In this document: positions 1-64,000 of the stretch, piece by piece
Layout of the letters: the number at the start of each line of letters is the position of its first letter
How positions within the stretch are numbered: position 1 is the stretch's first letter
Program-made: the position numbers and the translations under genes
Source of the DNA: Trypanosoma brucei
Lineage: Eukaryota
Length of the DNA: 64,000 nucleotides
Reading direction: 5' to 3'
Assembly: GCA_000002445.1 (NCBI GenBank)
Contig: CM000207.1
Location: 2,688,001 to 2,752,000, forward strand
Notes under the pieces: generated by a model
Seen by the model: only the letters and a program-made list of their open reading frames with translations
What the model was told of the DNA's origin: nothing
Databases searched by the model: none

Positions 1-345
1 AAAATTGAAATGGAGGATTTTTTAAAATAACCTTGAAGTTATATAAAAATTATACAGATGCTTCAAACATAGATCTATATGCTTGATAGGTTGTAACTGG
101 CCGCAACGAAAAATAAGGCGTAGTCAGGGCCGACGGACAACAGAAAATCGACAAATCCGAACACGACATAACGGTTTAGAGGCTGTCTGCGTCAAAGGAG
201 AAGCGCTGCCGATGCACAAAGGCCATAGCGGTCAGCCGAGAAATGCTATAGTTAAAAAACCAACATAAGCAGCACATTAAAATCAACCTAGCCATTTACA
301 AACAAAGATCCCTAAACAAAGCAAAGCACACGTAAGTAAGCGACA

Positions 346-1660
346 ATGCGGTGGATCGGCATTTCCCTCGTCTTTGTCATAATTGCAACAGCAGATTTCG
401 GCGGCTCAACAACGGGGGACGCAGCCCAAGACAAACTTGAGACAGCATGCCAGGAGGCAGCATTCGCCGCAGAAGTGGCACATACCTACGAAGCAAGGGC
501 AGTTGAGGCGGAAAGTGCTTGTCAGCAAATCGTGAAGCAGGCACTTATTTGGAACTTAGCGGCACAAACAGAAATAAAACACGAAAGAAGCGTCTTACTA
601 GCAGCACTTTCTGCATCAGCGACGGCACTCGCCTCCGAAGCAGAGAAACAAGAAAAAGAAAAGGCAGAAAAACTACAAAAAGCAGCACAGGCATTCGCCC
701 GGCGAGCGGAGGCTTTACAAACGGCGTATAAAATGGCTGCAACAACTTACGCAGCAAACAGCAACCCTTTCACAGCTCCAGCGAACACCGGCTACACGAT
801 AACGAGCGGCGCAGCCAACGAACGATAAAGTACGTGCGGCGACGAGGCGAAGAAAGGTGACGGTAAGAACCGAGGCCCAAAGCGTTTGCGACCGCCGCAC
901 TGAAGAAACTGAAGATAACAAAAAACTCCGACATCCACAAACTACTAAAACAGCGTCCGTCAGCGTTACATCATCAAACAGCAACTGCGACACGGCCAAT
1001 TCGGCAACGAGCAGCATAAAGTCATGCACCGGAAACATAGGAGGCGGCACTGCGTTTAAACTGGCGAAACAAAAAGGCCCGCAGCCAACCAAGAGCAGCA
1101 TCTTCTAGTCAGAGGACCGCAGGAATGGATGCAAAAAAAAGCTGGAAACTGACGTCGACAAAAAAGACCCAACAAAAGTTTTTCTAAACACGATATGCTT
1201 GTCGGAACTACATGCAACCAAGGACCTGCCCAAGCTAGTCGACATCAATCCAAGCTCACTGGCAGCAGACGACAGCGTGATAACAGCAATCCGAAACGCC
1301 AATACAGCGTTCAGTAACATCAAAGACGTCAGCGATGGCGCGAAAAACAGCGAGTTAGTCGAATATGTAACCAAGGCCTACGGTGAAACGCTTGAAAAAT
1401 TTACAGACGAGTTTATCACAAAGATGAACAAGTAACATTTAAAGTATGGAGCTTCTAAAGAGAAGGCAACCAGTACCCTTGAGGAATTAGCAACAAAAAA
1501 AGAAGCAGGAACAGCAATAAGTTTTTATCATGAACAGCAGCAAAGAAACAAAACAGAAGATTCAACTAAGGAAAAAGAAGCAACAGACAAAACAGGAGAA
1601 AAGAAAGACGGGAATAGTAAAGCCAAAGTTGTAAATTGCACAAGTCATGCCAATCACAAT
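346..1660 (+). pseudogene. VSG pseudogene (N-terminal domain, fragmented into 3 frames); 3' flank truncated by ingi insertion
   Basis: ORFs 346..828 (hydrophobic leader plus Ala-rich coiled-coil N-domain), 857..1108 and 1199..1435 are consecutive in different frames; compositional and motif resemblance to VSG N-domains elsewhere in window. Confidence 0.5.
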
Positions 1661-2043
1661 GTGTGATCAAAGGAACAGAATTGTAAATGAGAAAATAATG
1701 CTTAAAAAAATTCAAGTTTCCTTGCAAATTAAATTTTAATATGATTGCTGCTGATTTTGTGAGATTTCTATTATCAGGAATTTTGCTCAATTTCACAAAA
1801 TTTGCCATTAACGGAGATTTATCTATATTTGGTAAAATATGAAATATTTTAAAAACCATTTAATAAAATGCATAAACTACATAAATTAATAAAAATTTTA
1901 CGTATAACATTTTGTTATGAAAGTGGAATATTTTTTCAAAGTAATGGGCAAATAGGGTATGAAAATGAATCATATTAATAAACTGTTCGAATTATGTTAA
2001 CTAGTAATAGTAAGAATGCCTTCCGCATGTCTGGCACCTCAAC

Positions 2044-5000
2044 GTGGTGCCATGGTCCAGTACCCCGTATCATCGGGGGAAGCCAAGAGCTAGCAGCGTT
2101 CCTTTCATGGGAAACACTGCTGCCTCTTGGCTTTCCCCGATGATACAGCACAGGGATCAGCAGCGTCTTGCTGGGACACCGTTTTTCATTTGTCGGTCCC
2201 TGGGCACGTCAAAGCGTGCCATCAGCAGTATCATCCGCACTAAGATGCTGCTGTCCGGTGATGTGGAAGAGAATCCCGGCCCGTCGTTGCGCGGGATGCA
2301 GTGGAACTGCGCCGGGCTATCTCAAGGAAAGAGATTAGCACTCCACAAAACCCTTGTTGATGAGCGGATCGCCTTTTGTCTGTTGAGCGAGACAAGGATG
2401 ACGCTTGGAGAGGAGGCTTGCTTTACCGTTTCTGGCTACCAACATCACGGAATAGCTCGTAACTGCAAAGGAGGTGGTGTATCAATACTAGTGAGGGAGG
2501 ACTTACTAGTCGAGACCGGTATGGCCGTTGTTGGTCGCATTGAACAAGTGCATGCAACAATTCACCTTGCACGTGGAACGGCGCTGACTGTCACGTCGGC
2601 ATACGTCCCACCAAAACACACCTTCACGGCAACTGACCTAGATACGCTTCTGACAACTGACGGTGCCCAGCTCATCGGTGCAGACGCTAACGCACACGCG
2701 TTGGCATGGGATCGCACGAGCCCACCAAATACCAAGGGTGAAACCCTCACACAGTGGTGCATTGACAACCAGTTTCTGGTCTGCAACACTGGTGAGTGCA
2801 CCAGGTACGCGCGCCACCACGGGGAATCTACCCTTGATGTGACACTGTCAAGGAATTGCACAGTGTACATGTGGACATCGCTGTATTCTCCAGATAGCGA
2901 TCACCATAACATATTTTTCGACGTTATCGTTGGAGACGACACAGATGCACTGAGTTGCACGCGGCCTCGAATGCCCATGTACGTATGGCTAAAAGCTGAC
3001 TGGAGGAATTTCCGTCTCAAGGTTGACGAGCTCTGCAGGAAAATTGGTAGAGAGAAGAACGTCAATACCCTGGAACAGAAATTGAGCTCCGCCATCCGCA
3101 TTGCGACGAAGATGTTCGTCCCCCGTGGCTGCAGAGCAACGCCACCACATTGGACACCAACGCTCACTAAACTCGATGAAGAGATCGCTGGATGCGGACC
3201 CTCCCACCGAAGGGAAATGTTGGTAGCCACGCGTAAGCAGATCCTGGACCGTACCACAAAGAAGAGATGGAGAACGCTATGCTCCAGACTTGCGGTGTCA
3301 GACCGCTGCAGTTGGCACATTGTCAAGAAGGTATATGCGCCACGACCACTAACCACACTGGCGGTACTTGTTGATAACGCGGCCATCACGGACTACCGTC
3401 AAGCTGAGAGGTTCAGTAAACTGTACTCGTCCCGCGCAAGAAGGCAACCCGACTCACACCCACCGGCACCCATAAAGACGATAGCGAGTGAGTTCAGTCC
3501 CATCACGATGGCTGAACTACGGAGATCGATCAAACTGCTTCCGACCGGATCCGCAGCCGGACCTGATTGCTTATACAACGAGGCACTGCAACATCTCGGC
3601 AGAAAAGCGCTGAATGTTGTTCTGAGGCTATTCAATGAGAGCCTACGAGCGGGAGTCGTGCTGCCTGCATGGAAGATTGGTGTTATCATCCCCATCCTGA
3701 AGGCCGGAAAAAAGGCGGAGGACCTCGATTCTTACAGGCCTGTGACGCTCACGAGCTGTCTCTGCAAAGTCATGGAGCGCATAATTGCCGCGAGGCTTAG
3801 AGACACTGTTGAGTCCCAGCTGACGCCGCAGCAATCAGGCTTTCGCCCCGGATGCTCAACGCTCGAACAACTCCTGCACGTCCGCGCTGCCCTCTGCCGT
3901 CCCACGCACCAACATCGTACGGGTGCTGTATTCGTTGACTACGAGAAGGCATTCGATACAGTAGACCACGACAAAATTGCGAGGGAAATGCACAGAATGA
4001 AGGTATCACCCTACATTGTGAAGTGGTGCGTATCATTTCTGAGTAACCGAACTGGCAGAGTGAGATTCAAGGAGAAGCTTTCCAGAAGCAGAACATTTGA
4101 GCGAGGAGTGCCAAAAGGAACTGTCCTTGGCCCAATCATGTTCATTATTGTCATGAACTCGTTGAGCCAACGCCTTGCAGAAGTGCCGTTACTGCAGCAC
4201 GGATTCTTTGCAGACGACCTAACGCTACTTGCGAGGCACACAGAGAGGGATGTCATCAACCACACACTGCAATGCGGCCTCAACGTGGTGTTACAGTGGT
4301 CAAAAGAGTACTTTATGTCTGTCAACGTAGCGAAAACAAAGTGCACACTCTTCGGGTGTACAGAGCGCCATCCCCTTACATTGCAACTGGACGGCGAAAG
4401 AATAGGAGCTGACAGGACACCGAAGCTTCTCGGAGTAACATTCCAGCGTCTGCATGGGATGGCAACACATGCAGCCGAAACGAGACGCAAGATGGACTTC
4501 AGAATACTGCAGATAGCAGCCATCTCAGCTTCTACATGGGGGCCAAGACGACAAGTGCTGAGAGCTTTTTATCTAGCACTCGTACAGGCACACACCATGT
4601 ATGGCATTGAGGTATGGTACTGGGACGCTTCGGAACGAAGTCGCGACCTCCTTGCAGCAGCACAACACAAAGCCAGTCGCATCATAGCTGGCATACCGCA
4701 TGGGACGCGCAAAGAGGACTCTCTGCTGGAAGCAAACCTCCTGCCACTCAAGACGACCACTCTTGTGCGCAGCATGAAATTCATGCTGATGTGTGAGTCA
4801 CGAGGCGGATGTTTGCGGCGCAGTGCTGAAGAAGTATACCACAGCAAACACCCAGTCAGAGCCCTACATTCCCGCATCATGCTGTCGTACCCTCTTCTCC
4901 ACATTGAGCCACGCGAGCACCCACTAGAGACATCGACGCTCCGCCACAGCTGCCGACCGCTATTTCACACGCAGATAAAGCCTGTGTGCGCTGATGACCC

Positions 5001-5382
5001 TGACGATGTCAAAAGGGAGGCTTCCGAAAAGTGGATTGAACGGCATTTTGCACGGAGGGGGAAGGAGCCACCGCGACGAGAGCACTACGAATTGTGGACT
5101 GATGGATCCGTGTCCCTCTGTGAGAAGTCCGGAGCAGTTGCTCTGCTCTATAAAAACAATACGCTTATTTGTGCACCCAAAACCGGAGCAGGGGAAATCT
5201 CATGCAGTTACAGAGCGGAATGCGTAGCATTAGAGATAGAACTGCAACGGCTGCTGAAATGGCTTCCGGCATACAGAAGCACACCGAGCAGGTTGTCCAT
5301 CTTCTCTGACTCGCTGTCAATGTTAACAGCACTGCAGACAGGCCCCCTAGCCGTAACGGACCCAATTCTAAGACGACTATGA
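2044..5382 (+). CDS. ingi polyprotein, N-terminal 1112 aa: 2A-like peptide, AP-endonuclease, reverse transcriptase, start of RNase H; ends at in-frame TGA 5383-5385
   Basis: ORF track 1112 aa; motifs DVEENPGP, RT segment ...PVTLTSCLCKVMERII... and GFFADDLTLLA (Y/FxDD box), RNase H-like ELWTDGS...AECVALE. Confidence 0.9.
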   Translation: MVPWSSTPYHRGKPRASSVPFMGNTAASWLSPMIQHRDQQRLAGTPFFICRSLGTSKRAISSIIRTKMLLSGDVEENPGPSLRGMQWNCAGLSQGKRLALHKTLVDERIAFCLLSETRMTLGEEACFTVSGYQHHGIARNCKGGGVSILVREDLLVETGMAVVGRIEQVHATIHLARGTALTVTSAYVPPKHTFTATDLDTLLTTDGAQLIGADANAHALAWDRTSPPNTKGETLTQWCIDNQFLVCNTGECTRYARHHGESTLDVTLSRNCTVYMWTSLYSPDSDHHNIFFDVIVGDDTDALSCTRPRMPMYVWLKADWRNFRLKVDELCRKIGREKNVNTLEQKLSSAIRIATKMFVPRGCRATPPHWTPTLTKLDEEIAGCGPSHRREMLVATRKQILDRTTKKRWRTLCSRLAVSDRCSWHIVKKVYAPRPLTTLAVLVDNAAITDYRQAERFSKLYSSRARRQPDSHPPAPIKTIASEFSPITMAELRRSIKLLPTGSAAGPDCLYNEALQHLGRKALNVVLRLFNESLRAGVVLPAWKIGVIIPILKAGKKAEDLDSYRPVTLTSCLCKVMERIIAARLRDTVESQLTPQQSGFRPGCSTLEQLLHVRAALCRPTHQHRTGAVFVDYEKAFDTVDHDKIAREMHRMKVSPYIVKWCVSFLSNRTGRVRFKEKLSRSRTFERGVPKGTVLGPIMFIIVMNSLSQRLAEVPLLQHGFFADDLTLLARHTERDVINHTLQCGLNVVLQWSKEYFMSVNVAKTKCTLFGCTERHPLTLQLDGERIGADRTPKLLGVTFQRLHGMATHAAETRRKMDFRILQIAAISASTWGPRRQVLRAFYLALVQAHTMYGIEVWYWDASERSRDLLAAAQHKASRIIAGIPHGTRKEDSLLEANLLPLKTTTLVRSMKFMLMCESRGGCLRRSAEEVYHSKHPVRALHSRIMLSYPLLHIEPREHPLETSTLRHSCRPLFHTQIKPVCADDPDDVKREASEKWIERHFARRGKEPPRREHYELWTDGSVSLCEKSGAVALLYKNNTLICAPKTGAGEISCSYRAECVALEIELQRLLKWLPAYRSTPSRLSIFSDSLSMLTALQTGPLAVTDPILRRL
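2260..2283 (+). other. 2A-like ribosome-skipping peptide motif (DVEENPGP) at codons 73-80 of ingi ORF
   Basis: gat gtg gaa gag aat ccc ggc ccg read directly from sequence; matches the D(V/I)ExNPGP 2A consensus reported for L1Tc/ingi-clade elements. Confidence 0.85.
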
Positions 5383-5412
5383 AGGCTTCTGCTTCAAGTT
5401 CAGAGAAGGAAG

Positions 5413-6741
5413 GTGCGTATCAGACTGCAATTTGTGTTTGGCCATTGTGGCGTGAAACGGAATGAGTTTTGTAATGAAATGGCCAAAAAGGCCGCTGATT
5501 TACCACAGTTGCGAGACACATGGATCCCCGACATCATTGCTTATGCGAAGCGAGTGCTTAGGTCGGAAGAAGTCCATGAGAACACTCATAGGTTTGGTAT
5601 CACGGGCAACCACTTTCCAACAAAACATAAGGAAGAACTGACGAGGGAAGAAGAAACGGCACTGGCACGCTTTCGGGTTGGGTCTTCAAGACACTATGGA
5701 TGGATGTTGCGAAAGATCAACCCGAGTGTGCCTCCACAGTGCCGATGGTATAACCCGCAACATGCAGCGATAGGACCAACAATACAAACAGCCCCAACTG
5801 TTGCGACACGCACTCTTCAGAGAACCTCCGAACCGACCAAATGTACGGAATGTGATGCCACATACCAATGCCGCTCGAGTACTGTAACGCACATGGTAAA
5901 CAAACATGGCTTTGTGCGAGCTGATGCCCACCGGAGGATCAAATACGGCGATGCAACACCCGCAGTGGATATCCCCCCGGAGCCCCCTCCAGTGGTGGCG
6001 ATCGTTCCTTTACTATCGAGCACACGAGTCCTGATGAGACCGCAGGTGCTTCATTGTACCATCTGTGCCTCCAAATTCGCAGTACCAGGCCGACTACTAC
6101 ACCACCTTAGAACAATACATGGCATAGGTAGCGGTAGTTGCCGCGTGAAAAGGGGGCGAGAGAACGAGGACTCAGTGCAAGGAGATGGTAGAGCCCCAGC
6201 AGCGCCAGTCTCTCAGGATACACGGAAGCTGCCGTTTCAATGTGACCTGTGCGAGACGAGCTTCGGTACACGCTCTTCCCGGTCACTACACAAGAAATTC
6301 AAACATAAGAGCATAGTGACGGAGGACGGTACCGTGGTGGTGGTGCAATTCCCTCGTAAGCGTGCCCGTGAAGGAAACGTTGACGTCCCGGGGAAAGGCG
6401 AGGTGCAGTGTGGTGTGTGCCAAAAAGTGCTCAGTTGCAGGGATTCTCTCATCCGACACTGTAAGGCTTTCCACAAAGGTGAGGGAGTCGAGGTTAAATG
6501 CAGCAAAAGCACAAAATTGTGTGCCACTGATTCCCCGCATACAAATGCATCCATGTTGGTGTGCCTGACATGCGGAAGGCAGTGTGCTAGCAAAACTGGC
6601 CTCACCCTACATCAAAAGAAGATGCACGGTATGAAGGTAGAGCGCGCTGTTACCAGCCAACGCGGCGACTGCGAAGAAACGGCGCTGCACCTGATGAGCT
6701 GTCCCGGTTTGAAGGAATTACGTGTCAGGTTAGCTGTATAA
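5413..6741 (+). CDS. ingi polyprotein C-terminal portion (same frame as 2044..5382, separated by one TGA): end of RNase H plus four C2H2 zinc fingers
   Basis: Same reading frame (positions 1 mod 3) as upstream ORF; fingers CTICASKF..HHLRTIH, CDLCETSF..HKKFKH, CGVCQKVL..RHCKAFH, CLTCGRQC..HQKKMH. Confidence 0.85.
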   Translation: MRIRLQFVFGHCGVKRNEFCNEMAKKAADLPQLRDTWIPDIIAYAKRVLRSEEVHENTHRFGITGNHFPTKHKEELTREEETALARFRVGSSRHYGWMLRKINPSVPPQCRWYNPQHAAIGPTIQTAPTVATRTLQRTSEPTKCTECDATYQCRSSTVTHMVNKHGFVRADAHRRIKYGDATPAVDIPPEPPPVVAIVPLLSSTRVLMRPQVLHCTICASKFAVPGRLLHHLRTIHGIGSGSCRVKRGRENEDSVQGDGRAPAAPVSQDTRKLPFQCDLCETSFGTRSSRSLHKKFKHKSIVTEDGTVVVVQFPRKRAREGNVDVPGKGEVQCGVCQKVLSCRDSLIRHCKAFHKGEGVEVKCSKSTKLCATDSPHTNASMLVCLTCGRQCASKTGLTLHQKKMHGMKVERAVTSQRGDCEETALHLMSCPGLKELRVRLAV

Positions 6742-9453
6742 GGTGAGTGTGTGCAGGATGTATGATTCTCTAAAAGGCTGGCGCAATTTCTCATTGCGGT
6801 TGAACGAAGCCGGCCGCATGTGAAGTCCTCCCCTAATGTAACAGTTATACAACCCACTTTCCTTTCTGCAACTTTCCCCCTTATTGCCGAGTGTGGAGCT
6901 AGCAGGAAAAGCACCGGACGCAGGAATAGTCCAGACACCCTCAGAGACAGAGGAGGTATGCAGTCAACAAGCAACAGGAACAGAAAGAGGGGGAGAGAAT
7001 AATAAACGAATAACAAAAATCAACACAAAAGGGTTGCTAATTGACATCTTTGGGAGAGTCCGGGTTGGGTGGCTTCTCGCCCCATCTGCTGTATTCCGTT
7101 CAACTGCGGAGCTACAACAAAAATTATAGAGAGTGTGTTAGGCTGAATAAAAAAGGGAGACTCTGCCACAGTCGCCAGACCGATAGCATCTCAGGGCTCT
7201 ACGGTGATGGCTGATGGTCGCGCCAGTGGGGGGAAACTCCCACGAAGGCACGAAGAAAATTTAAAAAAAAAATTCCTGCTCCAACCCCTGGTCTAGGACT
7301 TTTGCAGTCTTACAGATCGCTGCGAATGTCGCTGGCTCGAAAGGTTTGCCTGAGGCCTCTCCACATTTGGTTACAGCTCCGCATGGGATTGCTACTGTTG
7401 CAAAAAGTCCCTGCAGCGTTGTGCTTGCAATTGCCATGAAATCCTGGTCTTGTGTATTGTTGTAATGGAAATAGCGAGTGGGATGCGCAGGTGAGCTACT
7501 TGGCTAGGCTTGGTGTGATTTTTCCTTTAGAACCTGGGACAGGGGTGTGGTATTGGTTTCTAGCTTATCGCCGCTTGCAGCAGCTATTGTCCAGGTTACA
7601 CGGTTTATATCGGCGCTGAAGTTGTGACTGCACGCAATAACCGTATCTGTAGTCAGCTGTGAATCTGGTATGTTAATTGGGTGTCTAATAATAACCGTGC
7701 AAAACGTTGTTTTGATGCTTGACAAGTCTGTGATTTGTATTCGACGACAGTTCGTGTGCCGAGAGCGGTGGTTGGCACCGGCAATGATGTGAATTTTCCG
7801 GCGTTTACTTGCGCGCCGAGGACTGGTCCGCCAGCCCTCACCTACAACTGTGTATCCATGAATAACACGGGTAGTGCTGCCGCCAGAGGGTTAATGTGCG
7901 TTTAAATTAGTGATCACCCAGTTGTTACTAACAGAATGCATTCTTTACACATTTTTCCTGTGCCAGAAAGAGGTGACAGTGCTTTTTGCGCAAGAGCTTT
8001 GGACTGAGAATTTTAAGCTGCCGTTAGTTTTAGGGTTTGAATAGTTGAGCCATGTAATTTGCTTTCGGTTCCGACTTTCTTGATGTGGTAGAGACGCACT
8101 GAATCCCCTGGCTGAAACGTGTATTTGCAAATCGCTATGCATTTCGCCGCTACCTATAGGGTTTTGACATGTGGTAGCACAAGTTAAGTCGCCAGGGCTG
8201 CACTTTCTTAAAGGAAAAATTGTGCTGCCATTTGCTTTTTACCTAAGTAAATGAGTTTTGTTGATCAGCTATGAGTGTTTATGCTTGTATGCGCTACCGG
8301 TTGTGAAGGTCACGAGGTATAATTGTGTTTTGCGGGATTTATAATCTATCCATACACCAATGTATCAAAACATTTGGTTCTACCGCTTTCAGATAAATGT
8401 GTTAAGTTCATAAATCTTCTAAACCTCTCTATATAGAAATTTTCAATATTTATGGGTGTTTGTAGGTTTTTTATACTTTTATTTTATTTTTACAGCTTCT
8501 TTAATAACAAAGTGACGGTGAAGTTTTTATTGGAAACTATTGTTCTCCTGCTCGTGGTTCGAACTATTCCCTCCTTCACGCCAACACAAATTTAGATTTG
8601 GAAAATTGTATCCTTAAAGTGCTTTTCGTGTTGCTTTTGTTTTATTAATACAATCTGTTAGTATTGCATTAGTCACAACATTTATGTTAAATATTTGTTA
8701 CGCGAGATCTCTTAATGTCTGTTCAGTATAACAATACGGTATTGGTCTAGTGTCACAAGTAATTCTCTCTACTTAACAGTGATCCTCCGTGGTTTCATAT
8801 ACGTGGCTTCTCATTTTATTCACGGTGCTCCGTAGTAAAGCTTTAGTCAACAGCGTCTGCTTTCGCTATAACTGTGTACAACGCTGTAGCTACACTTGGT
8901 CCGTCCGTTCCTCTGCGAGTATTAATGATCTCAAACTCCAAATTCTTTTGTATGATGCTTTTTTGTTCATTTCTCCTTTTCCATAAATAATTTTTCTCAT
9001 GATAGCAGTCTTTTACTGACTCACTATCCCACTCACTCACTTAATTTGATTGTACCACTGCCACTGTTTTAAGTCTTTTTATTTTTCTATGCATTTATTA
9101 TGCACTAACATAATAATAATTATATTATCATATGCAGCCTTCTTTAATATCATTAATATTATAATTATTAGTATTGCTACTATTATAAACACAACTAATA
9201 TCCATTTAAAAACAAAATATAATAATTTGTAATATCACGCTTTTTTCATATTCTGTCACCATATTACTCTGTACATATAAAACACTGTCACATTCATTCA
9301 CTAAAATTTGCACATTTTTATTAAAAAGTGTTTAAACATATCGAACGTTATCAAATTCTTAGAAAAATATATAATTTTCACAAAAAAGCAAAGTCTTCAT
9401 AAATTTCATAAAATTTAGAAAAAATCCTTATAATTTTAATAATCCTTATAATG

Positions 9454-10999
9454 CTAATAAGCTAATAAACTTACGGAAGCAGCATCAATCAGAGCCAATT
9501 TATTATTGAAAAGAATGCTGGAATTCTTGCAAGCATTATTTTCCCATTTGCAACCATCTTTACACTCATCTTGCTTTTTTTATCGGAGCACTTTTTGTCC
9601 TCTTTTGGTGTCTCTCCTGTTCCTGTTGATGTGTTTTTCGATCCTGTTTTAGGTTTGTACACATTATTTTCAGCATCACGATCGCATCCAAGTTTTCTGC
9701 ATTCGTCTTCTGTTTTGGCAGTGTGTTTTTCGTATTATTTTTGTGCTTCTAGTTTCTTCTTCCGCATTAAGATTTAGCGTCCTCTACTTTTTGTACTTCC
9801 TCTACGGATGTTTTGCTTCTTGAAGTTTGAATAAGATCATTGAGGCGGTTGCGATCAGTGACGTCTTTTAGTTCCTGGGTCTTCCCGCAGCTAGGATCTT
9901 CTTTTTTTGGGACTTGCGTTGATTTTACACTGTTCCAGATCAAGTTATCAAATTCTTCTTCTGAGCTCCCGTACATTTCCTTGACTTTCTGTGCTATGGA
10001 AGTTGCTTCTACTGGTGAAATTTTAGTCGCTGTTAGTTTCTTGTATATTAACCTGTAGACGTCCAGTTGTAATTCTGCGTCGCTGTGCGACTGCCATGGA
10101 TCGCAGTTGGTGTCGCTGATGCCTGTTTGCGTTAAGGCTGTAGCTATTTCGGCGTCGGCGTGGGCTATTTGTTCGGCCATTTGTTTCGTCGCAGTTGCCC
10201 ACTGTTTGGATGTTTTACCTGCTGGTTTGCCAACCGTCTTGTCTGTTGCCGAAGTTGCTGATGTGAACAACTTCCCCCCTTTCACTGCTAGCTGAGCGGC
10301 GTCAGAGCTGCCTTCGCCACAGGACGCACCCGCCGCACAACACATTGCCGCTGTCGAGGTGTGGTCGCTCGCTGCTGCTGGGTCTTGTTCTATTGTTTTC
10401 AGGTCTAACTTCCACTCCGTTCTCGCTGCAGCGGCTTTGGCCGGTGGCTGTGCTTGTTTGATGTATTCCGAAAGCGGACAGTACTTTGTTGGTATCTCTG
10501 TCTTGCCGGCCGCCGGCTTTATCTTTATAAATTTGTTGGCGGCGCTGATCGTTTTGCCGACGTCCGTGTCTATCTGCATCACTGCCATGGCCTCAAGCGC
10601 TGCAGCTGCGGCTGTCCCTTGTTCTAGGTCAATTATGACGTTGCTTGTGCGATCGCGAAACTGTTTCTTTGTTTCTTCTAATCTTAGTGAACATCGTTCG
10701 TAAAGGTTGACAATCGGTACTAACCGCCCTTTAAACCCCGCATCACTTGCTGATATCATCGCCAGTGGTGCCTGTAGTGAACGAATTTCCACCTGGGTGC
10801 TAGTATCTGCAACCGCTTGCAGCTGTTTTATCGCTTCGCCTGCGTATATAGCGTGTTCCGTGTCGTCCGTGCAATTAGGCGTGCCCTGTGCAATACTGGC
10901 TGGTAGGCGTAGACCGGCCGAAGTGAGGAAAAAAACTAGCCAAATTGACATCTGTAGCCAGTTTGCGTCTTTGTGCCTTTTTTGGTGGTCTCCCGGCAC
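9454..10999 (-). pseudogene. VSG (410-aa N-terminal ORF 9767..10999; C-terminal domain and GPI signal frameshifted, stop near 9454)
   Basis: Signal peptide MSIWLVFFLTSAG, Cys-poor A-type-like N-domain; minus-strand translation of 9454-9560 gives SILFNNKLALIDAAS... GPI-signal-like tail. Confidence 0.75.
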
Positions 11000-12029
11000 G
11001 CGGCTTTAAGCCAATATGCTGTCTATAACGTCTGTTTCTACGATATTGCGGCGTGCTATGGTGTTAGTTTTCCAGTTTGTTAGCTATCCTGGTTTGTAGC
11101 TCTCTGAATACACGCAAAGGAATTGAAAGCAAAGGCACTCTCCATTTTAAGGGCTGCCATTGCTTCAAGTATGCAAAAGAGTGGTATACAGCCTATTGTG
11201 TGGTCCTTCTTCATTCTTGGCTTTTGCTTGCTCCCCCTTTGTTGCTGCCATTGGCACTGTTGCCTTATGAAAAAGTTTGTGGATACTTGCATGCATTTAC
11301 TCTTCCGCAGCCACTGCCTCCCGCCGCTGCTTTCTCATCGCTTGTGATAGAGCTTTGACTCAGCTGGCTTGCCGCTCCTTGCCAGTCGCTGAGACAATGG
11401 GGTATCATATGCTCTTCTCATTGACATTTTAACTTATCTCGCTTTTGTACAAACCCATCTCTACCCCTTATGTACCAAATCTCCCTACCCTCCCAACTGA
11501 GACACCTTACAAAATAACTCATATTTGTTGGTCGGATGTTCTGATCCATACCTTGGATCTTAACAAGCGGCTCCGCTATAAGATTGAAAAACACAGGTCT
11601 CACAATCTATGCAGCAGAATCTATCTTTTTTTAAGTGAGATGCAATACATTATCGGTGCGTCCTGTGTAATTTTTTTCTTTACTATGTTCTCGCACATCT
11701 TGTCGTCTCAGTCTGTATTAACTCTCCTCTTTTTAGTATAATGTCGCTGGTCCTGTATCCTGTAGATGATGTAGCGACAAAGTCTTTCTCATACAAAGGT
11801 TCTTCTTGTGAATTCTTATTCCCTTCAATATATCCGTCTGTATGATGATCCATATTCGCATATTTTCGTTTACAACAGCGTGTGTTCCTCCCCTTTCCCG
11901 CTCTCTAGTTTTCATTCTGCATTTTTTAATGTTAATATTCTTGGTCGTCCTTTGCACTATTCTCACACATAAACTCCATTTTTTCCCTTACAATGATTTC
12001 AAGTGCATCTATTTTGACTGTGCATTTAG

Positions 12030-12110
12030 TGTTCAACACCACCCATATTGTATTATTAGTATACACACACTCACGACACATTCCTGCCATTATTATCATT
12101 CATAAAATAA
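12030..12110 (-). repeat. 70-bp repeat (degenerate, single unit) upstream of VSG 9454..10999
   Basis: ATACACACACTCACGACACATTCCTGCCATTATTATCATTCAT resembles the 70-bp core TATACACACTCACAACACTTTCCTATTATTAT seen at 44437-44660. Confidence 0.55.
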
Positions 12111-12246
12111 ACAAAATAGGAGACCGTTTATGATAGCAGTATCTTTTTAACCATATCACCTCGCTACATTACACCCAAAGTCCACCTTTTAACAAATTTT
12201 CGTGTATTCAACTTCTATTAAACATTTTGCATACTTTCATCAAAAC

Positions 12247-12262
12247 GTGTTAAAATATATCA
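12247..12262 (-). promoter_or_regulatory. VSG 3'UTR conserved 16-mer (TGATATATTTTAACAC) belonging to orphan VSG 3' fragment
   Basis: Exact reverse complement GTGTTAAAATATATCA at 12247-12262. Confidence 0.8.
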
Positions 12263-12357
12263 AATTTAAGCTGAATTTTATGAAATTTATGAATTATTCA
12301 TTTTGAGAGAAATTTCTAAAAGTGAGCAAAAATCCTAAATATTTTTTTCCTCAAATC

Positions 12358-12700
12358 AAAAATGCAAGCAAAAGAGGGTCCTTTATCACAAAAGAATTTT
12401 CCATGTGGTGTTTGTGTGGTTTTTCTATCATTTTTACTCGTTCCCGCTTATTTTTCTACTTCCTTCTTGATTTCCTCACTCAATCTGAGCATTTTACCCT
12501 AGACGGATTTTGGGTTAAAAACGTACCCCTGGGAGTTGAGCGTCTTTGTTCGTTGGGTGTCAGCGGCAGATTGTGTAGTCGCTCCTTAATTTCTGATCTT
12601 TATAATCGCCATTTCACAAATAGTTTCCCCTTTCTTTATTTACTTTTTGAAAACAAATCGTTTGGCTCACCGAAACTGCAGCGCGCCAGCGTAAAAAAAT
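12358..12700 (-). pseudogene. Orphan VSG 3' fragment: C-terminal domain remnant plus GPI-anchor signal (ENSFVIKDPLLLAFLI*) and own 16-mer
   Basis: Minus-strand translation of 12358-12420 gives ...HMENSFVIKDPLLLAFLI stop; pattern CCTGTGGTGTTTGTG shared with C-termini at 21545, 41320, 45790. Confidence 0.65.
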
Positions 12701-12744
12701 GTCGCGTGCAGTGTCATAGGCCGCGGTCCATATTTTTTTAAAAT

Positions 12745-13145
12745 TGATACCGCGCGCAGCACGAAATGCAGAGCTGAAATCCACAGAAGCAAAAAAAGTT
12801 AAAACTACGGGCTAAGGTGCAGGTGAAAAAATTAAGTGGAGTTGGACGTGGGGGGCAAATAAGGGTTAGGGTTGCATTAAAAAAGAGCGGCTGCATCATT
12901 AAAAAAAAAAAGAGAGCTAAAGTCGCTACAGTTCACTGCTATTAAAAAAACTTATTAGTAGCAGGAGAAATAACCCTAACCCTAACCCTAACCCTAACTA
13001 ACCTAACTACCCCCCCCATTCCTACCTACCTACAAAAATAAAAAAACAGGAAAGAAGAAAAAAAATTTTAGCTGTCAGAAAATATTTTTTTACAGAATCA
13101 CAAATTTTTACAAACTTTACAACAAACAAAAAAACTCGGCTGGTT
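12745..13145 (-). repeat. Telomere-hexamer cassette copy A: GGGTTAGGGTT (12863-12873) ... ~90-bp conserved spacer ... (CCCTAA)4 (12974-12997), plus conserved flanks
   Basis: Read directly; on the minus strand (TTAGGG)4 runs in telomere orientation immediately 3' of VSG 13227..14796; homologous copies at 16540-17345, 25015-25585, 45240-45700. Confidence 0.8.
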
Positions 13146-13149
13146 TTAG

Positions 13150-13165
13150 GTGTTAAAATATATCA
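13150..13165 (-). promoter_or_regulatory. VSG 3'UTR 16-mer of VSG 13227..14796
   Basis: GTGTTAAAATATATCA exact on plus strand, i.e. 16-mer on the minus strand. Confidence 0.85.
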
Positions 13166-13226
13166 GAAAGTTTTCAAGTAGCAAGAAATTTTTTGCAAGG
13201 AAAATTTTAAAAAGAGGGGGGGAAAC

Positions 13227-14796
13227 TTAAAAAAGCAAAAATGCAAGCAAAAGAGGGGCCTTTGTTACAGCAGAAATAACAACTGCTCCTTCCTTAACTT
13301 TGCACTCATTTTTTTCCTTATCCCAAGTGCATTTGTTTTTGTCATATTTACCCTCTTCAGTGGCTGTGCATTCATTCTTTTCTTTACTCCCGTCTTTCTT
13401 TTCTCCTTCTCTGTCAGTTTTGTCTTTTTTGGCGTCGTCTTCGGTTTTGTCTATTTTTTTTCTCGTGTTGCTTGTGTCTCTTCATAATTACGGATCGCTA
13501 ATGCTTTTTCATAGTCGGGGCTGTCGCTTAGTTCACTAATTTGTCTCCTCCACTGCTTTCCGATGCGCCAAAGTCAAGTTTCTGCGACTCGTAAGGCTTG
13601 ACAAATTTTTCGTCTGCAGTTTTCGATTCTTTCCCAAACAGTGACTCAGCTACCGCTTGTTTGTCCGCTGGCTTCGTGGTGCTGGTGGGCTTCCCTGTAA
13701 GAATCAAGTAAGCGATGTCCTGCACTTTCGCGTCCCCTGCGAGATCACTTACCTTCCTTTCAACAGGTCTGGCTTGTGTGCTTATTAGATGTTGTTGGGC
13801 TATACATATTGAGTGTGCTACGTGCTTGGTGCTAACGATATATTTTTTTTCGGGGGTTTCTTCCGGTTTGCAGTCCGTCTCGTCGTCTGGCCAGCCGACT
13901 ATGTGGTTTGTGGTCAGGGTGTATTCCGGCGTGTGCCGGGCAATCGAAAGAATCGCCAGGCCGTGGTCGATGTCGCTAAGGTTGTGGGCTGAGCCGCCGG
14001 CAGAGGTGCAACCTATGCCTCCTGCGGCCGCTGCTGCCATGCTGTCGATGCTGCCTATTGCCCCGATGTGTATTTTCATTTTGGCCAGAGCAAATTCGCT
14101 GTCGGAAACCGCTTTGTAGCTTTTTAGGTCGCCGATGTTCCCTGCAGCGGCTTCGATCTTGCTGTCAACGGAATCATCCTTTGGACACGCTTCGTCCGTT
14201 ACAGCCTTTGATGTTACTGTGGTTGTGCAGCCTCGGCTGCTGCCGCCCATCGCCGCTTGTTTGGTGGCATCCGGTTTTGCTTCGCTCATTGTCGGGTTTG
14301 TCGGTTGTTGAGCGAGCAGTGCTTTTAGCTGTGCGTTGCGCCTTGTTAGTACATCGACGGCTGTTTGTAGCTTCGGCTTTTTGGTGCCTATCTCGTTGTG
14401 AAGTTCTTTAATCGTTGCTTCCGTCAAAGCTGATAGAGTTAGCAGCGCCACCTTCGTCTTGGTGTCGCGGACTTTGCAGGCTAATAGCCTCAGTTTTCTT
14501 TGGTCTGCTGCTAAGTTTTTTAGAGACTGTTCGGCGCCGGTGATTAGGCTGGTATAAGTTGAGATCAGTTTGTCGTTGAATTTTTTTTCGTGGTAGGGCG
14601 TTGTTATATCGGTGTTGAAACTTGAGCCTTTCTTCGGTAGTGCGGCGCAGGTGTTGTATACGATGAGAGCTGTGCTTAGCATTGCTAGAATCGCCCCAAT
14701 TGTGTGACTGACGTTGATTGTGGAGTGCCGCTCCACGAGGCCGCTTATTTTGTGTGTCGCCAAAAAAGCAACCGGGGTTTTTTTGGTTGCATGCAT
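13227..14796 (-). pseudogene. VSG (422-aa ORF 13528..14796; C-terminal 100 aa in shifted frame ending AVVISAVTKAPLLLAFLLF*)
   Basis: Signal peptide IGAILAMLSTALIVYNTCAA, N-domain; GPI signal decoded from 13227-13290 on minus strand; single frameshift near 13528. Confidence 0.8.
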
Positions 14797-15729
14797 TTGA
14801 AGTGGCTGTCGGGGATGTTTTCGTTAGAGACGGCTTTGCTGCGACCCTAGTGTTTCTCGCGTCTAGGCTTCTTGTCAAATAAGGAGTTGATAATTTTTTT
14901 GCTAAGAGATGTTTATCTACTCTGTGCTAGCTTCTGACGTCTGTTGATGATGTTTGTGAGCAAAAAAAGAAATTTAGTCCATAAATCACAACATTAAATT
15001 TTAATTCATGTCGTTGTATATCTAAATATATAACACTAAAAATATATTTCACCGTGTGCTACTAGTGTTTTCTAACTACTGGTGTGTGGATGCATCTTCA
15101 ACAATGATATAACTCTGATGCTTCTTTATTCCAAGTGGATTTGAGCATTTCCGCTGTGTTAACCTGTTTTTCCATCGGTATCTTCAGTGCCATGTTAGAA
15201 AATTGTGTTCTTTGACTCATTATTTTGCTTTGAAGTTGGCTTATGTTTTCTATCAATACCACGTCAGTGTGAATATTTATATGAATTATCCGTTTCTTGA
15301 ATGGAATAAACAGTTTGCCATTGTGTAAATAGAGGTGTCGAAACATCAATTGAAAATTTCTTTACTGTACAAAGCTTTTTTAGAGCTCTAATTGTCGGAT
15401 TTTATTGTTTTCTCGCTGGTTTACATTTGGAGTTTAGTGAGGAGTATCTCCTGTCTCTATCGTAGCGCAGAACGTAGGAGCTACCTTAGTTGGTCACTGT
15501 ACTCCGTCTCTTTATGATTCCTACCTCATTATTTATTGATACGATAGTTCTTGCTCCATTTCTGTGTTTGAAAGTCCGCATAATTCAGCCTCTGCCTGGG
15601 CTTTTATTAAAAATAAATATATGATCCATCTTCTCTATTCTTTCTCATTCACTTAATCTCATTAAACATTACCATTGTTGGAAGTTTTTCTATTTTTTGT
15701 GATATTTTTTCGCCATAATTTGCAAAAAA

Positions 15730-15800
15730 AACAACATACACTCACAATACTCACCTATCATTATTATCATTATTTTGTTACTCTATTACTAATATCAATA
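15730..15800 (-). repeat. 70-bp repeat (degenerate)
   Basis: ACACTCACAATACTCACCTATCATTATTATCATTATT. Confidence 0.5.
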
Positions 15801-16079
15801 AAGTAAACAAAGTAAACAAAATAAATAAAATAAGGAAAATAGTGAACTTTTTACAAACAATTTCCGCACTCATTTGCTTCGTCATATCCTTTTAATATAC
15901 GTTTTACTAACATTCTTAATTTTTATTGTTTCAAATTTTTAACAATTTTCACATTTTAATTAAAATGTGTCATAATTATTAAAATTTAGAAAAAGTTCAC
16001 AAAATTTTAAAAAGTCTCTCAGGCTAGGAAATTTCATAGTCTTGTTAAAAGTAAACAAAAACCTAAAAAAACTTAAAGA

Positions 16080-16420
16080 AGCAATGCCGCAAAGAAGCAA
16101 CCATCAGAGCAATTTGCTTATTTACAGTAAAATTAAAAACACGGCATTTAACTTTGTCCTTTTTATCCTCGTTATATTTCCCATTTCTCTATCCACAATG
16201 CTTTTTGCAATCCCTGTTTAATGCCTTACATTCCTGTTGTGTGGTGAGTTTGCTGCAGTGAGGTTTACTATCTTTTCCTCTTGCTTCTTGGTTTGCTTTT
16301 TCTAGTTTTTCTTTCACATCCTTGTTCAATATGCACTTTTTGCCTTCTTCGCTATCCTTGTTAAAAACGCATCCCTGGCATCTGCTCGCTTTTTGGCATA
16401 TTCTGCCAGCGACAGATCGG
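16080..16420 (-). pseudogene. Orphan VSG 3' fragment (Cys-rich C-terminal domain plus GPI-signal tail)
   Basis: Minus-strand translation shows CxxC-rich C-domain and hydrophobic tail analogous to 9454-9560 and 17414-17480. Confidence 0.55.
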
Positions 16421-16539
16421 TCAGTCCCTCCTTAGCAGCTCCTCATAATAATTTCCTACTTCCAAATAACTCTCTTTTTAGATTATTTATCCGTTAAAAG
16501 CAAACAGGATCGGGAAAAGCCATAGGCGGCACGCTGCCG

Positions 16540-17345
16540 TTTTTTAAGAGAAAAAGAAAAGAAATTTGGTTCCGTTTCTATCACAAGAAGCAGAGCTGAA
16601 ACTCTCAAAAGTGTGAAAAGTGTAATTATGACAAATCGCTAGCGAGTTTGGTTCTTCAAATTTAAGCAAATATTTCTGCACTGTAAATAAGGGTTAGGGT
16701 TCACGTAAAAAAGAGCTGCTGCATAACTAAAAAAAAGCTAAAGTTGCAACGCTTCACCACCAGTAAAAAACAAAAAAATTAAAAATTATAACCCTAACCC
16801 GCAAGAGGCTAGCTCGATAACCTGCGAGGCTCGTGCCGCTGACCAATCAAAAGATTACAGTGGCCGCCAAAACAAAAATATCGAGGCCCAAAAGGAATGA
16901 AAAAAAAATTAAAATCATTAAAAAGTTTTAAAAATAGTGTTGAAAACGAAAAAGATGATAAACTAAATAAATTAAGTGGCGCCTCACGGCTGAGGTGCGA
17001 ATAAGGGTTAGTGTCATCGTAAAAAAAGCCGTTGCATTAATTAAAAAAAAACAAAAAATTATAATAAAGGGATAATCGGGCAATAAAAAAACAACTGATA
17101 AGAGGAGAAATAACCCTAACCTGAATAACCCTAATCCTAAGCCTAAGCCTATCCATAAACTGAGCCCGGATAACCCTCCCTAGCCTCCATACCTAACTTT
17201 CCTAACCTCCTTTCTTCTTTTCTCCTCTCGTCTTACGCAGATTTATGCACAAAAAAATCAACAATAAAAAGGGGAATTTTTACTCATCAGAAGAAAAAAT
17301 TTACAGAATCACACATGCAGTCAGATTTTTTATAAAAACACACAA
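16540..17345 (-). repeat. Telomere-hexamer cassette copy B (two tandem cores: GGGTTAGGGTT 16691-16701 with AACCCTAACCC 16790-16800; GGGTTAGTG 17005-17013 with AACCCTAACC...CCCTAATCCTAAGCCTAAGCC 17112-17150)
   Basis: Read directly; conserved flanking motifs GCAGAGCTGAAA and TTACAGAATCACA shared with copies A, C, D. Confidence 0.8.
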
Positions 17346-17413
17346 TTTCCGGTGAACTTACGTGTTATAATATATAAAATTTCAGCAAAGGTAAATTGAG
17401 GGGAGAAATTTGT

Positions 17414-18973
17414 TTAGAAAAGCAAGGCCACAAAAGCAGAAATAATTAGAGCCAATTTTTTGTTGAGGAGAAAACTGGAATCACGGCAGTAAGGTTTTTC
17501 AAGTGTTCCTTTACCATCCTTATAAGTGATCCATCCGCAAACAGATTTTTTTCCATGGGGAGCTGTTTCTTGCACTGCCTCATATTTCTCTTTGCTTTCT
17601 ATGCCTTTACATTTTGAAGTTTGCTCTCCATCTCCTCCTGTATTGGTCTGAGCTGTACCTTTACTTTTATCTACTGTGCACTTTCCATCTTTTTCCGTTG
17701 TTCCTTTCCATTTGCAACAATTTTCTGTGCATGTTTTGTTTGCTTTATGGCCATCGCAGGTTGCTGATTTCTTGGCTTCCGACAAAGCACTTTTGGGTTG
17801 GTTTTCGAGTGGCTCGCCAGTAAATTGGCCCAGGGTTTGTGCGCTTCTCGCCCGCACGAGAAATTGGCTTAGAATAGCTGCTTCCTTTGCCATTTTTCGA
17901 CATCTTTGTCTCTTTCCCTGAGCTCAGTAATCGCAGCTTAAACTTGGACCAACCATGGTATCTGCTTGCCTGCCGCCGTGGATGTGCGTGTGAAGTACGT
18001 CGAGTAGTCAACGCACATTTTGTCCGCAGCGCCGTCGCAATTTGTGTCCGTGTCTTTGCCTAGGCTCGATGTGCCGCCTGCGGCGGTTGTGTGGCGTCCG
18101 ATCAGGTTTATTAGATTGCTGCTTGCGGTTCGTAGGCTGGTCGGCGTGACCGGTCCTGGGTTGACCTCAGCGCATTTCGCGAGCAAGGCTTGTAGTCCGC
18201 CGTCCGGTCCGTTGCCACTGGCCCAGTAGTTACTTAATTGCGCGTGTGTGCAGACTACGGTTTCCGTGACGGCTGAGCCGAGGCAAAGACAGGCCAGGTC
18301 TTTTTCTAGTGATTTGCCCGCATTTTTGGTTTTGCATGCGGTGCCATCCCTGTCTGCTGCGGCTAGAACTTGACGTTTGGGCCTTGAGCCATCTGCCTCT
18401 TTGGCTTCTGCTCCGTACAAGGCTCCTAGAAGGTAGTTCCTTGCCTTTATGGACCGAGTTTGAGCCACCGAACTATACGCTGTTGCGTATAGGTTGTAGT
18501 GGAAAAGCGCAGCGTCACCCAGCGGCTTAATTTCCAGTCTGCATAAGAGTGCTCCTTGTGCTCCTGTGGGCGGCTGGTTATCTTTAAGCCATTGTTTGTT
18601 GGCGTCGTTATCTATAATGCCTTTCTTTGCTGTCCGCCACGCCTCCCATCCGCTTGCCCAGTGGGTCTTGTAATCTTTACTTTCGTACTGCGCTTGGACG
18701 TCTTCCCAGGCCGCTCCTTCTACAGCTTCTTTGAATTTGTCTTTCCATTGCTGGTCTGCACGTCATGTTCAGTTTTTTGATTTCTGCCAAGTCAGCTGCG
18801 GCAGACGCTACTTCAATGACGGCTGGCGGTGCTTGTTTGGCTAGTTGTATGAGGTGGCATAGCGCGCGATATTCGACGGTATTTTCTCCAGCGCTTGTTG
18901 CCGCATCTGCTGCTGATCCAAGCAGCGTTATTAAGGACAAGCAGATAAAGAAAGGCCTTTTAATAGCTAGCAT
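17414..18973 (-). pseudogene. VSG (three ORF pieces 18677..18973, 17938..18468, 17414..17893; intact GPI signal SSFLLNKKLALIISAFVALLF)
   Basis: ORF track; signal peptide FFICLSLITLLGSAADA; C-terminal CxxC repeats. Confidence 0.8.
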
Positions 18974-19229
18974 GGTCTTGCTTCTTTAGCTGGAAAAGGG
19001 GGAATAAATCGGTGTATTTCGTTTTTTTGTCCGTCCTCTGTTGTTATTTTCTTCAGCAGAAATGTTGAGTTAAGTTCGGTCGCTTTCGTCTTGGTTTGTA
19101 AATAGGAGTTTTAGGGACACCATAGGATAAATTGAACGTTTTGGATGGTCGTTCTCTTTAAGCGTTTGTGCTTTTACTTCTTAGTTTACTACAATTTGTG
19201 GCATCTAAAGTCTGCCCATGTGCTGTCGA

Positions 19230-20389
19230 CTATTTCAAGTTTGAATGGTAGGCAGGCAGCCTTATTTTTTCTTTTAGTTGGCTTCTCAACGGAATGTATC
19301 CATATGCGTTTACGTGGTGCAAAACAATAAGGTTAGGATTTTCTTCTACAAATTTCTCGAGTGGCCTTTTCACATGCATCACAAAATGACAATCTTTCAT
19401 ATCGACCGTCAAAAAGTCCTCAATTTTAAGTTTATTCTTTATAACTTCTCCAACAATAATATCTTCATTGAGTGCTCTAAAATCCATATATGTTTCCAAA
19501 TTTCTGAATTTAATCGTTAACTTTACTAATTTTTTCAAAGGTTTATAATCAACTATTTCCTTCACCACATCCCTGTATAGTGTGAACGCATAACCAATGG
19601 TATGCCATGTAATTTCATTACTAAATTCTTTATAATAACCAACAGCTCTCCCCATATTCAATTTCTCTTGTGGTAATATTTCAAGGTATTGCAAATACAT
19701 TGGCACCCTCATAAATATATCATCATCTGCTTTCATTATATAGGGATTAGCTGACTTGAATGTATAAACTGCAAATTTGAATCACAAATATGTTTTTCTA
19801 CTCATCGTGAGATCTTATTCCCAGCCCCAATTCCTCAACCCTCCAACTTTTTTATTTGCTGTTGGATTCACATCACAAACAGGTAAAATTATAATATCCT
19901 GGTATAACTCTGCATCTCCTTCAACAATTTCTCTGAGCTCGCAATTATTATTTGTATGAGGGGAATGAGCATATACTATAAGCAACTTCCCACTAAAATT
20001 ATTTGACTTACGTGCCAATTCATGGTAACTCTAACAAGTTTCCCTCTGTAGATTCCTTCTTCTGAATCTTTCATCATTATCTATGGAAGATATTCCAGAT
20101 ACAACAAAATAATCTTCAGTTTTCCAAATACTCATAACATCCTGCGAAACAAATCTCATATACTCATCTTCAACAATCTCCAGTGAAATGGATTCACCCT
20201 CACTAAACAAACTGTATAGTACACATATAAAATAATTACCATAGAAATAAAAGATAAACAACTCACTTTTGCATAGATACCTCCCATATGGTTTATAACT
20301 TCCTGTTTTCGTACTAATGAAAACTTTAAATATCTTATAATATCATTGTATAAAACAAAAGAGAGGAAGTTAGTTGCAGCATGATTCAA
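19230..20389 (-). pseudogene. GT31/GT67-type UDP-Gal/UDP-GlcNAc-dependent glycosyltransferase pseudogene (4 frame-broken pieces)
   Basis: TM segment, then SGISSIDNDERFRRRNLQRETC (ExxxRxTW-type motif), then GDAELYQDIIILPVCD, then MKADDDIFMRV (DDD catalytic motif of beta-1,3-glycosyltransferases), spread over ORFs 20156..20389, 20031..20261, 19815..20018, 19230..19736. Confidence 0.75.
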
Positions 20390-20426
20390 GTTTTATTGTT
20401 TAACAAGTTTGCATTTTTTACTTATG

Positions 20427-20470
20427 ATATATATATATCGGCCTATATATATATATATATATACATATAT
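20427..20470. repeat. (TA)n microsatellite
   Basis: tatatatatatcggcctatatatatatatatatatacatatat. Confidence 0.9.
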
Positions 20471-21169
20471 CTATTATTTATGGCCCCCACATGCTGGGTA
20501 TGGTGCCCAACTCCTGTTTTGTAGATTCATCCATAATGAAATTATGGCGCAGACGCTTTGTCGTGCGCATGGCATCGAGGCTACCCAGTGTATTTCAGGT
20601 TAAGTATCAGTCTTCATATGTTATTCACCAATGGCTGTCCTGAATACACTATTTCTTGTAGAGTTCATTTGTTTTCCCATATCAATACCGCGGTGTTGTG
20701 CATTCTTATGTGATCTATACATTCTTTAAATGTGCTCAATCTGTTGGCATTGAGCTATTAAGTTGGGAGAATAATAATTTTAAATTATCTGTATAAATTT
20801 TTTTGTTGGATTCCAGCAGTACTTGCTGATTCTGTTCACGGTTTTGCCATCTTTTGCTTGCATTGTAGTCAGTGGCCTCCTTTTGTTTGCCGCTGCGTAC
20901 AACATAGTAGCTACATCTGTCTTTCCATTGCTTTGGTTCTCTCAAGGAAGGAGTGCTGCATGTTGCTGCGTCTGAAAATCCTTCTGTGCTGCTATGGTTG
21001 AAAGCGCAATAAATCTATTGTCCTCTGTGAATTTTCTTTCAATAATCTTCTTGCTTTATTTTACTCGCTCTTTGTCACTCTCTTACTCACATGGTATTCT
21101 TGATATTGGTTTTAGATCTTGTGGTTTTCGGGTGTATTTAGTGCTTATCACAGCCCTTATTATAATATT

Positions 21170-21250
21170 TGTATATACACACTCACTACACTTTCCTATC
21201 AATATCAATATAGTTGTAGCTATTATTGTAACCCTAACCGTATTATATCC
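21170..21250 (-). repeat. 70-bp repeat followed by TAACCCTAACC junction motif
   Basis: TATATACACACTCACTACACTTTCCTATCAATATCAATA...GTAACCCTAACCG. Confidence 0.6.
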
Positions 21251-21492
21251 TTAACTAATATCGTACAAAAAATATTTAAAATTCGCATAGCACCCGTTTT
21301 TCAAACTCTTCTACCCTACGATTTTGCTCATATATTTTATAGTCATACACATTTTAATAAAGCTTAAACTTTTTCCAGATTTTTAAAATTTGCAAACTTT
21401 ACAAAAAAAAATGTTAAAAAATATAAAATATAGCAAATATAGCAATTCTTTACAAATTTCGTAAATTTCAGAAAAATCCTTTGATAAATTTA

Positions 21493-23041
21493 ATTACAGG
21501 GGCAAACATTCAACCAAAAGAGGTGCCTTTTTTTATTAGAACGGAATTTCTTCCTGTGGTGTTTGCTTTTTCATTACTCCCTACTTTCACGCCATTTTTG
21601 AGCTGGAACTTCCCGTCTTTGAATCCACATCCATCCTTTTCGTTGCATTGATTTTTGTCAGTTATTCCATCGTAGTTAGTTGTTTATGGTTCGGCGCCTG
21701 GTTTGGGGGTTGTTTCTCAGTTTGCGCCTGGATCTTTTCTTTGTCCAGTGCCGTTCTCTTGTAAGCAAACGGCAAGTACTGCCCCATACGCGTCGTTGTT
21801 TGCCAGGTCTTCGAGCGTTTTACCACCGTTGTTGTCTGCGGGGTCGTAGTCAAGTTTTTGGTTTTTTATTGGTTCGGTAAACTGAGTATGAACTTTTTTC
21901 GTACCCATCCCAAGTAAGTCTTTTACCGCCGCTGCTGCGGCTGCTGTGTTGACACCTTTTTCAGGTTTTCCTTTTAGCACTCCCAACGCTATAGCTTGCA
22001 TGTCTGCACCGCCTGAAAGATCGTCCAGTGTCTGTTCTCGTAGTAGCGTTTGGATTTTAATACTTATCACCCTTGTTGTGCATAGTGTATGTATTCGCTT
22101 TTGTGGCCGATCAATCTTGACAGTTTGGCGTCTGAGTCTTTTGTGCAGCCAGCGGCGCCACTGTCACCTTTGATGTAGGCCTTTTCGGTGTTGAGGGCTG
22201 TGTTTGCTTGATTGAAAGTACCGAGGGCCACGCCGGCGCTTATAGCTCTCGCTGTTCCTGCTGACCCAGATTGTCCGCAACCTTTTTTATCTGATGTTGA
22301 CGCCTGCATTGAACTCATTTTCCCTATCGCGATAACTTTCACCTGCTGTTGTTTTATGCTGAAGGCGGCGTCGGGCGTGGTTTTTATGGTTTTAGTGCCT
22401 TTTAGCGCTAGAGTGCCCTATTTTAGCGTCGCATCGACGGAGCGTTCCTGTTTTCAAAGTTCGGTTGTGTCAGGGGCGGCATCCGCGGTTATCGTGCAGC
22501 TGCGGCTCGATGCTATTGCTTCGTTGCCGTTGGTATTAGACCTTTTTGTAGTTGCTCCAGCCATTGCCACTTTTAGATTTTTTGCAAGCAGCACCTATAG
22601 CTGCCCTAGCCGGCACCTTAGTGTGGCAATTTTGTCCCGCAGCTGCTGACCGTACTCCTTAATTGATTGTATTTGCCTTGCAAGTCGAATTGTTGTGAGT
22701 GCTTCTATCGCGTGATGTTGATTTTTAGCCTTTTCTTCTTTTGTTTTACAGGCCGCGAGCGTATGCAATTTTATGTCACGCTGTAATTTAGTTTCCCTGC
22801 TCTTCGCTGCTCTGATTGTGGTTTCATAATTTCCTATTACATGCTCCAGATATTTATGCTCATGGCACGGCTGTGATATAGTTGTCTGGTCGGCGCTGTC
22901 AGTCACTTTGGTATGAGCTATTGCGATGGCTATTGCTACATCTGCTAGTAATTGAAGATACTGCTTTGTGTTGAGCAGCGTCATTGGTAGTTTTTCAAGC
23001 TGGATAGCCTCGGCTAAAGACGTAATAGAATAAAGAATCAA
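21493..23041 (-). pseudogene. VSG (pieces 22595..23041, 22067..22342, 21717..22070, C-terminal domain 21493-21700 with frameshift in A-run)
   Basis: ORF track N-domain pieces; C-terminal ...NSVLIKKAPLLVECLPL-type tail decoded on minus strand. Confidence 0.7.
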
Positions 23042-24586
23042 AGCTTGTGAGCGATTGGCTTGTTCGCACCAATGTTTATTACATGAAACAGTTCGGTGAT
23101 TTTCATTACAAAAACTGAAGATAGTTGAGATTGGCGTTTACCTTTCAATTTTTAATTCATGGGCATTTACAATACTCTAACGGATACAGCATTTTACCTA
23201 TAAAATTCACAATTATTCTCCACATTCTCCACGCTCCTACTGCCAACAGAAGTCATTAAAAGCCTCTACATATCGCAAACATCACTTTTTTCTTGGCCTG
23301 TGATTCTAATGCGCGTCAAATTCCGCCATCCATATGTGCTGCCAATAACAACACAGCGCCACCGCTTACTAGTGGCATTATTCCTATTTTGGATACCCTT
23401 TATAGCCTGGATTATTTTACAGCGCCTGTTACTCAGCGGCGGTAACCTTTGTGTCAATTATAATTTTATGCTCTTCTTATTTTTGCTTGATGCGCTGGGC
23501 TGACTGTTGAATAGCAAAAAAGTTTTATGAAATTTGTACTCTCCTTTAGTGCAGTTCATGTTTTGCCTCTATGTTAGTATGGAATTAGTGGAGTTGCAGA
23601 GCCAAGTCCCTCTACATAATGAAGCGTGTCCGATGGTTCATGCATGCACTATTTTAAACAGTTTCCGTGTGTCAACTCTTATATCACAATAACCTATAAC
23701 ATATTAGTACTCCTAGTTTTAAACAAATTCTCTCGATAACATTATAGCCACGGTCGCAAATGTTGGAATATTTAATATATCTTATAAGAAAAAGAGTTTG
23801 TCATTATTTTATAGTTATACAATCCCTTTGTGTTGCTTCTTTTGATTGATATTCATAGTTATATCAATTAACCATATCATTGTCGTTTCGGTTCACCTCC
23901 CTTTTCATTTATCCATTTGTAGTGATGCTCGAAGCATCGCTACATCCTCTTGCATCATTTCTTTTGTTGTGTGATGAAACGAAATCCTTTCTATTACTCT
24001 AAATTTCCTTTTCTCTTCCTTTCCTTCACTGCTACTGTTATCGCTCCGGATAACGTTGCGAAGACAACTAGAATGCACACTCGAATATGCCTCTTCCTTG
24101 TGTTTAATGATGACCATTATCATCTTAGTGTATGAAACTGAGTACATTCCATCTCCACCTATCTGTTGTTTGTATTTTTCTCAATAATTTTACTTATGCC
24201 GTCAATCACTCCATCTCATTTACATACAGTGAACTACTGCTATTGTCATAAGTGCTTGATTTTAGTTATTCCCTTCTAACTTCAACACCACTTTTATTAT
24301 ATGATGAATAAACACATTCACAATACGCTTCTATTATTATTGCAATGCTATTATAATTTTAAATAATGTCCACAAAGTAAACAAAATATACAAAAATTAG
24401 ACTACCAATTATTTTTCATACCCTATCACTGTACTAACAGATATCGAAAGAGCACATTAACGCTAAAAAATTTACTAATCTGAACATTTACGTGAAAGAG
24501 TGTTTAAAGTTTTCGAAATCTCTAAAAATAGAAAATTCTTTCAAAATAGCGAAATATCATAAAGTTCATAAAATTAAGTAATACAA

Positions 24587-24960
24587 TTAAAATTCCACAA
24601 ACATCATTAACGCAACAGCCATCAGAATAAATTTCTTATTGACGATAAAACTGGAAGAGTGGCATTTGAAACTCTTATCACCTCCACTGGCATCCTCTCT
24701 TATCCACCCACAAAATTTGTTCTTTCCAGATTGTTTTTGAACCGTCAGCCGCCTTACATTCCGTCTTTGTCTTAAAATCGGCACATGTCTTGCCATTCTT
24801 ATTTTTCCCATCATTCTCTCCTGCTTGGTTTGCTTGTTCCGCTGCCTTCCTCACTCAAGGTGCACTTTTTGCCATCGCCTACTTTGAGGTTAAAAACGCG
24901 ACCCCGGCAGCTGAGTGATTTCAGCCGCTGACGTGGTGGCGCCTGATTGAGCAACTACTG
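24587..24960 (-). pseudogene. Orphan VSG 3' fragment (C-terminal domain plus GPI signal SSSFIVNKKFILMAVALMMFVEF)
   Basis: ORF 24587..24814 minus. Confidence 0.65.
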
Positions 24961-25014
24961 CTTAGCTGCTGATCGTGCTAATCGCTATCCACAAAATATT
25001 ATTAGATCTCTTAA

Positions 25015-25585
25015 TTTCCTCTTTGAAAGCAAATTGTTTCGCACAGTGAAATCGCCACACGCCAGTATAAAATAGTAATAGTAATAATTTTGAAGCCGCG
25101 CGCACCGCAAAAAGTAAAGTTGAAATTCACAAGAGCATAATGAGCAAAAGCTTAACAAATCGATGCGAAGGTGGAGGGGGAAAATATGAAGGTAAATATG
25201 TCTTCTGGGTAAATAAGGGTCATATCACGCGTCAAAAAAAAAGAGCCAGTTCACACCTAAAGGAAAAAGCTCATGTCGTGATGCTTCACTGCTAGTAAAA
25301 AAAACCAAAATAAAAATAAAAAGTCATAACCCTAGCCCTCTCTCTCTCTCCTTCCTATCTATTCTCCTGCCTTCTTTGTGTTTACGGCGCTTGGGTTGGT
25401 GGACAAAAAATCAACAAAAAAAATTAAATTCTAAAATGCCAAAACCTTTTTGAAAAGAACCTGAAACCTAAAAATAAAAAAAGGAGAAAAGTTTTAGCCA
25501 TCATCAAAAAGATTACACGCTTAGGCAGAACGAAAAATTAATTATTTTCAGGGTAACTTACGTGTTAAAATATATCAAAATTTCA
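25015..25585 (-). repeat. Telomere-hexamer cassette copy C (degenerate G-strand AAATAAGGGTCATATC 25211-25226; AACCCTAGCCCT 25328-25339) ending in 16-mer 25563-25578
   Basis: Colinear homology with copy A: ...GCAAATTGTTTCGCAC...GCCGCGCGCACCGCAAAAAG...AAATAAGGGT...GCTTCACTGCTAGTAAAAAAA...ATAACCCTA... Confidence 0.7.
25563..25578 (-). promoter_or_regulatory. VSG 3'UTR 16-mer of VSG 25625..27181
   Basis: GTGTTAAAATATATCA exact. Confidence 0.85.
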
Positions 25586-25624
25586 GCAAGAAAAATTGAT
25601 GGGGGAAAATTTAAAACAGCAAAC

Positions 25625-27181
25625 TCACAAAAGAAGCAATAAGAGAATTTTTTTGACAAGGAAACTCGAATCATTCCACTTGCCTTCAATCCAACCGCAA
25701 ACATTTTTTTTATATTTTGGAATTTCACCTTTGACTGCAGCACATTCTTCAGGAGTTTTAGCCGCACCACACTTATCTGTTGTTTTTGTCTCCTCATTTC
25801 CTCCTGGCCCTGCTTCTTTTGCTTGTTTTTCTACATGTGTCGTATTCAATTTGCAGTGTTCTCGATCCTCGTCATTTTTGCCTTTGCATTCGCAGGCTGG
25901 CCGCTTTGTTTTGCATGGCGCCGCTTTTGTTATCGCTTCGCATTCTTCCTCTTTTTGCTGTGGTTTGGCAGTGCTGGCGATTGCTTGAACTTTCGGTGTA
26001 AGTCGGCTGAAGGCCTGTTAAATTTTCTTATGCAGCTGGAGCTGCAGTTGTAGGTTGAACGCTTGTTCTCTCAGATCCGCCAGCCTGCTTGTTGTCTTCG
26101 TTATTTCAGCATTTCTCCTTTTTTGCTCGGCGATTAGTTCGACTGCTTCTAGCAGCTTTGTTCGCCATGCTGCTTTTGTCAAGACTACCGTGTCGCTTTT
26201 GGCGGTCGTCTTGTAGACAATGCACAGCCCTGAGTTCGATTGTCCGGCACATCCTTGGCTAGCCAGCTGGCAGAATATGATTTTGCCTTGTTTGGGTGTG
26301 CCTCGTCCTAAAAATGCCGCTAGGCTAGTCAGAATCTCGCTGGCAGTAATTTCCGTCAAAGGGCTGTCTGGACATTTACTGATTATGGCTGTAGTATCTG
26401 TGTCGGCATTGGCGAGGTCGGCGTGCGTGCTCTGCGCCGCGGGTATGTCATCCGCGCATTCTTTGAAATTGCCGCTGCCGTCTGTACTTTCTGCTGCTCA
26501 TAAGCAATAAAGCAGCGCTGCTAACGTTTTAGCCTTGGTTGTCTCCGGGGTGTCTGCCACGCAAAGAAGTGTTCTCGTGCCAGGGTTTCCGTTGTTCGCT
26601 TTTAGGTTGTCAAGCGTTAGCTCCGACAGTTGCGTAACCCCTTGGCTGTAAGCCGCTTCTAGCAGTTTTTTTACTGCATTTTCGGTCAGTTTAGAGTCTG
26701 CAGATGCTCCCGATGTTAGCTGCAGTATTGCGGCTGCGTCTTCTTCTGCAATTGGCTGGAGCAGCGCCGATAGCTGTCCCTTCTCATGTTCGCTGATTCC
26801 ATCAATGGCTGCCTTCTTTATCATTGTCTTGCTTTCTTTTTCCTTGTCAAGCTCATCTTCCGCTTTAGTCCAACCGTCCCATCGCAGTTTCCGTATTTCA
26901 TCGACATTTTCCCCCTTGTTGCTATATTTGGGCCTCTCCTGACCCTCGTGTGGTTTTTCAAACTTCTTCCGCCATGTGTCGTCACTTAGTGTTGCATTCA
27001 GTTTGAGTATCTCCTGAAAGTCAGCGTCTGCTGTGCCTTTTGAGGCTAACTCCGGGGTTTTGCTTGACGGTAATGCGACTGGTGCACAGAGATCTAGAAA
27101 AAGGTTTCCGTTGTCCCCTGCGTTTATAGATCGCACCGGTCGCCTTATTAGTACCACCGTCGCAGCAAACGTTAGTAACAT
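25625..27181 (-). pseudogene. VSG (pieces 26498..27181, 26018..26359, 25625..25849; GPI signal SSFLVKKILLLLLL)
   Basis: ORF track; B-type-like N-domain motif ILKLNATLSDDTWRKKFEK. Confidence 0.8.
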
Positions 27182-27435
27182 TTTTTATTAATCATTATGT
27201 TGCTATTACGCGTTGCTATTGTCCTAGCAATGTTTGTTGGATTTAAAACGAGCGTTTGTGACGTTACACCGCAGGAAGTTGGGCTACGCCACCATTTAGT
27301 AAGGGGAAAAGACTGGGATGCGATCTGCTAGGGTCTCAGTTTGTGAGCGGTTTTTTGTGGTGATTTTTACAGTTTCTCAGGCTTAAACCAATCCTCTCCT
27401 TTAAAATCATCACCACCAATACCGCAATATTCAAA

Positions 27436-28340
27436 TTACGACTTACCCCCATCTATTGTGTAACATTGAATTTCTCCCAACTCGTCAGCGGTAAGTTTTC
27501 TTCCCTTAAACTCCACATACCAACTGAGATTTTTCAAAATTAATTTTTCCCTCTCCTCACACGCAAATGCTTGCTCTGTTAATTGAATGAATAAATGGAT
27601 CCTCTCTAAAATCACCATTATTTGAAATAGCAAAACATATCTCTTCATAATTCAGTTCAATCATTCTCTTACTCAAAAAACCCTGTAAAACAGCTTTTTT
27701 CTGCAAAGCAGTTCAAATCGGTAAGGGCTTGTAAATGCTTTGATCACACAACCATTCACTCGTTATTTACTGCAAGCGATTTCTCATACGCAAATTCAAA
27801 AATTTTAAATGCCTACACTTGTGCTATCACACCACCACCCTTAAGATAGGGTTTGCCACTAGGAGATGATTTTAGCAAATGAGGTAAATATTTATCCTCT
27901 TCGTTTCTGTAGCCCACATTAAAAAACAAATAACAACACAGCACATGATATTTGTGAACATGCTTTTCACTAAACTTCTTTTTATTAGTTGCACCATTTT
28001 GTATAAAATATCCCACAGAAGTTTCATGCTTTTGTTGATCAGCAACAATAACATCATACCCACCCACAGTTTTTAAAAAATCCTCATTATTTTCATCATG
28101 CCTTTATCAATATTCCATAACCCATCTAGGTCTTTTTACATGACTATACAAACCTCCCATAGCAATTGTAATAATTTCAACATGGCTTAGTTTGTCACTC
28201 AATATGAGCCTACACCATCCTTGAGTTGCATGAGTTTGAACGACAAACACAAACACTATAGGCTTTTTAGTATAATTCACTGACACATTGTTTACGTTAT
28301 TCATTTCGTTATCTTGAAGAGCTTTGAGCATAAAAACACT
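27436..28340 (-). pseudogene. Fragmented copy 1 of an unassigned conserved array-associated protein family (motifs VVQTHATQGWCRLIL, IAMGGLYSHVKRPRWVMEF, HLDGSDVIV, TSECYAPQL)
   Basis: ORFs 28107..28331, 27813..28067, 27436..27648 minus; paralogous to 36390..37340 and 51600..52340. Confidence 0.6.
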
Positions 28341-28601
28341 AAATGTGAATACAATCGTGATAATGAAATTTTCAAGATATAAAATTTCATTACCTTATAT
28401 ATTTAAAAAATTGGAGGGTGATAAAAGAAAAAACTTTAAAAACTTGATTAAACTACTTGGTTGCGGTTCAAAGATTCTTTATTAATGAACATTTTCTCAA
28501 ATATATAAGTAAATTCTTGATTTTGTTATGATATATATTTGTTAAAGAGTATATGCTCAGTTTTTGCAACTTATATTCGGCACTGATCAATTGTTTTTGT
28601 A

Positions 28602-29700
28602 TTATAATTTAACTCCACACTCATACCTACTGTTATACGCTACACGTATTCCGGTGCTCACTTCTTTTCCTTCGCTGGCGACGTTTTTGACGCTGAAACA
28701 TACTCCGCCACTGGTTGTGCCGTCGCAGCTGTCACCGTCACTGGCTCGCAGCAGTGGCTTCGGCGTGTGGACCCGCAGCAGTCGTTCGATGGCTTGCAGC
28801 CGCGCTTGAAGCTTTGACCTTGTTAGCTGTAGAGGAGGACGGCTATGGCAGTATTTGGGGGGCTCTTGCAGATTATTGTCTGTTTCTACCGTGTTGTCGT
28901 TGGAACATTGGGTGCTTATCTTCACATTTTTTCCTCATAGTTGATCTGCACCTGAACTTGATCCGCGGGCGCAGACACAGGCGATTGGAGCGGCAACTGT
29001 TTTTACCCTGAGCGAAGCAGCATCTCCGCGGCAGCCGTGACCGAAGTTGGTGCCCCCGGTGCCGAAAGCCGTGTTTTCTGCTGCTGTTTGTTTGCCCTGC
29101 GTTGGTGTGCCGTGAGAAGCTAAGTTCAGGTTTTTTTATTACTTCTTCGGTAAATTGGTTTATTTGGGACACTAGGTTATCTCTGGTTGTTTTGAGCTGA
29201 AACGCTGTTTCGGCTGCTTTGCGTACTTCCGTTTGGAATGCTAGAAGTTGGGCTTTCGGCATGCTTCTGGTTTTAAGGTTTTTAATGTCTTCCATGTTCG
29301 TCCCTTCGTGCACTTCGGTTACTGCTTTTATCCAGTGTGTCCAATATTTATCCCAATCGTCGTGGCCAGAAATTGTTTGTGGTTTTGTTCTGTGGTAGGG
29401 TTTCTTGTTGGCGTCCTCTACGAACATCTTTAACCACTTGGTATCGGCTGTATATGTGTTGAGTCTCTGGGTTTCGTCGTATTCTGCCGAAGAATCTGAC
29501 GCAAAAGTGGGGAGCGTCAATGGGCCGTCTGCTAGTGCCATTAATTCGCATAATTGTAAGAAAATTTCGGCATTATCTCTTGCTGCTACCGCGGCCCGTT
29601 TCTTTGTGATGTGCATTGTTACTAGAATAACTAAGTGAAGGAATCTGTCGCTCATGGCGGTTGGTCTTTTCGGTTGTGCGTAGACTGATAGAAAGTTCAA
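28602..29700 (-). pseudogene. VSG N-terminal domain fragment (275-aa ORF then degenerate tail), 3'-truncated
   Basis: ORF 28873..29700 with leader and VSG-like N-domain (DGPLTLPTFASDSSAEYDETQRLN...); no recognisable C-domain or GPI signal downstream. Confidence 0.6.
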
Positions 29701-30479
29701 GGTCAGTTTTAAGCAAGAGTTTCTACCTTTCTCTAAGTTTGTTTGTTTAATACTTTAAAACACAGCGTCTTTTTCCGGATATAAAACAGCTGAACTTTTG
29801 GTACTTTGAGTTTGAGTACGTAAAAAAAAATGATATGTAACAGCTTCTCTTCCATACACGGTTTTGGGTTGAACAAACTAGTTTATCGTCTCGTTTTGTC
29901 ACTATCCTCATTCTCTCAACAACTGACCAAAATTCCTACCGTAACCACCCTCTTTTCCCCTTTGCTCTGTGGTCTTGTATTCCTTTTCCTTCCAATTAAC
30001 ACACATTCTATGAATCCCTTGTTAGAGCATTTAACGCTGCACATTAAGACCCACAATCACGTTTAAAACTGCGGTTGTAAACCGTCATCTCTGCAATAGC
30101 ATCTAACGATTTTTGTTTCAAATATGGGCATCATTTTTTCGTGATATACCATTTTATAATGCGCTACACAGTTCCGCTTCCATTTGTTTCATTCTGTATT
30201 TTCTTTCTTCTTTTTTCACCACCTTTTGCTGCTCCCGCTGTTTCGTGGCGACTTCACCATCACCTTACATCAGACTCTTTAACTTCATAATTACATCTTC
30301 TCCAACATCCCCCTGTATGATAATTACCACAGAAATTTTTGTTTATGAAACTGCGCATACTCCATCTCCTTTTCTCTATCTCCTTCACTCACTATAAAAC
30401 TTATTTACTCATTCCAATTCGCTAACTTACCTCCATTATCGTTTTCTATTGTGTTAATTGCTTCTATTTTTGGCACTTA

Positions 30480-30680
30480 TTCCGTTATCACAACCATACT
30501 TATAATATTATCATATACAAAATAGCAATACTCTCCTATTATTATCATTGTTATTATCTTTATCACTGTTATTATTGCTGCTCTTATTATAATATTAGAA
30601 TATACATACTTACACAGTTTTCTACATTTATACTTACTATTAGAGCCCTCACTAATATAACCCTATCTAATACGCATAAA
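30480..30680 (-). repeat. 70-bp repeats (2-3 tandem units)
   Basis: CTCTTATTATAATATTAGAATATACATACTTACACAG with TTATTATCATTGTTATTATC triplet runs. Confidence 0.65.
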
Positions 30681-30947
30681 ATAAAACAAATTAAAAAATG
30701 AACCAAAATAGATTAGCATTTATACTTATACCCTATCACCATACTAATTTACACCCATATGTAACTTCTACACTTAAATTTAATATTTTTTAGATTATAT
30801 TATATTGAAAGTTTTCGCATTTTGTAAGGGTTTGCAAAAGTATTAAAATATATCAAATTTTAATAAATTTCGTTAATTCGTCCAAAATAGGTGATTTTCA
30901 TAATTTCCATAAAATTGATCAAAAATCCTTTGTATGCTAGAGTGGTA

Positions 30948-32498
30948 TCAGACGTATAAAGTAAGATCTATCGGAGAAATTTTCTTATTTAGAAGAAATC
31001 TGGAACGTTTTAATTTTTCTTCAATCCAACCGCAAACAGATTTTTTGCTGGAACCGCAGTTACTTAGACTCTTTCACATTTCTTCGTATCTAGTCCTTTA
31101 AATTGGGAAGTTGGCTCTCCTGTTTCTTTTCTTACTTATTCTATTGCTTCTTTTTGTTCCTTGCTCAATGTGCACTTTTTCTTGTCATCTTTTGCTTCGC
31201 CGTTCCAGTTGCATGGGGAAGTGCAATCTGTTTGTTTGACTACCTTATTGCACTCTTTTTCGGCTTCTTCTTGCTGTTTTTTTGAAGCACTCTCCTCTAC
31301 TGGGGCTGCTGTTGCTGTTGTTTTTTCTCCTACAAGAATTGCTATGACTGTGTCATTTAGTAGTTGTAGTTCTTTTTCGACTTGCTGTGCTTTTTTTGCA
31401 TTATCTTCGTCGCTCTTTACTTTTTCAGCAGCGCATCGCAGTGCTGATAGCCATTGGTATTGTCGTTTCGCCGTTGGCAAAGTGCTTTGGCTTATATTGC
31501 ACACATTGGCCTCCATTTGTGACCTTGTTGCCGGTGCATCCTGCGAAGCCGCCGCCTACGGTGCTGTCAACCACGCCGAGCACTAGTGCTTTACCGGCAT
31601 TTGTGCTGCTTTCTGCTTTGATTTGAGTCTGTAGCGCTGCCCAGGCCGATTTCAGTGTTACATCGGTGAGGTGGCCGGCACCTCCGAATTTGGCGCAGTG
31701 TTCTATTAAAGGGTCGCCTGCTGCTTTGTCGTTGCTGTTTGGTGTCCAGTCTGTGCTGGTTTCGCTACCTTCAAGCCCCTTTCCACACGCCTGTTTCGTG
31801 TTCCCGTGTGCGTTGCTGGCTCCGCAAAGGCAGAGCAGATCCCAGAAAAGCGCCGTGCCTGCTTTGTTGTTTGTGCCTGCCGCTTCTTCGCTGCATACGT
31901 TTTCGCGAGTGGCACTTCCCGATTTGAGACCGTCAGAGTTTGCTGCGCCATGGCCGTATAGCGAATCTTTGCATAGCTGTGCAGCGGTCGGAGCTGGAGT
32001 TTGTTCCGCGGTTTGTGCTTGTGCGTACAGCTTTTTTGCCCGTTTTGCCATTTCTGCCGTTGCCAGTCGTTGTGCCGCAGTGTTAGGTTGTGCGGTGAAT
32101 GTTTTAATCCAGGTTTGATGGTGTTTGAGCTGTTTCTTCGACTCTTTCCAGAACTGCCAGTCTTCTTCGCTGCCGCCTAACTTATTTTTATTGGCCTGTG
32201 GCAATGTCGCCCATTCCTTCTCCGTGTCAATTGCTTGTTGAAAGTCACTTCCCGCTAGACTAATGTTTAGCGCACCCACAACTAGCGCTGTGTCGGTTTT
32301 TGTGGTGGCCTCTTGGCCGCCTTTTGTGCACTTAGTCGCTAAGTTGACTAGCATACAGATCGCTTTGTACTGAGCTGTATTGTCGCCTGCAGCTGTGTTA
32401 GCTTCCGCTGTGAACAGGTTGGCTGCGGTTAAAAGAAACAGTGTCTTGAATCTTATGAAGGCGCGTTTGGCGTTCGTCATTGCTGATTCTAATAGCAA
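30948..32498 (-). pseudogene. VSG (357-aa N-domain ORF 31425..32498; C-domain 31136..31516; GPI tail ...CGWIEEKLKRSRFLLNKKISPIDLTLYV in third frame)
   Basis: ORF track plus manual translation of 30948-31135 minus strand; 16-mer variant GTATTAAAATATATCA at 30840-30855. Confidence 0.75.
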
Positions 32499-33459
32499 CG
32501 CAATAATTCCTTACCGATTTCTTACAGTCGTCTTTTTCACAGTTTGTCACTGTTTCTTCCTATTCACTCAATGAAGAAAGCATCGTGTTTTGTGTTAGAT
32601 ATGTAGGGTGCCCAGCAGTTGGCCACATGTATTCAAAACATTGGTATATTAAAGGGGTGCCATCCGGTTGATTCCGGCACTGGCAGTCAGACCGCTGCCT
32701 CCATGATTCGTTCTGTTTTGTCAGCCTTTACTTAGTTGAAAAGACACACAGGCTCGAAAGTTACTACATTACATCGCCCAGCTCCATTACATAAATATTT
32801 TGCCATTATTGTGTTATCATCATATCTATATCACAGCACAATCACTCACCCACCCATTCCCGTTGTCCCTGAAAGCTAGCCCTATTTTTCACTAGCTGTT
32901 CCAAAATTCCCACATGCACTTTATGAGCTGCCGTGCCCAGTATATAATTCATAACATTTGATCCACCACCAGAAAAAAACTACACTTGCAATTATCTTAG
33001 CAGTAACATCTATCTAATTTTGTGTAAAATATGGATCACAACCTCCTCCGGTATCATTTCTTCCTGCGCCTTGCGTCACTGATGTTTTTGTTTTTTATTT
33101 ACTTTCCTTATTTTCTCCTACTGTTTATTTCTGCGCATAACGTAGCGACTCTATTTTCCCTATGCGCTGCACCACGTCTTTCCCTGATTATCCCTATATC
33201 ATAACCTCTTTTTTTCATGAAATCCGTACTCATATCTGTGTTTGAAAATGCACATATTCCATCTCCATCTCCATTTCCCCCCCTCTCTTTCTCTCTCTGT
33301 ATCTTACTACATTCACTCTAAAATAATATTACTCGTGCTCTTCCACTTCGTTTACACACTATCCAAGTCACTGACTTACTCTCGTTGAAACCTTCATATT
33401 GTTTTTGGTTCTTCTGTTTTGGTATTTCATTTGGTTACATCACAACCATTTTGCTAATA

Positions 33460-33520
33460 TTAGTATATACACTCACAACACTTTCCTATTATTATAATTT
33501 TTATTATAGTCTCAATTAAC
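33460..33520 (-). repeat. 70-bp repeat unit
   Basis: ATTAGTATATACACTCACAACACTTTCCTATTATTATAAT. Confidence 0.65.
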
Positions 33521-33765
33521 ATCTATAAAATAAAAAGAAATATGTAAAATTAACTAAATTAGAAGAGCACTTATTTTCACACCACATTACCTTACTTTGT
33601 TACAACATTGTTCCTAGAGGTCACTTTCGTGTGAAAATTGCATATTTTTTTTTGAAAACAATTCATTATTTTTCATATTTCGCAAAGGTTTTAAAAAAGT
33701 GATATAATATGTTAAATTTAGTAACATTTTGTAATTTTCTCAAAATAGTAAATTTCATAAAATTA

Positions 33766-35207
33766 AGCAAAATCTTTAAAATAGTAGCAAACTTATAAAG
33801 ACAGCAGAAATAATGGCGAAATTATTATTGAAGAAAATAGAGGAATCTTTGCAAGTGTTTTCTTCCCATTTGCAATCCGGAGATTTGCATTCTTTTTCTT
33901 GTTACCTTTGCATTTTTCTGCTGCGTTTGTCTGCTCTTTGACTTTAGTTGCGTCTACTTCGCATGATCCATCTGTTTCGGTGTTTCCTTTCCATTTGCAG
34001 TTAGCCTCTGTGCAGGCAGTTTTGTTGTTTTTGTGTTGTTAGCATTCTTTGGCGGTTTTTTTTTCTGGTATGCTGGTTTTTTCTTGCATTTGTTCTCGAG
34101 CTTGTGGTGATTCGCTGTAGATCAGTGATTGAGCTTGTAGCCGTTTTGTTCTTATTCTGTCTGCTGCTTGTTGGCGAACCTGTACTGCTTTTTCGTGGGC
34201 TCTTAGGGCGGTTACTTGGTCGGCTAGCTGATGTAGCCACGGGATGTCTGTGTATTTTTTGCTGCCGTCGCTACCAAGGTCTGTGTATTTTACACACATG
34301 CCGCAGTCTTGGCTTCCCGTGCATTGGCCTTTGTTGTTTTACCAAAGGTCGCCGCTCCGTTTACGCGCATGATTAGTTTTGTGATGTGCAGTAGCTTCGT
34401 TGCGAGTGTATCCGCCGTAATATGGTGTTTTGTCTGTAAGTCACATAGTTTGACTGCTTCAGATATTGCTGCCGCGGCTGGATAGTTACTGCTTCCTGGC
34501 CACGTCTGGGTGGTCCCTGTGACGTACTCACACGCGTTGCCTTCGTTGCTGCCTGCGCCGTTCTGTCTGGTGCATATACATAGCAAAGCTGCTGTGACTG
34601 TTACGGCTTTTTTGTTTTGCGTGCTGCCTTCGCACACTGATTTTGGCCCGGCGACGGTGGCTGCCCCCTTGAAAAGTTTGCTTTCGTCGGAAGGAGCGTC
34701 GCTCCAGGTTTTGTCGCCGTAGAGCGCCGTGTTTAGCTTTTGTTGTAAGGCGCTGTCGTTTAGCAGATTTTCTGTCGGCGCTGCTTTTTGCATGTGTTCG
34801 TTGGTTGCAGTTGCCTCGGCCGCGTGGCGCTGGACAGGTGGGCGGATTGCCGCCTCCTTCTCTGTGGTTATATCTTTTAGCTTGTGCTTTGCCAGTGCAT
34901 CTTGTTGCCCGTCCGGCTTGATGACGTTTAAAGCAGCTGCCTGCCATTTGTTCCATCTTTCTTTCCAGTCCGGGTGTTGCCCGAGCTCGTCGTCTGGGAA
35001 TGCGCGTATTGTCTCCTTGTTGGTTTTGTCTCGGAACAGGTCCAGCCAAGCTTGGTCTGATACGCTCATATTAAGCTCTAGGATGTCGTCCAAATCCGTG
35101 TTCTGAGTTGGGGGCTGAAAGGCTAGTGTTGCCCGCTTGTTCCCTAGTTCAATCAGCCAACAGAGCGCCCATCTCCCTGACGCTGTCATCTTTAGCGATG
35201 TTGGCAA
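33766..35207 (-). pseudogene. VSG (N-domain ORF 34290..35207, middle 34039..34299, C-tail SIFFNNNFAIISAVFISLLLF*)
   Basis: ORF track; B-type motif ILELNMSVSDQAWLDLFRDK; GPI tail decoded 33766-33830. Confidence 0.75.
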
Positions 35208-36389
35208 ACGCCCGGCTGGTAATTAAAAGCAATGCCACTTTCACTGAGATTCTAAAAAGCCACCGTGTTGGCATACTCAAATATATCATTTGTCTGACTC
35301 TATCTCAAAATTTCCTGAAAGAGAATGAGCTTAGCGTTGTTGTTTTTAATGAATGTTTCACTGTTTGGTTTGAAAACATGCTGAATTACAGTAGGTGTTT
35401 CCGCGCAGCTGAGCGCTTAGTTTGTAGAATATTGCTGGCTTGTCCCTTATTGCTTTTGGAGAATGTACCATTAAAATCTTGTATGCTGCAGGTAACTACT
35501 GTTTGTAAGATCTAGGTTGCTCGGTGAGTACTTTTAGCCGTTGGTGTATGCTGCTTTTTCTACATTTGTAAGGATGTCACATGCTGCTTCCTTCGACGGT
35601 TCATAGTCTTCGCTAGAATTACGGCTGTGGTTCTTTTTGTGCCTCTGGGAGACTTCTTTCGACCATTCCTTTACTGCTGCCTTTTTTGTTGCTTGTTCCT
35701 GTGTGTCTTGCTGGTGCCTCCATTTTTGTTTTTAGTTAGGAATAAGCTGCGTTCGTCAGGTTGGAATTGAATATTGGATTGAGAACGTCGGCTTTTTGAT
35801 CGAATGTTTTGTCGAGTCCTCAGAGTCGTTTCGCTTGTGCATAAGTATAAATTCAACATGGAGTCGTGAACTCCGCGGTTTTTGGGGCCGTGGTGTTTGC
35901 CTACTCTGTTAGTTTAGGTTTAAACGCAAGGGAGTTTTATATGTTTATTATGTTGCCTTTGAAATATTTTTGAGCGTGTCTGATTTTTTGACTTCGAAGT
36001 AAAGACCGTTTGGTTAAGTTCTGTGTTTGTCTGTGTCTGAAGAAAGTATTTAGTGTCGAACATTTGGCAATGAAGTTTCTTGCGACCTTATGTTTCTGGT
36101 TTTGTCGGTTCAACGTTGTTTAACAGGCGACTTGTTCTTTGTCACCATGTTGTTGTTCGCTGCGGGCCTCTTCGGTCGTTGGCTTGTGCAAGGTTCTGGG
36201 TCGACTGTTCTCGTTACGCGGCCTCACTGGCTGTTGCTAGCACTGGCTATCCGGCGCCGTTGCGTTTTCAGCTGTGGGCTGTTGTTGGCACAAGTAATGG
36301 CTTGTCGGCGGCGGGAATTAAAACGCGCGACACTTTATGAAGAAGGAACAAATTTGTATTCTTTGGCCACTATGCAAAAGACTGCCATA

Positions 36390-37340
36390 TTAGAAGGCCA
36401 ATTTCCCTCGTTTAGCGCAATATAGAGTTTTCTCCAAATATCTAGTGTTAAATTGTTCTCCTTTCAACTCTTTATACCAAGTAAGATTTTTCACAATTAA
36501 CTTTGCTTTCTCCTCCCATGCAATTGGTTGACCCGGAAAATGAATGAATGGGGCTTCGTCAATCACCCCACTATTTGGAATGGAAAATAAATGTTCCTCA
36601 TAATCCAATCCAATCATTCCTCTCTTCAAGACAAATCTCTGTCCAACAGCTTCTTCCTGAATTTCAATCCATATTAACAGAGGCTTTGAAATGCTTTGAT
36701 CCGAACACCACTCCTTACTTCCCTTTAGTAACTCTTCGAATGCATATTCAAATTTCCCAAATGCCCATACTCTTGCTACCAAACCACCACCACTAAGATA
36801 GGGGTTTTCTACTAGGAGGCGATTTCAGCAAATGCGGTAACTTCTTATCCTATTCTTTTCTGTAACCGACATTAAAAAACCAATAGCAATCTCTCTACAT
36901 GCTCTTTGTGATCTGAATTCCTAACCAAATCCAACTGAGGCGCATAACACTCTGATGTTGTCATGAATATAATAGGGGAAATATGCTTCTCTTTTACTAT
37001 ATCTTCTCCACTAAACTTCTCTTCATTTTCAGCAGTATTCTGTATAAAATATTCCACAGAATTTTCATATTTTTCTCCGTAAGAAACAATAACATCAGAT
37101 CCGTCTAAATGAATTAAAATATCCTCATCACTTACATTCTGTTTTTCTAAAAATTCCATAACCCATCTAGGCCTTTTTACATGACTATACAAACCTCCCA
37201 TCGCAATTGTAATAATTTAAACATTGTTTAGTTTGGCACTCAATATGAGCCTACACCATCCTTGAGTTCCATGAGTCGGAACGACAACCACAAAGACTCT
37301 CGGATACTTAGTAATATTATGTGTTATATTTTCCCTGTAT
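36390..37340 (-). pseudogene. Fragmented copy 2 (most complete) of unassigned array-associated family
   Basis: ORFs 36872..37201 and 36390..36782 minus plus upstream piece ...VFVVVVPTHGTQGWCRLILSAKLNNV decoded manually; stops between pieces. Confidence 0.6.
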
Positions 37341-38099
37341 GATGTTGAAGAGGCATTGATCTTAAACACAAAAAATGTAAGAGCAGCGGTAAGAGTAAAG
37401 TTCTCGAGTTACTAAATTTTATGACTTAATTTACCTTTTAAATTTCAGAGAGTTGTAGGAGAATCATAGAAAACTTATGAAAAGAGTTAAGATTAACCAA
37501 TAATGTGGTTAGTTAAGGCAACGCTGTGTAGGTATATTGTCAATTGTTCCATATTGTTATGATAGATGTGTTTATGATTGTATGCTTAGTGTCTGCACTT
37601 CGTTTTTTTAGTGCGCATACATTGTTTTTCTATTTAGCTTCAACCACACAAAGACCTTTACGCTAAATGCTTTCATCTATTCAGTAGACTCACTTTTCCA
37701 CTCCATGCATTGTCATATGAATGAAAATAGCTAGTTGTTATGGTTATTGGTTCAGAAATACTAAGATTTCTGCTGGTGGATGCGTTACCTCCAACAATCA
37801 TCTACTTTTATCATGCACTTTCTATCACTTTGGATACGTCAGAGGTTCCATTTTCACTGAGCCTGGACTCTGTTTCTTCCATATTGTCCTTCCATTATCT
37901 TGTTTATTATAATTCCAATATTAATATTTGTTTTTGAAACTGTGCATTTTCCATTTCTTTCTCTTTATCTGCATTTTTTCTTTCTTGTGAAAATATTCCT
38001 GTTCCTCTTGCACTCACTCATGCTCACTTATACTCACTCAGTTTACTCCCTTTCCATTGTAGTAAGTGATTTTATTTTGTATTATTATCATTATCATTA

Positions 38100-38250
38100 A
38101 TACTTTTATGAAAATAGTAGCTTATACATACTCACAAAACCTTTTTCCAAAAATAATTATTATCATCTTTTTTCTTTACAGTTACTATTATTACCATTAG
38201 TCTATCCTAGTATCCATGAAATAAACGGAATAAATCATATTATAATAGAA
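38100..38250 (-). repeat. 70-bp repeat region (degenerate)
   Basis: TTATCATTATCATTAATA...ATACATACTCACAAAACC. Confidence 0.45.
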
Positions 38251-38373
38251 TTCATTTTTTCATATCCTATCACTCTGATACTTTATATCTATATGCTAGC
38301 ATTGCGCACATTGCCAAAATTTTTATATTTTCATAGTTCTTGAGTTTTTGAAAATTTGCACATTTCATCAAAA

Positions 38374-38389
38374 AGTGTTAAAATATATC
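38374..38389 (-). promoter_or_regulatory. VSG 3'UTR 16-mer of VSG 38482..39836
   Basis: GTGTTAAAATATATCA exact. Confidence 0.85.
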
Positions 38390-38481
38390 AAATGTTAGTA
38401 AGATTTACGAAATTCTCTCAAAATATCAAATTTTCATCTGTCTAATAAATTTGAGCAAAAATTCTCAAAATGCTACAAAAC

Positions 38482-39836
38482 TCAAAAGAGCAGCCCCATC
38501 ACAGCCAATTTCTTATTGATGATGAAACTGGAATCTTTGCACTTGTTATCTTCCCATTTGCAGCCGGGAACTTCGGTGCTGGTATCCTCCGCTTTACCTG
38601 CATATTTATCCTCTTTCTTTTCTTACGCTTTCGCTCCCTCTTTAGCTTCGCACTTTCCATCTTTGTCTGTTCCTTTTCATACACAGGGCTCATTGCACTA
38701 ACGTTTACCCTTGTAATCGCATTCTTTATCTGCTTGCGTGTTTGTATTACTTTTTTAACCACCTCCGTTGCTGCTGCTGTCTCCGGACACATTTTTCTTG
38801 CGCTGGGGATCAGTGTTTTTGACTAAGTGAGAAGTTTTCTCTTTCTCTTGTTTTTGTATTCGGTGCCGTCCCGCATTGATGCCAGCGCTGTTTGTAGCTG
38901 TTGAAGTTGTGCCTCTTCCACGTCGTAGTTGACCGCTGGATCGTTGGTGTCTAAAAGTGATTTTTGTACTTGGAGTTTGCCTGTTATTTTTGGTGTCTAC
39001 CTTGAGCAATTGCGTTGCCATCCTTGAAGGGTCTGCGAGTTGCTGTTCTAGTAGCGTCATTTTTGCTTTACAGTGCCCGAAATCAGTGCCATCTACTGTT
39101 TGTTTGCCATGGTGGGGCCAGTCCGTGTGAGTGGCTTCTGCGGAGTGGATGACTTTAAACAGGCCGTTTCCACACAGCGTGTCTTTGTGATTGTCATTTT
39201 CTGCGTAAGATTCGCCACCATTGCTGCCATATTGTGTTAGCATGCAGCCTTTGTTAGTCGCTGTCTGAAAGTCTGCCTGTGTGCCCATGGCTGTTTTGAA
39301 CGCACCGTCGTATTTTTTTGCGTGTTTAGAGTCTTTTCCGCAAATGTAGTTAGTTTTCCGCTCTCTTCTAGGCAGCCTGCTAGTTTATTGTTTCCTTTGT
39401 GGTTGTATGCTGCCCTTCCTTTGTCGATGCAGTAGTTGGTCGATCCAATTGCTGCCTTGAATATGCCGACAAAATTGTCTATTCTGCCTGCGAACAAATT
39501 GCACGTTGCGGCTGCGTAGACTGCTGTTTCAGCATTTGTGTGGAGTGTTTTTATCATGGTCGTTGTTGTCCTCTTAACTGCCAGGGATATTATCTGCAAC
39601 CATTCAGAACCGTTCATGTGGTCTTCTGTTACCAGCATTTGCAGGTCGCCGTCTAAGTTCTGAAGTCTCTGTATTACACCCACGTAGCTGGTTAGAATGG
39701 ACGCCACTTTAATGGTTAAGCTTTTTAGTTCGCTGTTGAAGGCTCAAATTTTCGTCATGTCCGCGATCCTACGAACTTCCTTGTACCCCGTGGCAGTGTT
39801 CGAAAAAACACTGACCACTAAAAATATCACCTTCAT
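38482..39836 (-). pseudogene. VSG (signal peptide MKVIFLVVSVFFEHCHG then stop; N-domain ORF 39237..39707; C-domain 38755..39288; GPI tail KCKDSSFIINKKLAVMGLLF*)
   Basis: ORF track plus manual translation at 39720-39836 and 38482-38545. Confidence 0.75.
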
Positions 39837-40939
39837 TTGTTGACCGTGGATCAAACTTCTGCCAGCTCCAGTTTCGTTCATTCTGCATTCCTATATACGG
39901 GCTGCCTTACTTTAAGAAGATTAGGGTTTAAAATTACGAGTTTCAGCTACGGTAGATGTATACTTGTTTTGCCGGATCATCTCCCGTGCACGCTGACCTC
40001 CATTCATATCGTAGAGGCTGCCGCCGCGAGGTTTACCGCTGTGGGATGACAACATTGAGCAAGGTGGTGCTTAACCTCCGATTGAGTCGCTGCTTTTGAC
40101 AATCTTCAGAAGAGTTTCCTAGTTTCCCGTTAAGTTTGTCGTTACGCCGGCTTTGTGTAGAGTTTTAGGTCGGTTGAATGTTTTTTGCTATTGATCGTAC
40201 TACACTGTTAAGTTGTTTGTTTCTGTTTACAGGGGTTACTAGTAGTAGTAACAAAAGGGTATGTATACGTCGTGAGGTTTTCCGAGCGCTGCACCGCAAA
40301 ACATGGTACTCTTTCTGATTGATCTTGAACTCAGAGTTATATGTCTAATTTATGCCCGCGTACAATAGCCAAATAAGCTTACCAAGTCATCTATAAAAAG
40401 TCCTGCGTCATCGGTTGATAACACCTAAACAAAATACCCCACATTTATTATATACACTGCGTGCCCTTGACACACTGTCTTATATAAGTATTAGCAATCA
40501 GATTTAAAAACGCTTGACGTCACCGTCTCTGCAGTAGAATCTATACATTTTTAAGTGTAATATTTGAAATAATCCGCTCCTTCTGATATCATATTTTTTC
40601 TGTTTGGTGATACTACGTATCTCGTTCCTCCACTATGTATTTTTTGCTTTCTTTTACCCTTTTTCGTTCCTTCTCCGGATAACGTACCGACGGCATTTGG
40701 TCTTTACTATGAACTCTGTCTCCTCCACCTTGAACCCACCATCGTCTCCTTCTGTATAATGATGCCTATCGTTACGCTTTCTTGAAACGACACATATTCT
40801 ATATCCCTCACTATCCTTCCACCTCTCCATTAATCATATTCTTCTTACCCCCTCTCACTTCCTCTCTTGCTTACTGTCCCAGTCAATCACATAATCTGAT
40901 TGTATACTTGCAATTGCTTTAATTTCTTCTATTTTGCCG

Positions 40940-41020
40940 TAGATTTAGCCTTGATCACTACTATTATTATAATATTCGTATATGCACACTTACAACAATT
41001 TCCTATCATTATCAATATTA
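40940..41020 (-). repeat. 70-bp repeat unit followed by TAACCCTAACCC
   Basis: TTATAATATTCGTATATGCACACTTACAACAATTTCCTATCATTATCAATATTATAACCCTAACCC. Confidence 0.7.
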
Positions 41021-41265
41021 TAACCCTAACCCAACAAACATCCATAAAATAAACAAATTAGAATAGCACTCATTTTCCATCCCCTTTCACCCTCCGGCTT
41101 TGCATCCACAGGTCAGTATCATACGAAATTTTCATATTTTAAAGGTTTTCAATATCTTCATATTTTTCATTAATTTGTACATTTTAATAAAAAAGTTAAA
41201 ATTTAGTAAATTTCCTCCAAATAGAAAATTTTACAAACTTTAGTAAAACGTTTTTGAAAACTTAA

Positions 41266-42756
41266 TTATAGAAACAAAACTTCAAGCAAAAGATGGGCCT
41301 TATGAACGACAAAAGAATTTCTTCCTGTGGTGTTTGTGTTTTTTCATCATTCCCTTCTTTTTCTGCTTCTTTTATTACTTCCTTTTGGTTTCCTCACTTA
41401 ATGTGCACTTCTTTTTGCCATCTTCTTCTTCAACAACTTTGCATGGGGGTGTACATTTATTCCCTGGCCCCTTCTTCTCACAAGTTGCGTCTGTTTCTGT
41501 TATTTTTCTGGTTACTGTGTTGTTTTTTTTGCTATTTCTTCCTGCAATTGCTTTCCCAAGTTTTCAAAGGTTTCCTCGTTTTTTATGTGTCTGAGAAGCA
41601 AACTTTTTCTCATGTCTTCGGGGTTGCTGTTAGTTTTTATTTTTTTCTGCCGTCTTGTCAGCTTGGACCTGTGTTACGGGGAGGCTGTCTATTTTGGTTT
41701 TTATCTTTTCGGCCTTGTTCTTAGAGTCCCCTGCTACGCTGTCTAGCAAGGCGGCTGTCCCATAGTCGTTTTTGCTAGTTTTGTCCGTTAGTTTGGCGCC
41801 TTTCCGGACGCTTGTTATAAGCTGAGCTTCCTTGCCTTTGCCGATTACGTGAGCTAGTATTTCGTCCTTTGTTTGGCCGCAGCCGTCATACTCGGCTTTG
41901 ATTAGATGTCCGATGGCATTGAACAATTTTTCTGGTGCTGTTTGTGGATTTTTGTTTCCCAGTCTGTTCCGAGGGTGTCTAACTTGAGGGTGTTTATTGC
42001 TGTGGTTGCGTGGTTGTTGTGAGCAGTTACTGTTAGAAACCCAAACATGACCGGAGTTTCTGGTGGCGATGGCCTTTGCCAGAGTTCGGATGTTGCTGAG
42101 CCTGCGCTGACAGCTTTTAGCAGTCTGCATTTTGTGCTCGCTTGCGCGTTCGAACCGTCGCCGTTTGAGCTTAACTCCTTATAGCCTGTCTTGTCCAGCA
42201 CCTCTGTGTTGGTCCCTGCTGTTGGTGTAATGTCGGCTGTTGACGTTGGTGTGCAACCCAGGCGAGTATTGGCGTTGGTTCCGCTTGGGTTGCCGCCCAC
42301 TGCAGCCAGGCAAGTGCCTGTGGTGCCTCCTGTGGAAACAGCTATTAAGAAGTCGACGAATTCGTTTATCGCTCCTGTTGCCTTGCCCGCGTTAACTGTC
42401 GCCAATAAAGCCACCTTCTGCAGCTCTTCTAGTTCTGCTGCTGCTGCAGCCCCACAGGTTCCTGCAGCGGCCGCAGCTGCCTTGTAGAGTGTTGACGCAT
42501 TGGCATCGTCCTCTGCTTCGGCTGCCAGAAAAACGATCAGCTCCGCCTCATAAGCAGCTTTGATTTCCTTTATGAGAGCCTCTTGCTTTTGTAGTGCTAC
42601 TGAAGATATTTTGTCGAGCTCAGTTGCGACCCTGCAAATCTTTTGTACCTCCGCTTCGTCAAACGCCTTGGCCGACGGCTCCGCAAGTTGAACCGCTGTC
42701 GCTAGCGTTGCCATTAGGCCTATGTATGTTCGCACCACTGGCTTTGAGCTTATCAT
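41266..42756 (-). pseudogene. VSG (N-domain 41902..42756 with Ala-rich segment; C-domain 41630..42130; GPI tail NSFVVHKAHLLLEVLFL* in shifted frame)
   Basis: ORF track plus manual translation 41266-41330. Confidence 0.75.
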
Positions 42757-44436
42757 TATTTTTTCTATTTCTGGCTTATTGTTCGTTGTGTGTTTGGCTA
42801 TGTAATAGCTGCGACACGATGGTTCTTAGATTGGCACGGTGACGTTGTTTCTTCTGTTTTTCTGGCTTATTATCGTTCAGTTGGGAAAAGGTTATTAGAC
42901 TCTGTTTGCAGCTTGTGGAGTGCAGCCCACGCCGCCGCTACAGCTGCTGATAAGCTCGATATATTCGGCTGTCAACGCTTTTCAGAAGCAGCCTGCTGTG
43001 CCACCGAAACCGCATTCTGGTAGCTGCTTTCTTATGCGATCACTTAAATTTACCGTCTTGAATTAAAAAATTTACTAACATCAATTATTTCATGTCCAGC
43101 CTCCATCCAAAATTTTTCCATATTTACCAACACAATATTGGATATCGATTCAAAATTATATCTAAAGCACTCTCCTTGTTTCTTCTCTGCACATTGTGAT
43201 TGCATATACCTCCTTATTTTTTATAGTTGTGATTAAATGTATTAAAACTTCTTCTCGGTCAGGTTTCTGACTATTCCAACCATATTTGACACTCAGAATC
43301 TCACCGTTAAAAAATTTCTTGTACTAGTGCTGCAAACATCTGCGTTATTTTCCGCGTCAATTTTGTTTAAAGGTAGTTTGTAGATCTGTCAAATTTGCTA
43401 TCGATCGCCTCTTTGCCTCGCGTTCTCGAAGTATTGCAGCTGACAGCCTGTCGACTAAAGTTGGTACTAACATTGCTACGCACGGCATCAGTCGCCCTGA
43501 CGCAGATCCTTGGCTTTCGCTGCTTCTTCAGACTTTGTGGTTGCAAATCTTTTAACACAAAGAGTTTTTAACAAGTACAAACTAACACTAGCTCTTAGTT
43601 GTATTCGTCTCCCCTACTTACTTTCTTCTTTCTCACTTAACGATACAGAAAGCTGCAGGGTCCAGAAATACATATGGGAAGTCGATGCTATTTACTGTTT
43701 CCTTACTGGGTGATTCGAACCACTTGCACTTTTCCATGTTTTTTAGCTTCTAACATGCCAAATCTGCAGCTTAGACTTGCTTTTTACATTTTGGATGCTA
43801 ATACAGAAAATAAAGAAATGTTTGCGCCCATACAATACCTTGCCGATTTGGCTACGTCTCAAAACAACGAAGACTCAGTGTTTCCACACTATCTTCTCAT
43901 TCAAAAACGCTTTGATCACCGATATACCATGCCGGTTTTGACTCATTCTTTTATCTGCTTCTATTTTTACTAATTTAGCGCTACTTTTGTTTCTTTCTGT
44001 AAGTTCAACTGTGGCCATTGTACGCTTGCCTCTGAATACACTTTCTAGCTGTCGTTAATACAGGTACCACAAGCACTTTAAGATGAGTTATACGCTCTTT
44101 ATCTCGTCAATTACCTCCAATGTTGCTATAAGGTACAAAGGTATTATATTCCTTATTTTCCTTTCTTCCTTTCCGCTTTCTGTCACTGTTTCTACAGATT
44201 CCGTAGTTACTCTCCTTAGCTTATACACTGGAATTCGACTCTCCCTGATTATTCTTTCTACAATCTAGTTATGTATAATAATATCCATAATCATGTTTGA
44301 GCATGAACTGCCTATATTTCATCTCCTCATTCTCCTCTTCACTCTTCTACTTACTCCCATTGCATCCTTGGAATTTTTAAAAATGTTTCTATTTATCGAA
44401 TCCACTTCGTACTCTCATTATTGCTCTCATTATAAT

Positions 44437-44660
44437 ATTCGTATATACACACTCACAACACTCTTCTATCATTATCATCATCATTATTATTATTATTATT
44501 ACTGCTCTTATTATAATATTCGTATAGACACACACTCACAAGACTCTCCTATCATTATCATCATTATTATTATTATTATTATTACTGCTCTTATTATAAT
44601 ATTCGTATAGACACACACTCACAAGACTCTCCTATCATTATCATCATTATAGCCCTAACT
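44437..44660 (-). repeat. 70-bp repeats, three tandem units (~80-bp period)
   Basis: Three near-identical units CTCTTATTATAATATTCGTATA(G/T)ACACACACTCACAA(G/C)ACTCT(C/T)CTATCATTATCATCATTATTATTATTATTATTACTG read directly. Confidence 0.9.
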
Positions 44661-44799
44661 AATTTGCATTAATAAAAAAATACAAGAAAAGTTAGAATAT
44701 CACTCATTTTCACATTTTCATCAGAAAGTGTAAAGGTATATAAAGTTCAGATAAATTTATAAATTTTATATAATCAAGAAAAGATTTTAAAAATTGTTG

Positions 44800-45060
44800 A
44801 ATGCTACAAAAATAGTAAAAGCAGCAGCCGTCAGAGCCGATTTGTTATTTACAAGTAAACTAGAATCACTTCAAGCTTTATTATTCCATTTGAAGTTATT
44901 GCCCTTTTGTACAGGCATCCGATGTAATGTGGCTAGTGCAGTTGCAGTTGCAGTTGTTTTATCCCCGTCTTTCTTTTCTCCTGTCTCGCCTCCTGTATTT
45001 TTTCTCTCCTTCTTGTTTTACCCCTTCTGCAGCTGTTGTTAGCTTTTCCATTTTTTGAAC
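44800..45060 (-). pseudogene. Orphan VSG 3' fragment (C-terminal domain remnant with GPI-like tail)
   Basis: Sequence AAAGCAGCAGCCGTCAGAGCCGATTTGTTATTTACAAG parallels C-tails at 9454-9520 and 16080-16140. Confidence 0.5.
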
Positions 45061-45239
45061 ATAGTAGTAAGCCATTGCCTTACCGAGGTTGTTCTTGTTT
45101 CAATGCTTGCCAGCGCTAAAAAAACGGCGGTGCAGCGCCATAGGCCACACACCAGGGTCTTTAAAAAAAGTTTGAAGCCTGTCCCTACGAAACGTTCAGA
45201 GGCGAAATTAGCGAAAGCTACAAGAGTACAATTGTAACA

Positions 45240-45700
45240 ATGTGGGAATAAAATTAGTATGAGAAAAATTTAAGCGAGGATGCTGCCGTTCAAATAAGGG
45301 TTAGGGTTTCACTAAAAAGAGAGCTGCTGTGCCACAAAAAAAAAGTGAATCAAAAAATGGGTCGATATTGAGATGGAAATTAGAGCTGCAGATGTAAACG
45401 TAAACAAAAATGTCTGCTTCATCAATAAGGGTTAGGGCCACATCAAAAAAAGAACCAAAATCGTGACGTATCATTGGTAGTATAAAAAAACCAAGAAAAA
45501 AAATCATAACCCTAACCCTAACCCTAACTATCCCCCCTCCCCATTTCCCCGGCTGCACAAAAAAAACTCCAAAAAAAAAGGAAAGAGAAAAAAATTTTTA
45601 GTTGTCAGAAAAACAAAAAAAATTTACAGAATCAGAAGTTTTTTTACAACCAACAAACAAAATCTCGGCTGGATTTACGTGTTAAAATATATCAGAAATT
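45240..45700 (-). repeat. Telomere-hexamer cassette copy D (GGGTTAGGGTTT 45298-45309; GGGTTAGGG 45429-45437; (CCCTAA)3 45508-45528) ending in 16-mer 45679-45694
   Basis: Read directly; same flanks as copy A (…AAAATTTTTAGTTGTCAGAAAA…ACAGAATCAGAAG…GTGTTAAAATATATCAGAAA). Confidence 0.8.
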
Positions 45701-45738
45701 TTAACCAAAGTTTTAGCAAGGAAGAAAAAGAGGGGAAA

Positions 45739-47184
45739 TTAAAAAAGCAAAAATGCAAGCAAAAGAGAAACCTTCTTAATCACAAATGAATTGCTCCCTG
45801 TGGTGTTTGTGGTTGTTTTTCCATCTTCTTTTGTTACATCTGCTTTTTGTGCTTTCTCTGTGATTTTGCACTTTTCTTTTGTTTTATTCCATTCGCAACC
45901 CTTAGTGGTGCCGCATTCAGCTTGGCCCTTGCCTTCGCATTTGGCCGCCTCCGCTTTGGTAACTTGACAACCTTCTTTGTCGTCCTGCGCTGCTGCGAGT
46001 TGACATGCTGTTTCGTTCAGAGCGATGCGAACAAGTGTTGCTGCTGCTACTGCTTGTTCTGCTTTATTAGCTGCTAAGTTGGCCTGCTTGAATTTTTTGA
46101 TTGTTTCGTGTATGCTCTTGAGCTTGTTGGCTTTGACAGTTATCTCTTTTTCGGGGTACTTATCCACCACAGTTTTCGCTGGAATTTTGAGGTCTTGCCA
46201 TGTTGACTGATCTGTGCCTAAGAGAAGCAACAGTTTGTCCGCTTGTTCTGCTGACTTAAGTTGGTCGACGATCTCTGCCAGGTGCTTTGAGCATTCTTGG
46301 TATGTTGAATCGTCGGCTGTTGGCGCCGTTTTCGTCTGCCAGTTTGTTTGGGTCGGAGCACTGCCCGTTGATGTCGTGAACAATTCGCCGCCCCAGTTGA
46401 CTGCTTGAACTATGTTCTGGCCGTTAATGTAGCCGCCATCTGTTGAGTCGTGCATGGTGAGTCCTCAGTCTGCTTCGCTGCCGTCGGCAGCTAGTTCGGC
46501 GCCGGCGTCTTTTAGGGCTGCGTATTTGCCGGCCACGTTAGGCTCCTCCGAGCTGCTGGATTTTAGTAGCGGCGGGCTACGTCCGGTAGCATCCGCGATG
46601 CAATCAAGTTCATTTGCCTTTGCTTCGTTTGTCGTCCCCTTGATGCAGTAGTTTGATCCTGCTGTTGCTGCCTGGAAAAAGACACTAACAAATTCGTGGA
46701 TTTTGCCTCCGTAGAAAGCGCAGCGCCTTGCTGTTAGTATGGCTCTTTCCGCTCCGTTTTGTATTTTTTGGGCTGTTTCGACTACTAGCTTACTGGCTGG
46801 CAGTAACAGTGTTGACATTTCCTCGTACACCGCTCCGTCAGTTGGTAGAACTGCTGTAAGCAGAATCTGTTGTAGTTCTTGCAGCTCCATTGCTTCTTGT
46901 CCAAGCTTTTGTAGACGGCCGGCGACGTATGCCGGGACCTTTGTCATTTCAAGTGATAAATGGCAAACTTTTTGCATTGCTGCCACTTTTAAGGGCTTTT
47001 TGTGTGCTGACTCTCCTAGCTGGGCATTGGATATCGCTATTGCTGCTACCACCGCTGCTAGTCTCCACATCCTTTCAGTCGGCTTAAAATCTATGAAGCA
47101 ATATGTTCGCACGTGCGGTTCTTGCCTTTCGGAGTATCGGAAGCTGTGATGAATGTGGTTCAGAGATAGCAGCGCTTGCTTCAA
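45739..47184 (-). pseudogene. VSG (N-domain ORF 46465..47184; C-terminal ORF 45739..46455 with GPI signal SNSFVIKKVSLLLAFLLF; one stop or frameshift near 46455-46465)
   Basis: ORF track. Confidence 0.85.
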
Positions 47185-47984
47185 GTTTTTTGGGAACGCA
47201 GCTGTTGGAGGGAATGTGTAACCACTAGGGAAAACTAGCTTGGGTTAGCGCCTTTTTTTAGTTTTTGTTAAAATTGCGGGCCCAGGCTCCCGGTGCTGAC
47301 GTTACAAACATCATAAACTCTAGAGTTGCCTATGATATTTTTGATTATCTGCATTATAGGCTGCAATATATTTTGCTACTGCGCAGTGGCAGACTGACAA
47401 TACCACGCCGCTGCTGCTGGTTTATGGTGTTCTGCCGTCTGCTGAAATTAGCTTCTACAAACACTTCACACTCTTTGAATTTTCAGTTGCTTGCCTGTGC
47501 AGATAGTAATCAATATTCGTTATCAAATTACGAATTACACTCGTTGGCTGCCATTTCTACAGCCACATCATCCCATTGCTGTGTAAAATATAAGTCACCG
47601 TTTGTCTTTCCTGTATTAGTTTACCCCGTAGTTACCTGCTGTGAATTTTTTTGGTTCATTCTGTATTTTCTATACTTCCACTTTGTCTTCTATTGCTTTT
47701 TCTGTGGATAAAGTAGCGCTTCCACATCCCTTGTACGCTAGACTTTGCTTCTCTCTCTAATATTCACTTCATCATATCATTATATACAATGATTCCCATA
47801 GTCATGATTTGTTCACAACTGCGAATATTGCATAAATCAATGTCTTTGTATTTCTTAGCTACTCTTGATAAAATTATTTGTGTTCTCTATGCCTTACTCT
47901 CTCTCTTACTTGAATTGCATCATTCAAATTATTTTAAGTGCTTTTGTTTTGTCAGTGTCTTTTGTCTTAACAACCACAATTATT

Positions 47985-48035
47985 ATTGTAATATTAGTAT
48001 ATACACAGCCACAATACTCTCCAAAAATTATTTTA
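47985..48035 (-). repeat. 70-bp repeat unit
   Basis: TTATTGTAATATTAGTATATACACAGCCACAATACTCTCC. Confidence 0.6.
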
Positions 48036-48274
48036 GACGTAACTAATACGCGTAAAAACAATAAAACAACTAAACCATATTAGAATATCACTTATTTTTT
48101 ACCTAACACCCTACGACTTTGCACTTATAAGAAACATTCATACCAAAATTACATATTTTTTAATGTTCAGCATTTTGCGCATTTTCATTGAAAATTTATA
48201 GTATTTATAACATTTTAGCAAATTCTATCAAATTTTAACAAATTTCATACATTTGAGCAAGAATCTTTAGAAAG

Positions 48275-49837
48275 CTAGAATTCTAATAAACTCACAAAAT
48301 CAGCTGCCATCAGAGCAAATTACTTTTTTACAAAAGAGCCGGATTTTTTTTTTTGCACTCTGGTCCTTCCCATTTGCAATCTTTCTCAGTTTTCCTTTTA
48401 AATTTATCTGTTGTTTTTTCCTGCTGCCCTTGTTTGTTCTCCTTCCGTGCCTGCACTCGTCTGAGTTGTAACTTTACTTTCATATACTGTGCACTTTCCA
48501 TCTTTTTCCGTAGTTACATCCCATTTTCATTTACCTGTATTTTCGCGTGCAGTTTTGTTGATTTTGTGTTGTTCGCAGTTAGTGTTTAATTCAGTCACCC
48601 TTGCCACTGTTGTTCCTTTATCAAGTGCAGGTGGCTCTGGGATTTGTGTTGCCGCTGCTGCCGTCCCGGATAGGCCTGCATAGAGTGTGGCTATTTGTGT
48701 TTTGAGTCGTTTCGCTTCCTCTGTTGCTTCCTTTGAAAGCCGCAGTGCCCTCGTTGCTTTCCTTACGTTTGCCAGCCACGGTGCTGAGTTGAGTTTGCTT
48801 GTGTCCGTTGCTGACGCGGCGGTGTATGTTGTGCAAAAGCCGTTTGCGCTTCCGCTCCTACAAGCACCACTGTTGGCGGCACCGATGTATAGTTTTTTTG
48901 TGTCAAACCGCCCTGTGGCTAGGACTCGGTCAAGAGCTGCGTCGATAGAGTCGACGTTTATTTCCTGCCCGCTGTTTGCTGTGCAGTAGGCACTGATTTT
49001 TGGCCATTCTGTTGCTGTTGCGGTGCTTGGATTGGCCCAGGTTGTTAGCGCGGTTTGGGGGTTGATACATGCTTTTGGTTCGTTTGCATCGGCTGCGCAA
49101 ACGCACATTATGACGCCGGCTACTGTTATTGGTGGCTTGCCGGTGTTTGTGTCATCTTTGCAGCACACTTGTGGGTCTGCCGCGCAGCCTGACGTGAACA
49201 TGTCCGTGTGTTTTAGTCTCGTTCTGGCCTTGTCGGCTCCACCGAAGGCTGCTGTTTTTAGCAGCTTGTGAGCGGATTCCGCGTCTCTTGATCTTTCGTG
49301 CGTTTTCAGCTCCTGCAAATTTTCGGCGATTTTTGCAGCTTGTGCTGCTACCTTGGCTACTTCAGAGCCGAAATAAATCTTTTGGTGTTTTGACAACTTG
49401 GCTGCGCCGACTTCTTTGAGGACATTTGGTTCGGTGTCTTCCTCTTCTGCCTGGGCAGCTTTTAGCCAGGCGGGATAGAGAGCCTTCCATTGTTTGTTCT
49501 CTTTGTGTGTGTCGGGTATCTCGTCTCGCCAGTTTCCCTCGCCTGGTTTTGTTTTAAAGACGGCTTTCCACGTTGGTTTACTGAATGTTAGGTTTAGTTG
49601 CTGGATTGCTCCGATGTTCGGGTCTTCCGCTGTGGTTTCGCTACCGAGGGTTATTTTGGTCTCAGCTGCGCTCAAAATCGTGCGCAGACCACGGAATAGT
49701 GCTGCGTTTTCACCCGCCGCAACTGCTGCGTTTGCTCTAAGTTTTGGCACGCTCGCAAACGCAAGTGCTATCATGGTTTTCAGTGCTCGCGGCGTGCATT
49801 GCGTGAGCTGTGTTTGTGGTCTAGTCGTGCCACACAT
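48275..49837 (-). pseudogene. VSG, near-intact (436-aa ORF 48527..49837 covers leader, N-domain and part of C-domain; GPI tail SGSFVKK/FALMAADFVSLLEF needs one frameshift in a T11 run at 48345-48355)
   Basis: ORF track plus manual translation of 48275-48360. Confidence 0.8.
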
Positions 49838-51419
49838 TGCTTGCAGTCAGCTGTAGCTCTCTTATTTGTTTTTAGTCCTATTTTTTGTTTCTTAAAGTTG
49901 TATGGAAAGAAGACTAGTCAATCATATAGTTTGAGTAGACTTTTGCTGCCTCTTCCAGTCTACTCAAGTTCAAGGTTCGTTATGAGGTAGTGTTACTGCT
50001 TAACCTAATTTGGGGTCCATTGACTTGTACTTCGTGTAGATCACCATTGTTTGCTTGTTATTCTTAGTGAAAACTTGTTCTTCGGTGCTGAAACTTAGTA
50101 TTACCGTCGTGGGGCAGCCGTGGTCGGTTCAGTCATGTACTTTTTGAGTGTGCTACCCGCTGGTCAGTGGAGCTGTCCACACTGTGTACTTCTGCACTTT
50201 TCAAGCGTCTGTCTGTCACACTTCTAGAAGTTAGCTGCACTCACGTCTTAGCGGCGCATGACAGTGACGTTGCTTTGTAAAGCTGTCTTAATCTTTTGTG
50301 GTGAAATTTAGTTTTTACCTTTTTTCCTTGTCACATTTTGTGTGTTATGATGATGGCTGAGCTAGCGGGATGTTGCCTTAGATAAGTTGGAGTCCGCCTT
50401 TAGCTCCTCATTATTTTATTTGATCCATGATGTCATTTGGATTTGAGGTCGGTTATTTTGGTGAGCTTTCTTTCCCCGAGTCTCAAATTCCTCGTGATGT
50501 AGCTGTTCTGTACTATTCCAGACATTATTGGTTTCTTTTCAGTACTCCATTAGAAAAAGCTAAAAAACTACAAAATAATAATATGAAATGACTACTCTCT
50601 GTTTTTTCTCCTTTAAGATGAAATAAATTGCACTTTTTAAAATTATCTCTTATCGAGCCAACTATATTTGCCATTTAAATAAAATTCCCTTCCTTCGCAT
50701 AGCTTTACTCTCGAAATAAACGAACTTCTTGCTTTTTTCGATACCTTAGCCAATTCTCCTTGGTATAAAAACCAGTAAAAGTTACTATTTCAACACTATT
50801 TTGTATGAGAGCACCGTTTTATCGATTTTTTGTCTTTGGTTTTCAATGCATTATTACACTAGCTCCTAGTCTCTTTGAATTTGTTGCTTATTCTGACACT
50901 TCCTCCAATACTAGGTAAAATAGTAATTTGGTTGATTCGTTGTTGCCGCATTTGCTTACTTAACTTCGGTAATAGACGCAACTACAGACAAACGTTTAGT
51001 CTTTTACCTGCTCAAGCTTGTGATGTGTTACTCTGATTCGTATCAAGTGTTTTACTCCATGTTATCTTTCCATTCTCTCTCTTCTGTTGTTGCTTCTGCG
51101 TATAACATGGCGACTCCATTGAGGCTACACACTGGACCATTTTCCTACTTATTTTTCACCATCTATCTTCTTGTGTATGATTATGCGTATTGTCATGCCC
51201 GTGTTGTAAAATTGGTACGTTCCATTATCTTGTCTCTTTCTGTCTGTCTCTATAGCGTTCTATCAACAATATTTCTCATGTGCTTCGTGTCTCTCACACT
51301 TACCATCCTACTCACCCGTTGGCACTTACTTCACTCTTGGCATTTTTTGATTCTATTTATGAAGCCAATTTGGTTTTCGCAAACATTCTTTTATATTAAT
51401 AGTGTACAAGGTCGCAAAA

Positions 51420-51530
51420 ATATACAGTCATTATTATCATTATCATTGTTATTATTATCATTACTATTAATATTACTACTTCTTTTATTATAATATTTGG
51501 ATATGCACACTCACAACACTCTCACCGTTT
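51420..51530 (-). repeat. 70-bp repeat(s), minus orientation, upstream of VSG 48275..49837
   Basis: CTTCTTTTATTATAATATTTGGATATGCACACTCACAACACTCTCACC preceded by TTATTATCATTATCATTGTTATTATTATCATTACTATTAATATTACTAC. Confidence 0.75.
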
Positions 51531-51599
51531 TATACTAAAGTAGAATATGAAATATTATATTTATACACTTATACTGTTATATTTAGTATTTTCAAGCTC

Positions 51600-52340
51600 A
51601 GTACCTATTCAAGAAGAAACAACGGCAAATATGGCAGAGAAGGGCCTTAAGAAGCCAAGAATATTTGTGGTTGTAGTTCAAACTCATGCAACTCAAGGAT
51701 GGTGTAGGCTCATATTGAGTGCCAAACTAAACAATGTTGCAATTATTATAATTGCAATGGGTGGTCTGTATAGTCATGTTAAAAGGCCTAGATGGGTTAT
51801 GGAATTTTAGAAAAACAGAATGCATGTAATAAGGATATTGTAATAACTGTTTGATGGGTCTGATGTTATTGTTACTGACGGACAAAAGTGTGAAGATGCT
51901 GTGGAGTATTTTAGTCATGACAACATCAGAGTGTTATGCTCCTCAGTTGATTTTGCTCATGAACTCAGATCACAAGGAGCATGTGCAGAGATGTTATTGG
52001 TATTTCAATGTTGTAAACAGGAAAGAGGAGGATAAAAAGTTTCCTCATTTACTAAAATCACCTCCTAGTGGAAACCCCTATCTTAGTGGTGAAAATATAA
52101 TAGCAAGAGTCTGGGCATTTAAGAAATTTGAATGTGCATTTGGAGAGTTACTGAAAGAAAGTGATGAATGATTGCCAGAGAAGAGTATTTATGCTACACT
52201 GCTAATTGGTAGTGTTACTTAAAAGGAAGCTGTTGGACAGAGATTTGTTTTGAAGCGAGGAATGATTGGTCTGGATTATGAAGAGAGATTATTTTCTTTT
52301 CCGCATAGTGATAAAATTGGAAAGGCTGTATTTATTTATT
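51600..52340 (+). pseudogene. Fragmented copy 3 of unassigned array-associated family
   Basis: ORFs 51547..51810 (IFVVVVQTHATQGWCRLILSAKL...IAMGGLYSHVKRPRWVMEF) and 51851..52171; further homology to copy 2 continues to ~52340 with stops. Confidence 0.6.
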
Positions 52341-52922
52341 TCACAGGACAGCGAATGGCATGAGAGGAGAAGGAAAAATTGATTGCGATGAATTTAAGTT
52401 AATTTAGAGAGTGAGAAAAGAGGATATTTGGTGTAAAAGATTTGGCAGAAATTTAAACTTATTTGATTGACAGTGAAAAATGGAATTTTGAATATGGTGA
52501 GGTTCGCGGAGAGGTGTCAAGTGATGGGAAGTTGTTTAACGCTAAGAAATTGTAGTTGATAACCGGTGGAAGCAAGCAAATAAGCATGTCTAGGGGCGGC
52601 TAAGTATAATAATAGCGACTCATATGGAGGAAGTACCAGAGTCAGAGCTGAATTAAGCAGTTTTGACTAATGCTTCCTTAATTCCGCAGATTATCAGTTG
52701 TGGAGTAGCAAATACATGGCCATCGGATTCCACATGGAAGAGCAGAGTGCCAAAATCGCAGTCAAGCGCAAAACCACTTCGAACATCTATAGCAATTAAA
52801 TTAAAAGGCAAAACTCAAAACAACCGACGACTGGTTACAACATCAGAAAACTGGAGTAGCTGCAGAAACACAATACAACAACCTCCTTACCTCGCTCAAC
52901 CTAAATACAAGGAGAAACAGGC

Positions 52923-54377
52923 ATGATAAGAGCGATAGCCACAATAGCTTTGCTGAGCGCAGGTGCGGCAAGAGCTACACCGCCGGCAGACGACGACAAC
53001 ATAGCAACGCTGACATTGCTTTGCCCAGCACTGCAGTTAGCGGACGGCAAAATAACATTCGAGCCGACGCGACCGACGACGGCAGCAGATATTAATGATC
53101 TGCTCGCTTTAAACATGTCCCTTGCGGATTCAACTTGGCAAGCGAAATTCCAAAAAGCAAAGTCTGACAAAAGTAGCTCAAGTGACCTGGAACGGGCCAA
53201 GGAAGAAAAACTGGGAACTCAAGCTGAAATGACAGCCTGGGCCACAGCCGCCTAAGCAATCAACTCAAAAACTAAATTAGACGCCGTTCTCAAACCGTAC
53301 GGATACGACTCTACAAACATGTCCTTGCTAGCCACAGCGGCTCAGGAAATAAAACACTACACCGCACTGGCCTTTGACGCGCAGCAGCAATTAGCAGCCG
53401 CAACCATCAACGACAAACCCGATACAGAGTTAAAGCAAGCACTAGACAAAGCGATATACGGCGGGTCAGGCGGATACAAAAACACTAGGACAAAAGATGC
53501 AGGGCTCAACAGCGCCGAACCTCGCCAAACCGCTTGCGTAGAAGCCGCCAACACACACAATCCGATCAAAACAATATCCACCATAGTGGCCTGCATTTGC
53601 GCTGTGAAAAACGACATGTCACCGACGCCGACGGCACCGTGTGGACCAAACAGCGAACAATCGATAAAGTGGGAAGCCACCGGCCTACCACTGGCCGCGG
53701 CCTGGAACAAACTGCGCACAAGGTGCCCAGTGCTAACCGAAACAACGATAACAGCAAGCAAAGTAGAGACCGCGCTGAACACAGCCAAGCAGGCATTTTA
53801 CGGCAAAGGAACCGACCTTTACGTGGGAAAATACGACACCGCCGGTTGCGACGGGTCGGCAACCGGCGCATGTATAAAATACACAAACCAAGCGACAAGC
53901 GGCATACCCAAATTCGACAAAGCGGCGTGGGTCAGCGAGTTAACTACTATCATAACTGCACTAAGAGCCCGAGAAAAAGCGACCGAACGCATAAACGCGC
54001 TCCAAAACCAAATAGCGACAGCAAAAGTATTAGTAGCAGCCGCAGCTAAACATCCGCAGAGCATGAGCGACAGACTAACCGACACTGGCGGTAAAACGCA
54101 AAAACCAGAAGACGGCGACACCATTAAAGCGGCACAAAAAGAAATAGACTGCACATCACTGGACAAAGAGACATGTAAACCCGACGTTGGGTGCAAATAT
54201 AATGAAAAAGAAAGCAAATGTGAAAACGACTCTGTAAAAACTACAACAACTCCAGCCACCACAAACACCACAGCAAGCAATTCTTTTACAATTAAGAAAG
54301 CCCCTCTTTTGCTTGCAGTTTTTCTTCTAAAATTAAAAAATTTAGAATTTAATCTCGAGTTTATTATTTTATTTTAA
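52923..54377 (+). pseudogene. VSG (leader plus N-terminus 52923..53255, stop, then 53319..54377 with GPI signal SNSFTIKKAPLLLAVFLL)
   Basis: ORF track; B-type motif LLALNMSLADSTWQAKFQK. Confidence 0.85.
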
Positions 54378-54539
54378 AATAGTTAGATATATTTAAACCC
54401 TCTTTCATAAAAATGTTCAGATTAGTAACTTTTTGCGTTAATGTCGCATATAGCTGTAAAATAGTATAGTGATGGGGTATGAAAAATGAGTGTTATTCTA
54501 ATATTGTATATTTAATTTATTTTGTGGGTATTGCTTAGA

Positions 54540-54650
54540 GTTATAATAATAATAATAGGAAAGTGTTGTGAGTGTGTATATACTAATATTATAATAAGAG
54601 CAGTAATAATAATGATAATAATGATAATGATAATAAAAAGAAAGACTAAA
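54540..54650 (+). repeat. 70-bp repeat(s), plus orientation, upstream of VSG 55722
   Basis: ATAATAATAATAGGAAAGTGTTGTGAGTGTGTATATACTAATATTATAATAAGAGCAGTAATAATAATGATAATAATGATAATGATAAT. Confidence 0.85.
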
Positions 54651-55721
54651 GTCACGGCCCAAAATGAAGGATATTAAACAATTTTGAGGATGAAATGGAA
54701 GTAGCTGACGGAGTAAGTGAGATATAGTGGAAACCAGAAATATTAATGAAAGGAACTGCAGAAACAGAGGAAGAAAAATAAATATATAATATCCACAATT
54801 TTAAGCGCAAAGATGTATACGTGCATAACCATACACAAGGAGGTTATGAAGGGTAATAAATGCGAGAGGGAAAGAGATAGGGCAGTGTAAAGGAAAAGTG
54901 GATTTTATATTTTTTAAACTGTGATAGCAGCAGTTAACAAAAAATAAATAAAATACATAGCGAAACGACAGTATTTGCGACAACACCCCAGTAAAAGAAA
55001 TGATACATCAGGGTTGGTAGAAGCGAAGGATTTCCATATGCTACTCAAAAACTGATAGAATCTACTGCATAAATGGGAAAGGATCTGCTTTTTCACACAA
55101 CGTTGAACAGAGGCGTTAACAATTAGAGTAAGTTGTTTATACTGATTCACGAAGCTGTTTTGTGGGTTGAAGATTAGTTGAAAAATAGAGGGGAAAGAGA
55201 ATGGTGTTTATAGGCGGATGGATGAATGTGATTTGCGGATTTTTAAATTAATATGGGTTAGATTTTGAAAACAGGAGTAGATCATTTGCAGCGAAAAGAG
55301 ATAACATCGCAAGGCTCCCTGGTAAGTAAAAGCGTTACCGTCAACTTAAATCCGAGCGCCTGCGCAACCGGTTCTTATGGAAGGAAAAACAAGGAATCAG
55401 GATCCATGACTCCGAACAGCGGCGAACCCGCTAGACAAGAAAATTCTGCCGATCCACTATTATTGCACCACGACTCGTCGCCAAGGTGCAGCCAACAACA
55501 TGCGAAACGATCAAACACCGCAGTAACAACCTTTAAAAAAATAAAACTTACTAACCTCCCCAGATCCCCCTCACTGCTTATCACGACAGGCAGAGCCTAC
55601 AAGGGACAAGATAAGAACAATCATAGCGAGGGAACTTGAGCAAGCGAAACCAAAATATTCAATGCTGTGGGCACGTCAACTGTTCCTGTCGACAGTGCTA
55701 TAATCGGTCTTTTTACTCAAG

Positions 55722-57133
55722 GTGGCAGCCGATTTTTCTGAACTCGCGAATGCTAACGAAGCGACGGCGCTTTGTGCGATCGTAACACTCGCCGGCCAGC
55801 GGTCTTCGTTACCCAGCAGCAACGTACAACCACCGTCAGCCCTCAACGACCTCTTAGACCTCAACATGTCGGTGGCGACAAACGAATGGCGGGAACTCTT
55901 CAGGGCAGGGCCAGGGAAAAACACAACGAGGGATTTCCCTGAGGCCGACTACAATGAAACAACAGACTGGAAAGGAAAATGGGCCGCATGGAAAAGCAAA
56001 GCAGAAGAGCTTCTGAGCACAGACAAACTTAAAGCCAAGAGGGAGCAACAAGGGCTAAAACATGCAACTGAAGAACAGATAGCCGAAATCCGACGCGACG
56101 TGCAGAAACGTGCGGCGGAAGCGGTGGCGCTTCACTTCCAAGCAGAAGCGGACGCGCCATCGACAGACCTTCTAACGGACGAGACAATACAACAGCTTCT
56201 AAACGAAGCAGTCTACGGCCAAAAAACGGAAGCAACAGGTCAAGCTTTGGCAAAAAACAATTTCGACGAGACAACAGGCGGCAGCAGGCAGGCGCTCTGC
56301 ACAGGACAAAAGGATGGCGGAAAAACAAAAACGGTCCTCGGTACGCTGGCGTGCCTCTGCATGAAAGAAAGCACCAACAACGCCCATAATCAACACAAAG
56401 TATGCCGAGCCGATCCCGCCATGTCGGCAACATGGACCCAAGGTAGTACGCCGCCGAATCAAGCGACGATGGAGGAAGTGAAAAAACTGTGTGACACTCA
56501 AACGACAAGCCAAATAACTGCGGCGAAGCTAGAATCAAAAATAGACGCCATAACAAGCCTTATAAAGTTAGACACAACAAAGGCGACCCTCGGTGTGTAT
56601 CTAGGTACAGACTGCTCAGCACAAGATACAAGAGGGATATGTGTAAGCTACAACGGCCTTTCACAAGGAGCGGGAAAAGCCAGCGAAGTGATACCTTGGC
56701 TGGAGCAGCTTACCGACCTGCTAGGAAAATTACGAAAACATAAAAAAGCCGTTGCAATCCGACAGCACACTGCAGATGCAGTAAAGTCAAAAGCCAAGAT
56801 AACGAAGGACCTAATCTACCATGCGCGACCGTGGGCAAACAAAAACGTTGCTCAGAAGAATGTCAAAAAAAAAATAGTGACGACGCAACCTTAGCAAAAA
56901 CAAAAGAATGCGCACAACACAAAAATAACAAAAAACCTTGCACAGGAGCGAAATGCTCATGGAAAGGTGGAGAAAGCGAAAACAAAGGGGAGTGCGAAGT
57001 AGATGAGAAACAAGTTAAAAAGAAAATAAAAACAGAAAACAGTGAAAATGCAGGAACAACAAACACTACAGGAAACGATTATGCTGTTATTAACAAGTAG
57101 CCTCTTTTTCTCGCAGTTTTGCTTCTAGAATAA
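55722..57133 (+). pseudogene. VSG (390-aa ORF 55722..56894, frameshift, C-domain 56831..57100, GPI tail PLFLAVLLLE* in third frame to 57133)
   Basis: ORF track plus manual reading 57098-57133. Confidence 0.8.
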
Positions 57134-57399
57134 TACTTTTAAGAATTGTGTGTAAAAGAGTTTTGCTATATTTTATAAAATTCATAAAAATTTATATTTT
57201 TAGAAAAGAAATAAATTTTCTAAAATTTATTATATTTTAAAACTTTTTGACAAAAATGTGTAGATTGTTGAAAAATTAAAAAATATAAATTTTATGTCTG
57301 AATGTGTCCTATGGGTCCAAAGTAATAAGGTAATAAAATATGAAAAAATACTGCCATTATAAAAATCATTTTTTGGTTCATTTTATTGATTTTTTAATT

Positions 57400-57510
57400 A
57401 TTAGTACTTTTGGGGTTGCAATAGTAATAGTGATAATAGTATGGCTAATAATAATAATAGGGGAGTGCTGTAAGTGTGCATATACTAATTTTTTAATAAG
57501 TGTGGTGGAG
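57400..57510 (+). repeat. 70-bp repeat(s), plus orientation
   Basis: AATAGTAATAGTGATAATAGT...ATAATAATAATAGGGGAGTGCTGTAAGTGTGCATATACTAATTTTTTAATAAGTGTGG. Confidence 0.65.
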
Positions 57511-58204
57511 AAAACTGTATGTATTTCTAAAATAGAGGCACTTAAAACAGTGCTACTGCTACTAAAGAAGTAGATGGTTGAATGGGAGAGAAGAGGAATA
57601 TTAATAAAGGAAATTCAGAAGAACGAAGAAATAAAAGGATTTAAATATTCGCAATTTCTTACACTCTGCCGGACATCACCACATAAGAGAAAGCTATGGA
57701 GAGGACAGTGAGGGACACAGAGACTCTATTTTATCGGTAGTGGCAGAGGCGGTGACCGCCAAAGTCTGAAAATGTGGAAGTAAAGGACGGAATAAAAGAC
57801 GCAGCAAAGCACAGAGAAACAAGACAGGAGGCGATAAAGCGCTGTATTTCACTCAGACATGGATAGATGGAAAAGTGGAGATGATTGTTGTAATAACAAT
57901 AGTAGCAGTAGTTTATCAACTTATAATGATGTGTCTCTCATGATAAAAGTCAATTGGCGGGGAAGGTTGCGCAGAAGTCTTTAAAATCTTAGCACACATG
58001 ACCCAGTGGCGCACCTAGCTACTGCAATTCACATAACAATGTGTAGAGGGAAATATAGATGCAGGTGAAAATATAAGGTGCGCACACCGAACATACATCT
58101 TTCGACAGATACATGATAACAATATAAAGACATTGCTTACGTAAATACTGTTTCCTTAAATAAACACCTTAGTGCCACAACTGACTTCTTTCTTAACAAC
58201 CTCT

Positions 58205-59250
58205 ATGATATTATAAGATATTTAAAGTTTTCATTAGTACGAAAACAGGAAGTTATAAACCATATGGGAGGTATCTATGCAAAAGTGAGTTGTTTATCTT
58301 TTATTTCTATGGTAATTATTTTATATGTGTACTATACAGTTTGTTTAGTGAGGGTGAATCCATTTCACTGGAGATTGTTGAAGATGAGTATATGAGATTT
58401 GTTTCGCAGGATGTTATGAGTATTTGGAAAACTGAAGATTATTTTGTTGTATCTGGAATATCTTCCATAGATAATGATGAAAGATTCAGAAGAAGGAATC
58501 TACAGAGGGAAACTTGTTAGAGTTACCATGAATTGGCACGTAAGTCAAATAATTTTAGTGGGAAGTTGCTTATAGTATATGCTCATTCCCCTCATACAAA
58601 TAATAATTGCGAGCTCAGAGAAATTGTTGAAGGAGATGCAGAGTTATACCAGGATATTATAATTTTACCTGTTTGTGATGTGAATCCAACAGCAAGTAAA
58701 AAAGTTGGAGGGTTGAGGAATTGGGGCTGGGAATAAGATCTCACGATGAGTAGAAAAACATATTTGTGATTCAAATTTGCAGTTTATACATTCAAGTCAG
58801 CTAATCCCTATATAATGAAAGCAGATGATGATATATTTATGAGGGTGCCAATGTATTTGCAATACCTTGAAATATTGCCACAAGAGAAATTGAATATGGG
58901 GAGAGCATGGGGTGAACTTGACGAGTATTGGAAAGCTGACGTGTTATGTCGTTGGGTATGCGAACACAATTTCGAGAGATGTTGTAAAAGAAATAGTTGG
59001 CTATTCGGGAATTTCCAAACTATTATCCAACAAAGTGAGCTTTCGAAATTTCGAAAAATATATTGAATATGCTGCTTTGAACGAAGATATTATGGTTGGT
59101 AAGGTGATAAGGCACAAAATAAAAATTGAAGGTCTATTGACTGTGAATATACAAGATTGTAGCTATGTTATGCACTCAGAGTCACACCCAGAAGCTTTTA
59201 ATTACGGCAACAATAGTGATGCATTATTTAAAAGAGAGTGATTACACCTT
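58205..59250 (+). pseudogene. GT31/GT67-type glycosyltransferase pseudogene, inverted paralog of 19230..20389
   Basis: ORF 58290..58520 is 76/76 aa identical to 20031..20261; 58533..58736 differs by 1 aa from 19815..20018; MKADDDIFMRV motif at 58815; diverges after ...LNMGRA. Confidence 0.75.
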
Positions 59251-59511
59251 TCTGACAACAGTTGACGTGCTAAACAGTAAGATGCAACAACCTGTGTACC
59301 TCCAGAATGAAGTTTACCGTAAGTGTTTTTTTGACCATGCTAAACAACAACGAACAGGTTAAACATCACAATATCATCAAATGAAGTCACCCTTACGTTG
59401 CATATTAACAGCGATAAAAAATTAAACTCTTCACATATGATGTCAATGTTTCAAAACAAACCTCTTCTCAACAAACGCTAACGATATACAGGAACCAAGG
59501 AGGCACACACT

Positions 59512-60268
59512 ATGTTTCAAACCACATTAGTAACAGCAATAACAGTAGTCCTTTTTGCGGATAAATGTGCACCGACAGCAGGACACAATATCAAAGAATT
59601 CGCGCTAATGTGTCAACTATTTACCACGTGCGAACAGGGGACTTCAACCACTGGAAACGAGGCTGAACCAACACTAGAATCTGAAACAAAAAACGTTAGT
59701 CGTCAATAACATGTCGGCAGCAGATGAAGAATTCTTCGGAAGTAACTTCGACGACGTCCAAGACCATAAAAAGGACAAGAACTACGCAAAACACAAAAAC
59801 ACTTGGGCACAAACTAAAAAAAAGGATTTAGGCACAAAAAAGATAGGAAATATACCGGAAAAACTTACACGTATGACCGCCGGTACACTTCGGTTCGGTA
59901 TACAACAACAAGCACTGGAAGCGATACCTAACCTCGAAGCAGAAAAAGCGGCGTTGCCCAAGGACAAGACAACGATAACGATAAATTATGACCTAAAGGA
60001 GGTTCTGTACGGCGAAGGAAACACAGAAGCAAAGGGTACCTGGCAGTCAACGTTCGGCAGCGGCGGCAACGCAGCATGCGGCAATGACGGTAGCGCAGAC
60101 AACAAGGTCGGCACATCTCTAGCCAACGGCCTGGCCTGCCGTTGCGGCGACAACTCGGACGACACGGCTGCCGCAGGTTGTATAAGCAACAGGAGCTCAA
60201 CCGGAAGCAAGTTCGCCAGCGAAGCCTGTGGCCCAGCACCCAAAGCGACAATAGTGGCGAAATACTAA
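59512..60268 (+). pseudogene. VSG N-terminal fragment (leader 59512..59709, frameshift, N-domain 59711..60268), 3' part replaced by ingi copy 2
   Basis: ORF track; LACRCGDNSDDTAAAGC-type VSG N-domain motifs. Confidence 0.6.
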
Positions 60269-60602
60269 AAAAAACAGCACTACTGGAAGCACTCCTCGTG
60301 ACTTTTAAGTCATTATTAGGCAAACATGCCGTACACACGCCATCGGCGCAGTACAACTACGGCCCCTGGCGATGCCGGCCACCTCAACGTGGTGCCAGGG
60401 TCCAGTACCCCGTATCATCGGGGGAAGCCAAGAGCCAGCAGAGTTCCTTTCATGGGAAACACTGATGTGCTCCGGCTACGGCATCATACAGCACAGGGAT
60501 CAGCAGCGTCTTGCTGGGACACCGTTCTTCATTTGTCGGTCCCTGGGCACGTGCCAGCGTGCCATCAGCAGTATCATCCGCACTAAGATGCTGCTGTTCG
60601 GT

Positions 60603-60626
60603 GACATGGAAGAGAATCCCGGCCCG
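60603..60626 (+). other. 2A-like motif DMEENPGP in ingi copy 2
   Basis: gac atg gaa gag aat ccc ggc ccg within ORF 60372..60680. Confidence 0.85.
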
Positions 60627-60739
60627 TCGTTGCGCGGGATGCAGGGAACTGCGCCGGGCTATCTCAAGGAAAGAGATTAGCACTCCAAAAAACCCTTGTT
60701 GATGAGCGGATCGCCTTTTTTCTGTTGAGCGAGACAAGG

Positions 60740-63700
60740 ATGACGCTTGAAGAGGCGGCTTGCTTTAGCGTTGCTGGCTACCAACATCACGGAATAGCTC
60801 GTAACTGCAAAGGAGGTGGTGTATCAATACTAGTGAGGGAGGACCTACCAGTTGAGATCGGTATGGCCGTTGTTGGTCGCATTGAACAAGTGCATGCAAC
60901 AATTCACCTTGCACGTGGAAAGGCGCTGACTGTCACGTCGGCATACGTCCCACCAAAACACACCTTCACGGCAACTGACCTAGATACGCTTCTGACAACT
61001 GACGGTTACCAGCTCATCGGTGCAGACGCTAACGCACACGCGTTGGCATGGGATCGCACGAGCCCACCAAATACCAAGGGTGAAACCCTCACACAGTGGT
61101 GCATTGACAACCAGTTTCTGGTCTGCAACACTGGTCAGTGCACCAGGTACGCGCGCCACCACGGGGAGTCCACCCTTGATGTGACACTGTCAAGGAATTG
61201 CACAGTGTACATGTGGACATCGCTGTATTCTCCCGATAGCGATCACCATAACATATTTTTCGACTTTATCGTTGGAGATGACACAGATGCACTGAGTTGC
61301 CCGCGGCTTCGAAAGCCCATGTACGCATGGCTAAAAGCTAACTGGAGGAATTTCCGTCTCAAGGTTGACGAGCTCTGCAGGAAAATTGGTAGAGAGAAGA
61401 ACGTCAATACCCTGGAACAGAAATTGAGCTCCGCCATCCGCATTGCGACGAAGATGTTCGTCCCCCGTAGCTGCAGAGCAACGCCACCACATTGGACACC
61501 AACGCTCACTAAACTCGATGAAGAGATCGCTGGATGCGGACCCTCCCACCGAAGGGAAATGTTGGTAGCCACGCGTAAGCAGATCCTGGACCGTACCACA
61601 AAGAAGAGATGGAGAACGCTATGCTCCAGACTTGCGGTGTCAGACCGCTGCAGTTGGCACATTGTCAAGAAGGTATATGCGCCACGACCACTAACCACAC
61701 TGGCTGTACTTGTTGATAACGCGGCCATCACGGACTACCATCAAGCTGAGAGGTTCAGTAAACTGTACTCGTCCCGTGCAAGAACGCACCCCGACTCACA
61801 CCCACCGGCACCAATAAAGACGATAGCGAGTGAGTTCAGTCCCATCACGATGGCTGAACTATGGAGATCGATCAAACTGCTTCCGACCGGATCCGCAGCA
61901 GGACCTGATTGCTTATACAACGAGGCAATACAACATTTCGGTAGAACAGCGCTGAATGTTGTTCTGAGGCTATTCAATGAGAGCCTACGAACGGGAGTCG
62001 TGCTGCCTGCATGGAAGATTGGTGTTATCATCCCCATCCTGAAGGCCGGAAAAAAGGCGGAGGACCTCGATTCTTACAGGCCTGTGACGCTCACAAGCTG
62101 TCTCTGCAAAGACATGGAGCGCATAATTGCCGCGAGGCTTAGAGACACTGTTGAGTCCCAGCTGACGCCGCAGCAATCAGGCTTTCGCCCCGGATGCTCA
62201 ACGCTCGAACAACCGCTGCACGTCCGCGCTGCCCTCTGCCGCCCCACGCACCAATATCGTACAGGTGCTGTATTCGTTGACTACGAGAAGGCATTCGATA
62301 CAGTAGACCACGACAAAATTGCGAGGGAAATGCACAGAATGAAGGTATCACCCTACATTGTGAAGTGGTGCGTATCATTTCTGAGTAACCGAACTGGAAG
62401 AGTGAGATTCAAGGAGAGGCTTTCCAGAAGCAGAACATTTGAGCGAGGAGTGCCACAAGGAACTGTCCTTGGCCCAATCATGTTCATTATTGTCATGAAC
62501 TCGTTGAGCCAGCGCCTTGCAGAAGTGCCGTTGCTGCAGCACGGATTCTTTGCAGACGACCTAACGCTACTTGCGAGACACACAGAGAGGGATGTCATCA
62601 ACCACACACTGCAATGCGGCCTAAACGTGGTGTTACAGTGGTCACAAGAGTACTTCATGTCTGTCAATATAGCGAAAACAAAGTTCACACTCTTCGGGTG
62701 TATAGAGCGCCACCCCCTTACATTGCAACTGGACGGCGAAAGAATAGGAGCTGACAGGACACCGAAGCTTCTCGGAGTAACATTCCAGTGTCTGCAGGGG
62801 ATGGCAACACATGCAGCCGAAACGAGACGCAAGATGGACTTCCGACTACTGCAGATAGCATCCATCTCAGCTTCTACATGGGGGCCAAGACGACAAGTAC
62901 TGAGAGCTTTTTATCTAGCACTCGTACAGGCACACACCATGTATGGCATTGAGGTATGGTACTGGGACGCTTCGGAACGAAGTCGCGACCTCCTTGCAGC
63001 AGCACAACACAAAGCCAGTCGCATCATAGCTGGCATACCGCATGGGACGCGCAAAGAGAACTCTCTGCTGGAAGCAAACCTCCTGCCACTCAAGACGGCC
63101 ACTCTTGTGCGCAGCATGAAATTCATACTGATGTGTGAGTCACGAGGCGGATGTCTGCGCCGCAGTGCTGAGGAAGTACACCACAGCAAACATCCAGTCA
63201 GAGTCTTACATTCCCGCATCATGCGGTCCTACCCCCACCTCCGCATTGAGCCACGCGAGCACCCACTGGAGACATCGACACTCCGCCACAGCTGCCGACC
63301 GCTATTTCACACGCAGATAAAGCCTGTGTGCGCTGATGACCCTGACGATGTCAAAAGGGAGGCTTCCGAAAAGTGGATTGAACGGCATTTTGCACGGAGG
63401 GGGAAGGAGCCACCGCGACGAGAGCACTACGAATTGTGGACTGATGGATCCGTGTCCCTCGGTGAGAAGTCCGGAGCAGTTGCTCTGCTCTATAGAAACA
63501 ACACGCTGATTTGTGCACCCAAAACTGGAGCAGGGGAACTCTCATGTAGTTACAGAGCGGAATGCGTAGCATTAGAGATAGGACTGCAACGGCTGCTGAA
63601 ATGGCTCCCGGCTTACAGAAGCACACCGAGCAGGTTGTCCATCTTCTCTGACTCGCTGTCAATGTTAACAGCACTGCAGACAGGTCCCCTAGCCGTAACG

Positions 63701-64000
63701 GACCCAATTCTGAGACGACTATGGAGGCTTCTGCTTCAAGTTCAGAGAAGGAAGGTGCGTATCCAACTGCAATTTGTGTTTGGCCATTGTGGCGTGAAAC
63801 GGAATGAGGTTTGTGATGAAATGGCCAAAAAGGCCGCTGATTTACCACAGTTGCGAGATACATGGATCCCCGACATCATTGCTTATGCGAAGCGAGTGCT
63901 TAGGTCGGAAGAAGTCCATGAGAACACTCATAGGTTTGGTATCACGGGCAACCACTTTCCAACAAAACATAAGGAAGAACTGACGAGGGAAGAAGAAACG
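60740..64000 (+). CDS. ingi copy 2 polyprotein: open frame (positions 2 mod 3) from ATG 60740 to window edge, more than 1080 codons (endonuclease, RT, RNase H), no internal stop; absent from the ORF track probably because no stop codon is reached
   Basis: Manual codon-by-codon reading against copy 1 found no in-frame stop; copy-1 TGA (5383) is TGG at 63733-63735; a 1-nt deletion at ~60648 separates it from the 2A-containing ORF 60372..60680. Confidence 0.7.
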   Translation, partial: MTLEEAACFSVAGYQHHGIARNCKGGGVSILVREDLPVEIGMAVVGRIEQVHATIHLARGKALTVTSAYVPPKHTFTATDLDTLLTTDGYQLIGADANAHALAWDRTSPPNTKGETLTQWCIDNQFLVCNTGQCTRYARHHGESTLDVTLSRNCTVYMWTSLYSPDSDHHNIFFDFIVGDDTDALSCPRLRKPMYAWLKANWRNFRLKVDELCRKIGREKNVNTLEQKLSSAIRIATKMFVPRSCRATPPHWTPTLTKLDEEIAGCGPSHRREMLVATRKQILDRTTKKRWRTLCSRLAVSDRCSWHIVKKVYAPRPLTTLAVLVDNAAITDYHQAERFSKLYSSRARTHPDSHPPAPIKTIASEFSPITMAELWRSIKLLPTGSAAGPDCLYNEAIQHFGRTALNVVLRLFNESLRTGVVLPAWKIGVIIPILKAGKKAEDLDSYRPVTLTSCLCKDMERIIAARLRDTVESQLTPQQSGFRPGCSTLEQPLHVRAALCRPTHQYRTGAVFVDYEKAFDTVDHDKIAREMHRMKVSPYIVKWCVSFLSNRTGRVRFKERLSRSRTFERGVPQGTVLGPIMFIIVMNSLSQRLAEVPLLQHGFFADDLTLLARHTERDVINHTLQCGLNVVLQWSQEYFMSVNIAKTKFTLFGCIERHPLTLQLDGERIGADRTPKLLGVTFQCLQGMATHAAETRRKMDFRLLQIASISASTWGPRRQVLRAFYLALVQAHTMYGIEVWYWDASERSRDLLAAAQHKASRIIAGIPHGTRKENSLLEANLLPLKTATLVRSMKFILMCESRGGCLRRSAEEVHHSKHPVRVLHSRIMRSYPHLRIEPREHPLETSTLRHSCRPLFHTQIKPVCADDPDDVKREASEKWIERHFARRGKEPPRREHYELWTDGSVSLGEKSGAVALLYRNNTLICAPKTGAGELSCSYRAECVALEIGLQRLLKWLPAYRSTPSRLSIFSDSLSMLTALQTGPLAVTDPILRRLWRLLLQVQRRKVRIQLQFVFGHCGVKRNEVCDEMAKKAADLPQLRDTWIPDIIAYAKRVLRSEEVHENTHRFGITGNHFPTKHKEELTREEET

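What the first reader, a model, noticed from the sequence alone, without database searches (positions are those of the whole stretch)
12358..12700. Orphan VSG 3'-end modules always paired with the telomere-hexamer cassette
Every cassette copy is followed on the coding strand by a second, promoter-less VSG 3' end: a C-terminal Cys-rich domain remnant, a GPI signal and its own 16-mer (12358-12700, 16080-16420, 24587-24960, 44800-45060). Only then come the 70-bp repeats of the next cassette. The unit [VSG]-[16-mer]-[telomeric cassette]-[VSG 3' end]-[16-mer] thus has two consecutive 3' ends. That is the footprint expected if a telomeric VSG plus its downstream telomere tract was copied into the array by a conversion ending inside the resident VSG's 3' end. 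These 3' modules could also act as donors for 3' mosaic VSG formation.
Basis: partly seen in the sequence, partly recalled or inferred. Interest (0 to 1): 0.6.

Follow-up and report, generated by a model that had tools for sequence, protein, structure and literature searches.

The report
Truncated VSG remnants behind telomere-like tracts
In this Trypanosoma brucei surface-antigen gene array, four genes are each followed by a short telomere-like tract and then the decayed tail of another antigen gene; the four copies descend from one old rearrangement and look like neutral relics, not working parts.

Summary
The window is a T. brucei subtelomeric VSG array. Four of about twelve minus-strand VSG pseudogenes are followed by the same ordered block:
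- their own 3'UTR with an intact 16-mer;
- a T2AG3-like tract 200-280 nt after the stop;
- an inverted CCCTAACCCTTAT motif 72-110 nt further on;
- a 250-330 bp spacer of unknown origin;
- a 5'-truncated, decayed VSG C-terminal domain with GPI signal and an array-type 3' flank;
- the 70-bp repeats.

Only one orphan (12247-12262) keeps an exact 16-mer. The others are degenerate.

The upstream halves have the flank reported for telomere-proximal VSGs, and the orphans have array-type flanks. But the four blocks are colinear and homologous through the non-VSG spacer. The inverted motif lies 313-331 nt from the C-terminal-domain start in three copies. They are therefore paralogues of one ancestral junction, not four separate insertions.

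The "telomere cassette" matches the conserved subtelomeric T2AG3-like tract, not demonstrably a telomere. One copy is retained in a syntenic T. equiperdum locus at 97-98% identity, the same as other intergenic DNA. I found no evidence for a role as 3' donors.

The parts
13227..14796 (-). Copy 1: upstream VSG pseudogene. The N-terminal ORF is 13528-14796. The C-terminal domain continues in another frame to the stop at 13227-13229.
13150..13165 (-). Copy 1: exact 16-mer of the upstream VSG, 61 nt after the stop
12971..13033 (-). Copy 1: T2AG3-like tract (GTAGGTAGG...G8...TAGTTAGG, then 4.7 perfect TTAGGG repeats)
12859..12871 (-). Copy 1: inverted motif CCCTAACCCTTAT. It forms a perfect 12-nt inverted repeat with the tract, with a 98-110 nt loop.
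12531..12858 (-). Copy 1: spacer of unknown origin (TTTCAGCTCTGC..GCGCGCGG..GGCCTATGACACTGCAC..). This is the best preserved of the four spacers.
12351..12530 (-). Copy 1: orphan VSG C-terminal remnant with GPI signal (..NSFVIKDPLLLAFLI*), disrupted by stops
12247..12262 (-). Copy 1: exact 16-mer of the orphan, followed by the array-type motif at 12226-12245
17414..17893 (-). Copy 2: C-terminal ORF of the upstream VSG pseudogene (Trypan_glycop_C, 81.8 bits). The gene extends to about 18.9 kb.
17362..17377 (-). Copy 2: 16-mer of the upstream VSG (2 mismatches)
17111..17210 (-). Copy 2: roughly 100-bp T2AG3-like tract of degenerate repeats
16687..17013 (-). Copy 2: two inverted motifs (17001-17013 and 16687-16699) with a second GGGTTAGGGTTA at 16789-16800. 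This is a partial tandem duplication of the module.
16396..16686 (-). Copy 2: spacer
16063..16395 (-). Copy 2: orphan C-terminal domain (Pfam 43.7 bits, profile positions 15-99 of 104), with one internal stop and a degenerate GPI tail
25612..27181 (-). Copy 3: upstream VSG pseudogene with a B-type N-terminal domain (VSG_B, 76 bits)
25562..25577 (-). Copy 3: exact 16-mer of the upstream VSG
25212..25338 (-). Copy 3: decayed module. The tract remnant GGGCTAGGGTTA is at 25327-25338 and the degenerate inverted motif TGATATGACCCTTAT is at 25212-25226.
24901..25211 (-). Copy 3: spacer
24587..24900 (-). Copy 3: orphan C-terminal domain with GPI signal (Pfam 56.4 bits), frameshifted
45739..47184 (-). 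Copy 4: upstream A-type VSG with a single in-frame stop at 46465-46467
45679..45694 (-). Copy 4: exact 16-mer of the upstream VSG
45507..45550 (-). Copy 4: T2AG3-like tract (G-rich lead-in, then 3.5 TTAGGG repeats)
45294..45437 (-). Copy 4: two inverted motifs (45425-45437 and 45294-45306), a partial duplication of the module
45040..45293 (-). Copy 4: spacer. The first part of the C-terminal domain is deleted.
44787..45039 (-). Copy 4: orphan C-terminal remnant with GPI signal (Pfam 25.7 bits)
44417..44650 (-). 70-bp repeats (2.8 units of 83 bp) that start the next unit after copy 4. The equivalent cores are at 12064, 15735 and 24311.

Best explanation
The orphan modules are decaying remnants of 5'-truncated VSG genes: most of the C-terminal domain, the GPI signal, and an array-type 3' flank.

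Each lies behind a block made of four parts:
- a telomere-proximal-type VSG 3' flank;
- a short T2AG3-like tract;
- an inverted (CCCTAA)2 motif;
- a spacer of unknown origin.

The four blocks are paralogous copies of one ancestral junction. That junction most likely formed when a telomere-proximal VSG unit, ending in or just beyond its T2AG3-like tract, was joined to an array VSG broken near its N-terminal/C-terminal domain boundary. The route could have been aberrant conversion, break-induced replication or microhomology joining.

The composite was then spread by unit duplication within the array. Copies 2 and 1 are adjacent. The VSG bodies upstream were exchanged or diverged, and the composite has since drifted neutrally.

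Shown:
- the anatomy;
- homology and a shared junction among the copies;
- the two classes of 3' flank;
- retention of one copy in T. equiperdum at the background rate.

Inferred:
- the telomeric source;
- the type of joining event;
- the absence of function.
For: - Anatomy and coordinates.
- Colinear homology across the 3'UTR, module, spacer, C-terminal domain and 3' flank.
- Local alignment z-scores for the spacer against shuffles: 15.9 (copies 1-3), 11.6 (copies 1-4), 5.5 (copies 1-2).
- The distance from the inverted motif to GCGTTTTTAAC is 331, 317 and 313 nt in copies 1-3.
- Spacer and module profiles hit only these four loci and the T. equiperdum orthologue.
- The spacer has no match elsewhere in the window on either strand.
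- The upstream VSGs are unrelated: A-type in copy 4, B-type in copy 3, and no shared N-terminal similarity.
- The orphan C-terminal domains are not copies of the upstream VSG's C-terminal domain.
- Flank classes.
- T. equiperdum locus L001 is colinear with the window from about 59.2 to 38.2 kb (apart from one missing VSG unit). Its module, spacer, orphan and flank are 97.2-97.6% identical, like neighbouring intergenic DNA.
- Literature: T2AG3-like tracts lie 3' of telomere-proximal VSGs and seed new telomeres (PMC3708902, PMC1807955, PMC3610638). VSG fragments are a known archive class (PMC1934917). 'Residual ES sequences from recombination' have been noted in subtelomeres (PMC10686619).
Against: - The spacer similarity is weak for the pairs 2-3, 2-4 and 3-4 (z 0.9-1.5), so the case rests on copy 1 as a hub and on colinearity.
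- Copy 1's orphan ends in a different C-terminal type from the other three. This needs a later 3' conversion, or a separate origin.
- The inverted CCCTAA motif and the spacer remain unexplained.
- The 3'UTR-to-tract segment is better conserved between copies (85-87% for 1-4 and 2-4) than the spacer. This could mean later homogenisation or repeated arrivals.
- No true telomeric VSG flank could be compared.
- The sample is 64 kb plus one orthologous locus.
Confidence: 0.6

Rival explanations
1. Each of the four units arose independently, when a telomeric VSG plus its telomere tract was copied into the array by a conversion that ended inside the resident VSG's 3' end.
For: - The flanks fall into telomere-type and array-type classes.
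- The upstream VSGs are unrelated.
- Copy 1's orphan has a different C-terminal type.
- Crossovers inside VSG 3' ends do occur in this array.
- The 3'UTR-to-tract segment is more conserved than the rest.
Against: - A non-VSG spacer is shared, and the spacing to the C-terminal-domain start is near-identical at 331, 317 and 313 nt.
- As a rough estimate, three independent breakpoints within about 20 nt across roughly 1.1 kb of N-terminal coding sequence would have a chance of about 3e-4.
- The inverted motif is present in all copies.
Confidence: 0.15
2. The whole block, including the spacer and the C-terminal remnant, is a standard part of some telomere-proximal VSG flanks. It would have been created in expression sites by faulty cassette duplication and then moved into arrays as a unit.
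For: - Expression sites have 200-1590 nt between the VSG and the telomere repeats, and some carry extra VSG pseudogenes and 'duplicated cassette' errors (PMC2567434).
- In three of the four copies, the distance from the upstream VSG stop to the 70-bp repeats here (1.08-1.67 kb) falls in that range.
- VSG221 has unique DNA beyond its T2AG3-like tract (PMC1807955).
Against: The orphans are followed by array-type flanks and 70-bp repeats, which are not expected between a VSG and its telomere. No telomeric sequence was available to test this.
Confidence: 0.1
3. The tract and its surroundings are functional. Either they act as a docking site that lets telomeric VSGs be archived into the array (70-bp repeats upstream, telomere-type flank downstream), or they are an internal TRF/RAP1 binding site that nucleates silent chromatin.
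For: - Homologous flanks carry unrelated VSGs.
- The 3'UTR-to-tract segment is the best conserved part between copies.
- RAP1 binds telomeric repeats and T- and G/T-rich sequence downstream of VSGs, and binds sparsely in subtelomeres (PMC10686619).
Against: - Against T. equiperdum, the module, spacer and orphan evolve at the intergenic background rate.
- The divergent patch in the upstream VSG ends inside the C-terminal domain, not at the tract. Similar patches occur in VSGs without a cassette.
- Copy 3 has lost almost all telomere repeats.
- The hairpin potential is modest and is lost in decayed copies.
Confidence: 0.08
4. Assembly artefact: telomeric reads were mis-joined to array sequence.
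For: Subtelomeric arrays are hard to assemble.
Against: There are four diverged copies (about 65-75% identical) in one window. One copy is reproduced at 97% in an independent T. equiperdum chromosome-scale assembly.
Confidence: 0.01

Closest known systems
T2AG3-like tract 3' of telomere-proximal VSGs (Aline & Stuart 1989, cited in PMC3708902; VSG221 tract in PMC1807955 and PMC3610638)
   Same: The tract is G-strand oriented and lies a few hundred nt after the VSG. It has a T1-2AG1-n lead-in followed by degenerate and perfect repeats. It is about 100 bp long in copy 2, compared with 106 bp beside VSG221.
   Different: Here the tract is internal to an array and is followed by an inverted CCCTAA motif, a spacer and a VSG remnant instead of a telomere. 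Sequence identity to real telomeric flanks could not be tested.
Fragmentary VSGs of the silent archive (Berriman 2005, as summarised in PMC1934917 and PMC13233330)
   Same: Promoter-less, 5'-truncated, disrupted VSG pieces that sit in subtelomeric arrays.
   Different: These four share one junction and always sit behind the telomere-like block. I could not find that pairing in the papers I could search. Marcello & Barry 2007 and Cross 2014 were not available.
3' donation / segmental gene conversion ending in the C-terminal domain (PMC3708902; Michels 1983 and Pays 1985, cited there)
   Same: The recombination boundary falls in the C-terminal-domain or 3'-end region, and the resident 3' end is retained.
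   Different: 3' donation yields one chimeric 3' end in an expression site. Here there are two complete consecutive 3' ends separated by 0.9-1.3 kb, in a silent array.
Interstitial telomeric sequences marking old fusions or break repair in vertebrates (PMC7215372, PMC8537989)
   Same: A short internal telomere-repeat tract marks an ancestral rearrangement. The two arms are in head-to-head orientation.
   Different: The second arm is only two repeats and lies 72-110 nt away. The genes on both sides have the same orientation, so this is not a simple end-to-end fusion.
Extra VSG pseudogenes and duplicated cassettes in bloodstream expression sites (PMC2567434)
   Same: Products of faulty cassette recombination that leave additional VSG pieces beside a VSG.
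   Different: Those lie between 70-bp repeat blocks or next to a telomere in expression sites. These lie in arrays and are bounded by a telomere-like tract.

Membership tests
VSG C-terminal domain (Pfam PF10659 Trypan_glycop_C) | Profile match above the curated cut-off (21.4 bits) | tested here: met
   Orphans 2, 3 and 4 score 43.7, 56.4 and 25.7 bits. Orphan 1 has no hit, but it belongs to the other C-terminal type. The intact-looking VSG at 45739, of that same type, is also not hit.
VSG C-terminal domain (Pfam PF10659 Trypan_glycop_C) | C-terminal hydrophobic GPI-addition signal | tested here: met
   The tails are ..NSFVIKDPLLLAFLI*..FTVNKQIALMVASLRHCFF..SSSFIVNKKFILMAVALMMFVEF* and ..DSSLLVNNKSALTAAAFTIFVAFNNF*.
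VSG C-terminal domain (Pfam PF10659 Trypan_glycop_C) | Uninterrupted reading frame joined to an N-terminal domain | tested here: not met
   All four have stops or frameshifts. No N-terminal domain lies upstream: no Pfam or tblastn match in the spacer.
Expression-competent VSG 3' end | Intact 16-mer TGATATATTTTAACAC in the 3'UTR | tested here: not met
   The 16-mer is exact only after orphan 1 (12247-12262). Orphans 2, 3 and 4 have best matches with 5, 5 and 4 mismatches, no better than shuffles.
Telomere-proximal VSG 3' flank | T2AG3-like tract a few hundred nt after the VSG, in G-strand orientation | tested here: met
   The tracts are at 12971-13033, 17111-17210, 25327-25338 (decayed) and 45507-45550, 200-280 nt after the stops. 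Their make-up matches the description in PMC1807955.
Telomere-proximal VSG 3' flank | The flank continues into the long terminal (TTAGGG)n array | tested here: not met
   There are at most 4.7 perfect repeats, followed by non-telomeric DNA.
Telomere-proximal VSG 3' flank | Sequence homology to flanks of known telomeric VSGs (e.g. AJ271641, expression-site clones) | not testable with these tools
   No T. brucei telomeric sequence was reachable.
Head-to-head telomere fusion ITS | Two opposed repeat arrays that abut each other | tested here: inconclusive
   The inverted arms are perfect over 12 nt, but they are 72-110 nt apart and the second arm has only two repeats.
Head-to-head telomere fusion ITS | Flanking subtelomeres in opposite orientation | tested here: not met
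   The upstream VSG and the downstream remnant are on the same strand.
ITS flanked by retro-transcribed telomerase RNA | Sequence next to the repeats matches the telomerase RNA beside its template | not testable with these tools
   Only the 11-nt template CCCUAACCCUA is given in PMC8643685, and no supplement is held. There is no Rfam hit.
3' donation product | A single chimeric VSG with the junction inside the C-terminal domain | tested here: not met
   There are two separate 3' ends, each with its own stop and flank, 0.9-1.3 kb apart.

The most novel reading that the evidence does not exclude
The internal T2AG3-like tract with its telomere-type flank acts as a downstream homology anchor. Together with the 70-bp repeats upstream, it would let telomeric VSGs, including mosaics assembled in expression sites, be written back into the silent array. 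The orphan 3' end would mark the first such write-back. This would explain why homologous flanks carry unrelated A-type and B-type VSGs with well-kept 16-mers.
Probability: 0.08. Interest if true: 0.75.

Novelty: new member of a known kind. Interest (0 to 1): 0.33.

Why it matters
The composite is a readable fossil of traffic between telomeric and array VSG loci, so it bears on how the silent archive was built. If genome-wide copies all share this junction, the event can be dated and array growth by unit duplication can be traced. If junctions differ, telomere-to-array transfer would be recurrent, which would be a real addition to models of archive renewal. As it stands, the evidence points to an old, neutral relic. 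The orphan ends are poor candidates for 3' donors, and C-terminal-domain exchange is in any case not thought to change exposed epitopes (PMC3708902).

Tried and rejected
- Exact-sequence look-ups of four window ORFs found no source contig.
- Three protein searches gave few VSGs. Only one (T. equiperdum) came with DNA. A survey of other arrays or of true telomeres was therefore impossible.
- Is the spacer a decayed N-terminal domain? There was no tblastn hit from window or database VSGs at E<=0.01 and no Pfam hit. A more permissive tblastn gave only weak, non-colinear matches, some to signal-peptide regions. No nucleotide similarity to any VSG 5' region or to anything else in the window backed these up, so I rejected them as noise.
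- Is the spacer an inverted copy of the T-rich flank, as in a fold-back palindrome? Composition and BLAST on both strands say no.
- Is a structured RNA or telomerase RNA fragment present? There was no Rfam match, and the telomerase RNA sequence was not obtainable.
- Does the hairpin formed by the telomeric arms matter? The z-scores were -2.4, -1.8 and -3.4 in preserved copies and +1.3 and +0.4 in decayed ones. This is too weak to argue for function.
- Is there a conversion boundary at the tract, the docking-site idea? The T. equiperdum comparison shows the divergent patch ending inside the C-terminal domain, with similar patches in VSGs that lack cassettes. Not supported.
None held a description of this pairing. 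Marcello & Barry 2007, Cross 2014, Hall 2003 and Aline & Stuart 1989 are not held.

Full report
**What the window is**

The window is a Trypanosoma brucei subtelomeric VSG array.
- ingi retrotransposon copies lie at 2027-5658 and 60372-64000. They are 96.5% identical and carry reverse transcriptase and endonuclease domains.
- VSG pseudogenes run on the minus strand from about 9.4 to 50 kb and on the plus strand from 53 to 57 kb.
- The VSG at 45739 is 94% identical to T. brucei VSG 1125.5312 and 70% identical to a T. equiperdum VSG.

**Checking the observation**

TTAGGGTTAGGG (up to 1 mismatch) occurs 10 times against 0.21 expected. All hits fall in three of the four blocks. The fourth block, at 25.3 kb, keeps only GGGCTAGGGTTA.

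Read on the minus strand, each block has the same order:
1. VSG stop.
2. 16-mer, 34-61 nt after the stop: exact at 13150, 25562 and 45679, and with 2 mismatches at 17362.
3. GATTCTGTAAA (copies 1, 2 and 4) and a T-rich stretch.
4. A T2AG3-like tract, 200-280 nt after the stop.
5. An inverted CCCTAACCCTTAT motif, 72-110 nt further on. With the tract it forms a perfect 12-nt inverted repeat.
6. A spacer of 250-330 bp.
7. A VSG C-terminal remnant with a GPI-signal tail.
8. A 3' flank of 130-320 bp.
9. The 70-bp repeats.

Further points on the remnants:
- Three remnants pass Pfam Trypan_glycop_C. The fourth is of the other C-terminal type.
- All four are broken by stops or frameshifts.
- Profile searches with nhmmer find the module and the spacer nowhere else in the window. 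The pairing is therefore 4 of 4 here, in 4 of about 12 minus-strand units.
- The claim that each orphan has its own 16-mer holds only for 12247-12262. The other three are no better than shuffled sequence.

**Two kinds of 3' flank**

Ordinary array VSGs and the orphans share one flank type:
- The 16-mer or its remnant lies 43-111 nt after the stop.
- It is followed by TTTTGATGAAAATGTGCAAA.
- A GTGATAGGGTATGAAAAAT motif precedes the 70-bp repeats.

The four cassette-bearing VSGs never show these motifs. They have their own flank leading to the tract.

Published descriptions fit this second flank to telomere-proximal VSGs:
- 'TTAGGG-like' repeats lie 3' of telomere-proximal VSGs (PMC3708902, citing Aline & Stuart 1989).
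- A 106-bp tract beside VSG221, made of T1-2AG1-6 followed by degenerate repeats, seeds new telomeres (PMC1807955, PMC3610638).
- VSG-to-telomere distances in expression sites are 200-1590 nt (PMC2567434).

Copy 2's tract is about 100 bp and has the same make-up. The 'telomere cassette' is therefore best read as this conserved subtelomeric tract, not necessarily a piece of a telomere.

**One origin or four?**

- A MAFFT alignment from each VSG stop to the 70-bp repeats is colinear throughout. A local-pair alignment from the inverted motif into the C-terminal domain shows shared blocks in the same order in all four.
- Spacer similarity exceeds shuffles for copies 1-3 (z 15.9), 1-4 (11.6) and 1-2 (5.5). 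It is weak for the other pairs.
- The distance from the inverted motif to the GCGTTTTTAAC motif at the C-terminal-domain start is 331, 317 and 313 nt in copies 1-3. Copy 4 has a deletion there.
- Independent truncations would not land at the same place. The spacer matches nothing else in the window.
- The upstream VSGs are unrelated. Copy 4 is A-type and copy 3 is B-type.
- The orphan C-terminal domains are not copies of their upstream neighbours.
- Copy 1's orphan ends in a different C-terminal type. This needs a later 3' exchange.
- Copies 2 and 4 carry partial tandem duplications of the module.

I conclude that the four are old paralogues (about 65-75% identical) of one ancestral junction.

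**Comparison with T. equiperdum**

- Locus L001 (CM010680.1) is colinear with the window from about 59.2 to 38.2 kb.
- Copy 4 is present there. Its module, spacer, orphan and flank are 97.2-97.6% identical, like the neighbouring intergenic DNA. It therefore predates the split and evolves at the background rate.
- Low-identity patches (65-86%) lie inside VSG coding regions, both with and without cassettes. The patch in copy 4's VSG ends inside the C-terminal domain, not at the tract.
- One whole VSG unit (about 54.35-57.06 kb) is missing in T. equiperdum. The crossover lies inside the conserved GPI-signal codons. This shows that VSG 3' ends are real recombination points in arrays.

**What remains unexplained**

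The inverted motif and the spacer have no identified source.
- There is no VSG N-terminal signal.
- There is no RNA family match.
- There is no match elsewhere in the window.
- The hairpin formed by the arms is modest and is lost in decayed copies.

**Donor role**

Mosaic formation uses short templated patches from homologous donors (PMC13233330). 3' donation retains expression-site C-terminal domains, which are buried and not antigenically relevant (PMC3708902). The orphans are disrupted, and three lack the 16-mer. At most they could donate short patches. This was not testable here.

**Novelty and limits**

The components are known: fragmentary VSGs (PMC1934917), T2AG3-like tracts, and 'residual ES sequences from recombination' in subtelomeres (PMC10686619). 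No T. brucei genome or telomere sequence could be searched. The sample is one 64-kb window and one orthologous locus.

Noticed in passing
window 49700-49100, 46800-45900, 42200-41900, 39900-39700, 41400-41300, 39300-39200 versus L001: Identity to the syntenic T. equiperdum array is 95-100% in inter-VSG DNA. It drops to 65-86% in discrete blocks inside silent VSG coding regions. This is the pattern expected from segmental gene conversion within the archive.
   Followed up: partly
window ~54350-57060 (plus strand); L001 2250-2560: One complete VSG unit is absent from the T. equiperdum locus. The crossover lies within the roughly 20-nt conserved GPI-signal coding stretch (CCTCTTTTGCTTGCAGTTTT) shared by the two neighbouring VSGs.
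   Followed up: yes
window 21229-21237, 41021-41029, ~44660, ~30660 (minus strand): In ordinary units, a single TTAGGGTTA (or TTAGGGCTA / ATAGGGTTA) sits directly at the 5' edge of the first 70-bp repeat, within a loosely conserved TATTAGTTAGGGTTATAATAAT. It may be another telomere-repeat relic, or chance.
   Followed up: partly
window 13150, 17362, 25562, 45679 versus other VSG 3' ends: The four cassette-bearing VSGs have the 16-mer 34-61 nt after the stop, with 0-2 mismatches. Ordinary array VSGs and the orphans have it 43-111 nt after the stop, with 0-5 mismatches.
   Followed up: partly
window 16687-17140 and 45294-45530: Copies 2 and 4 contain a partial tandem duplication of the telomeric module together with the start of the spacer.
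   Followed up: partly
window 2027-5658 and 60372-64000 (plus strand): Two ingi retrotransposon copies, 96.5% identical, bracket the array segment. The VSGs change strand near 51 kb.
   Followed up: partly
window 19375-20346 and 58205-59174; 27502-28272, 36459-37313 and 51648-52400: Two further repeated non-VSG segments. The first pair is 90% identical and inverted, and its 168-aa ORF has no Pfam hit. The second set is 70-82% identical; at least one copy (27502-28272) lies just upstream of a Pfam-confirmed B-type VSG.
   Followed up: no
window 45739-47184 (minus strand): The VSG upstream of copy 4 is intact apart from a single in-frame stop codon at 46465-46467.
   Followed up: partly

What the first reader, a model, noticed from the sequence alone, without database searches (positions are those of the whole stretch)
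12745..13145. Recurrent inverted telomeric-hexamer cassette downstream of array VSGs (4 copies)
Four times (12745-13145, 16540-17345, 25015-25585, 45240-45700) a conserved 0.4-0.8 kb element follows a VSG 3'UTR 16-mer. Read 5'->3' on the VSG-coding minus strand, a short run of (TTAGGG)2-4 is in the orientation expected for a telomere distal to a telomeric VSG. A conserved ~90-bp spacer follows (…TTTTTT…GCAGC.GCTCTTTTTT.C…), then an inverted (CCCTAA)2, plus conserved outer blocks (GCAGAGCTGAAA…, …TTACAGAATCACAAA…). Copies B and D contain two tandem G-strand cores. This looks like a fossilised chromosome-end or telomere-fusion junction carried into an internal array, or alternatively a small TIR-bearing element with GGGTTAGGG termini. 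I do not recognise it as a standard annotated feature of VSG arrays.
Basis: seen in the sequence. Interest (0 to 1): 0.75.

Follow-up and report, generated by a model that had tools for sequence, protein, structure and literature searches.

The report
Fossil telomere junction in VSG arrays
Four old, diverged copies of a 1.3-1.5 kb stretch that follows silent trypanosome surface-antigen (VSG) genes carry a short telomere tract facing an inverted one, most likely the scar of an ancient joining of chromosome ends that was later copied along with the genes, so it is real but probably a relic and not a working device.

Summary
The window is a Trypanosoma brucei-type VSG array. At four places, directly 3' of a VSG 16-mer, the VSG strand reads: about 150-220 bp of flank, a G-strand telomere tract ending ...GGGTTAT, a 70-100 bp T-rich spacer, then CCCTAACCCTTATT. 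All 12 exact TTAGGGTTA and all 6 ACCCTTATT lie on the VSG strand at these sites or at cassette boundaries (expected about 0.4 each).

The element is larger than reported. Each copy continues through a conserved ~275 bp non-coding block (X) into a VSG C-terminal-domain-only gene fragment with its own 3' UTR. Ordinary cassette boundaries in the window also show a decayed TTAGGGTTA stub abutting the next 70-bp repeat. Copy D is present in a syntenic T. b. equiperdum locus at 97-98% identity, with the arms no better conserved than their neighbours.

Tests did not support a TIR transposon, a mirror-image fusion, a 70-bp-repeat derivative, a telomerase-RNA retro-copy or a known RNA family.

Best reading, with most steps inferred: an ancient head-to-head junction between a telomeric VSG end and a telomere-capped broken piece of array, later spread by cassette duplication. 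This is an interstitial telomeric sequence, a known kind of feature, in a setting that the searchable literature does not describe.

The parts
12971..13033 (-). Copy A, G-strand telomere tract on the VSG strand: degenerate (GTAGG)3..TAGTTAGGTTAG, then (TTAGGG)4 TTAT
12874..12970 (-). Copy A, T-rich conserved spacer
12858..12873 (-). Copy A, inverted arm AACCCTAACCCTTATT
12563..12857 (-). Copy A, block X: non-coding, GC-rich core flanked by T runs
   Evidence: nhmmer E 3e-58
12262..12530 (-). Copy A, VSG C-terminal fragment and its 3'UTR (own 16-mer at 12247-12262), followed by an ordinary flank and a 70-bp repeat at about 12044
13150..13165 (-). 16-mer of the full-length VSG upstream of copy A
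17111..17215 (-). Copy B, unit B2, long degenerate telomere-like tract ending AGGTTAGGGTTAT
17000..17110 (-). Copy B, unit B2, spacer plus decayed inverted arm CACTAACCCTTATT (17000-17013)
16802..16999 (-). Copy B, partial block X' between the two units
   Evidence: read directly from the sequence (shares CCACTTAATTT with block X of copy A)
16686..16801 (-). Copy B, unit B1: CGGGTTAGGGTTAT, spacer, ACCCTAACCCTTATT
16409..16685 (-). Copy B, block X
   Evidence: E 3.5e-62
16069..16377 (-). Copy B, VSG C-terminal-domain fragment (PF10659, E 3e-11, one in-frame stop)
25212..25338 (-). Copy C unit, both arms decayed: GGGCTAGGGTTAT, spacer, ATATGACCCTTATT
24939..25211 (-). Copy C, block X
   Evidence: E 1e-64
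24596..24900 (-). Copy C, VSG C-terminal-domain fragment (PF10659, E 4e-11, on a translation spliced across one frameshift)
45424..45530 (-). Copy D, unit D2: (TTAGGG)3 TTAT, shortened spacer, GCCCTAACCCTTATT
45293..45423 (-). Copy D, unit D1: partial X, then half a spacer, then ACCCTAACCCTTATT; no G-strand arm
45029..45292 (-). Copy D, block X
   Evidence: E 1e-52
44799..45005 (-). Copy D, VSG C-terminal-domain fragment (PF10659, E 2e-6)
44649..44660 (-). Telomere-like stub AGTTAGGGCTAT directly abutting three 70-bp repeats (44426-44647)
41021..41033 (-). Ordinary cassette boundary: GGGTTAGGGTTAT directly abutting a 70-bp repeat
   Evidence: the same is seen in L001 at 15749
21229..21240 (-). 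Ordinary cassette boundary: CGGTTAGGGTTA just upstream of a 70-bp repeat

Best explanation
**What it is.** The four copies are paralogues of one composite segment of about 1.3-1.5 kb in the silent VSG array. They are not four independent insertions. On the VSG strand each copy reads:
- full-length VSG, then its 3'UTR 16-mer;
- about 150-220 bp of flank;
- a G-strand telomere tract, degenerate proximally and perfect distally, always ending GGGTTAT;
- a T-rich spacer of about 70-100 bp;
- 1.5 C-strand repeats (CCCTAACCCTTATT);
- about 275 bp of non-coding block X;
- a VSG gene fragment holding only the C-terminal domain, with its own 3'UTR;
- an ordinary flank that ends at the next 70-bp repeat; a short telomere-like stub precedes that repeat in copy D, and none is recognisable after copy A.

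**Most likely history (inferred).** A telomeric VSG end (VSG, flank, TTAGGG repeats) was joined head to head to another DNA end that had itself been capped with a few telomere repeats. That second end was a broken, acentric piece of array beginning with X and the C-terminal fragment. Because the piece was acentric, the product keeps every VSG in the same orientation and has one centromere. The scar then spread and diverged to about 70% identity through the duplications and conversions that build VSG arrays. Slippage or unequal exchange between the short repeats produced the partial tandem units in B and D and changes in repeat number.

**Shown:** the anatomy, the orientation, the homology among copies, the restriction to VSG 3' ends, and the inheritance in a second genome.

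**Inferred:** the joining event itself, and the view that the element has no present function. It may incidentally bind TRF or RAP1 or carry base J.
For: - **Context.** VSG_B domains, an ingi reverse transcriptase and 16-mers identify a T. brucei-type array.
- **Strand-specific excess of hexamers.** All exact hits lie on the VSG strand, far above chance.
- **Position.** Every G-strand tract lies 150-225 bp 3' of a 16-mer. This fits the 200-1590 nt between VSG and telomere in expression sites (PMC2567434).
- **Degenerate proximal repeats.** TAGG-rich repeats proximal to the perfect repeats are found only in A and B2, at 8 TAGG per 100 nt against a background of 0.22. GGGTTA-like sequences are reported between expression-site VSGs and their telomeres (PMC11229358).
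- **Single origin.** The junction GGGTTAT|spacer is identical in all copies, and homology continues through both arms into X and the C-terminal fragment.
- **Other boundaries.** At ordinary cassette boundaries the aligned block just before the 70-bp repeat has the consensus AGTTAGGGTTAT. It is alignable in 12 of 14 junctions, with two-repeat stubs at 41021 and 21229.
- **Second genome.** Copy D and the stub at 41021 are present in an independent T. b. equiperdum assembly. Identity there is 97-98%, the same as the neighbouring non-coding DNA. One hexamer has been lost and one arm carries a substitution, which looks like neutral drift.
Against: - The two tracts do not abut. A conserved non-telomeric spacer of unknown origin separates them, which a plain fusion does not predict.
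- Block X matches nothing else available here, so 'broken piece of array' is an assumption.
- In the four-copy alignment, the two arms are the best-conserved 13-nt windows after the functional 16-mer (0.88 against a mean of 0.60). This hints at constraint or homogenisation. The column-shuffle test is weak, however (P about 0.06 for three such windows).
- The two kinds of 3' flank, with and without the cassette, are not detectably homologous.
- No real T. brucei telomere or expression-site 3' flank could be fetched for direct comparison.
- Only one window and two small outside loci were sampled.
Confidence: 0.55

Rival explanations
1. Short telomeric repeats were inserted by telomerase during repair of an internal double-strand break. 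Both broken ends received a few repeats and were rejoined with filler DNA. Under this reading the site was never a real chromosome end, and the product was later duplicated.
For: Head-to-head orientation is what two healed ends rejoined would give. The arms are very short, 1.5-4 repeats. Stubs sit at the edge of 70-bp repeats, which from general knowledge of the field are break-prone. This mechanism is documented in vertebrates (PMC2246262 and PMC8537989, listed).
Against: The 60-100 bp of degenerate TAGG-rich repeats proximal to the perfect repeats in A and B2 look like a natural subtelomere-to-telomere transition, not a fresh addition. The distance from the VSG matches expression-site ends. 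The variant in which telomerase RNA is retro-copied does not fit published TbTR facts: the template is CCCUAACCCUA, nt 334 is A, and a ~10-bp boundary helix lies at about nt 299-327 (PMC8643685). The arm reads CCCTAACCCTT, the base five positions upstream of the arm (the position that would be nt 334) is G or T, and by direct inspection the upstream 40 nt cannot form such a helix.
Confidence: 0.2
2. The hexamer arms, and the stubs at every cassette boundary, are maintained cis-elements. Candidate roles are binding sites for TRF or RAP1, targets for base J that help silence or position the arrays, seeds for new telomere formation after array breakage, or landmarks for recombination of C-terminal-fragment donors.
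For: After the 16-mer, the arms are the best-conserved 13-mers across copies that are about 60% identical overall. The left arm is perfect in 4 of 6 units and the G-strand arm in 4 of the 5 units that have one. RAP1 ChIP shows weak subtelomeric peaks that the authors call 'residual ES sequences' (PMC10686619).
Against: The conservation excess is not significant on a column shuffle (P about 0.06, and one of the three windows is the 16-mer). Copies C and B2 have decayed arms. Between the window and T. b. equiperdum the arms changed (a hexamer lost, a C-to-A substitution) while the neighbours are 97-98% identical. Most boundary stubs are heavily decayed and two junctions lack one. No binding or modification data could be examined.
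Confidence: 0.12
3. A small non-autonomous transposon (MITE-like) with GGGTTAGGG/CCCTAACCC terminal inverted repeats that targets VSG 3' flanks.
For: Inverted arms of 9-11 nt about 100 bp apart. In intact copies they can pair as single strands (z -1.9 to -2.65).
Against: - There are no target-site duplications (direct reading).
- The ATAA next to each arm is direct, not mirrored.
- Homology between copies continues outside both arms for hundreds of bases.
- No copy is found in any other context in the window, L001 or L002.
- Unit D1 lacks one arm.
- The decayed copies do not fold.
Confidence: 0.04
4. Chance matches or an assembly artefact, such as chimeric reads joining telomeric sequence.
For: None beyond the general tendency of telomeric reads to misassemble.
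Against: The occurrences exceed shuffled expectation 13- to 55-fold, and no shuffle reached the observed counts. There are four diverged copies with shared non-telomeric flanks. The same structure is present in an independent assembly of another subspecies.
Confidence: 0.02

Closest known systems
Head-to-head 'fusion' interstitial telomeric sequences, for example the human 2q13 ancestral fusion site (from my own knowledge, not tested here)
   Same: Two telomere tracts in inverted, G-strand-to-C-strand orientation at an internal site, degenerate with age and inherited as a scar.
   Different: Here the tracts are tiny (1.5-4 repeats) and separated by a conserved 70-100 bp non-telomeric spacer. 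The flanks are not mirror-image subtelomeres. The scar has been multiplied to at least four paralogous copies within a gene array.
Short interstitial telomeric sequences inserted by telomerase at double-strand-break repair, including TERC-ITS (PMC2246262, PMC8537989; listed)
   Same: A few telomeric hexamers at an internal site next to non-telomeric filler.
   Different: Those are single-orientation insertions, defined by comparison with an empty orthologous site. Here there are two inverted tracts, a degenerate proximal gradient and a fixed position 3' of a VSG. The limited check against published TbTR features did not fit.
The VSG-to-telomere junction of T. brucei bloodstream expression sites (PMC2567434; PMC11229358)
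   Same: The order is VSG, 16-mer, then a few hundred bases of flank containing GGGTTA-like repeats, then TTAGGG repeats on the VSG sense strand. The distance is compatible with the reported 200-1590 nt.
   Different: The tract stops after 2-4 repeats and is internal. Sequence homology to real expression-site flanks could not be tested with the collections available.
'Residual ES sequences from recombination' noted at weak RAP1 peaks in subtelomeric arrays (PMC10686619)
   Same: The idea that arrays contain leftovers of telomeric expression-site sequence.
   Different: That paper gives no anatomy. The inverted cassette, block X and the attached C-terminal fragment are not described there.
VSG gene fragments encoding C-terminal domains in the silent archive (Berriman 2005 and Marcello & Barry 2007, recalled from memory; the latter is not held in the library)
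   Same: Each copy of the cassette ends in such a fragment holding only the C-terminal domain (PF10659).
   Different: I could not check whether those surveys noted what lies between a full VSG and the following fragment.

Membership tests
Interstitial telomeric sequence (ITS) | Canonical telomere repeat units of the species at a non-terminal chromosomal position | tested here: met
   (TTAGGG)2-4 and CCCTAACCC lie 12-45 kb inside a 64-kb window, flanked on both sides by VSG cassettes.
Fusion-type (head-to-head) ITS | Two tracts in inverted orientation meeting at the fusion point | tested here: inconclusive
   The orientation is inverted, but the tracts are separated by a conserved 67-105 bp non-telomeric spacer and do not abut.
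Fusion-type (head-to-head) ITS | Subtelomeric sequence of two chromosome ends on the two sides, facing each other | tested here: not met
   One side is a VSG 3' flank, as at a telomeric VSG. The other side is block X plus a VSG C-terminal fragment in the same orientation. No inverted copy of either flank was found.
Telomerase-inserted short ITS or TERC-ITS | An orthologous empty site lacking the repeats | not testable with these tools
   The only orthologue obtained (L001, T. b. equiperdum) already carries the element.
Telomerase-inserted short ITS or TERC-ITS | Flank derived from telomerase RNA next to the template | tested here: not met
The arm reads CCCTAACCCTT, the base five positions upstream of the arm is G or T, and no such helix is possible in the spacer.
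TIR transposon / MITE | Terminal inverted repeats that delimit the mobile unit | tested here: not met
   Inverted 9-11-mers exist, but homology among copies runs through and beyond both of them.
TIR transposon / MITE | Target-site duplications and copies in unrelated contexts | tested here: not met
   No duplications flank the arms. All copies are in the same context, and none was found elsewhere in the roughly 100 kb examined.
Telomeric VSG 3' end (expression-site type) | VSG and 16-mer followed within 0.2-1.6 kb by G-strand repeats on the sense strand, with GGGTTA-like degenerate repeats in between | tested here: met
   Distances are 150-225 bp from the 16-mer. Degenerate TAGG-rich stretches occur in A and B2, compared.
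Telomeric VSG 3' end (expression-site type) | Sequence homology of the flank to real expression-site or minichromosomal VSG 3' flanks | not testable with these tools
   No T. brucei telomeric locus could be fetched. Exact look-ups of window proteins failed.
70-bp repeat | Similarity to the 70-bp repeat consensus | tested here: not met
   Local alignment of every spacer and every X block against three 70-bp repeats gave z below 2. The one exception is a TAA run in copy C.
Known structured RNA (Rfam 15) | A covariance-model match | tested here: not met
   No hit at gathering score in the window. Only chance-level hits appeared at E up to 10 in 12500-13170.

The most novel reading that the evidence does not exclude
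Every VSG cassette in the silent archive ends in a miniature telomere seed, and these seeds are kept for use. In the four composite copies the seed faces an inverted seed that heads a C-terminal-only donor fragment. After a break in the array, telomerase could heal the chromosome at the nearest seed and turn an archived VSG into a telomeric, activatable one. In the intact array, TRF, RAP1 or base J at the seeds could tether and silence it.
Probability: 0.1. Interest if true: 0.8.

Novelty: new variant of a known kind. Interest (0 to 1): 0.45.

Why it matters
How the very large silent VSG archive was built, and how genes move between telomeres and internal arrays, is still inferred mostly from gene trees. 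A dated physical scar is direct evidence that array cassettes descend from telomeric copies and that array pieces have been rejoined through capped ends. The scar here is a telomere tract at the 3' limit of cassettes, in four cases facing an inverted tract attached to a C-terminal gene fragment.

This makes the question testable genome-wide, by counting, dating and placing such scars. It also flags internal TTAGGG sites that ChIP, TALE or TERRA studies usually assume to be absent. One such study states that its 15-mer telomere target has no match outside the repeat element it targets (the terminal telomeric arrays), yet the 15-mer occurs three times in this window.

If the scar is only a neutral relic, as I think most likely, its value is historical and technical, not mechanistic.

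Tried and rejected
1. **Telomerase-RNA retro-copy of the spacer.** This was attractive because the C-strand arm is the best-conserved part, but it does not fit the published TbTR template, nt 334 or the boundary helix. The full TbTR sequence was not obtainable, and no supplement is held.
2. **Spacer or X as decayed 70-bp repeats.** No significant similarity.
3. **A large palindrome or mirror fusion.** Profile searches on both strands found no inverted copy of X or of the unit.
4. **Known RNA families.** None found.
5. **A conserved single-strand fold.** Only the trivial pairing of the arms, and this is lost in the decayed copies.
6. **X as VSG coding sequence.** blastx homology starts only at the C-terminal domain, ~300-380 nt after the arm.
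7. **X as the ingi 5' signature.** Only a CCCTGG word is shared, and there was no profile hit to the two ingi copies in the window.
8. **Purifying selection on the arms.** Suggestive ranking, but the shuffle gives P about 0.06 and the orthologue comparison shows changes in the arms.
9. **Homology between the two kinds of 3' flank.** Only a 9-mer (TTTATGGAT) is shared with copy B2, and this could be chance.
10. **Wider sampling.** Three protein searches gave only two usable loci (L001 and L002). No window ORF is in the protein collection. The DNA collections on offer hold no trypanosome genomes.
11. **Literature.** Ten searches found no description of this cassette. Marcello & Barry 2007 and Weiden 1991 are not held, so prior description cannot be excluded. 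The minichromosome subtelomere elements of Weiden 1991 (74-bp GC-rich repeats separated by ~155 bp of bent AT-rich DNA, recalled from memory) remain an untested candidate source for the spacer and X.

Full report
**Context.** The window is a silent VSG array of Trypanosoma brucei type. ORFs carry the VSG_B domain, and an ingi-like endonuclease/reverse-transcriptase ORF lies at 2044-5382. The canonical 3'UTR 16-mer TGATATATTTTAACAC occurs seven times on the minus strand. The best protein matches are T. brucei VSGs, up to 94% identity. VSGs run on the minus strand from about 9 to 51 kb and on the plus strand from 52 to 59 kb.

At 12.7-13.2, 16.5-17.4, 25.0-25.6 and 45.2-45.7 kb the sequence is as described.
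- CCCTAACCCTAA with up to 1 mismatch gives 10 hits against 0.18 expected.
- Exact TTAGGGTTA gives 12 hits, all on the VSG sense strand, against 0.37 expected.
- Exact ACCCTTATT gives 6 hits, all on the sense strand and all in the six units, against 0.46 expected.
- Pairwise BLASTN shows 67-83% identity between copies over pieces of 50-216 bp.
- An alignment of the six units plus two orthologous units gives this consensus on the VSG strand: (TTAGGG)n TTAT, a T-rich stretch, TTTTTTTACTAGCAGTGAAGCGTCACGACTTTAGCTTTTTTTT..ATGCAGC.GCTCTTTTTTACG.GAA, then CCCTAACCCTTATTT.
- The arms are intact in A, B1, D1 and D2 (D1 has only the C-strand arm) and decayed in B2 and C.

**The element is bigger than reported.** Beyond the inverted arm, all four copies share a non-coding block X of about 275 bp. 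X has T runs and a GC-rich core (GGCCTATGGCGCTGCAC...). A profile of X finds exactly the four loci in the window, plus the copy D counterpart in L001 (E 1e-51 to 1e-64), and nothing else in the window, L001 or L002 on either strand. The same is true of the unit profile.

X runs into a VSG gene fragment that holds only the C-terminal domain. blastx homology to VSG C-termini starts ~300-380 nt after the arm. Conceptual translations of the fragments in B, C and D hit Pfam PF10659 above its threshold; the translation for C was spliced across one frameshift. Each fragment has its own 3'UTR. The fragment after copy A has a perfect 16-mer at 12247. Each is followed by an ordinary flank and by 70-bp repeats.

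B and D contain partial tandem duplications of the unit. The full VSGs upstream include both a B-type (copy C) and an A-type (copy D, P0002 with PF00913). The segment therefore goes with the 3' flank and not with a VSG class.

**The telomere-like tract looks like a real end.**
- It starts 150-225 bp after the 16-mer. This is compatible with the 200-1590 nt between VSG and telomere repeats in sequenced expression sites (PMC2567434).
- In A and B2 the perfect repeats are preceded by 60-100 bp of degenerate TAGG-rich repeats. There are 8 TAGG per 100 nt against a window mean of 0.22, and these are the only two places in the window with 5 or more.
- GGGTTA-like sequences between the expression-site VSG and the telomere have been noted by others (PMC11229358).
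- All copies share the same distal junction, GGGTTAT followed by the spacer. This argues for one founding event. Repeat number then drifted to 4, 3 and 2.

**Something similar sits at ordinary cassette boundaries.** Where a VSG 3' flank meets the next cassette's 70-bp repeat I found:
- GGGTTAGGGTTAT|AATATTGATAATGATAGG at 41021 (also in L001 at 15749);
- CGGTTAGGGTTAC at 21229;
- AGTTAGGGCTAT at 44649;
- GATAGGGTTAT at about 30657;
- GCTTAGAGTTAT at about 54535.

In an alignment of 14 such junctions, 12 have an alignable block at that position, and its consensus is AGTTAGGGTTAT. Two lack the block. The weaker examples could be chance in AT-rich DNA, or a diverged edge of the 70-bp repeat. The two-repeat examples are not explained that way. 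The two kinds of 3' flank are not detectably homologous to each other.

**Comparison with a second genome.** L001 (T. b. equiperdum CM010680.1) is syntenic with window 59.2-38.2 kb at 88-95% identity and lacks one whole cassette (window about 54.35-57.06 kb). Copy D is present there. The spacer, X, the C-terminal fragment and the flank are 97-98% identical. The arms are not better conserved than these: the G-strand tract has 2 hexamers against 3, and the D2 arm reads CCCTAACCATTAT. This rules out an assembly artefact and gives no sign of special constraint.

**Conservation among paralogues.** In a four-copy alignment the three most conserved 13-nt windows are the 16-mer (0.96), AGGGTTAGGGTTA (0.88) and CTAACCCTTATTT (0.88), against a mean of 0.60. 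Shuffling columns gives three such windows in 5.6% of trials. I treat this as a hint of constraint or homogenisation, not as evidence.

**Alternatives tested.**
- Transposon with inverted termini: there are no target-site duplications, the ATAA next to each arm is direct and not mirrored, homology crosses both arms, and there is no copy in another context.
- Mirror-image fusion or palindrome: no inverted copy of either flank.
- 70-bp-repeat derivative: no similarity.
- Telomerase-RNA retro-copy, as in vertebrate TERC-ITS: inconsistent with the published TbTR template and neighbouring features, although the RNA sequence itself was not available.
- Known RNA family: none.
- Conserved fold: only the pairing of intact arms.

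**Most likely mechanism.** A telomeric VSG end was joined head to head with another end that carried a few telomere repeats. The far side is a same-orientation array piece beginning with X and a C-terminal-only VSG fragment. The simplest partner is therefore an acentric broken piece of array whose end had been healed by telomerase. Joining it to a chromosome end would extend the array without creating a dicentric chromosome.

The scar was then multiplied by cassette duplication and conversion, diverged to about 70% identity, and suffered local slippage. The anatomy, the orientation, the single origin and the inheritance are shown. The joining event, the nature of the partner and the absence of function are inferred.

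The main rival is that the site never was a chromosome end and that telomerase added repeats to both sides of an internal break. The proximal degenerate repeats argue against this. A functional role (TRF, RAP1 or base J binding, or telomere seeding) is not excluded.

**What is known.** Interstitial telomeric sequences, including head-to-head fusion scars and telomerase-mediated insertions, are well known in other eukaryotes (PMC2246262 and PMC8537989, listed). For T. brucei I found only indirect remarks:
- 'residual ES sequences from recombination' at weak subtelomeric RAP1 peaks;
- a statement that the 15-mer AGGGTTAGGGTTAGG has no exact match outside the repeat element it targets, whereas it occurs three times in this window.

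The key archive papers are not held, so prior description cannot be excluded.

**Verdict.** This is a real, statistically solid feature, best classed as a new variant of a known kind. It is of moderate interest as a historical marker of how the VSG archive was built, and it carries a small chance of function.

Noticed in passing
window 41021-41033, 21229-21240, 44649-44660, about 30657-30667, about 54535-54546; L001 15749-15761: Ordinary VSG cassette boundaries carry a short, variably decayed TTAGGGTTA-like stub between the conserved block TTTATTTTATGGAT and the first 70-bp repeat of the next cassette. The consensus over 14 junctions is AGTTAGGGTTAT, and the block is absent in 2.
   Followed up: partly
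window 12975-12995 and 45511-45525 (minus strand): The 15-mer AGGGTTAGGGTTAGG occurs internally three times. A recent TALE study chose it as a telomere target and states that it has no exact match outside the repeat element it targets (the terminal telomeric arrays) (PMC12975129).
   Followed up: yes
window about 54349-57059 compared with L001 2365-2453: One complete VSG cassette present in the window is absent from the syntenic T. b. equiperdum locus. This is cassette-level gain or loss with breakpoints in the flanks.
   Followed up: no
window 45760-46300 compared with 44600-45759 (against L001): Identity to the T. b. equiperdum counterpart drops from 97-98% in the 3'UTR, the element and the fragment to 87.6% in the VSG coding part. 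This suggests a conversion or mosaic boundary near the start of the C-terminal domain. This VSG also has an in-frame stop between ORFs 45739-46455 and 46465-47184.
   Followed up: no
window 2027-5658 and 60372-64000: Two ingi-type retrotransposon copies, 96.5% identical and in the same orientation. The first is inserted into the 3' flank of a plus-strand VSG remnant (degenerate 16-mer at 1840).
   Followed up: partly
window 19375-20346 and 58205-59174: An inverted duplication of about 1 kb (89.6% identity) links the minus-strand and plus-strand parts of the array. A further repeat family of 0.5-0.8 kb lies at 27502-28269, 36458-36974 and 51648-52422.
   Followed up: no
window about 51.5-52.5 kb: A divergent strand switch between the minus-strand VSG cassettes (9-51 kb) and the plus-strand cassettes (52-59 kb). 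A 70-bp repeat lies on the minus strand at 51484-51516.
   Followed up: no
window 12700-12745, 16515-16535, 25040-25100, 45120-45160: Block X has a GC-rich core (GGCCTATGGCGCTGCACCGCCG TTTTTTT AGCGCTGGC in copy D) within otherwise AT-rich DNA. Its origin is unknown. It might relate to the GC-rich/AT-rich subtelomeric elements described for minichromosomes, which I could not check.
   Followed up: partly

Follow-up and report, generated by a model that had tools for sequence, protein, structure and literature searches.

Three diverged ESAG3 pseudogenes in a silent VSG array of Trypanosoma brucei

ESAG3, a gene of the VSG expression sites of Trypanosoma brucei, 'is also in VSG arrays' (PMC3607257). 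According to Hertz-Fowler et al. (2008, PMC2567434), most bloodstream expression sites (BESs) contain a conserved 5' ESAG3 pseudogene, and BES7 and BES15 have an ESAG3 pseudogene 3' of the 70-bp repeat. Subtelomeric copies of the gene are described in the literature as being mostly pseudogenes, and the family to which they belong has been catalogued there as the cell-surface family Fam53. That VSG arrays of T. brucei contain ESAG3 pseudogenes is already known and routine, and has been on record since the papers on the genome and on the expression sites appeared.

The function of intact ESAG3 has been described in a preprint (10.64898/2026.01.27.701950, not yet peer-reviewed), in which the protein is reported to be the long-sought O-glucosyltransferase of VSG: an ER-resident, Mn2+-dependent, UDP-glucose-specific enzyme of the GT-A type that adds the first glucose to Ser/Thr residues of VSG surface loops, and that is required for the O-glycosylation of VSG3. 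The Mn2+-dependent transfer from UDP-glucose onto VSG peptides is reported for recombinant BES ESAG3, and a cryo-EM structure, an octadecameric ring and a GT-A fold nearest to that of LH3/PLOD3 are described as well. The catalytic set described in the same preprint comprises a DXXD motif (D110/D113), H297, a Gly-rich loop (G215-G216), the pair E244/Q245 and a gating tryptophan (W242), and the D110N and W242A mutants are inactive. Nine intact ESAG3 copies are reported there for the Lister 427 strain.

Two further systems serve for comparison. The first, the N-terminal GT domain of human LH3/PLOD3 (PDB 6FXR, 6WFV; PF25342), comes closest in fold to intact ESAG3 among solved structures and has the GT-A fold, the DXXD Mn2+ site and UDP-sugar donors (including glucose) in common with it; the two nevertheless display a sequence identity of ~15-17% and differ in their acceptors (Ser/Thr of VSG for ESAG3, galactosyl-hydroxylysine of collagen for LH3), ESAG3 being in addition octadecameric according to the preprint. 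The second, the GRESAG3 or 'ESAG3-like' proteins (for example, T. brucei XP_823173, T. vivax CCD21437 and T. conorhini XP_029224426), falls within the same Fam53 superfamily and shares D110, D113 and G215 with ESAG3, but its members are ~30% identical to ESAG3, measure 383-411 aa and are encoded in chromosome cores.

The window analysed here (a stretch of 64,000 nucleotides of T. brucei DNA) is a silent VSG array of the T. brucei type, with many tandem cassettes on both strands. The original prediction, made from its sequence, held that three broken genes within these cassettes represent a conserved protein family without an assigned name.

Family identity of the three loci

A tblastn search of the whole window with an intact ESAG3 protein (P0001, E<=0.01) returned exactly three loci, at 27370-28319 (-), 36426-37330 (-) and 51568-52552 (+), with E values of 1e-37 to 1e-143. 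The three broken copies are thus real, well in excess of chance, and lie where they had been placed, at coordinates that were correct and somewhat short at both ends; a custom frame-aware alignment of protein to DNA extended all three to the full length of the gene (~368 codons), as follows.

27367-28390 (-): ESAG3 pseudogene, copy 1; extent from the frame-aware alignment, ATG kept
~36331-37422 (-): ESAG3 pseudogene, copy 2 (the copy originally flagged); extent from the frame-aware alignment, the 3' part (36331-36425) weakly aligned
51547-52555 (+): ESAG3 pseudogene, copy 3; extent from the frame-aware alignment, ATG kept

The reading frames of copy 2 were joined into a conceptual protein of 326 aa, which was used as a search query and matched a single cluster of 368-aa T. 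brucei proteins (E=6.1e-172, 84% identity, 93% coverage). The representative of that cluster, AAA63784, bears the misleading legacy name 'variable surface glycoprotein'; of the 15 entries in the 90% cluster, 12, which come from T. b. brucei and T. b. gambiense, had been submitted under the name ESAG3 or expression site-associated protein 3. When conceptual translations of all three copies were compared with known proteins by BLASTP, the top matches were BES ESAG3 proteins in each case (52-76% identity), and the top eight matches per copy were without exception members of the ESAG3 cluster. The frame-aware alignment demonstrated that every copy is collinear with BES ESAG3 across residues 1-368, with identities over aligned codons of 58.7% (copy 1), 78% (copy 2) and 68% (copy 3). 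This collinearity with ESAG3 proper (CAQ57304, AAA63784/Q26748) takes in the signal-peptide region, the DXXD motif, the sequence TTSECYAPQL, the G-rich loop and the FIHFPGQP histidine motif.

A Pfam scan of reconstructed copy 2 gave nothing above the gathering cutoff and yielded sub-threshold matches to GT_PLOD and PaO alone, so that Pfam by itself cannot name the protein. It is on this point that the idea of a new, unassigned family specific to VSG cassettes draws, since a check confined to Pfam leaves the protein without a name; against it stand the direct hit (E=6e-172) on database entries named ESAG3 and the prior cataloguing of the family as Fam53, and its probability is accordingly negligible. 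The headline of the original prediction fails at this point. ESAG3 (Fam53) had been among the candidates that it named for testing, and it had allowed that an evident match to an already known family, ESAG or GT, would reduce the three loci to routine array pseudogenes; the match now found with ESAG3 is of that kind.

A second possibility is that the copies stem from the divergent, chromosome-internal GRESAG3 lineage and not from ESAG3 in the strict sense. Many GRESAG3 genes exist in subtelomeric and internal parts of the T. brucei genome, and copies 1 and 3 are merely 53-63% identical to BES ESAG3 (BLASTP). An exhaustive HMMER search with ESAG3 recovered 46 representative relatives, the full-length ones being ~30% identical to ESAG3; these, which carry the names 'ESAG protein, putative' or 'ESAG-like' and come from the chromosome cores of T. 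brucei and from T. vivax and T. conorhini, constitute the GRESAG3 lineage. Its representatives (for example, P0017 and P0023) are ~31-32% identical to ESAG3 and longer than it (383-411 aa), whereas all three copies in the window match BES ESAG3 best and are collinear with it over the full 368 aa, which makes a GRESAG3 origin very improbable. The window copies are clearly nearer to ESAG3 proper: collinear homology over the full length, together with a closer BLASTP ranking to BES ESAG3 than to GRESAG3, places them in ESAG3 in the strict sense. An intact open reading frame with a signal peptide is lacking in all three, which are therefore ESAG3 members by descent, and pseudogenes. That the three loci are strict-sense ESAG3 (Fam53) pseudogenes, independently decayed within a silent subtelomeric VSG array, we regard as practically certain. 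The practical outcome is one of correct labels, in that these loci should be annotated as ESAG3 pseudogenes and not as a new family.

Fold of intact ESAG3 and the predicted metal-binding motif

It had further been suggested that the sequence HLDGSD could represent a DxD-like motif, and that an intact paralog probably exists elsewhere. The second suggestion agrees with the existence of 368-aa BES ESAG3 proteins and with the nine intact copies that the preprint reports for Lister 427. With respect to the first, the residues numbered in the preprint land exactly on HLDGSD, FIHFPGQ, SGGGL and EWWSEQ of P0001, and no variation is seen at D110, D113 and G215 across an alignment of 25 Fam53 members. 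By the preprint's numbering, by alignment and by fold, HLDGSD corresponds to the metal-binding DXXD (D110/D113) of a GT-A glycosyltransferase, and the early hunch fits the biochemistry of the reported VSG O-glucosyltransferase. In copy 2 the motif occupies the following position.

37094-37105 (-): codons for D110-G-S-D113 of copy 2 (HLDGSD), from the family alignment and the preprint's numbering

A single ESAG3 sequence gave only marginal matches to LH3 in a sequence search of the PDB (E=0.029), and no deposited ESAG3 structure was present in the copy of the PDB that was searched; the Fam53 profile, in contrast, matched the LH3 GT domain with E=9e-9. A single-sequence AlphaFold model of ESAG3 was unusable (pLDDT 33) and was rebuilt with the 25-sequence Fam53 alignment, giving an AlphaFold2 model of intact P0001 with a pLDDT of 87.7. 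A Foldseek comparison of that model with the PDB returned the LH3/PLOD3 GT domain as the best match (E=3e-9, probability 1.0), followed by mimivirus R699 and then by other GT-A enzymes, and the model of the intact paralog displays a Rossmann-like GT-A fold. The Pfam family PF25342 (GT_PLOD) has a gathering threshold of 27 bits, which is reached neither by P0001 (16.5 bits, E=0.0051) nor by reconstructed copy 2 (12.7 bits); 10 of the 25 Fam53 members match it at E<=0.01, the best with 3.2e-10. Judged by these sequence scores, ESAG3 is a remote relative and not a Pfam-defined member.

The three copies had been held to be distinct from a group of 'DDD-motif' GT-like genes elsewhere in the array. 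One open reading frame of the window is of interest in this connection.

19230-19736 (-): DDD-containing open reading frame of 168 aa, beginning MKADDDIFMRVP, from the listing of open reading frames

This reading frame, presumably one of the DDD-motif GT pseudogene fragments that had been meant, gave no Pfam match at E<=0.001, and its best BLASTP comparison with ESAG3 was non-significant (E=0.067), so that the separation of the two holds.

Lesions and residual catalytic positions of the copies

The frame-aware alignment demonstrated that the copies have been disabled in different ways, as had been predicted, with no lesion common to them. In copy 1, three frameshifts (near aa 19, 239 and 297) and five in-frame stops (aa 95, 96, 222, 254 and 345) are accompanied by an internal deletion of about 30 codons (codons ~142-174) that removes TTSECYAPQL and Y163; among its catalytic positions, D110 has been replaced by G (destroying the DXXD motif) and W242 by L, and H297 and G215-G216 have been kept. 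Copy 2 harbors no internal deletion, and its tblastn blocks are 81-93% identical to BES ESAG3. Its start codon has been abolished (ATG to ATA, 37422-37420), and it has acquired four or five frameshifts (near aa 33, 181, 209 and 337, and possibly 359) and two in-frame stops, both of them substitutions: GAA to TAA at E72 (37219) and GAG to TAG at E194 (36852). Its DXXD motif, G215-G216 and H297 are kept and W242 has become C. Copy 3 harbors three frameshifts (near aa 94, 109 and 150), six in-frame stops and an internal deletion of about 26 codons (codons ~130-157); the DXXD motif is retained, and the remaining catalytic positions include G215G216 changed to EN, H297 to Y, W242 to L and Q245 to K. 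The gating tryptophan has thus been lost from all three (L, C and L in copies 1, 2 and 3, respectively).

The list of peptides that the copies had been said to share is correct in part. The peptides are present, spread over two or three frames per site, but they are mostly the copy 2 versions and do not all occur verbatim in all copies: HLDGSD reads TVGGYD in copy 1, FMTTSECYAPQL has been deleted from copy 1, and VVQTHATQGW is VVPTHGTQGW in copy 2.

None of the array copies can yield the enzyme, since frameshifts and premature stops occur several times over in each, and copies 1 and 3 lack in addition catalytic residues and an internal block (~26-30 codons); glucosyltransferase activity is not expected of them. 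It might be argued that the genes are intact and functional and that the apparent frameshifts are indel errors of sequencing or assembly; subtelomeric arrays are hard to assemble, single-base indels are typical of long reads, and copy 2 (78-84% identical to BES ESAG3) retains most of its catalytic residues. However, many of the lesions are substitutions or large deletions, which sequencing indel error cannot explain. The lost start codon and both stops of copy 2 are substitutions, copies 1 and 3 each contain five or six substitution stops, deletions of ~26-30 codons are present, D110, G215/G216 and H297 have been lost among copies 1 and 3, and the neighbouring VSGs are fragmented in the same manner. 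Such an origin of the frameshifts is hardly credible, and the copies are pseudogenes.

A side observation concerns the active-site stretch at residues 242-245, which reads WWCDQS in most Fam53 relatives and WWSEQS in BES ESAG3. Copy 1 (EWLCDQS, at ~27750) and copy 2 (EWCSDQS, at ~36700) both display the family-typical D244 and not the E244 of BES ESAG3. It may be that an older state of this acidic-polar pair survives in the array copies. As diverged copies, they record older sequence diversity of ESAG3 that is of use for work on the evolution of the enzyme.

Cassette context and history of the copies

The setting of the three copies was established by mapping of 70-bp repeats, which recur at roughly 3-kb intervals through the window, and by a search for VSG domains. 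Many fragmented VSG open reading frames are present, and matches to an N-terminal domain were found in 12 of them (9 B-type and 3 A-type). The only ESAG-family homology searched for and found in the window is that to ESAG3. The features that surround the copies are the following.

26498-27181 (-): B-type VSG open reading frame (VSG_B, E=3.9e-21), starting ~186 bp downstream of the stop codon of copy 1
28873-29700: VSG_B N-terminal fragment, between the 70-bp repeat and copy 1
30485-30642 (-): 70-bp repeat upstream of the copy 1 cassette, from repeat mapping
33455-33507: next 70-bp repeat past the VSG_B of copy 2, from repeat mapping
34290-35207 (-): B-type VSG open reading frame downstream of copy 2 (Pfam VSG_B, E=1.3e-35)
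38080-38204 (-): degenerate 70-bp repeat, the 5' cassette boundary upstream of copy 2, from repeat mapping
51387-51523 (-): 70-bp repeat, opposite in strand to copy 3 and stopping 24 bp short of its ATG, from repeat mapping
53319-54377 (+): B-type VSG open reading frame downstream of copy 3 (VSG_B, E=1e-38)
54543-54647 (+): 70-bp repeat after the VSG_B of copy 3, from repeat mapping

These positions demonstrate the context of each copy, and they qualify the earlier claim that all three sit in the slot between the 70-bp repeat of a cassette and its VSG. The claim is right for copy 2 and broadly right for copy 1; for copy 3 it holds in a geometric sense only, the adjacent repeat being on the opposite strand. 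That repeat (51387-51523) is part of the minus-strand cassettes and signals the point (51387-51560) at which the array switches divergently between strands: every cassette on the left is minus-strand, and every cassette on the right plus-strand. The switch looks like an inversion or recombination junction exactly at the 5' end of ESAG3.

Like BES ESAG3, the window copies keep company with 70-bp repeats and VSGs; unlike it, they lie outside an expression site and are pseudogenes throughout. The closest parallel is offered by the ESAG3 pseudogenes of BES7 and BES15 (PMC2567434), in which a dead ESAG3 occupies the same slot between the 70-bp repeat and the VSG. Those pseudogenes are telomeric and lie within transcribable expression sites, whereas the array that holds the window copies is internal and silent. 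BES alleles, which cluster at >=90% identity, differ far less from one another than copies 1 and 3 differ from them.

The copies are also well separated among themselves. Their pairwise nucleotide identity is 69-74%, and Nei-Gojobori estimates between them give dS values of 0.63-0.77 and dN/dS ratios of 0.32-0.55, in which dN is biased downward by the protein-guided alignment. These values suggest that much of the divergence arose under purifying selection of the ancestors of the copies and was followed by their independent decay. Homology among the three loci is confined to the ESAG3 body, and their flanks are unrelated; they are therefore not recent duplicates of one cassette, and a recent duplication of a whole cassette was ruled out on this ground.

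The array copies are best read as passenger relics, and we infer a history in which remnants of ESAG3 would have been carried along as passengers, relocating and multiplying together with VSG cassettes through recombination in the subtelomeres. The copies would then descend from different ESAG3 lineages that were once functional, as the dN/dS ratios (0.3-0.55) and the lack of homology between flanks would imply.

An alternative is that the dead copies have been kept for a purpose, either as homology tracts that steer the neighbouring VSG into an expression site during recombination or as an archive of donor sequence from which mosaic ESAG3 alleles are made. Expression sites carry several ESAG3 copies. 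According to Hertz-Fowler et al. (PMC2567434), breakpoints of recombination within expression sites coincide with ESAG3 loci, and it was suggested there that these could serve to orient the sites ahead of an exchange. Within the window, the ESAG3 body is, besides the 70-bp repeats, the only sequence common to the three cassettes, and dN/dS ratios of less than 1 imply that the copies stem from separate functional lineages. However, copies that are 69-74% identical to each other in nucleotide sequence and differ by many indels should recombine poorly by a RAD51-dependent route. In addition, no conservation beyond neutral decay was detected in the copies, and copy 3 faces away from the 70-bp repeat next to it. 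Retention of the copies for such a role is unlikely. A silent archive from which segments are occasionally copied into the ESAG3 of an expression site, or which seeds recombination of VSG cassettes upstream of the 70-bp repeat, seems slightly less likely again; if it were true, the archive would generate mosaic O-glucosyltransferase alleles. Passenger relics remain our preferred reading.

A link between the ESAG3 copies and B-type VSGs was considered and rejected. Class B VSGs have been implicated as substrates of ESAG3, with their peptides serving as acceptors (preprint 10.64898/2026.01.27.701950), and the VSG neighbours of all three copies are B-type; but 9 of the 12 VSG open reading frames with an N-terminal domain match in the window are B-type, so that three B-type neighbours out of three are what chance would give (~0.4).

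Several other features of the array may be recorded. Two open reading frames at 9767-10999 (-) and 13528-14796 (-), of 410 and 422 aa, have a VSG-like composition (Ala/Thr/Lys-rich, with spaced Cys residues) and gave no Pfam VSG match at E<=0.001; they may be divergent VSGs. One mobile element was also located.

2044-6741 (+): ingi-type non-LTR retroelement, with an open reading frame of 1112 aa (endonuclease and reverse transcriptase) followed by one of 442 aa (C2H2 zinc finger)

The only well-preserved 70-bp repeat array of the window lies at 44410-44650 (-) and consists of an 83-bp unit repeated 2.8 times (94% matches), the other cassette boundaries being marked by single, degenerate 70-bp units.

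What the first reader, a model, noticed from the sequence alone, without database searches (positions are those of the whole stretch)
58205..58905. ~700-bp near-identical patch between inverted glycosyltransferase pseudogenes suggests recent gene conversion
The GT pseudogenes at 19230-20389 (minus) and 58205-59250 (plus) are diverged paralogs on both flanks (roughly 70-80% identity after ...LNMGRA and upstream of the TM region). Between ~19650-20340 and ~58205-58905 they are almost identical: 76/76 and 66/67 aa in two ORF pieces, and the same frame-breaking lesions. A sharp identity block inside older diverged homology, 38 kb apart in inverted orientation, is the signature of a short gene-conversion tract. 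A (TA)n microsatellite (20427-20470) sits about 90 bp from one tract boundary.
Basis: seen in the sequence. Interest (0 to 1): 0.55.

Follow-up and report, generated by a model that had tools for sequence, protein, structure and literature searches.

The report
Recent gene-conversion patch between glycosyltransferase pseudogenes
Two dead glycosyltransferase gene copies, 38 kb apart and facing opposite ways in a trypanosome surface-antigen gene array, share a 702-base stretch that was copied from one to the other recently, which is real but ordinary for this recombination-prone type of region.

Summary
Window 19645-20346 (minus) and 58205-58906 (plus) are 702 bp with 2 mismatches and no gaps (99.7%). 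This is the most identical dispersed repeat in the window.

The block runs from 59 bp upstream of the start codon to the Ala codon of the conserved LNMGRA motif of a GT67-family (beta3GT-like) glycosyltransferase pseudogene. Both copies share three in-frame stops and one frameshift, so the sequence was already dead when copied.

3' of the block the copies belong to different subtypes. A is 74% aa identical to T. brucei protein P0003. B is 76-79% identical to P0001/P0002. A and B are only 48-64% DNA identical to each other there. This segment incongruence, with in-register junctions, supports a recent non-reciprocal, homology-directed copy (ectopic gene conversion).

- There is no detectable A-B homology upstream of the block.
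- The 3' flank is 48-64% identical, not 70-80%.
- The 3' edge coincides with a family-wide step from conserved to hypervariable sequence.

Direction is unresolved, leaning weakly B to A. No other-strain DNA could be reached to date the event. Gene conversion in T. brucei subtelomeric VSG arrays is well known, so interest is low.

The parts
58205..58906 (+). Copy B of the 702-bp near-identical block. It holds 59 bp of 5' UTR or upstream DNA, the start codon at 58264, and the N-terminal two thirds of a GT67-family glycosyltransferase pseudogene, ending in the Ala codon of LNMGRA.
   Evidence: blastn 99.7%, 2 mismatches, 0 gaps; alignment of the edges; break point test
19645..20346 (-). Copy A of the same block, in inverted orientation, 37,858 bp from copy B.
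58518..58769 (+). Span holding the three in-frame stop codons shared by both copies: TAG 58518-20, TAA 58734-6, TGA 58767-9. In A they lie at 20033-20031, 19817-19815 and 19784-19782. A shared frameshift lies further 5', at about 58320-58335.
   Evidence: the family proteins have W, A/P and W at these positions
58907..59241 (+). B-specific 3' part of the pseudogene, of the 'GELDEY...YVVGYANTISRDVV' subtype. It has its own frameshift at about 58932-58936 and a degenerate tail after about 59165.
   Evidence: 76-79% aa identity to T. brucei P0001/P0002 against 51-53% to A and P0003; tblastn frames
19230..19644 (-). A-specific 3' part, of the 'GYYKEFSNEITWH' subtype. It is an open reading frame continuous with the last piece of the block, down to the stop at 19230-19232.
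   Evidence: 74% aa identity to P0003 against 51-58% to the other family members; ORF 19230-19736
58094..58204 (+). 5' flank of B. It is still homologous to the 5' flank of a T. equiperdum GT paralog and includes a pyrimidine-rich stretch just before the block edge.
   Evidence: local alignment score 33 against shuffles 9.8 +/- 1.6, 0 of 1000 reaching it; three-way alignment
20347..20470 (-). 5' flank of A. It has no detectable homology to B or to the T. equiperdum paralog. It contains a pyrimidine-rich stretch next to the edge and an imperfect (TA)n tract at 20428-20470.
   Evidence: not significant; (TA)5 and (TA)10
21147..21207 (.). 70-bp-repeat-like unit upstream of GT A. The order is 70-bp repeat, GT pseudogene A, then the VSG pseudogene (18973 down to about 17414), so GT A sits inside a VSG cassette.
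   Evidence: VSG 3' 16-mer at 17362-17377
59512..60268 (+). VSG fragment starting about 260 bp after GT B, the same spacing as the VSG after GT A. It is cut off by a retrotransposon at 60380.
   Evidence: ORFs; VSG_B Pfam hit, E=1.7e-12; retrotransposon repeat

Best explanation
The window is a Trypanosoma brucei-group subtelomeric VSG array. [quoted passage not shown] They belong to different subtypes, and each lies about 260 bp upstream of a VSG.

Recently, about 0.7 kb of one pseudogene was copied non-reciprocally onto the other by homology-directed repair (ectopic or segmental gene conversion). The copied stretch runs from just 3' of the upstream pyrimidine tract, through the start codon, to the LNMGRA motif.

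The 3' end of the tract stopped where family sequence similarity collapses, at a hypervariable loop. The 5' end stopped at the limit of A-B homology.

Shown:
- the block, its edges and the shared lesions;
- the different subtype of each 3' part;
- in-register junctions.

Inferred:
- the repair mechanism (a break in the recipient, strand invasion within the roughly 75-80% similar N-terminal region, and copying);
- the direction, weakly B as donor and A as recipient;
- the recent date.
For: 1. 702 bp are 99.7% identical. Other paralogs show 78% DNA identity over the same region (T. equiperdum L001 vs block), and subtype A vs subtype B proteins show 75-76% aa identity there (P0003 vs P0001/2). 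P(<=2 differences | 22% divergence) is about 4e-72.

2. The segments disagree. A's 3' part groups with P0003 (74%), B's with P0001/P0002 (76-79%), and A vs B is 51% aa and 64% DNA identical there.

3. Three stops and one frameshift are shared, and the 59-bp non-coding leader is identical. So the identity is not due to selection, and copying came after gene death.

4. Both junctions are collinear with intact family members. LNMGRA is followed by GYYK.. in A and by GELDEY.. in B. The first mismatch is the third base of the Ala codon. This points to homologous rather than random joining.

5. Both copies carry the same sequence, so the event was non-reciprocal.

6. Context: VSG_B domains, 70-bp repeats, VSG 3' 16-mers and ingi-like retrotransposons. 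Frequent gene conversion of subtelomeric VSG genes and segmental conversion involving pseudogenes are documented (PMC2854126, PMC3708902). Glycosyltransferases are a known subtelomeric component, 1.1% of subtelomeric genes (PMC2854126).

7. Direction: the block's N-part is least similar to the only A-subtype protein (72-73% to P0003 vs 77-79% to P0001, P0002, P0004 and the T. equiperdum paralog). B's 5' flank continues family homology across the block edge at the same level (0.58 on both sides of the edge).
Against: - No A-B homology is detectable upstream of the block. A classical two-ended conversion therefore cannot be shown for the 5' end. That end may instead be a microhomology or template-switch junction.
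- The direction tests are weak. Only one A-subtype protein was available. Counts of deviations at invariant positions are uninformative: 10/94 in the block, 5/25 in A's 3' part and 2/25 in B's 3' part.
- A third, unseen donor elsewhere in the genome cannot be excluded.
- No orthologous locus from another strain could be retrieved. The unconverted ancestral state has therefore not been seen.
- Raw reads are not available, so the assembly cannot be checked.
Confidence: 0.77

Rival explanations
1. The 5' end was not resolved by homology. This is a one-sided event: a break near A, for example at the (TA)n tract. One end invades B within the GT coding region, synthesis runs out through B's 5' UTR, and the new end is joined to A's unrelated flank by microhomology-mediated end joining or template switching. 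It is still a non-reciprocal copy, but not a classical conversion tract inside homology.
For: A's flank upstream of 20346 has no significant similarity to B or to the T. equiperdum paralog, whereas B's flank does match that paralog. The identity ends abruptly within 1-2 bases. A (TA)n tract that can form a cruciform lies 82 bp away, on the A side only.
Against: Both flanks have a pyrimidine-rich stretch, and a collinear 23-nt 78% match lies 10-12 nt from the edge (TGC..CAACT.ACTT.CT.TCTT). This could be eroded homology of two native GT 5' regions. The pre-event sequence is unknown, so microhomology at the junction cannot be read.
Confidence: 0.25
2. A and B did not exchange with each other. 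One or both received the block from a third copy elsewhere in the genome. Alternatively, the block is the remnant of a recent duplication whose 3' part was later overwritten by another paralog.
For: Only 64 kb of the genome is visible. Pseudogenes are absent from the protein databases, so further copies could not be counted. N-terminal parts across the family are roughly equidistant (75-83%) while C-terminal parts are strongly structured. That pattern is compatible with repeated N-part exchange in the family.
Against: Only two GT copies exist in the window. The closest database relatives are 73-79% identical to the block at the protein level. The simplest account needs one event between the two visible copies. 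This rival still requires gene conversion with a junction at LNMGRA.
Confidence: 0.12
3. Assembly or polishing artefact: a repeat-induced chimera, or homogenisation of paralogs during consensus polishing.
For: Subtelomeric arrays are hard to assemble, and reads were not available to check.
Against: The two copies differ at two positions. Each is joined in register to unique sequence on both sides, and there are no Ns in the window. A mis-join inside the repeat could swap flanks, but it could not create the two copies. Polishing cannot turn about 78% identity into 99.7% over 700 bp.
Confidence: 0.05
4. This is a simple recent duplication of a whole gene, or strong purifying selection on the N-terminal domain, with no conversion.
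For: The N-terminal region is the more conserved half of the family.
Against: Identity is not uniform: 99.7%, then 48-64%. The 3' parts belong to different subtypes. The block has three stops, a frameshift and an identical non-coding leader, so selection on the protein cannot maintain it.
Confidence: 0.01

Closest known systems
Segmental (mosaic) gene conversion among silent VSG genes and pseudogenes in T. brucei subtelomeric arrays
   Same: It has the same genomic compartment and the same outcome: a short non-reciprocal tract inside an ORF, pseudogenes as substrates, and junctions in register within regions of partial homology (PMC3708902, PMC2854126). Here the tract is 702 bp and ends where homology collapses.
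   Different: The substrate is a glycosyltransferase pseudogene pair rather than a VSG. Both partners are silent array copies on the same chromosome arm in inverted orientation, not an expression-site copy. The product is still a pseudogene, so no antigenic or functional benefit is apparent.
[quoted passage not shown] TbGT3, TbGT8, TbGT10, TbGT11, TbGT15)
   Same: The conceptual translation is 65-69% identical to annotated T. brucei TREU927 family members (E down to 2.5e-125). It keeps the DDD (DxD-type) motif in KADDDIF and a hydrophobic N-terminal segment. Pfam Galactosyl_T scores 22.8 bits.
   Different: Both copies are pseudogenes, with stops and frameshifts. They sit in a VSG array rather than a housekeeping region. 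The Pfam score is just under the gathering cut-off of 23. The family is reported as 19 genes 'excluding predicted pseudogenes' (PMC8477195).
Ectopic (interlocus) gene conversion between dispersed paralogs in general, e.g. palindrome-arm and segmental-duplication conversion in other eukaryotes
   Same: There is a high-identity tract with sharp break points and phylogenetic incongruence between adjacent segments. Inverted repeats on one chromosome act as partners.
   Different: Only one side of the tract lies in demonstrable older homology. The partners were only about 75-80% similar, which is low for efficient RAD51-dependent exchange. That last point rests on my own knowledge of homology requirements and was not tested here.

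Membership tests
GT67 / beta3GT-superfamily glycosyltransferase (as a pseudogene) | Significant full-length sequence similarity to characterised or annotated family members | tested here: met
GT67 / beta3GT-superfamily glycosyltransferase (as a pseudogene) | Match to the Galactosyl_T (PF01762) domain model above the curated cut-off | tested here: inconclusive
   22.8 bits against a cut-off of 23, E=9.1e-5. The intact relatives P0001, P0002, P0004, P0006 and P0007 carry PF01762.
GT67 / beta3GT-superfamily glycosyltransferase (as a pseudogene) | DxD-type metal/nucleotide-sugar motif and type II membrane-anchor topology | tested here: met
   KADDDIF is conserved in both copies and in all relatives. 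A hydrophobic N-terminal stretch (CLSFISMVIILYV) follows the ATG at 58264 but is broken by the frameshift. This was read from the sequence; no topology predictor was run.
GT67 / beta3GT-superfamily glycosyltransferase (as a pseudogene) | Intact open reading frame (a functional gene) | tested here: not met
   Three in-frame stops and a frameshift lie in the shared block, and B has a further frameshift. Both copies are therefore pseudogenes.
Gene-conversion tract | A block of much higher identity than the adjoining homologous sequence, with a statistically supported break point | tested here: met
   2 differences in 702 columns against 98 in 264. Max chi2 is 280.5 at 58906, and 0 of 1000 permutations reach it.
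Gene-conversion tract | Older, diverged homology on both sides of the tract | tested here: not met
   3' side: yes, 48-64% DNA and 51% aa identity. 5' side: no significant A-B similarity.
Gene-conversion tract | Phylogenetic incongruence between the tract and its flank | tested here: met
   The 3' parts fall into different subtypes (A with P0003, B with P0001/P0002), while the 5' parts are identical.
Gene-conversion tract | Non-reciprocity, and an unconverted ancestral state seen at the orthologous locus of a relative | not testable with these tools
   Both copies carry the same sequence, so the outcome is non-reciprocal. No orthologous locus could be fetched: exact-protein look-ups all failed. 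The only outside DNA is a different T. equiperdum paralog.
Transposed or retroposed fragment (considered and rejected) | Target-site duplications, a poly(A) tail or terminal repeats at the block ends | tested here: not met
   No such features appear at either edge. The 3' edge is in register inside a codon of the host gene.

The most novel reading that the evidence does not exclude
The two 702-bp, 99.7% identical inverted copies bracket a 37.9-kb stretch of the VSG array that contains the divergent strand-switch (about 51.5-54.5 kb). The copies may be an active recombination substrate. Crossing-over between them would flip the whole segment, giving an inversion polymorphism between strains or within populations.

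More broadly, GT-pseudogene modules sitting about 260 bp upstream of VSGs might serve as alternative upstream homology for moving VSG cassettes that lack their own 70-bp repeat. The VSG after GT B is such a case.
Probability: 0.08. Interest if true: 0.45.

Novelty: new member of a known kind. Interest (0 to 1): 0.2.

Why it matters
It is a clean example of ectopic conversion in a silent VSG array, seen in a neutral substrate. Because the substrate is a dead non-VSG gene, the tract length (about 0.7 kb), the edge positions and the age (2 differences in 702 bp) reflect the recombination process itself, without antigenic selection.

Such tracts could serve as markers for how often, over what distance and in which orientation array sequences exchange. 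The event also creates a long perfect inverted repeat that could drive a 38-kb inversion.

It does not change the current understanding of trypanosome subtelomeres, where gene conversion is already known to be frequent.

Tried and rejected
1. Cross-strain comparison. Exact-protein look-ups failed for junction-spanning and block ORFs (168, 83, 76 and 109 aa), for a neighbouring VSG and for TREU927 relatives P0001, P0002 and P0005. Ten window ORFs are not in the protein collection. Only a T. equiperdum contig with a different paralog could be fetched.

2. Homology searches found no orthologous locus. I searched with the VSG next to B (one hit, 82%, no contig) and with B's 3' part (no closer relatives).

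3. Direction from decay level. Deviations at family-invariant positions are 10/94 (block), 5/25 (A 3' part) and 2/25 (B 3' part). The counts are too small to discriminate.

4. Direction from the two mismatches. S/N at 58696 is polymorphic in the family, S in P0001/2 and N in P0003, P0004 and the T. equiperdum paralog. 58877 is silent. Neither is informative.

5. Residual homology upstream of the block between A and B is not significant.

6. Mobile-element signatures at the block edges: none found. A 19-nt near-repeat spanning A's 5' junction (20335-20353 vs 19889-19907) is probably chance in AT-rich DNA.

7. A shared frameshift between the block and P0002 turned out to be a different indel position, so it was not used.

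8. The literature search found no paper that discusses conversion of GT pseudogenes specifically.

Full report
**Context**

The window is a subtelomeric VSG array of the Trypanosoma brucei group.
- Several ORFs carry the VSG_B domain (E down to 5.8e-59).
- 70-bp-repeat-like units recur upstream of the VSGs.
- The conserved VSG 3' 16-mer occurs 7 times against 0.03 expected.
- Two ingi-like non-LTR retrotransposon copies (RVT_1 plus endonuclease domains) lie at 2035-5658 and 60380-64000, 96.6% identical.
[quoted passage not shown] This is the GT67 / beta3GT-superfamily group, described as 19 genes excluding pseudogenes (PMC8477195). Glycosyltransferases make up about 1% of subtelomeric genes in T. 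b. brucei (PMC2854126).
- tblastn finds exactly two copies in the window. Copy A is on the minus strand at about 20346-19230. Copy B is on the plus strand at about 58205-59250.

**The observation**

- blastn aligns 19645-20346 (reverse complement) with 58205-58906 over 702 bp, with 2 mismatches and no gaps.
- The exact runs are 491, 180 and 29 bp.
- Apart from tandem 70-bp units, this is the most identical repeat in the window. The next is the retrotransposon pair at 96.6%.
- The shared lesions are three in-frame stops (TAG 58518, TAA 58734, TGA 58767) and a frameshift at about 58320-58335, between the start-codon frame and the main frame.
- The imperfect (TA)n tract lies at 20428-20470, 82 bp from A's edge.

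**The edges**

A global alignment and a three-way alignment with a T. equiperdum paralog show two different kinds of edge.

3' edge:
- Identity drops inside the Ala codon of the conserved LNMGRA motif. The first mismatch, at 58907, is its third base.
- It falls to 48% over the next 45 bp and 64% over the following 215 bp, then to noise after about 59165/19385.
- A max-chi-square scan places the break exactly at 58906/19645 (chi2 280.5; the permutation maximum was 17.5).
- The same position is a step for the whole family. The T. equiperdum paralog is 78% identical to the block over the coding part. It falls to about 40% in the loop right after LNMGRA and to about 52% beyond it.
- So the tract ended where homology runs out. 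Part of the sharpness is a property of the family.

5' edge:
- The block begins 59 bp upstream of the ATG at 58264, immediately 3' of a pyrimidine-rich stretch in both loci.
- Beyond it, A and B have no significant similarity (score 11; 61 of 500 shuffles reach it).
- B's flank (58094-58196) is significantly homologous to the T. equiperdum paralog's 5' flank (score 33 against 9.8 +/- 1.6; 0 of 1000). A's flank is not.

**What the two genes are**

I aligned the conceptual translations with the six available relatives. The 3' parts fall into different subtypes.
- A (GYYKEFSNEITWH...) is 74% identical to P0003 and 51-58% identical to P0001, P0002 and P0005 (38% to the T. equiperdum paralog).
- B (GELDEY...YVVGYANTISRDVV...) is 76-79% identical to P0001/P0002 and 53% to P0003.
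- A and B are 51% identical to each other.

Proteins of these two subtypes are 75-76% identical over the N-terminal part, so about 140 DNA differences would be expected in 702 bp instead of 2 (P about 4e-72).

Both junctions are collinear with intact relatives. B's own frameshift lies about 26-30 bp 3' of the junction, not at it.

Selection cannot explain the identity, because the block carries stops, a frameshift and an identical non-coding leader.

Both loci hold the same sequence, so the event was non-reciprocal.

Together these are the expected marks of a recent ectopic (segmental) gene conversion between two long-diverged pseudogene paralogs. This process is well documented for VSG genes and pseudogenes in these arrays (PMC3708902, PMC2854126).

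**Mechanism: shown and inferred**

Shown:
- a recent copy of about 0.7 kb;
- homologous, in-register joining at the 3' end, at the last well-conserved stretch before a hypervariable loop;
- a 5' end at the limit of A-B similarity.

Inferred:
- A break in the recipient was repaired from the other copy by strand invasion within the roughly 75-80% similar N-terminal region.
- The 5' end was resolved in one of two ways. It may have used short, now unrecognisable homology of the two 5' UTR/pyrimidine-tract regions; a collinear 23-nt 78% match lies 10-12 nt from the edge. Or it may have used a microhomology or template-switch join. I give the second variant about 0.25.
- The (TA)n tract next to A could have been the break site, which would fit A as recipient. 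That link is positional only.

**Direction**

The evidence weakly favours B as donor and A as recipient.
- The block's N-part is least similar to the only A-subtype protein (72-73% to P0003 against 77-79% to the others).
- Similarity to the T. equiperdum paralog runs continuously across B's block edge (0.58 on both sides) but stops at A's edge.
- Decay-level counts and the two mismatches do not discriminate.
- A third, unseen donor cannot be excluded.

**Age**

Two differences in 702 bp is 0.28% (Poisson 95% interval 0.03-1.0%). Non-coding DNA of T. b. brucei and T. b. gambiense is 95.4% identical (PMC2854126). If the pseudogene evolves neutrally, the event is much younger than that split, so it should be polymorphic among T. 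brucei lineages. This is an inference that I could not test.

**What could not be done**

All attempts to reach orthologous loci in other strains failed.
- Exact-sequence look-ups of window ORFs and of the TREU927 relatives returned nothing.
- Homology searches with a neighbouring VSG and with B's 3' part returned no usable locus.
- The unconverted ancestral state, the genome-wide copy number of the block and read-level support for the assembly all remain open.
- An artefact is unlikely. The copies differ at two sites, and each is joined in register to unique DNA on both sides.

**Verdict**

The finding is real. The gene-conversion reading is essentially right, with corrections to the flank description.

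It is an ordinary instance of a well-known process in a region known for it, acting on non-functional genes. No paper I could search describes conversion between GT pseudogenes specifically. I therefore file it as a new member of a known kind, with low interest.

The least ordinary aspect is structural. The event left a 702-bp near-perfect inverted repeat bracketing 37.9 kb of array, including its strand switch. That repeat could mediate an inversion.

Noticed in passing
window 2035-5658 and 60380-64000: Two ingi-like non-LTR retrotransposon copies (reverse transcriptase plus endonuclease domains) lie in direct orientation, 96.6% identical over 3.6 kb. The second runs off the window and cuts off a VSG fragment (59512-60268).
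   Followed up: partly
window about 51500-54500: There is a divergent strand switch in the VSG array. 70-bp-repeat-like units and VSGs are on one strand up to about 51.5 kb and on the other from about 54.5 kb. The switch lies inside the segment bracketed by the two inverted GT blocks.
   Followed up: partly
window 12247-45694 (seven sites): The conserved VSG 3' 16-mer TGATATATTTTAACAC occurs 7 times, all on the minus strand. The plus-strand VSGs (53319-54377, 55722-56894) have no copy within 2 mismatches.
   Followed up: no
window 12971-12998: An internal telomere-like (TAACCC)4.7 repeat lies within the array.
   Followed up: no
window 44417-44650: A tandem array of 2.8 units of an 83-bp 70-bp-repeat-type sequence (94-100% identical). 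Single degenerate units occur upstream of most other VSGs.
   Followed up: partly
window 19230/18973 and 59250/59512; L001 969-2990: Both GT pseudogenes end about 260 bp upstream of a VSG start. The T. equiperdum paralog is also followed by a VSG, about 470 bp away. GT-then-VSG therefore looks like a recurring array unit. GT A lies between a 70-bp repeat (21147-21207) and its VSG.
   Followed up: partly
window 58333-58392 vs protein P0002 residues 6-25: The N-terminal 25 residues of the annotated TREU927 'putative glycosyltransferase' P0002 align to the block in the alternative reading frame. That annotated protein probably also has a frame-disrupted 5' end.
   Followed up: partly
window 20335-20353 vs 19889-19907: A 19-nt near-repeat (89%) spans A's 5' junction and matches a site inside the block. 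It is probably chance in AT-rich DNA.
   Followed up: no

What the first reader, a model, noticed from the sequence alone, without database searches (positions are those of the whole stretch)
60361..64000. ingi copy 2 has an uninterrupted >1080-codon frame; copy 1 carries an in-frame TGA
Copy 1 splits its polyprotein at TGA 5383-5385 (same frame on both sides). Copy 2 has TGG at the homologous position and reads open from ATG 60740 to the window edge through the endonuclease, RT (FADD) and RNase H domains. Its only lesion in-window is a 1-nt deletion (~60648) eight codons after the 2A site, which detaches the short 2A-containing leader ORF (60372..60680) from the enzyme ORF. Most genomic ingi copies are heavily degenerate, so a copy this close to coding-competent is a candidate source element. 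The TGA in copy 1 could also be tested as a readthrough site.
Basis: seen in the sequence. Interest (0 to 1): 0.6.

Follow-up and report, generated by a model that had tools for sequence, protein, structure and literature searches.

The report
Near-intact but disabled ingi retrotransposon copy
This is an ordinary copy of the well-known Trypanosoma brucei ingi retrotransposon, cut off by the window edge, whose long open frame is real, but one frameshift leaves the nuclease without its first two catalytic residues, so it is one step from intact rather than a likely active source.

Summary
The frame of ATG 60740 has no stop up to 64000 (1087 codons), and it is already open from 60605 (1132 codons). 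Copy 1 has an in-frame TGA where copy 2 has TGG. A single T is missing in copy 2 after 60644.

Two coordinates need small corrections: the TGA lies at 5380-5382, and the deletion lies between 60644 and 60645.

Both elements are Trypanosoma brucei-group ingi, about 96.5% identical in DNA to an intact 1656-aa copy from T. b. equiperdum. Copy 2 has a Pr77 5' end identical to the consensus, and all its visible endonuclease, RT and RNase H catalytic motifs are intact.

Copy 2 is nevertheless disabled:
- The deletion falls in the Trp codon of the first endonuclease motif (QWN).
- ATG 60740 lies three codons after the catalytic Glu, so an ATG-started product lacks the equivalents of L1 N14 and E43.
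- Seven ATGs precede 60740.
- No slippery heptamer exists that could support frameshifting.
- It carries private changes: V79M in the 2A motif, and V581D and L615P in RT.
- Its private divergence (1.2%) resembles that of dead copies.
- A stop-free frame at that divergence has a chance of about 0.2.

Copy 1's TGA is a private nonsense mutation among at least five lesions, not a readthrough site. The 3' 1.6 kb of copy 2 could not be retrieved.

The parts
60364..64000 (+). ingi copy 2. It covers element positions 1-3635 of about 5252, and its 3' part lies beyond the window.
   Evidence: BLASTN and MAFFT against the intact reference element L001:2993-8244 give 96.5% identity and two indels.
60364..60442 (+). 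Pr77 / 79-bp hallmark (internal promoter and HDV-like ribozyme region of the ingi/L1Tc clade).
   Evidence: Identical to the six-copy consensus over the first 79 nt. The function is taken from PMC4035085 and PMC4748587 and was not tested here. No Rfam family matched.
60372..60680 (+). Detached leader ORF (102 codons). It consists of canonical ingi codons 1-91, then 11 out-of-frame codons, then TAG.
   Evidence: The start MPATSTWCQGPVPRIIGGSQEP matches the intact 1656-aa protein P0075.
60603..60626 (+). 2A-like motif DMEENPGP. The consensus copies have DVEENPGP, so this is a private V79M, with a private S76F upstream.
   Evidence: The motif definition D(V/I)ExNPGP and the tested activity of the ingi 2A come from PMC3708506.
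60644..60645 (+). Site of the 1-nt deletion. The T of the TGG codon for Trp92 in the QWNCAGL endonuclease motif I is lost.
   Evidence: It is absent from the five other aligned copies.
60605..64000 (+). Open enzyme frame (1132 codons) running off the window. The first in-frame ATG is at 60740 (codon 124).
60647..61249 (+). APE-type endonuclease domain. Key codons: N93 (60647-49), E121 (60731-33), GADANAH (61019-39), TLDVT (61172-86), DSDHH (61235-49).
   Evidence: Pfam PF14529 scores 49.8 bits against a cut-off of 27.4. A profile alignment to human L1-EN 1VYB aligns N93 with N14 and E121 with E43. Motif table.
62057..62785 (+). Reverse transcriptase domain. Motif A YEKAFD is at 62282-99, motif B PQGTVLGP at 62453-76, and FADD at 62549-60. 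The private V581D lies within 62105-22 and L615P within 62204-21.
   Evidence: Pfam RVT_1 at 150.7 bits..
63425..63838 (+). RNase H domain, with D (63437-51), E (63554-71), D (63644-61) and H..D (63782-820) motifs intact. TGG 63722-24 is homologous to copy 1's TGA.
   Evidence: Pfam RNase_H at 38.2 bits..
2019..7272 (+). ingi copy 1, full length, with a poly(A) end at about 7263-7272. It is inactivated by several lesions.
5380..5382 (+). Copy 1's in-frame TGA (W1118*), private to copy 1.
2113..2146 (+). Copy 1 patch that is an inverted copy of its own Pr77 segment 2067-2100. It adds 2 nt and shifts the frame.

Best explanation
Positions 60364-64000 hold the 5' 69% of a Trypanosoma brucei-group ingi element. 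Ingi is a non-LTR (LINE-like) retrotransposon with a single ORF. This copy sits in a subtelomeric VSG array, probably inside a VSG pseudogene.

An intact ingi is transcribed from, or processed at, its Pr77 5' end. It is translated from the ATG inside Pr77 into one 1657-aa polyprotein. A 2A 'StopGo' site releases an 84-aa leader just before the APE-type endonuclease. RT, RNase H and C2H2 zinc-finger domains follow.

Copy 2 descends from such an active lineage but is now a disabled copy. Loss of one T in codon 92 shifts the frame, so ribosomes starting at the canonical ATG stop at TAG 60678. Nothing in the sequence restores the frame. The long downstream frame is the still-unbroken remainder of the polyprotein frame, not a separate gene. 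It stays open because the copy is only moderately diverged.

Shown here: element identity, boundaries, lesions, motif status, substitution pattern, and the absence of recoding signals.

Inferred: that the deletion is real rather than an assembly error, that V79M, V581D and L615P are damaging, and that translation of the downstream frame is negligible.

Copy 1 is an older or more damaged sibling insertion. Its TGA is an ordinary nonsense mutation.
For: Identity. The enzyme frame is 94% identical in protein to a T. b. equiperdum ingi RT, but only 40-41% identical to T. congolense and T. vivax homologues. It is 96.5% identical in DNA to the intact copy L001:2993-8244. A six-copy majority consensus encodes a 1657-aa ORF, the size given for a functional ingi in PMC3447711.

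Domains. The Pfam families Exo_endo_phos_2, RVT_1 and RNase_H all score above their cut-offs. All catalytic motifs are present.

Frameshift. There is one 1-nt deletion at 60644/45. The leader ORF ends at 60680.

ATG 60740 product. For the truncated ORF the Pfam PF03372 match starts at profile position 59 of 225, against position 1 for the intact protein. The L1-EN 1VYB alignment places N14 and E43 upstream of codon 124. Seven upstream ATGs precede 60740. There is no in-frame ATG between TGA 60602 and ATG 60740, and no X XXY YYZ heptamer in 60600-60680.

Substitution pattern. Total differences from the consensus are 38 synonymous and 47 nonsynonymous, with no stop. That is a synonymous excess (p=0.0007), so much of the divergence arose under selection in active lineages. 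Private changes are 18 synonymous and 27 nonsynonymous (p=0.055), close to neutral.

Private changes. V79M, V581D and L615P fall at positions that are V/I or hydrophobic in seven distant homologues. They are absent from the 5 to 8 other ingi proteins covering each site.

Chance. The probability of a stop-free frame at 45 private substitutions is 0.22.

Copy 1. W1118* is private and sits alongside a +2 frameshift, Q696K, E1571* and C1579*.
Against: The 3' 1.6 kb of copy 2 (zinc fingers, 3' RIME half, poly(A), target-site duplication) is outside the window and could not be retrieved. Six exact-protein look-ups and one homologue search failed.

The consensus rests on only six copies. Four of them come from another subspecies and were found through long annotated ORFs, so 'private' overestimates post-insertion change and the sample is biased towards intact copies.

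The private synonymous fraction (40% against about 28% neutral) leaves room for a fairly recent origin from an active master.

The deletion cannot be checked against reads.

The damaging effect of the missense changes is inferred from conservation only.
Confidence: 0.85

Rival explanations
1. Copy 2 is, or very recently was, an autonomous source element. On this view the single-base deletion is an assembly or consensus error, or a very recent event, and the true locus encodes a full 1657-aa polyprotein.
For: The Pr77 is identical to the consensus. All catalytic motifs of EN, RT and RNase H are intact. There is only one frame-breaking lesion in 3.6 kb. Synonymous changes are in excess overall. 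Apparent frameshifts have been corrected in a T. brucei assembly, according to the title of Cosentino et al. 2021, seen in the reference list of PMC12975129.
Against: The lost base is a T between G residues, not a homopolymer length error. This is inference only, because no reads are available. V79M departs from the D(V/I)ExNPGP motif. V581D and L615P hit conserved hydrophobic RT positions and occur in no other copy examined. Private divergence is 1.2%, twice that of the intact copy and similar to dead copies. The 3' 31% is unseen.
Confidence: 0.09
2. Programmed recoding rescues the elements. On this view a -1 ribosomal frameshift in the 60605-60680 overlap of copy 2 fuses leader and enzymes, and/or the TGA of copy 1 is read through.
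For: The leader and enzyme frames overlap by 76 nt, and a -1 shift would fuse them. The same frame continues on both sides of copy 1's TGA.
Against: There is no X XXY YYZ slippery heptamer in 60600-60680 in any frame. The deletion and the TGA are each private to one copy, whereas intact copies and the consensus use a single uninterrupted ORF. Copy 1 has further stops and a frameshift that readthrough would not repair. The codon after the TGA is AGG. From my own knowledge, not tested here, this is not the CUAG-type context that favours readthrough.
Confidence: 0.02
3. The frame from ATG 60740 is an expressed, N-terminally truncated RT/RNase H protein that is kept by selection. It would be a domesticated or trans-acting RT that lacks nuclease activity.
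For: The ORF is long and open, and the RT and RNase H motifs are intact.
Against: Seven upstream ATGs and a 102-codon upstream ORF precede it. Private changes are near-neutral and include radical RT replacements. The openness is within chance at p of about 0.2. No protein with this N-terminus appears among the 15 listed cluster members.
Confidence: 0.03

Closest known systems
Tbingi (Trypanosoma brucei ingi), 5.25-kb non-LTR retrotransposon with a 4,971-bp ORF encoding 1,657 aa (PMC3447711, PMC2323293)
   Same: 96.5% DNA identity to an intact copy. The Pr77 5' end is identical to the consensus. The start codon, the position of the 2A site and the EN-RT-RNase H order are the same.
   Different: The ORF is broken by a 1-nt deletion at codon 92. 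The 2A motif reads DMEENPGP instead of DVEENPGP. There are private V581D and L615P changes in RT. The 3' third is not visible.
L1Tc of Trypanosoma cruzi (ingi/L1Tc clade), with Pr77 promoter/ribozyme and a functional 2A (PMC4035085, PMC3894237)
   Same: [quoted passage not shown]
   Different: It is a different species-level family. No L1Tc protein was identified among the hits here. The nearest non-brucei homologues listed, from T. congolense and T. vivax, are only about 40% identical. No L1Tc sequence was compared directly.
Human LINE-1 ORF2p endonuclease (PDB 1VYB)
   Same: The EN profile aligns at E=3e-15, and the N14 and E43 equivalents are conserved as N93 and E121.
   Different: It is a distant clade. 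L1 has a separate ORF1 and no 2A.
DIRE (degenerate ingi/L1Tc-related elements)
   Same: Both are non-functional relatives of ingi.
   Different: DIREs are described as highly degenerate (PMC4035085). Copy 2 has a single frame-breaking lesion and 96.5% identity to an intact ingi, so it is not a DIRE.

Membership tests
ingi (Tbingi) element | Conserved 77-79-nt Pr77 hallmark at the 5' end. | tested here: met
   60364-60442 is identical to the six-copy consensus.
ingi (Tbingi) element | High nucleotide identity to known ingi along its whole length. | tested here: met
   96.5% identity over 3635 nt to the intact copy in L001, and 96.4% to copy 1.
ingi (Tbingi) element | Single polyprotein frame with the order 2A, APE endonuclease, RT, RNase H, C2H2 zinc fingers. 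| tested here: inconclusive
   2A, EN, RT and RNase H are present in order. The zinc-finger region lies beyond 64000. It is seen in copy 1.
ingi (Tbingi) element | 3' RIME half, poly(A) tail and a target-site duplication of about 12 bp. | not testable with these tools
   The 3' end is outside the window, and extension attempts failed. The reference copy shows a TSD of TTCTCC(T)CACA. Copy 1 ends in poly(A) at about 7272.
potentially functional (autonomous) ingi | Uninterrupted ORF of 4,971 bp from the Pr77 ATG (PMC3447711). | tested here: not met
   A frameshift at 60644/45 ends the frame of ATG 60372 at TAG 60678-80.
potentially functional (autonomous) ingi | Catalytic residues of EN, RT and RNase H present. 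| tested here: met
   All motifs are intact in the repaired translation. An ATG-60740 product, however, lacks N93 and E121.
potentially functional (autonomous) ingi | 2A motif D(V/I)ExNPGP. | tested here: not met
   Copy 2 has DMEENPGP. The effect of Met at this position was not found in the literature searched.
programmed -1 ribosomal frameshift site | Slippery heptamer X XXY YYZ in the ORF overlap. | tested here: not met
   None in 60600-60680 in any frame.
programmed stop-codon readthrough (copy 1 TGA) | The stop codon is conserved among related elements. | tested here: not met
   Trp is present in the five other copies and in the T. congolense and T. vivax homologues.

The most novel reading that the evidence does not exclude
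The 1-nt deletion is an assembly artefact or a strain-private very recent event, and the unseen 3' part is open. Copy 2 would then be a full-length, coding-competent ingi of a sub-lineage marked by P269L and H294N (both shared with copy 1). It would be usable as a defined candidate master element in this strain.
Probability: 0.08. Interest if true: 0.3.

Novelty: already known. Interest (0 to 1): 0.1.

Why it matters
It matters little beyond annotation. Ingi, its 2A site, its Pr77 end and the existence of a few potentially functional copies are all established. The analysis gives a precise lesion map of two copies. It also shows that a long open frame alone is a poor marker of an active LINE. 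What counts is where the frame can start, relative to the first catalytic residues of the endonuclease, and how many private changes the copy carries. If reads showed the deletion to be an error and the 3' end proved open, the locus would be one more candidate autonomous ingi for retrotransposition assays.

Tried and rejected
Extending the window. Exact-protein look-ups all found nothing on record: VSG ORFs 59711-60268, 53319-54377 and 48527-49837, the leader ORF 60372-60680, and copy 1's ORF 2107-5382. A homologue search with VSG 55722-56894 gave only an 82% match.

Rfam. A scan of 60200-64000 gave no ribozyme family, only a chance CRISPR-repeat match at E=0.74.

PDB search with a single sequence. 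It reached only R1Bm EN weakly. A seven-sequence profile was needed to reach L1-EN.

First simulation. The first version of the stop-codon simulation was wrong, because ambiguous consensus bases filled with A created stops. It was redone on the intact reference ORF.

Literature. One search call failed on a too-short term. A search for '1657' found nothing, although the figure appears as '1,657' in PMC3447711. No data on Met at the V/I position of 2A were found. The count of potentially functional ingi per genome sits in a figure that the library does not hold.

Segmental duplication of copy 1 and copy 2 was considered and rejected. Their flanks differ and they are 3.6% diverged.

Non-AUG initiation was considered and rejected. 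None of the 14 enzyme-frame codons between TGA 60602 and the N93 codon is ATG or differs from ATG by a single base (read directly).
Full report
**What is in the sequence**

The window is a Trypanosoma brucei-group subtelomeric VSG array. ORFs matching the Pfam VSG_B domain lie on the minus strand between about 9.7 and 49.8 kb, and on the plus strand from 53.3 kb.

It holds exactly two ingi elements, both on the plus strand. Copy 1 runs from about 2019 to 7272 and is full length. Copy 2 runs from 60364 to the window edge, covering element positions 1-3635 of about 5252. No separate RIME copy was detected.

The protein of the long frame is 94% identical to a T. b. equiperdum 'reverse transcriptase'. 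It is only 40-41% identical to the T. congolense and T. vivax homologues.

**Checking the observation**

- Translating 60740-64000 gives 1087 codons without a stop.
- The frame is open from 60605, just after TGA 60602-60604. That makes 1132 codons, and ATG 60740 is its first in-frame ATG.
The same frame continues after it.
- Copy 2 has TGG at the homologous 63722-63724.
- The leader ORF 60372-60680 exists and contains DMEENPGP at 60603-60626.

**Comparison with intact ingi**

I retrieved an intact ingi for comparison. This is protein P0075 (1656 aa, T. b. equiperdum), at locus L001:2993-8244. It is flanked by a TTCTCC(T)CACA target-site duplication and ends in poly(A). Three further copies came from L002 to L004.

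Against these, copy 2 has only two indels in the window:
- The loss of one T between 60644 and 60645 (CAG TGG AAC becomes CAGGGAAC).
- A 3-nt difference that is really a private deletion in the reference copy.

**What a working ingi looks like, and where copy 2 departs from it**

The majority consensus of the six copies encodes a single 1657-aa ORF starting at the ATG inside Pr77. This is the size reported for a potentially functional ingi (4,971 bp, 1,657 aa; PMC3447711).

In copy 2, the first 79 nt (Pr77) are identical to the consensus. Pfam finds Exo_endo_phos_2, RVT_1 and RNase_H above their thresholds.

Once the missing T is restored conceptually, every catalytic motif matches the consensus and seven distant homologues:
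- Endonuclease: QWN, SET, DxN, D and SDH.
- RT: motifs A, B and C (FADD).
- RNase H: D, E, D and H..D.

**Why the long frame is not a competent gene**

The deletion falls in the Trp codon of QWNCAGL, the first endonuclease motif. Several consequences follow.

- Ribosomes starting at the canonical ATG 60372 terminate at TAG 60678-60680. After the 2A site they would make only an 18-residue tail.
- A profile of this endonuclease domain aligns to human L1 endonuclease (1VYB and related entries, E about 3e-15). Ingi N93 aligns with L1 N14, and ingi E121 with L1 E43. These are active-site residues of L1-EN; that statement rests on established knowledge of L1-EN and was not tested here.
- ATG 60740 is codon 124, three residues after E121. 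Accordingly, the Pfam PF03372 match of the ATG-60740 product begins at profile position 59. In the intact protein it begins at position 1.
- In the enzyme frame there is no ATG between the stop at 60602 and 60740. None of the 14 codons between that stop and the N93 codon is ATG or differs from ATG by one base (read directly).
- Seven ATGs in various frames precede 60740 within the element.
- There is no X XXY YYZ slippery heptamer anywhere in 60600-60680.

The sequence therefore offers no route to a protein containing a complete endonuclease.

**Is copy 2 young and source-like?**

Relative to the six-copy consensus, copy 2 has 38 synonymous and 47 nonsynonymous differences and no stop. The synonymous share of 45% exceeds the roughly 28% expected for random substitutions (p=0.0007). 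Much of its divergence therefore arose in functional lineages.

Half of these differences are shared with copy 1: 20 synonymous and 20 nonsynonymous.

The 45 changes private to copy 2 are 18 synonymous and 27 nonsynonymous (p=0.055), close to neutral. They amount to 1.2% of the sequence. Over the same region the intact reference copy has 21 private changes, and clearly dead copies have 50 to 69.

Among the private replacements:
- V79M alters the D(V/I)ExNPGP core of 2A.
- V581D and L615P put a charged residue and a proline at RT positions that are hydrophobic in all seven distant homologues.
- None of these three occurs in any of the 5 to 8 further ingi proteins covering those sites.

P269L lies next to a catalytic Asp, at a position invariant in this clade. 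It is shared by copies 1 and 2 and may be a lineage variant.

Simulating 45 random substitutions on the intact ORF leaves 1209 codons stop-free in 22% of trials. With 85 substitutions the figure is 5.6%. The unbroken frame is thus unremarkable for a copy of this divergence.

In the small and biased sample here, copies carry between 0 and 6 frame-breaking lesions over 5 kb. The literature already speaks of several potentially active ingi per genome (PMC2323293).

**Copy 1 and the readthrough idea**

W1118* is private to copy 1. The five other copies and the T. congolense and T. vivax homologues have Trp there.

Copy 1 also has:
- A degenerate first 16 nt.
- A +2 frameshift near 2138, caused by a 34-nt patch that is an inverted copy of its own Pr77 segment.
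- Q696K in the invariant PQG of RT motif B.
- Two further stops near the 3' end of the ORF, TAA 6739-6741 and one eight codons later.

A readthrough signal would not rescue this copy, and nothing suggests that one exists.

**Limits**

It could not be done. Six exact-protein look-ups and one homologue search found no public record of this locus.

The consensus rests on six copies. Four of them come from another subspecies and were found through long annotated ORFs. 'Private' counts are therefore upper bounds, and the lesion statistics lean towards intact copies.

The reality of the 1-nt deletion cannot be checked without reads. It is not a homopolymer length change, which argues mildly against a sequencing error; this is inference.

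**Verdict**

The thing itself is an ordinary, already well-characterised kind of element: a moderately diverged ingi copy that is one frameshift away from an open frame in its visible part. It also carries probable missense damage, and it has no means of expressing a complete endonuclease. Both interest and novelty are low.

Noticed in passing
window 2067-2100 and 2113-2146 (copy 1): There is a 34-nt inverted repeat, 88% complementary. Its 3' arm replaces the normal ingi sequence with a reverse copy of the element's own Pr77 segment and adds 2 nt. It is absent from copy 2 and from four T. b. equiperdum copies. It looks like a templated (hairpin or template-switch) mutation.
   Followed up: partly
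window 2019-2034 (copy 1 5' end); L003 5777-5801: The first 16 nt of copy 1 differ from the Pr77 consensus at 8 positions. One T. b. equiperdum copy likewise has an unrelated first 25 nt or so. The 5' ends of some copies are therefore replaced or truncated. A clear target-site duplication for copy 1 was not found.
   Followed up: partly
window 59488-60268, upstream of copy 2: A VSG_B-type pseudogene fragment (profile positions 80-239 of 352) ends about 100-200 nt before the ingi 5' end. Copy 2 probably interrupts a VSG pseudogene. The 3' flank needed to prove this is outside the window.
   Followed up: partly
window 61172-61186 and 61235-61249; copy 1 homologous sites: Copies 1 and 2 share P269L and H294N. 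P269L lies in the otherwise invariant (S/T)PD motif next to a catalytic Asp. Both changes are absent from all five T. b. equiperdum proteins covering those sites. They may mark a strain- or lineage-specific ingi subfamily.
   Followed up: partly
window 44417-44650: An 83-bp tandem repeat with 2.8 copies and 94% matches, ending in an ATT-rich run, lies between VSG ORFs. It may be related to the repeats that precede VSG genes. It was not compared with them.
   Followed up: no
window about 50000-53300: VSG ORFs switch from the minus strand (9.7-49.8 kb) to the plus strand (from 53.3 kb). Between them lies a low-complexity region containing ORF 51020-51493.
   Followed up: no
L001 9900-10971: A second, partial ingi 3' end lies in inverted orientation about 1.7 kb downstream of the intact T. 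b. equiperdum copy. It is 97% identical to that copy.
   Followed up: no
proteins P0004-P0011 (environmental homologues): Distant homologues from metagenomes keep a 2A-like G-D-(V/I)-E-x-N-P-G-P motif at the N-terminus. Three of them have a Cys-rich insert between 2A and the endonuclease. This is consistent with the architectures described by Odon et al. 2013 (PMC3708506).
   Followed up: no
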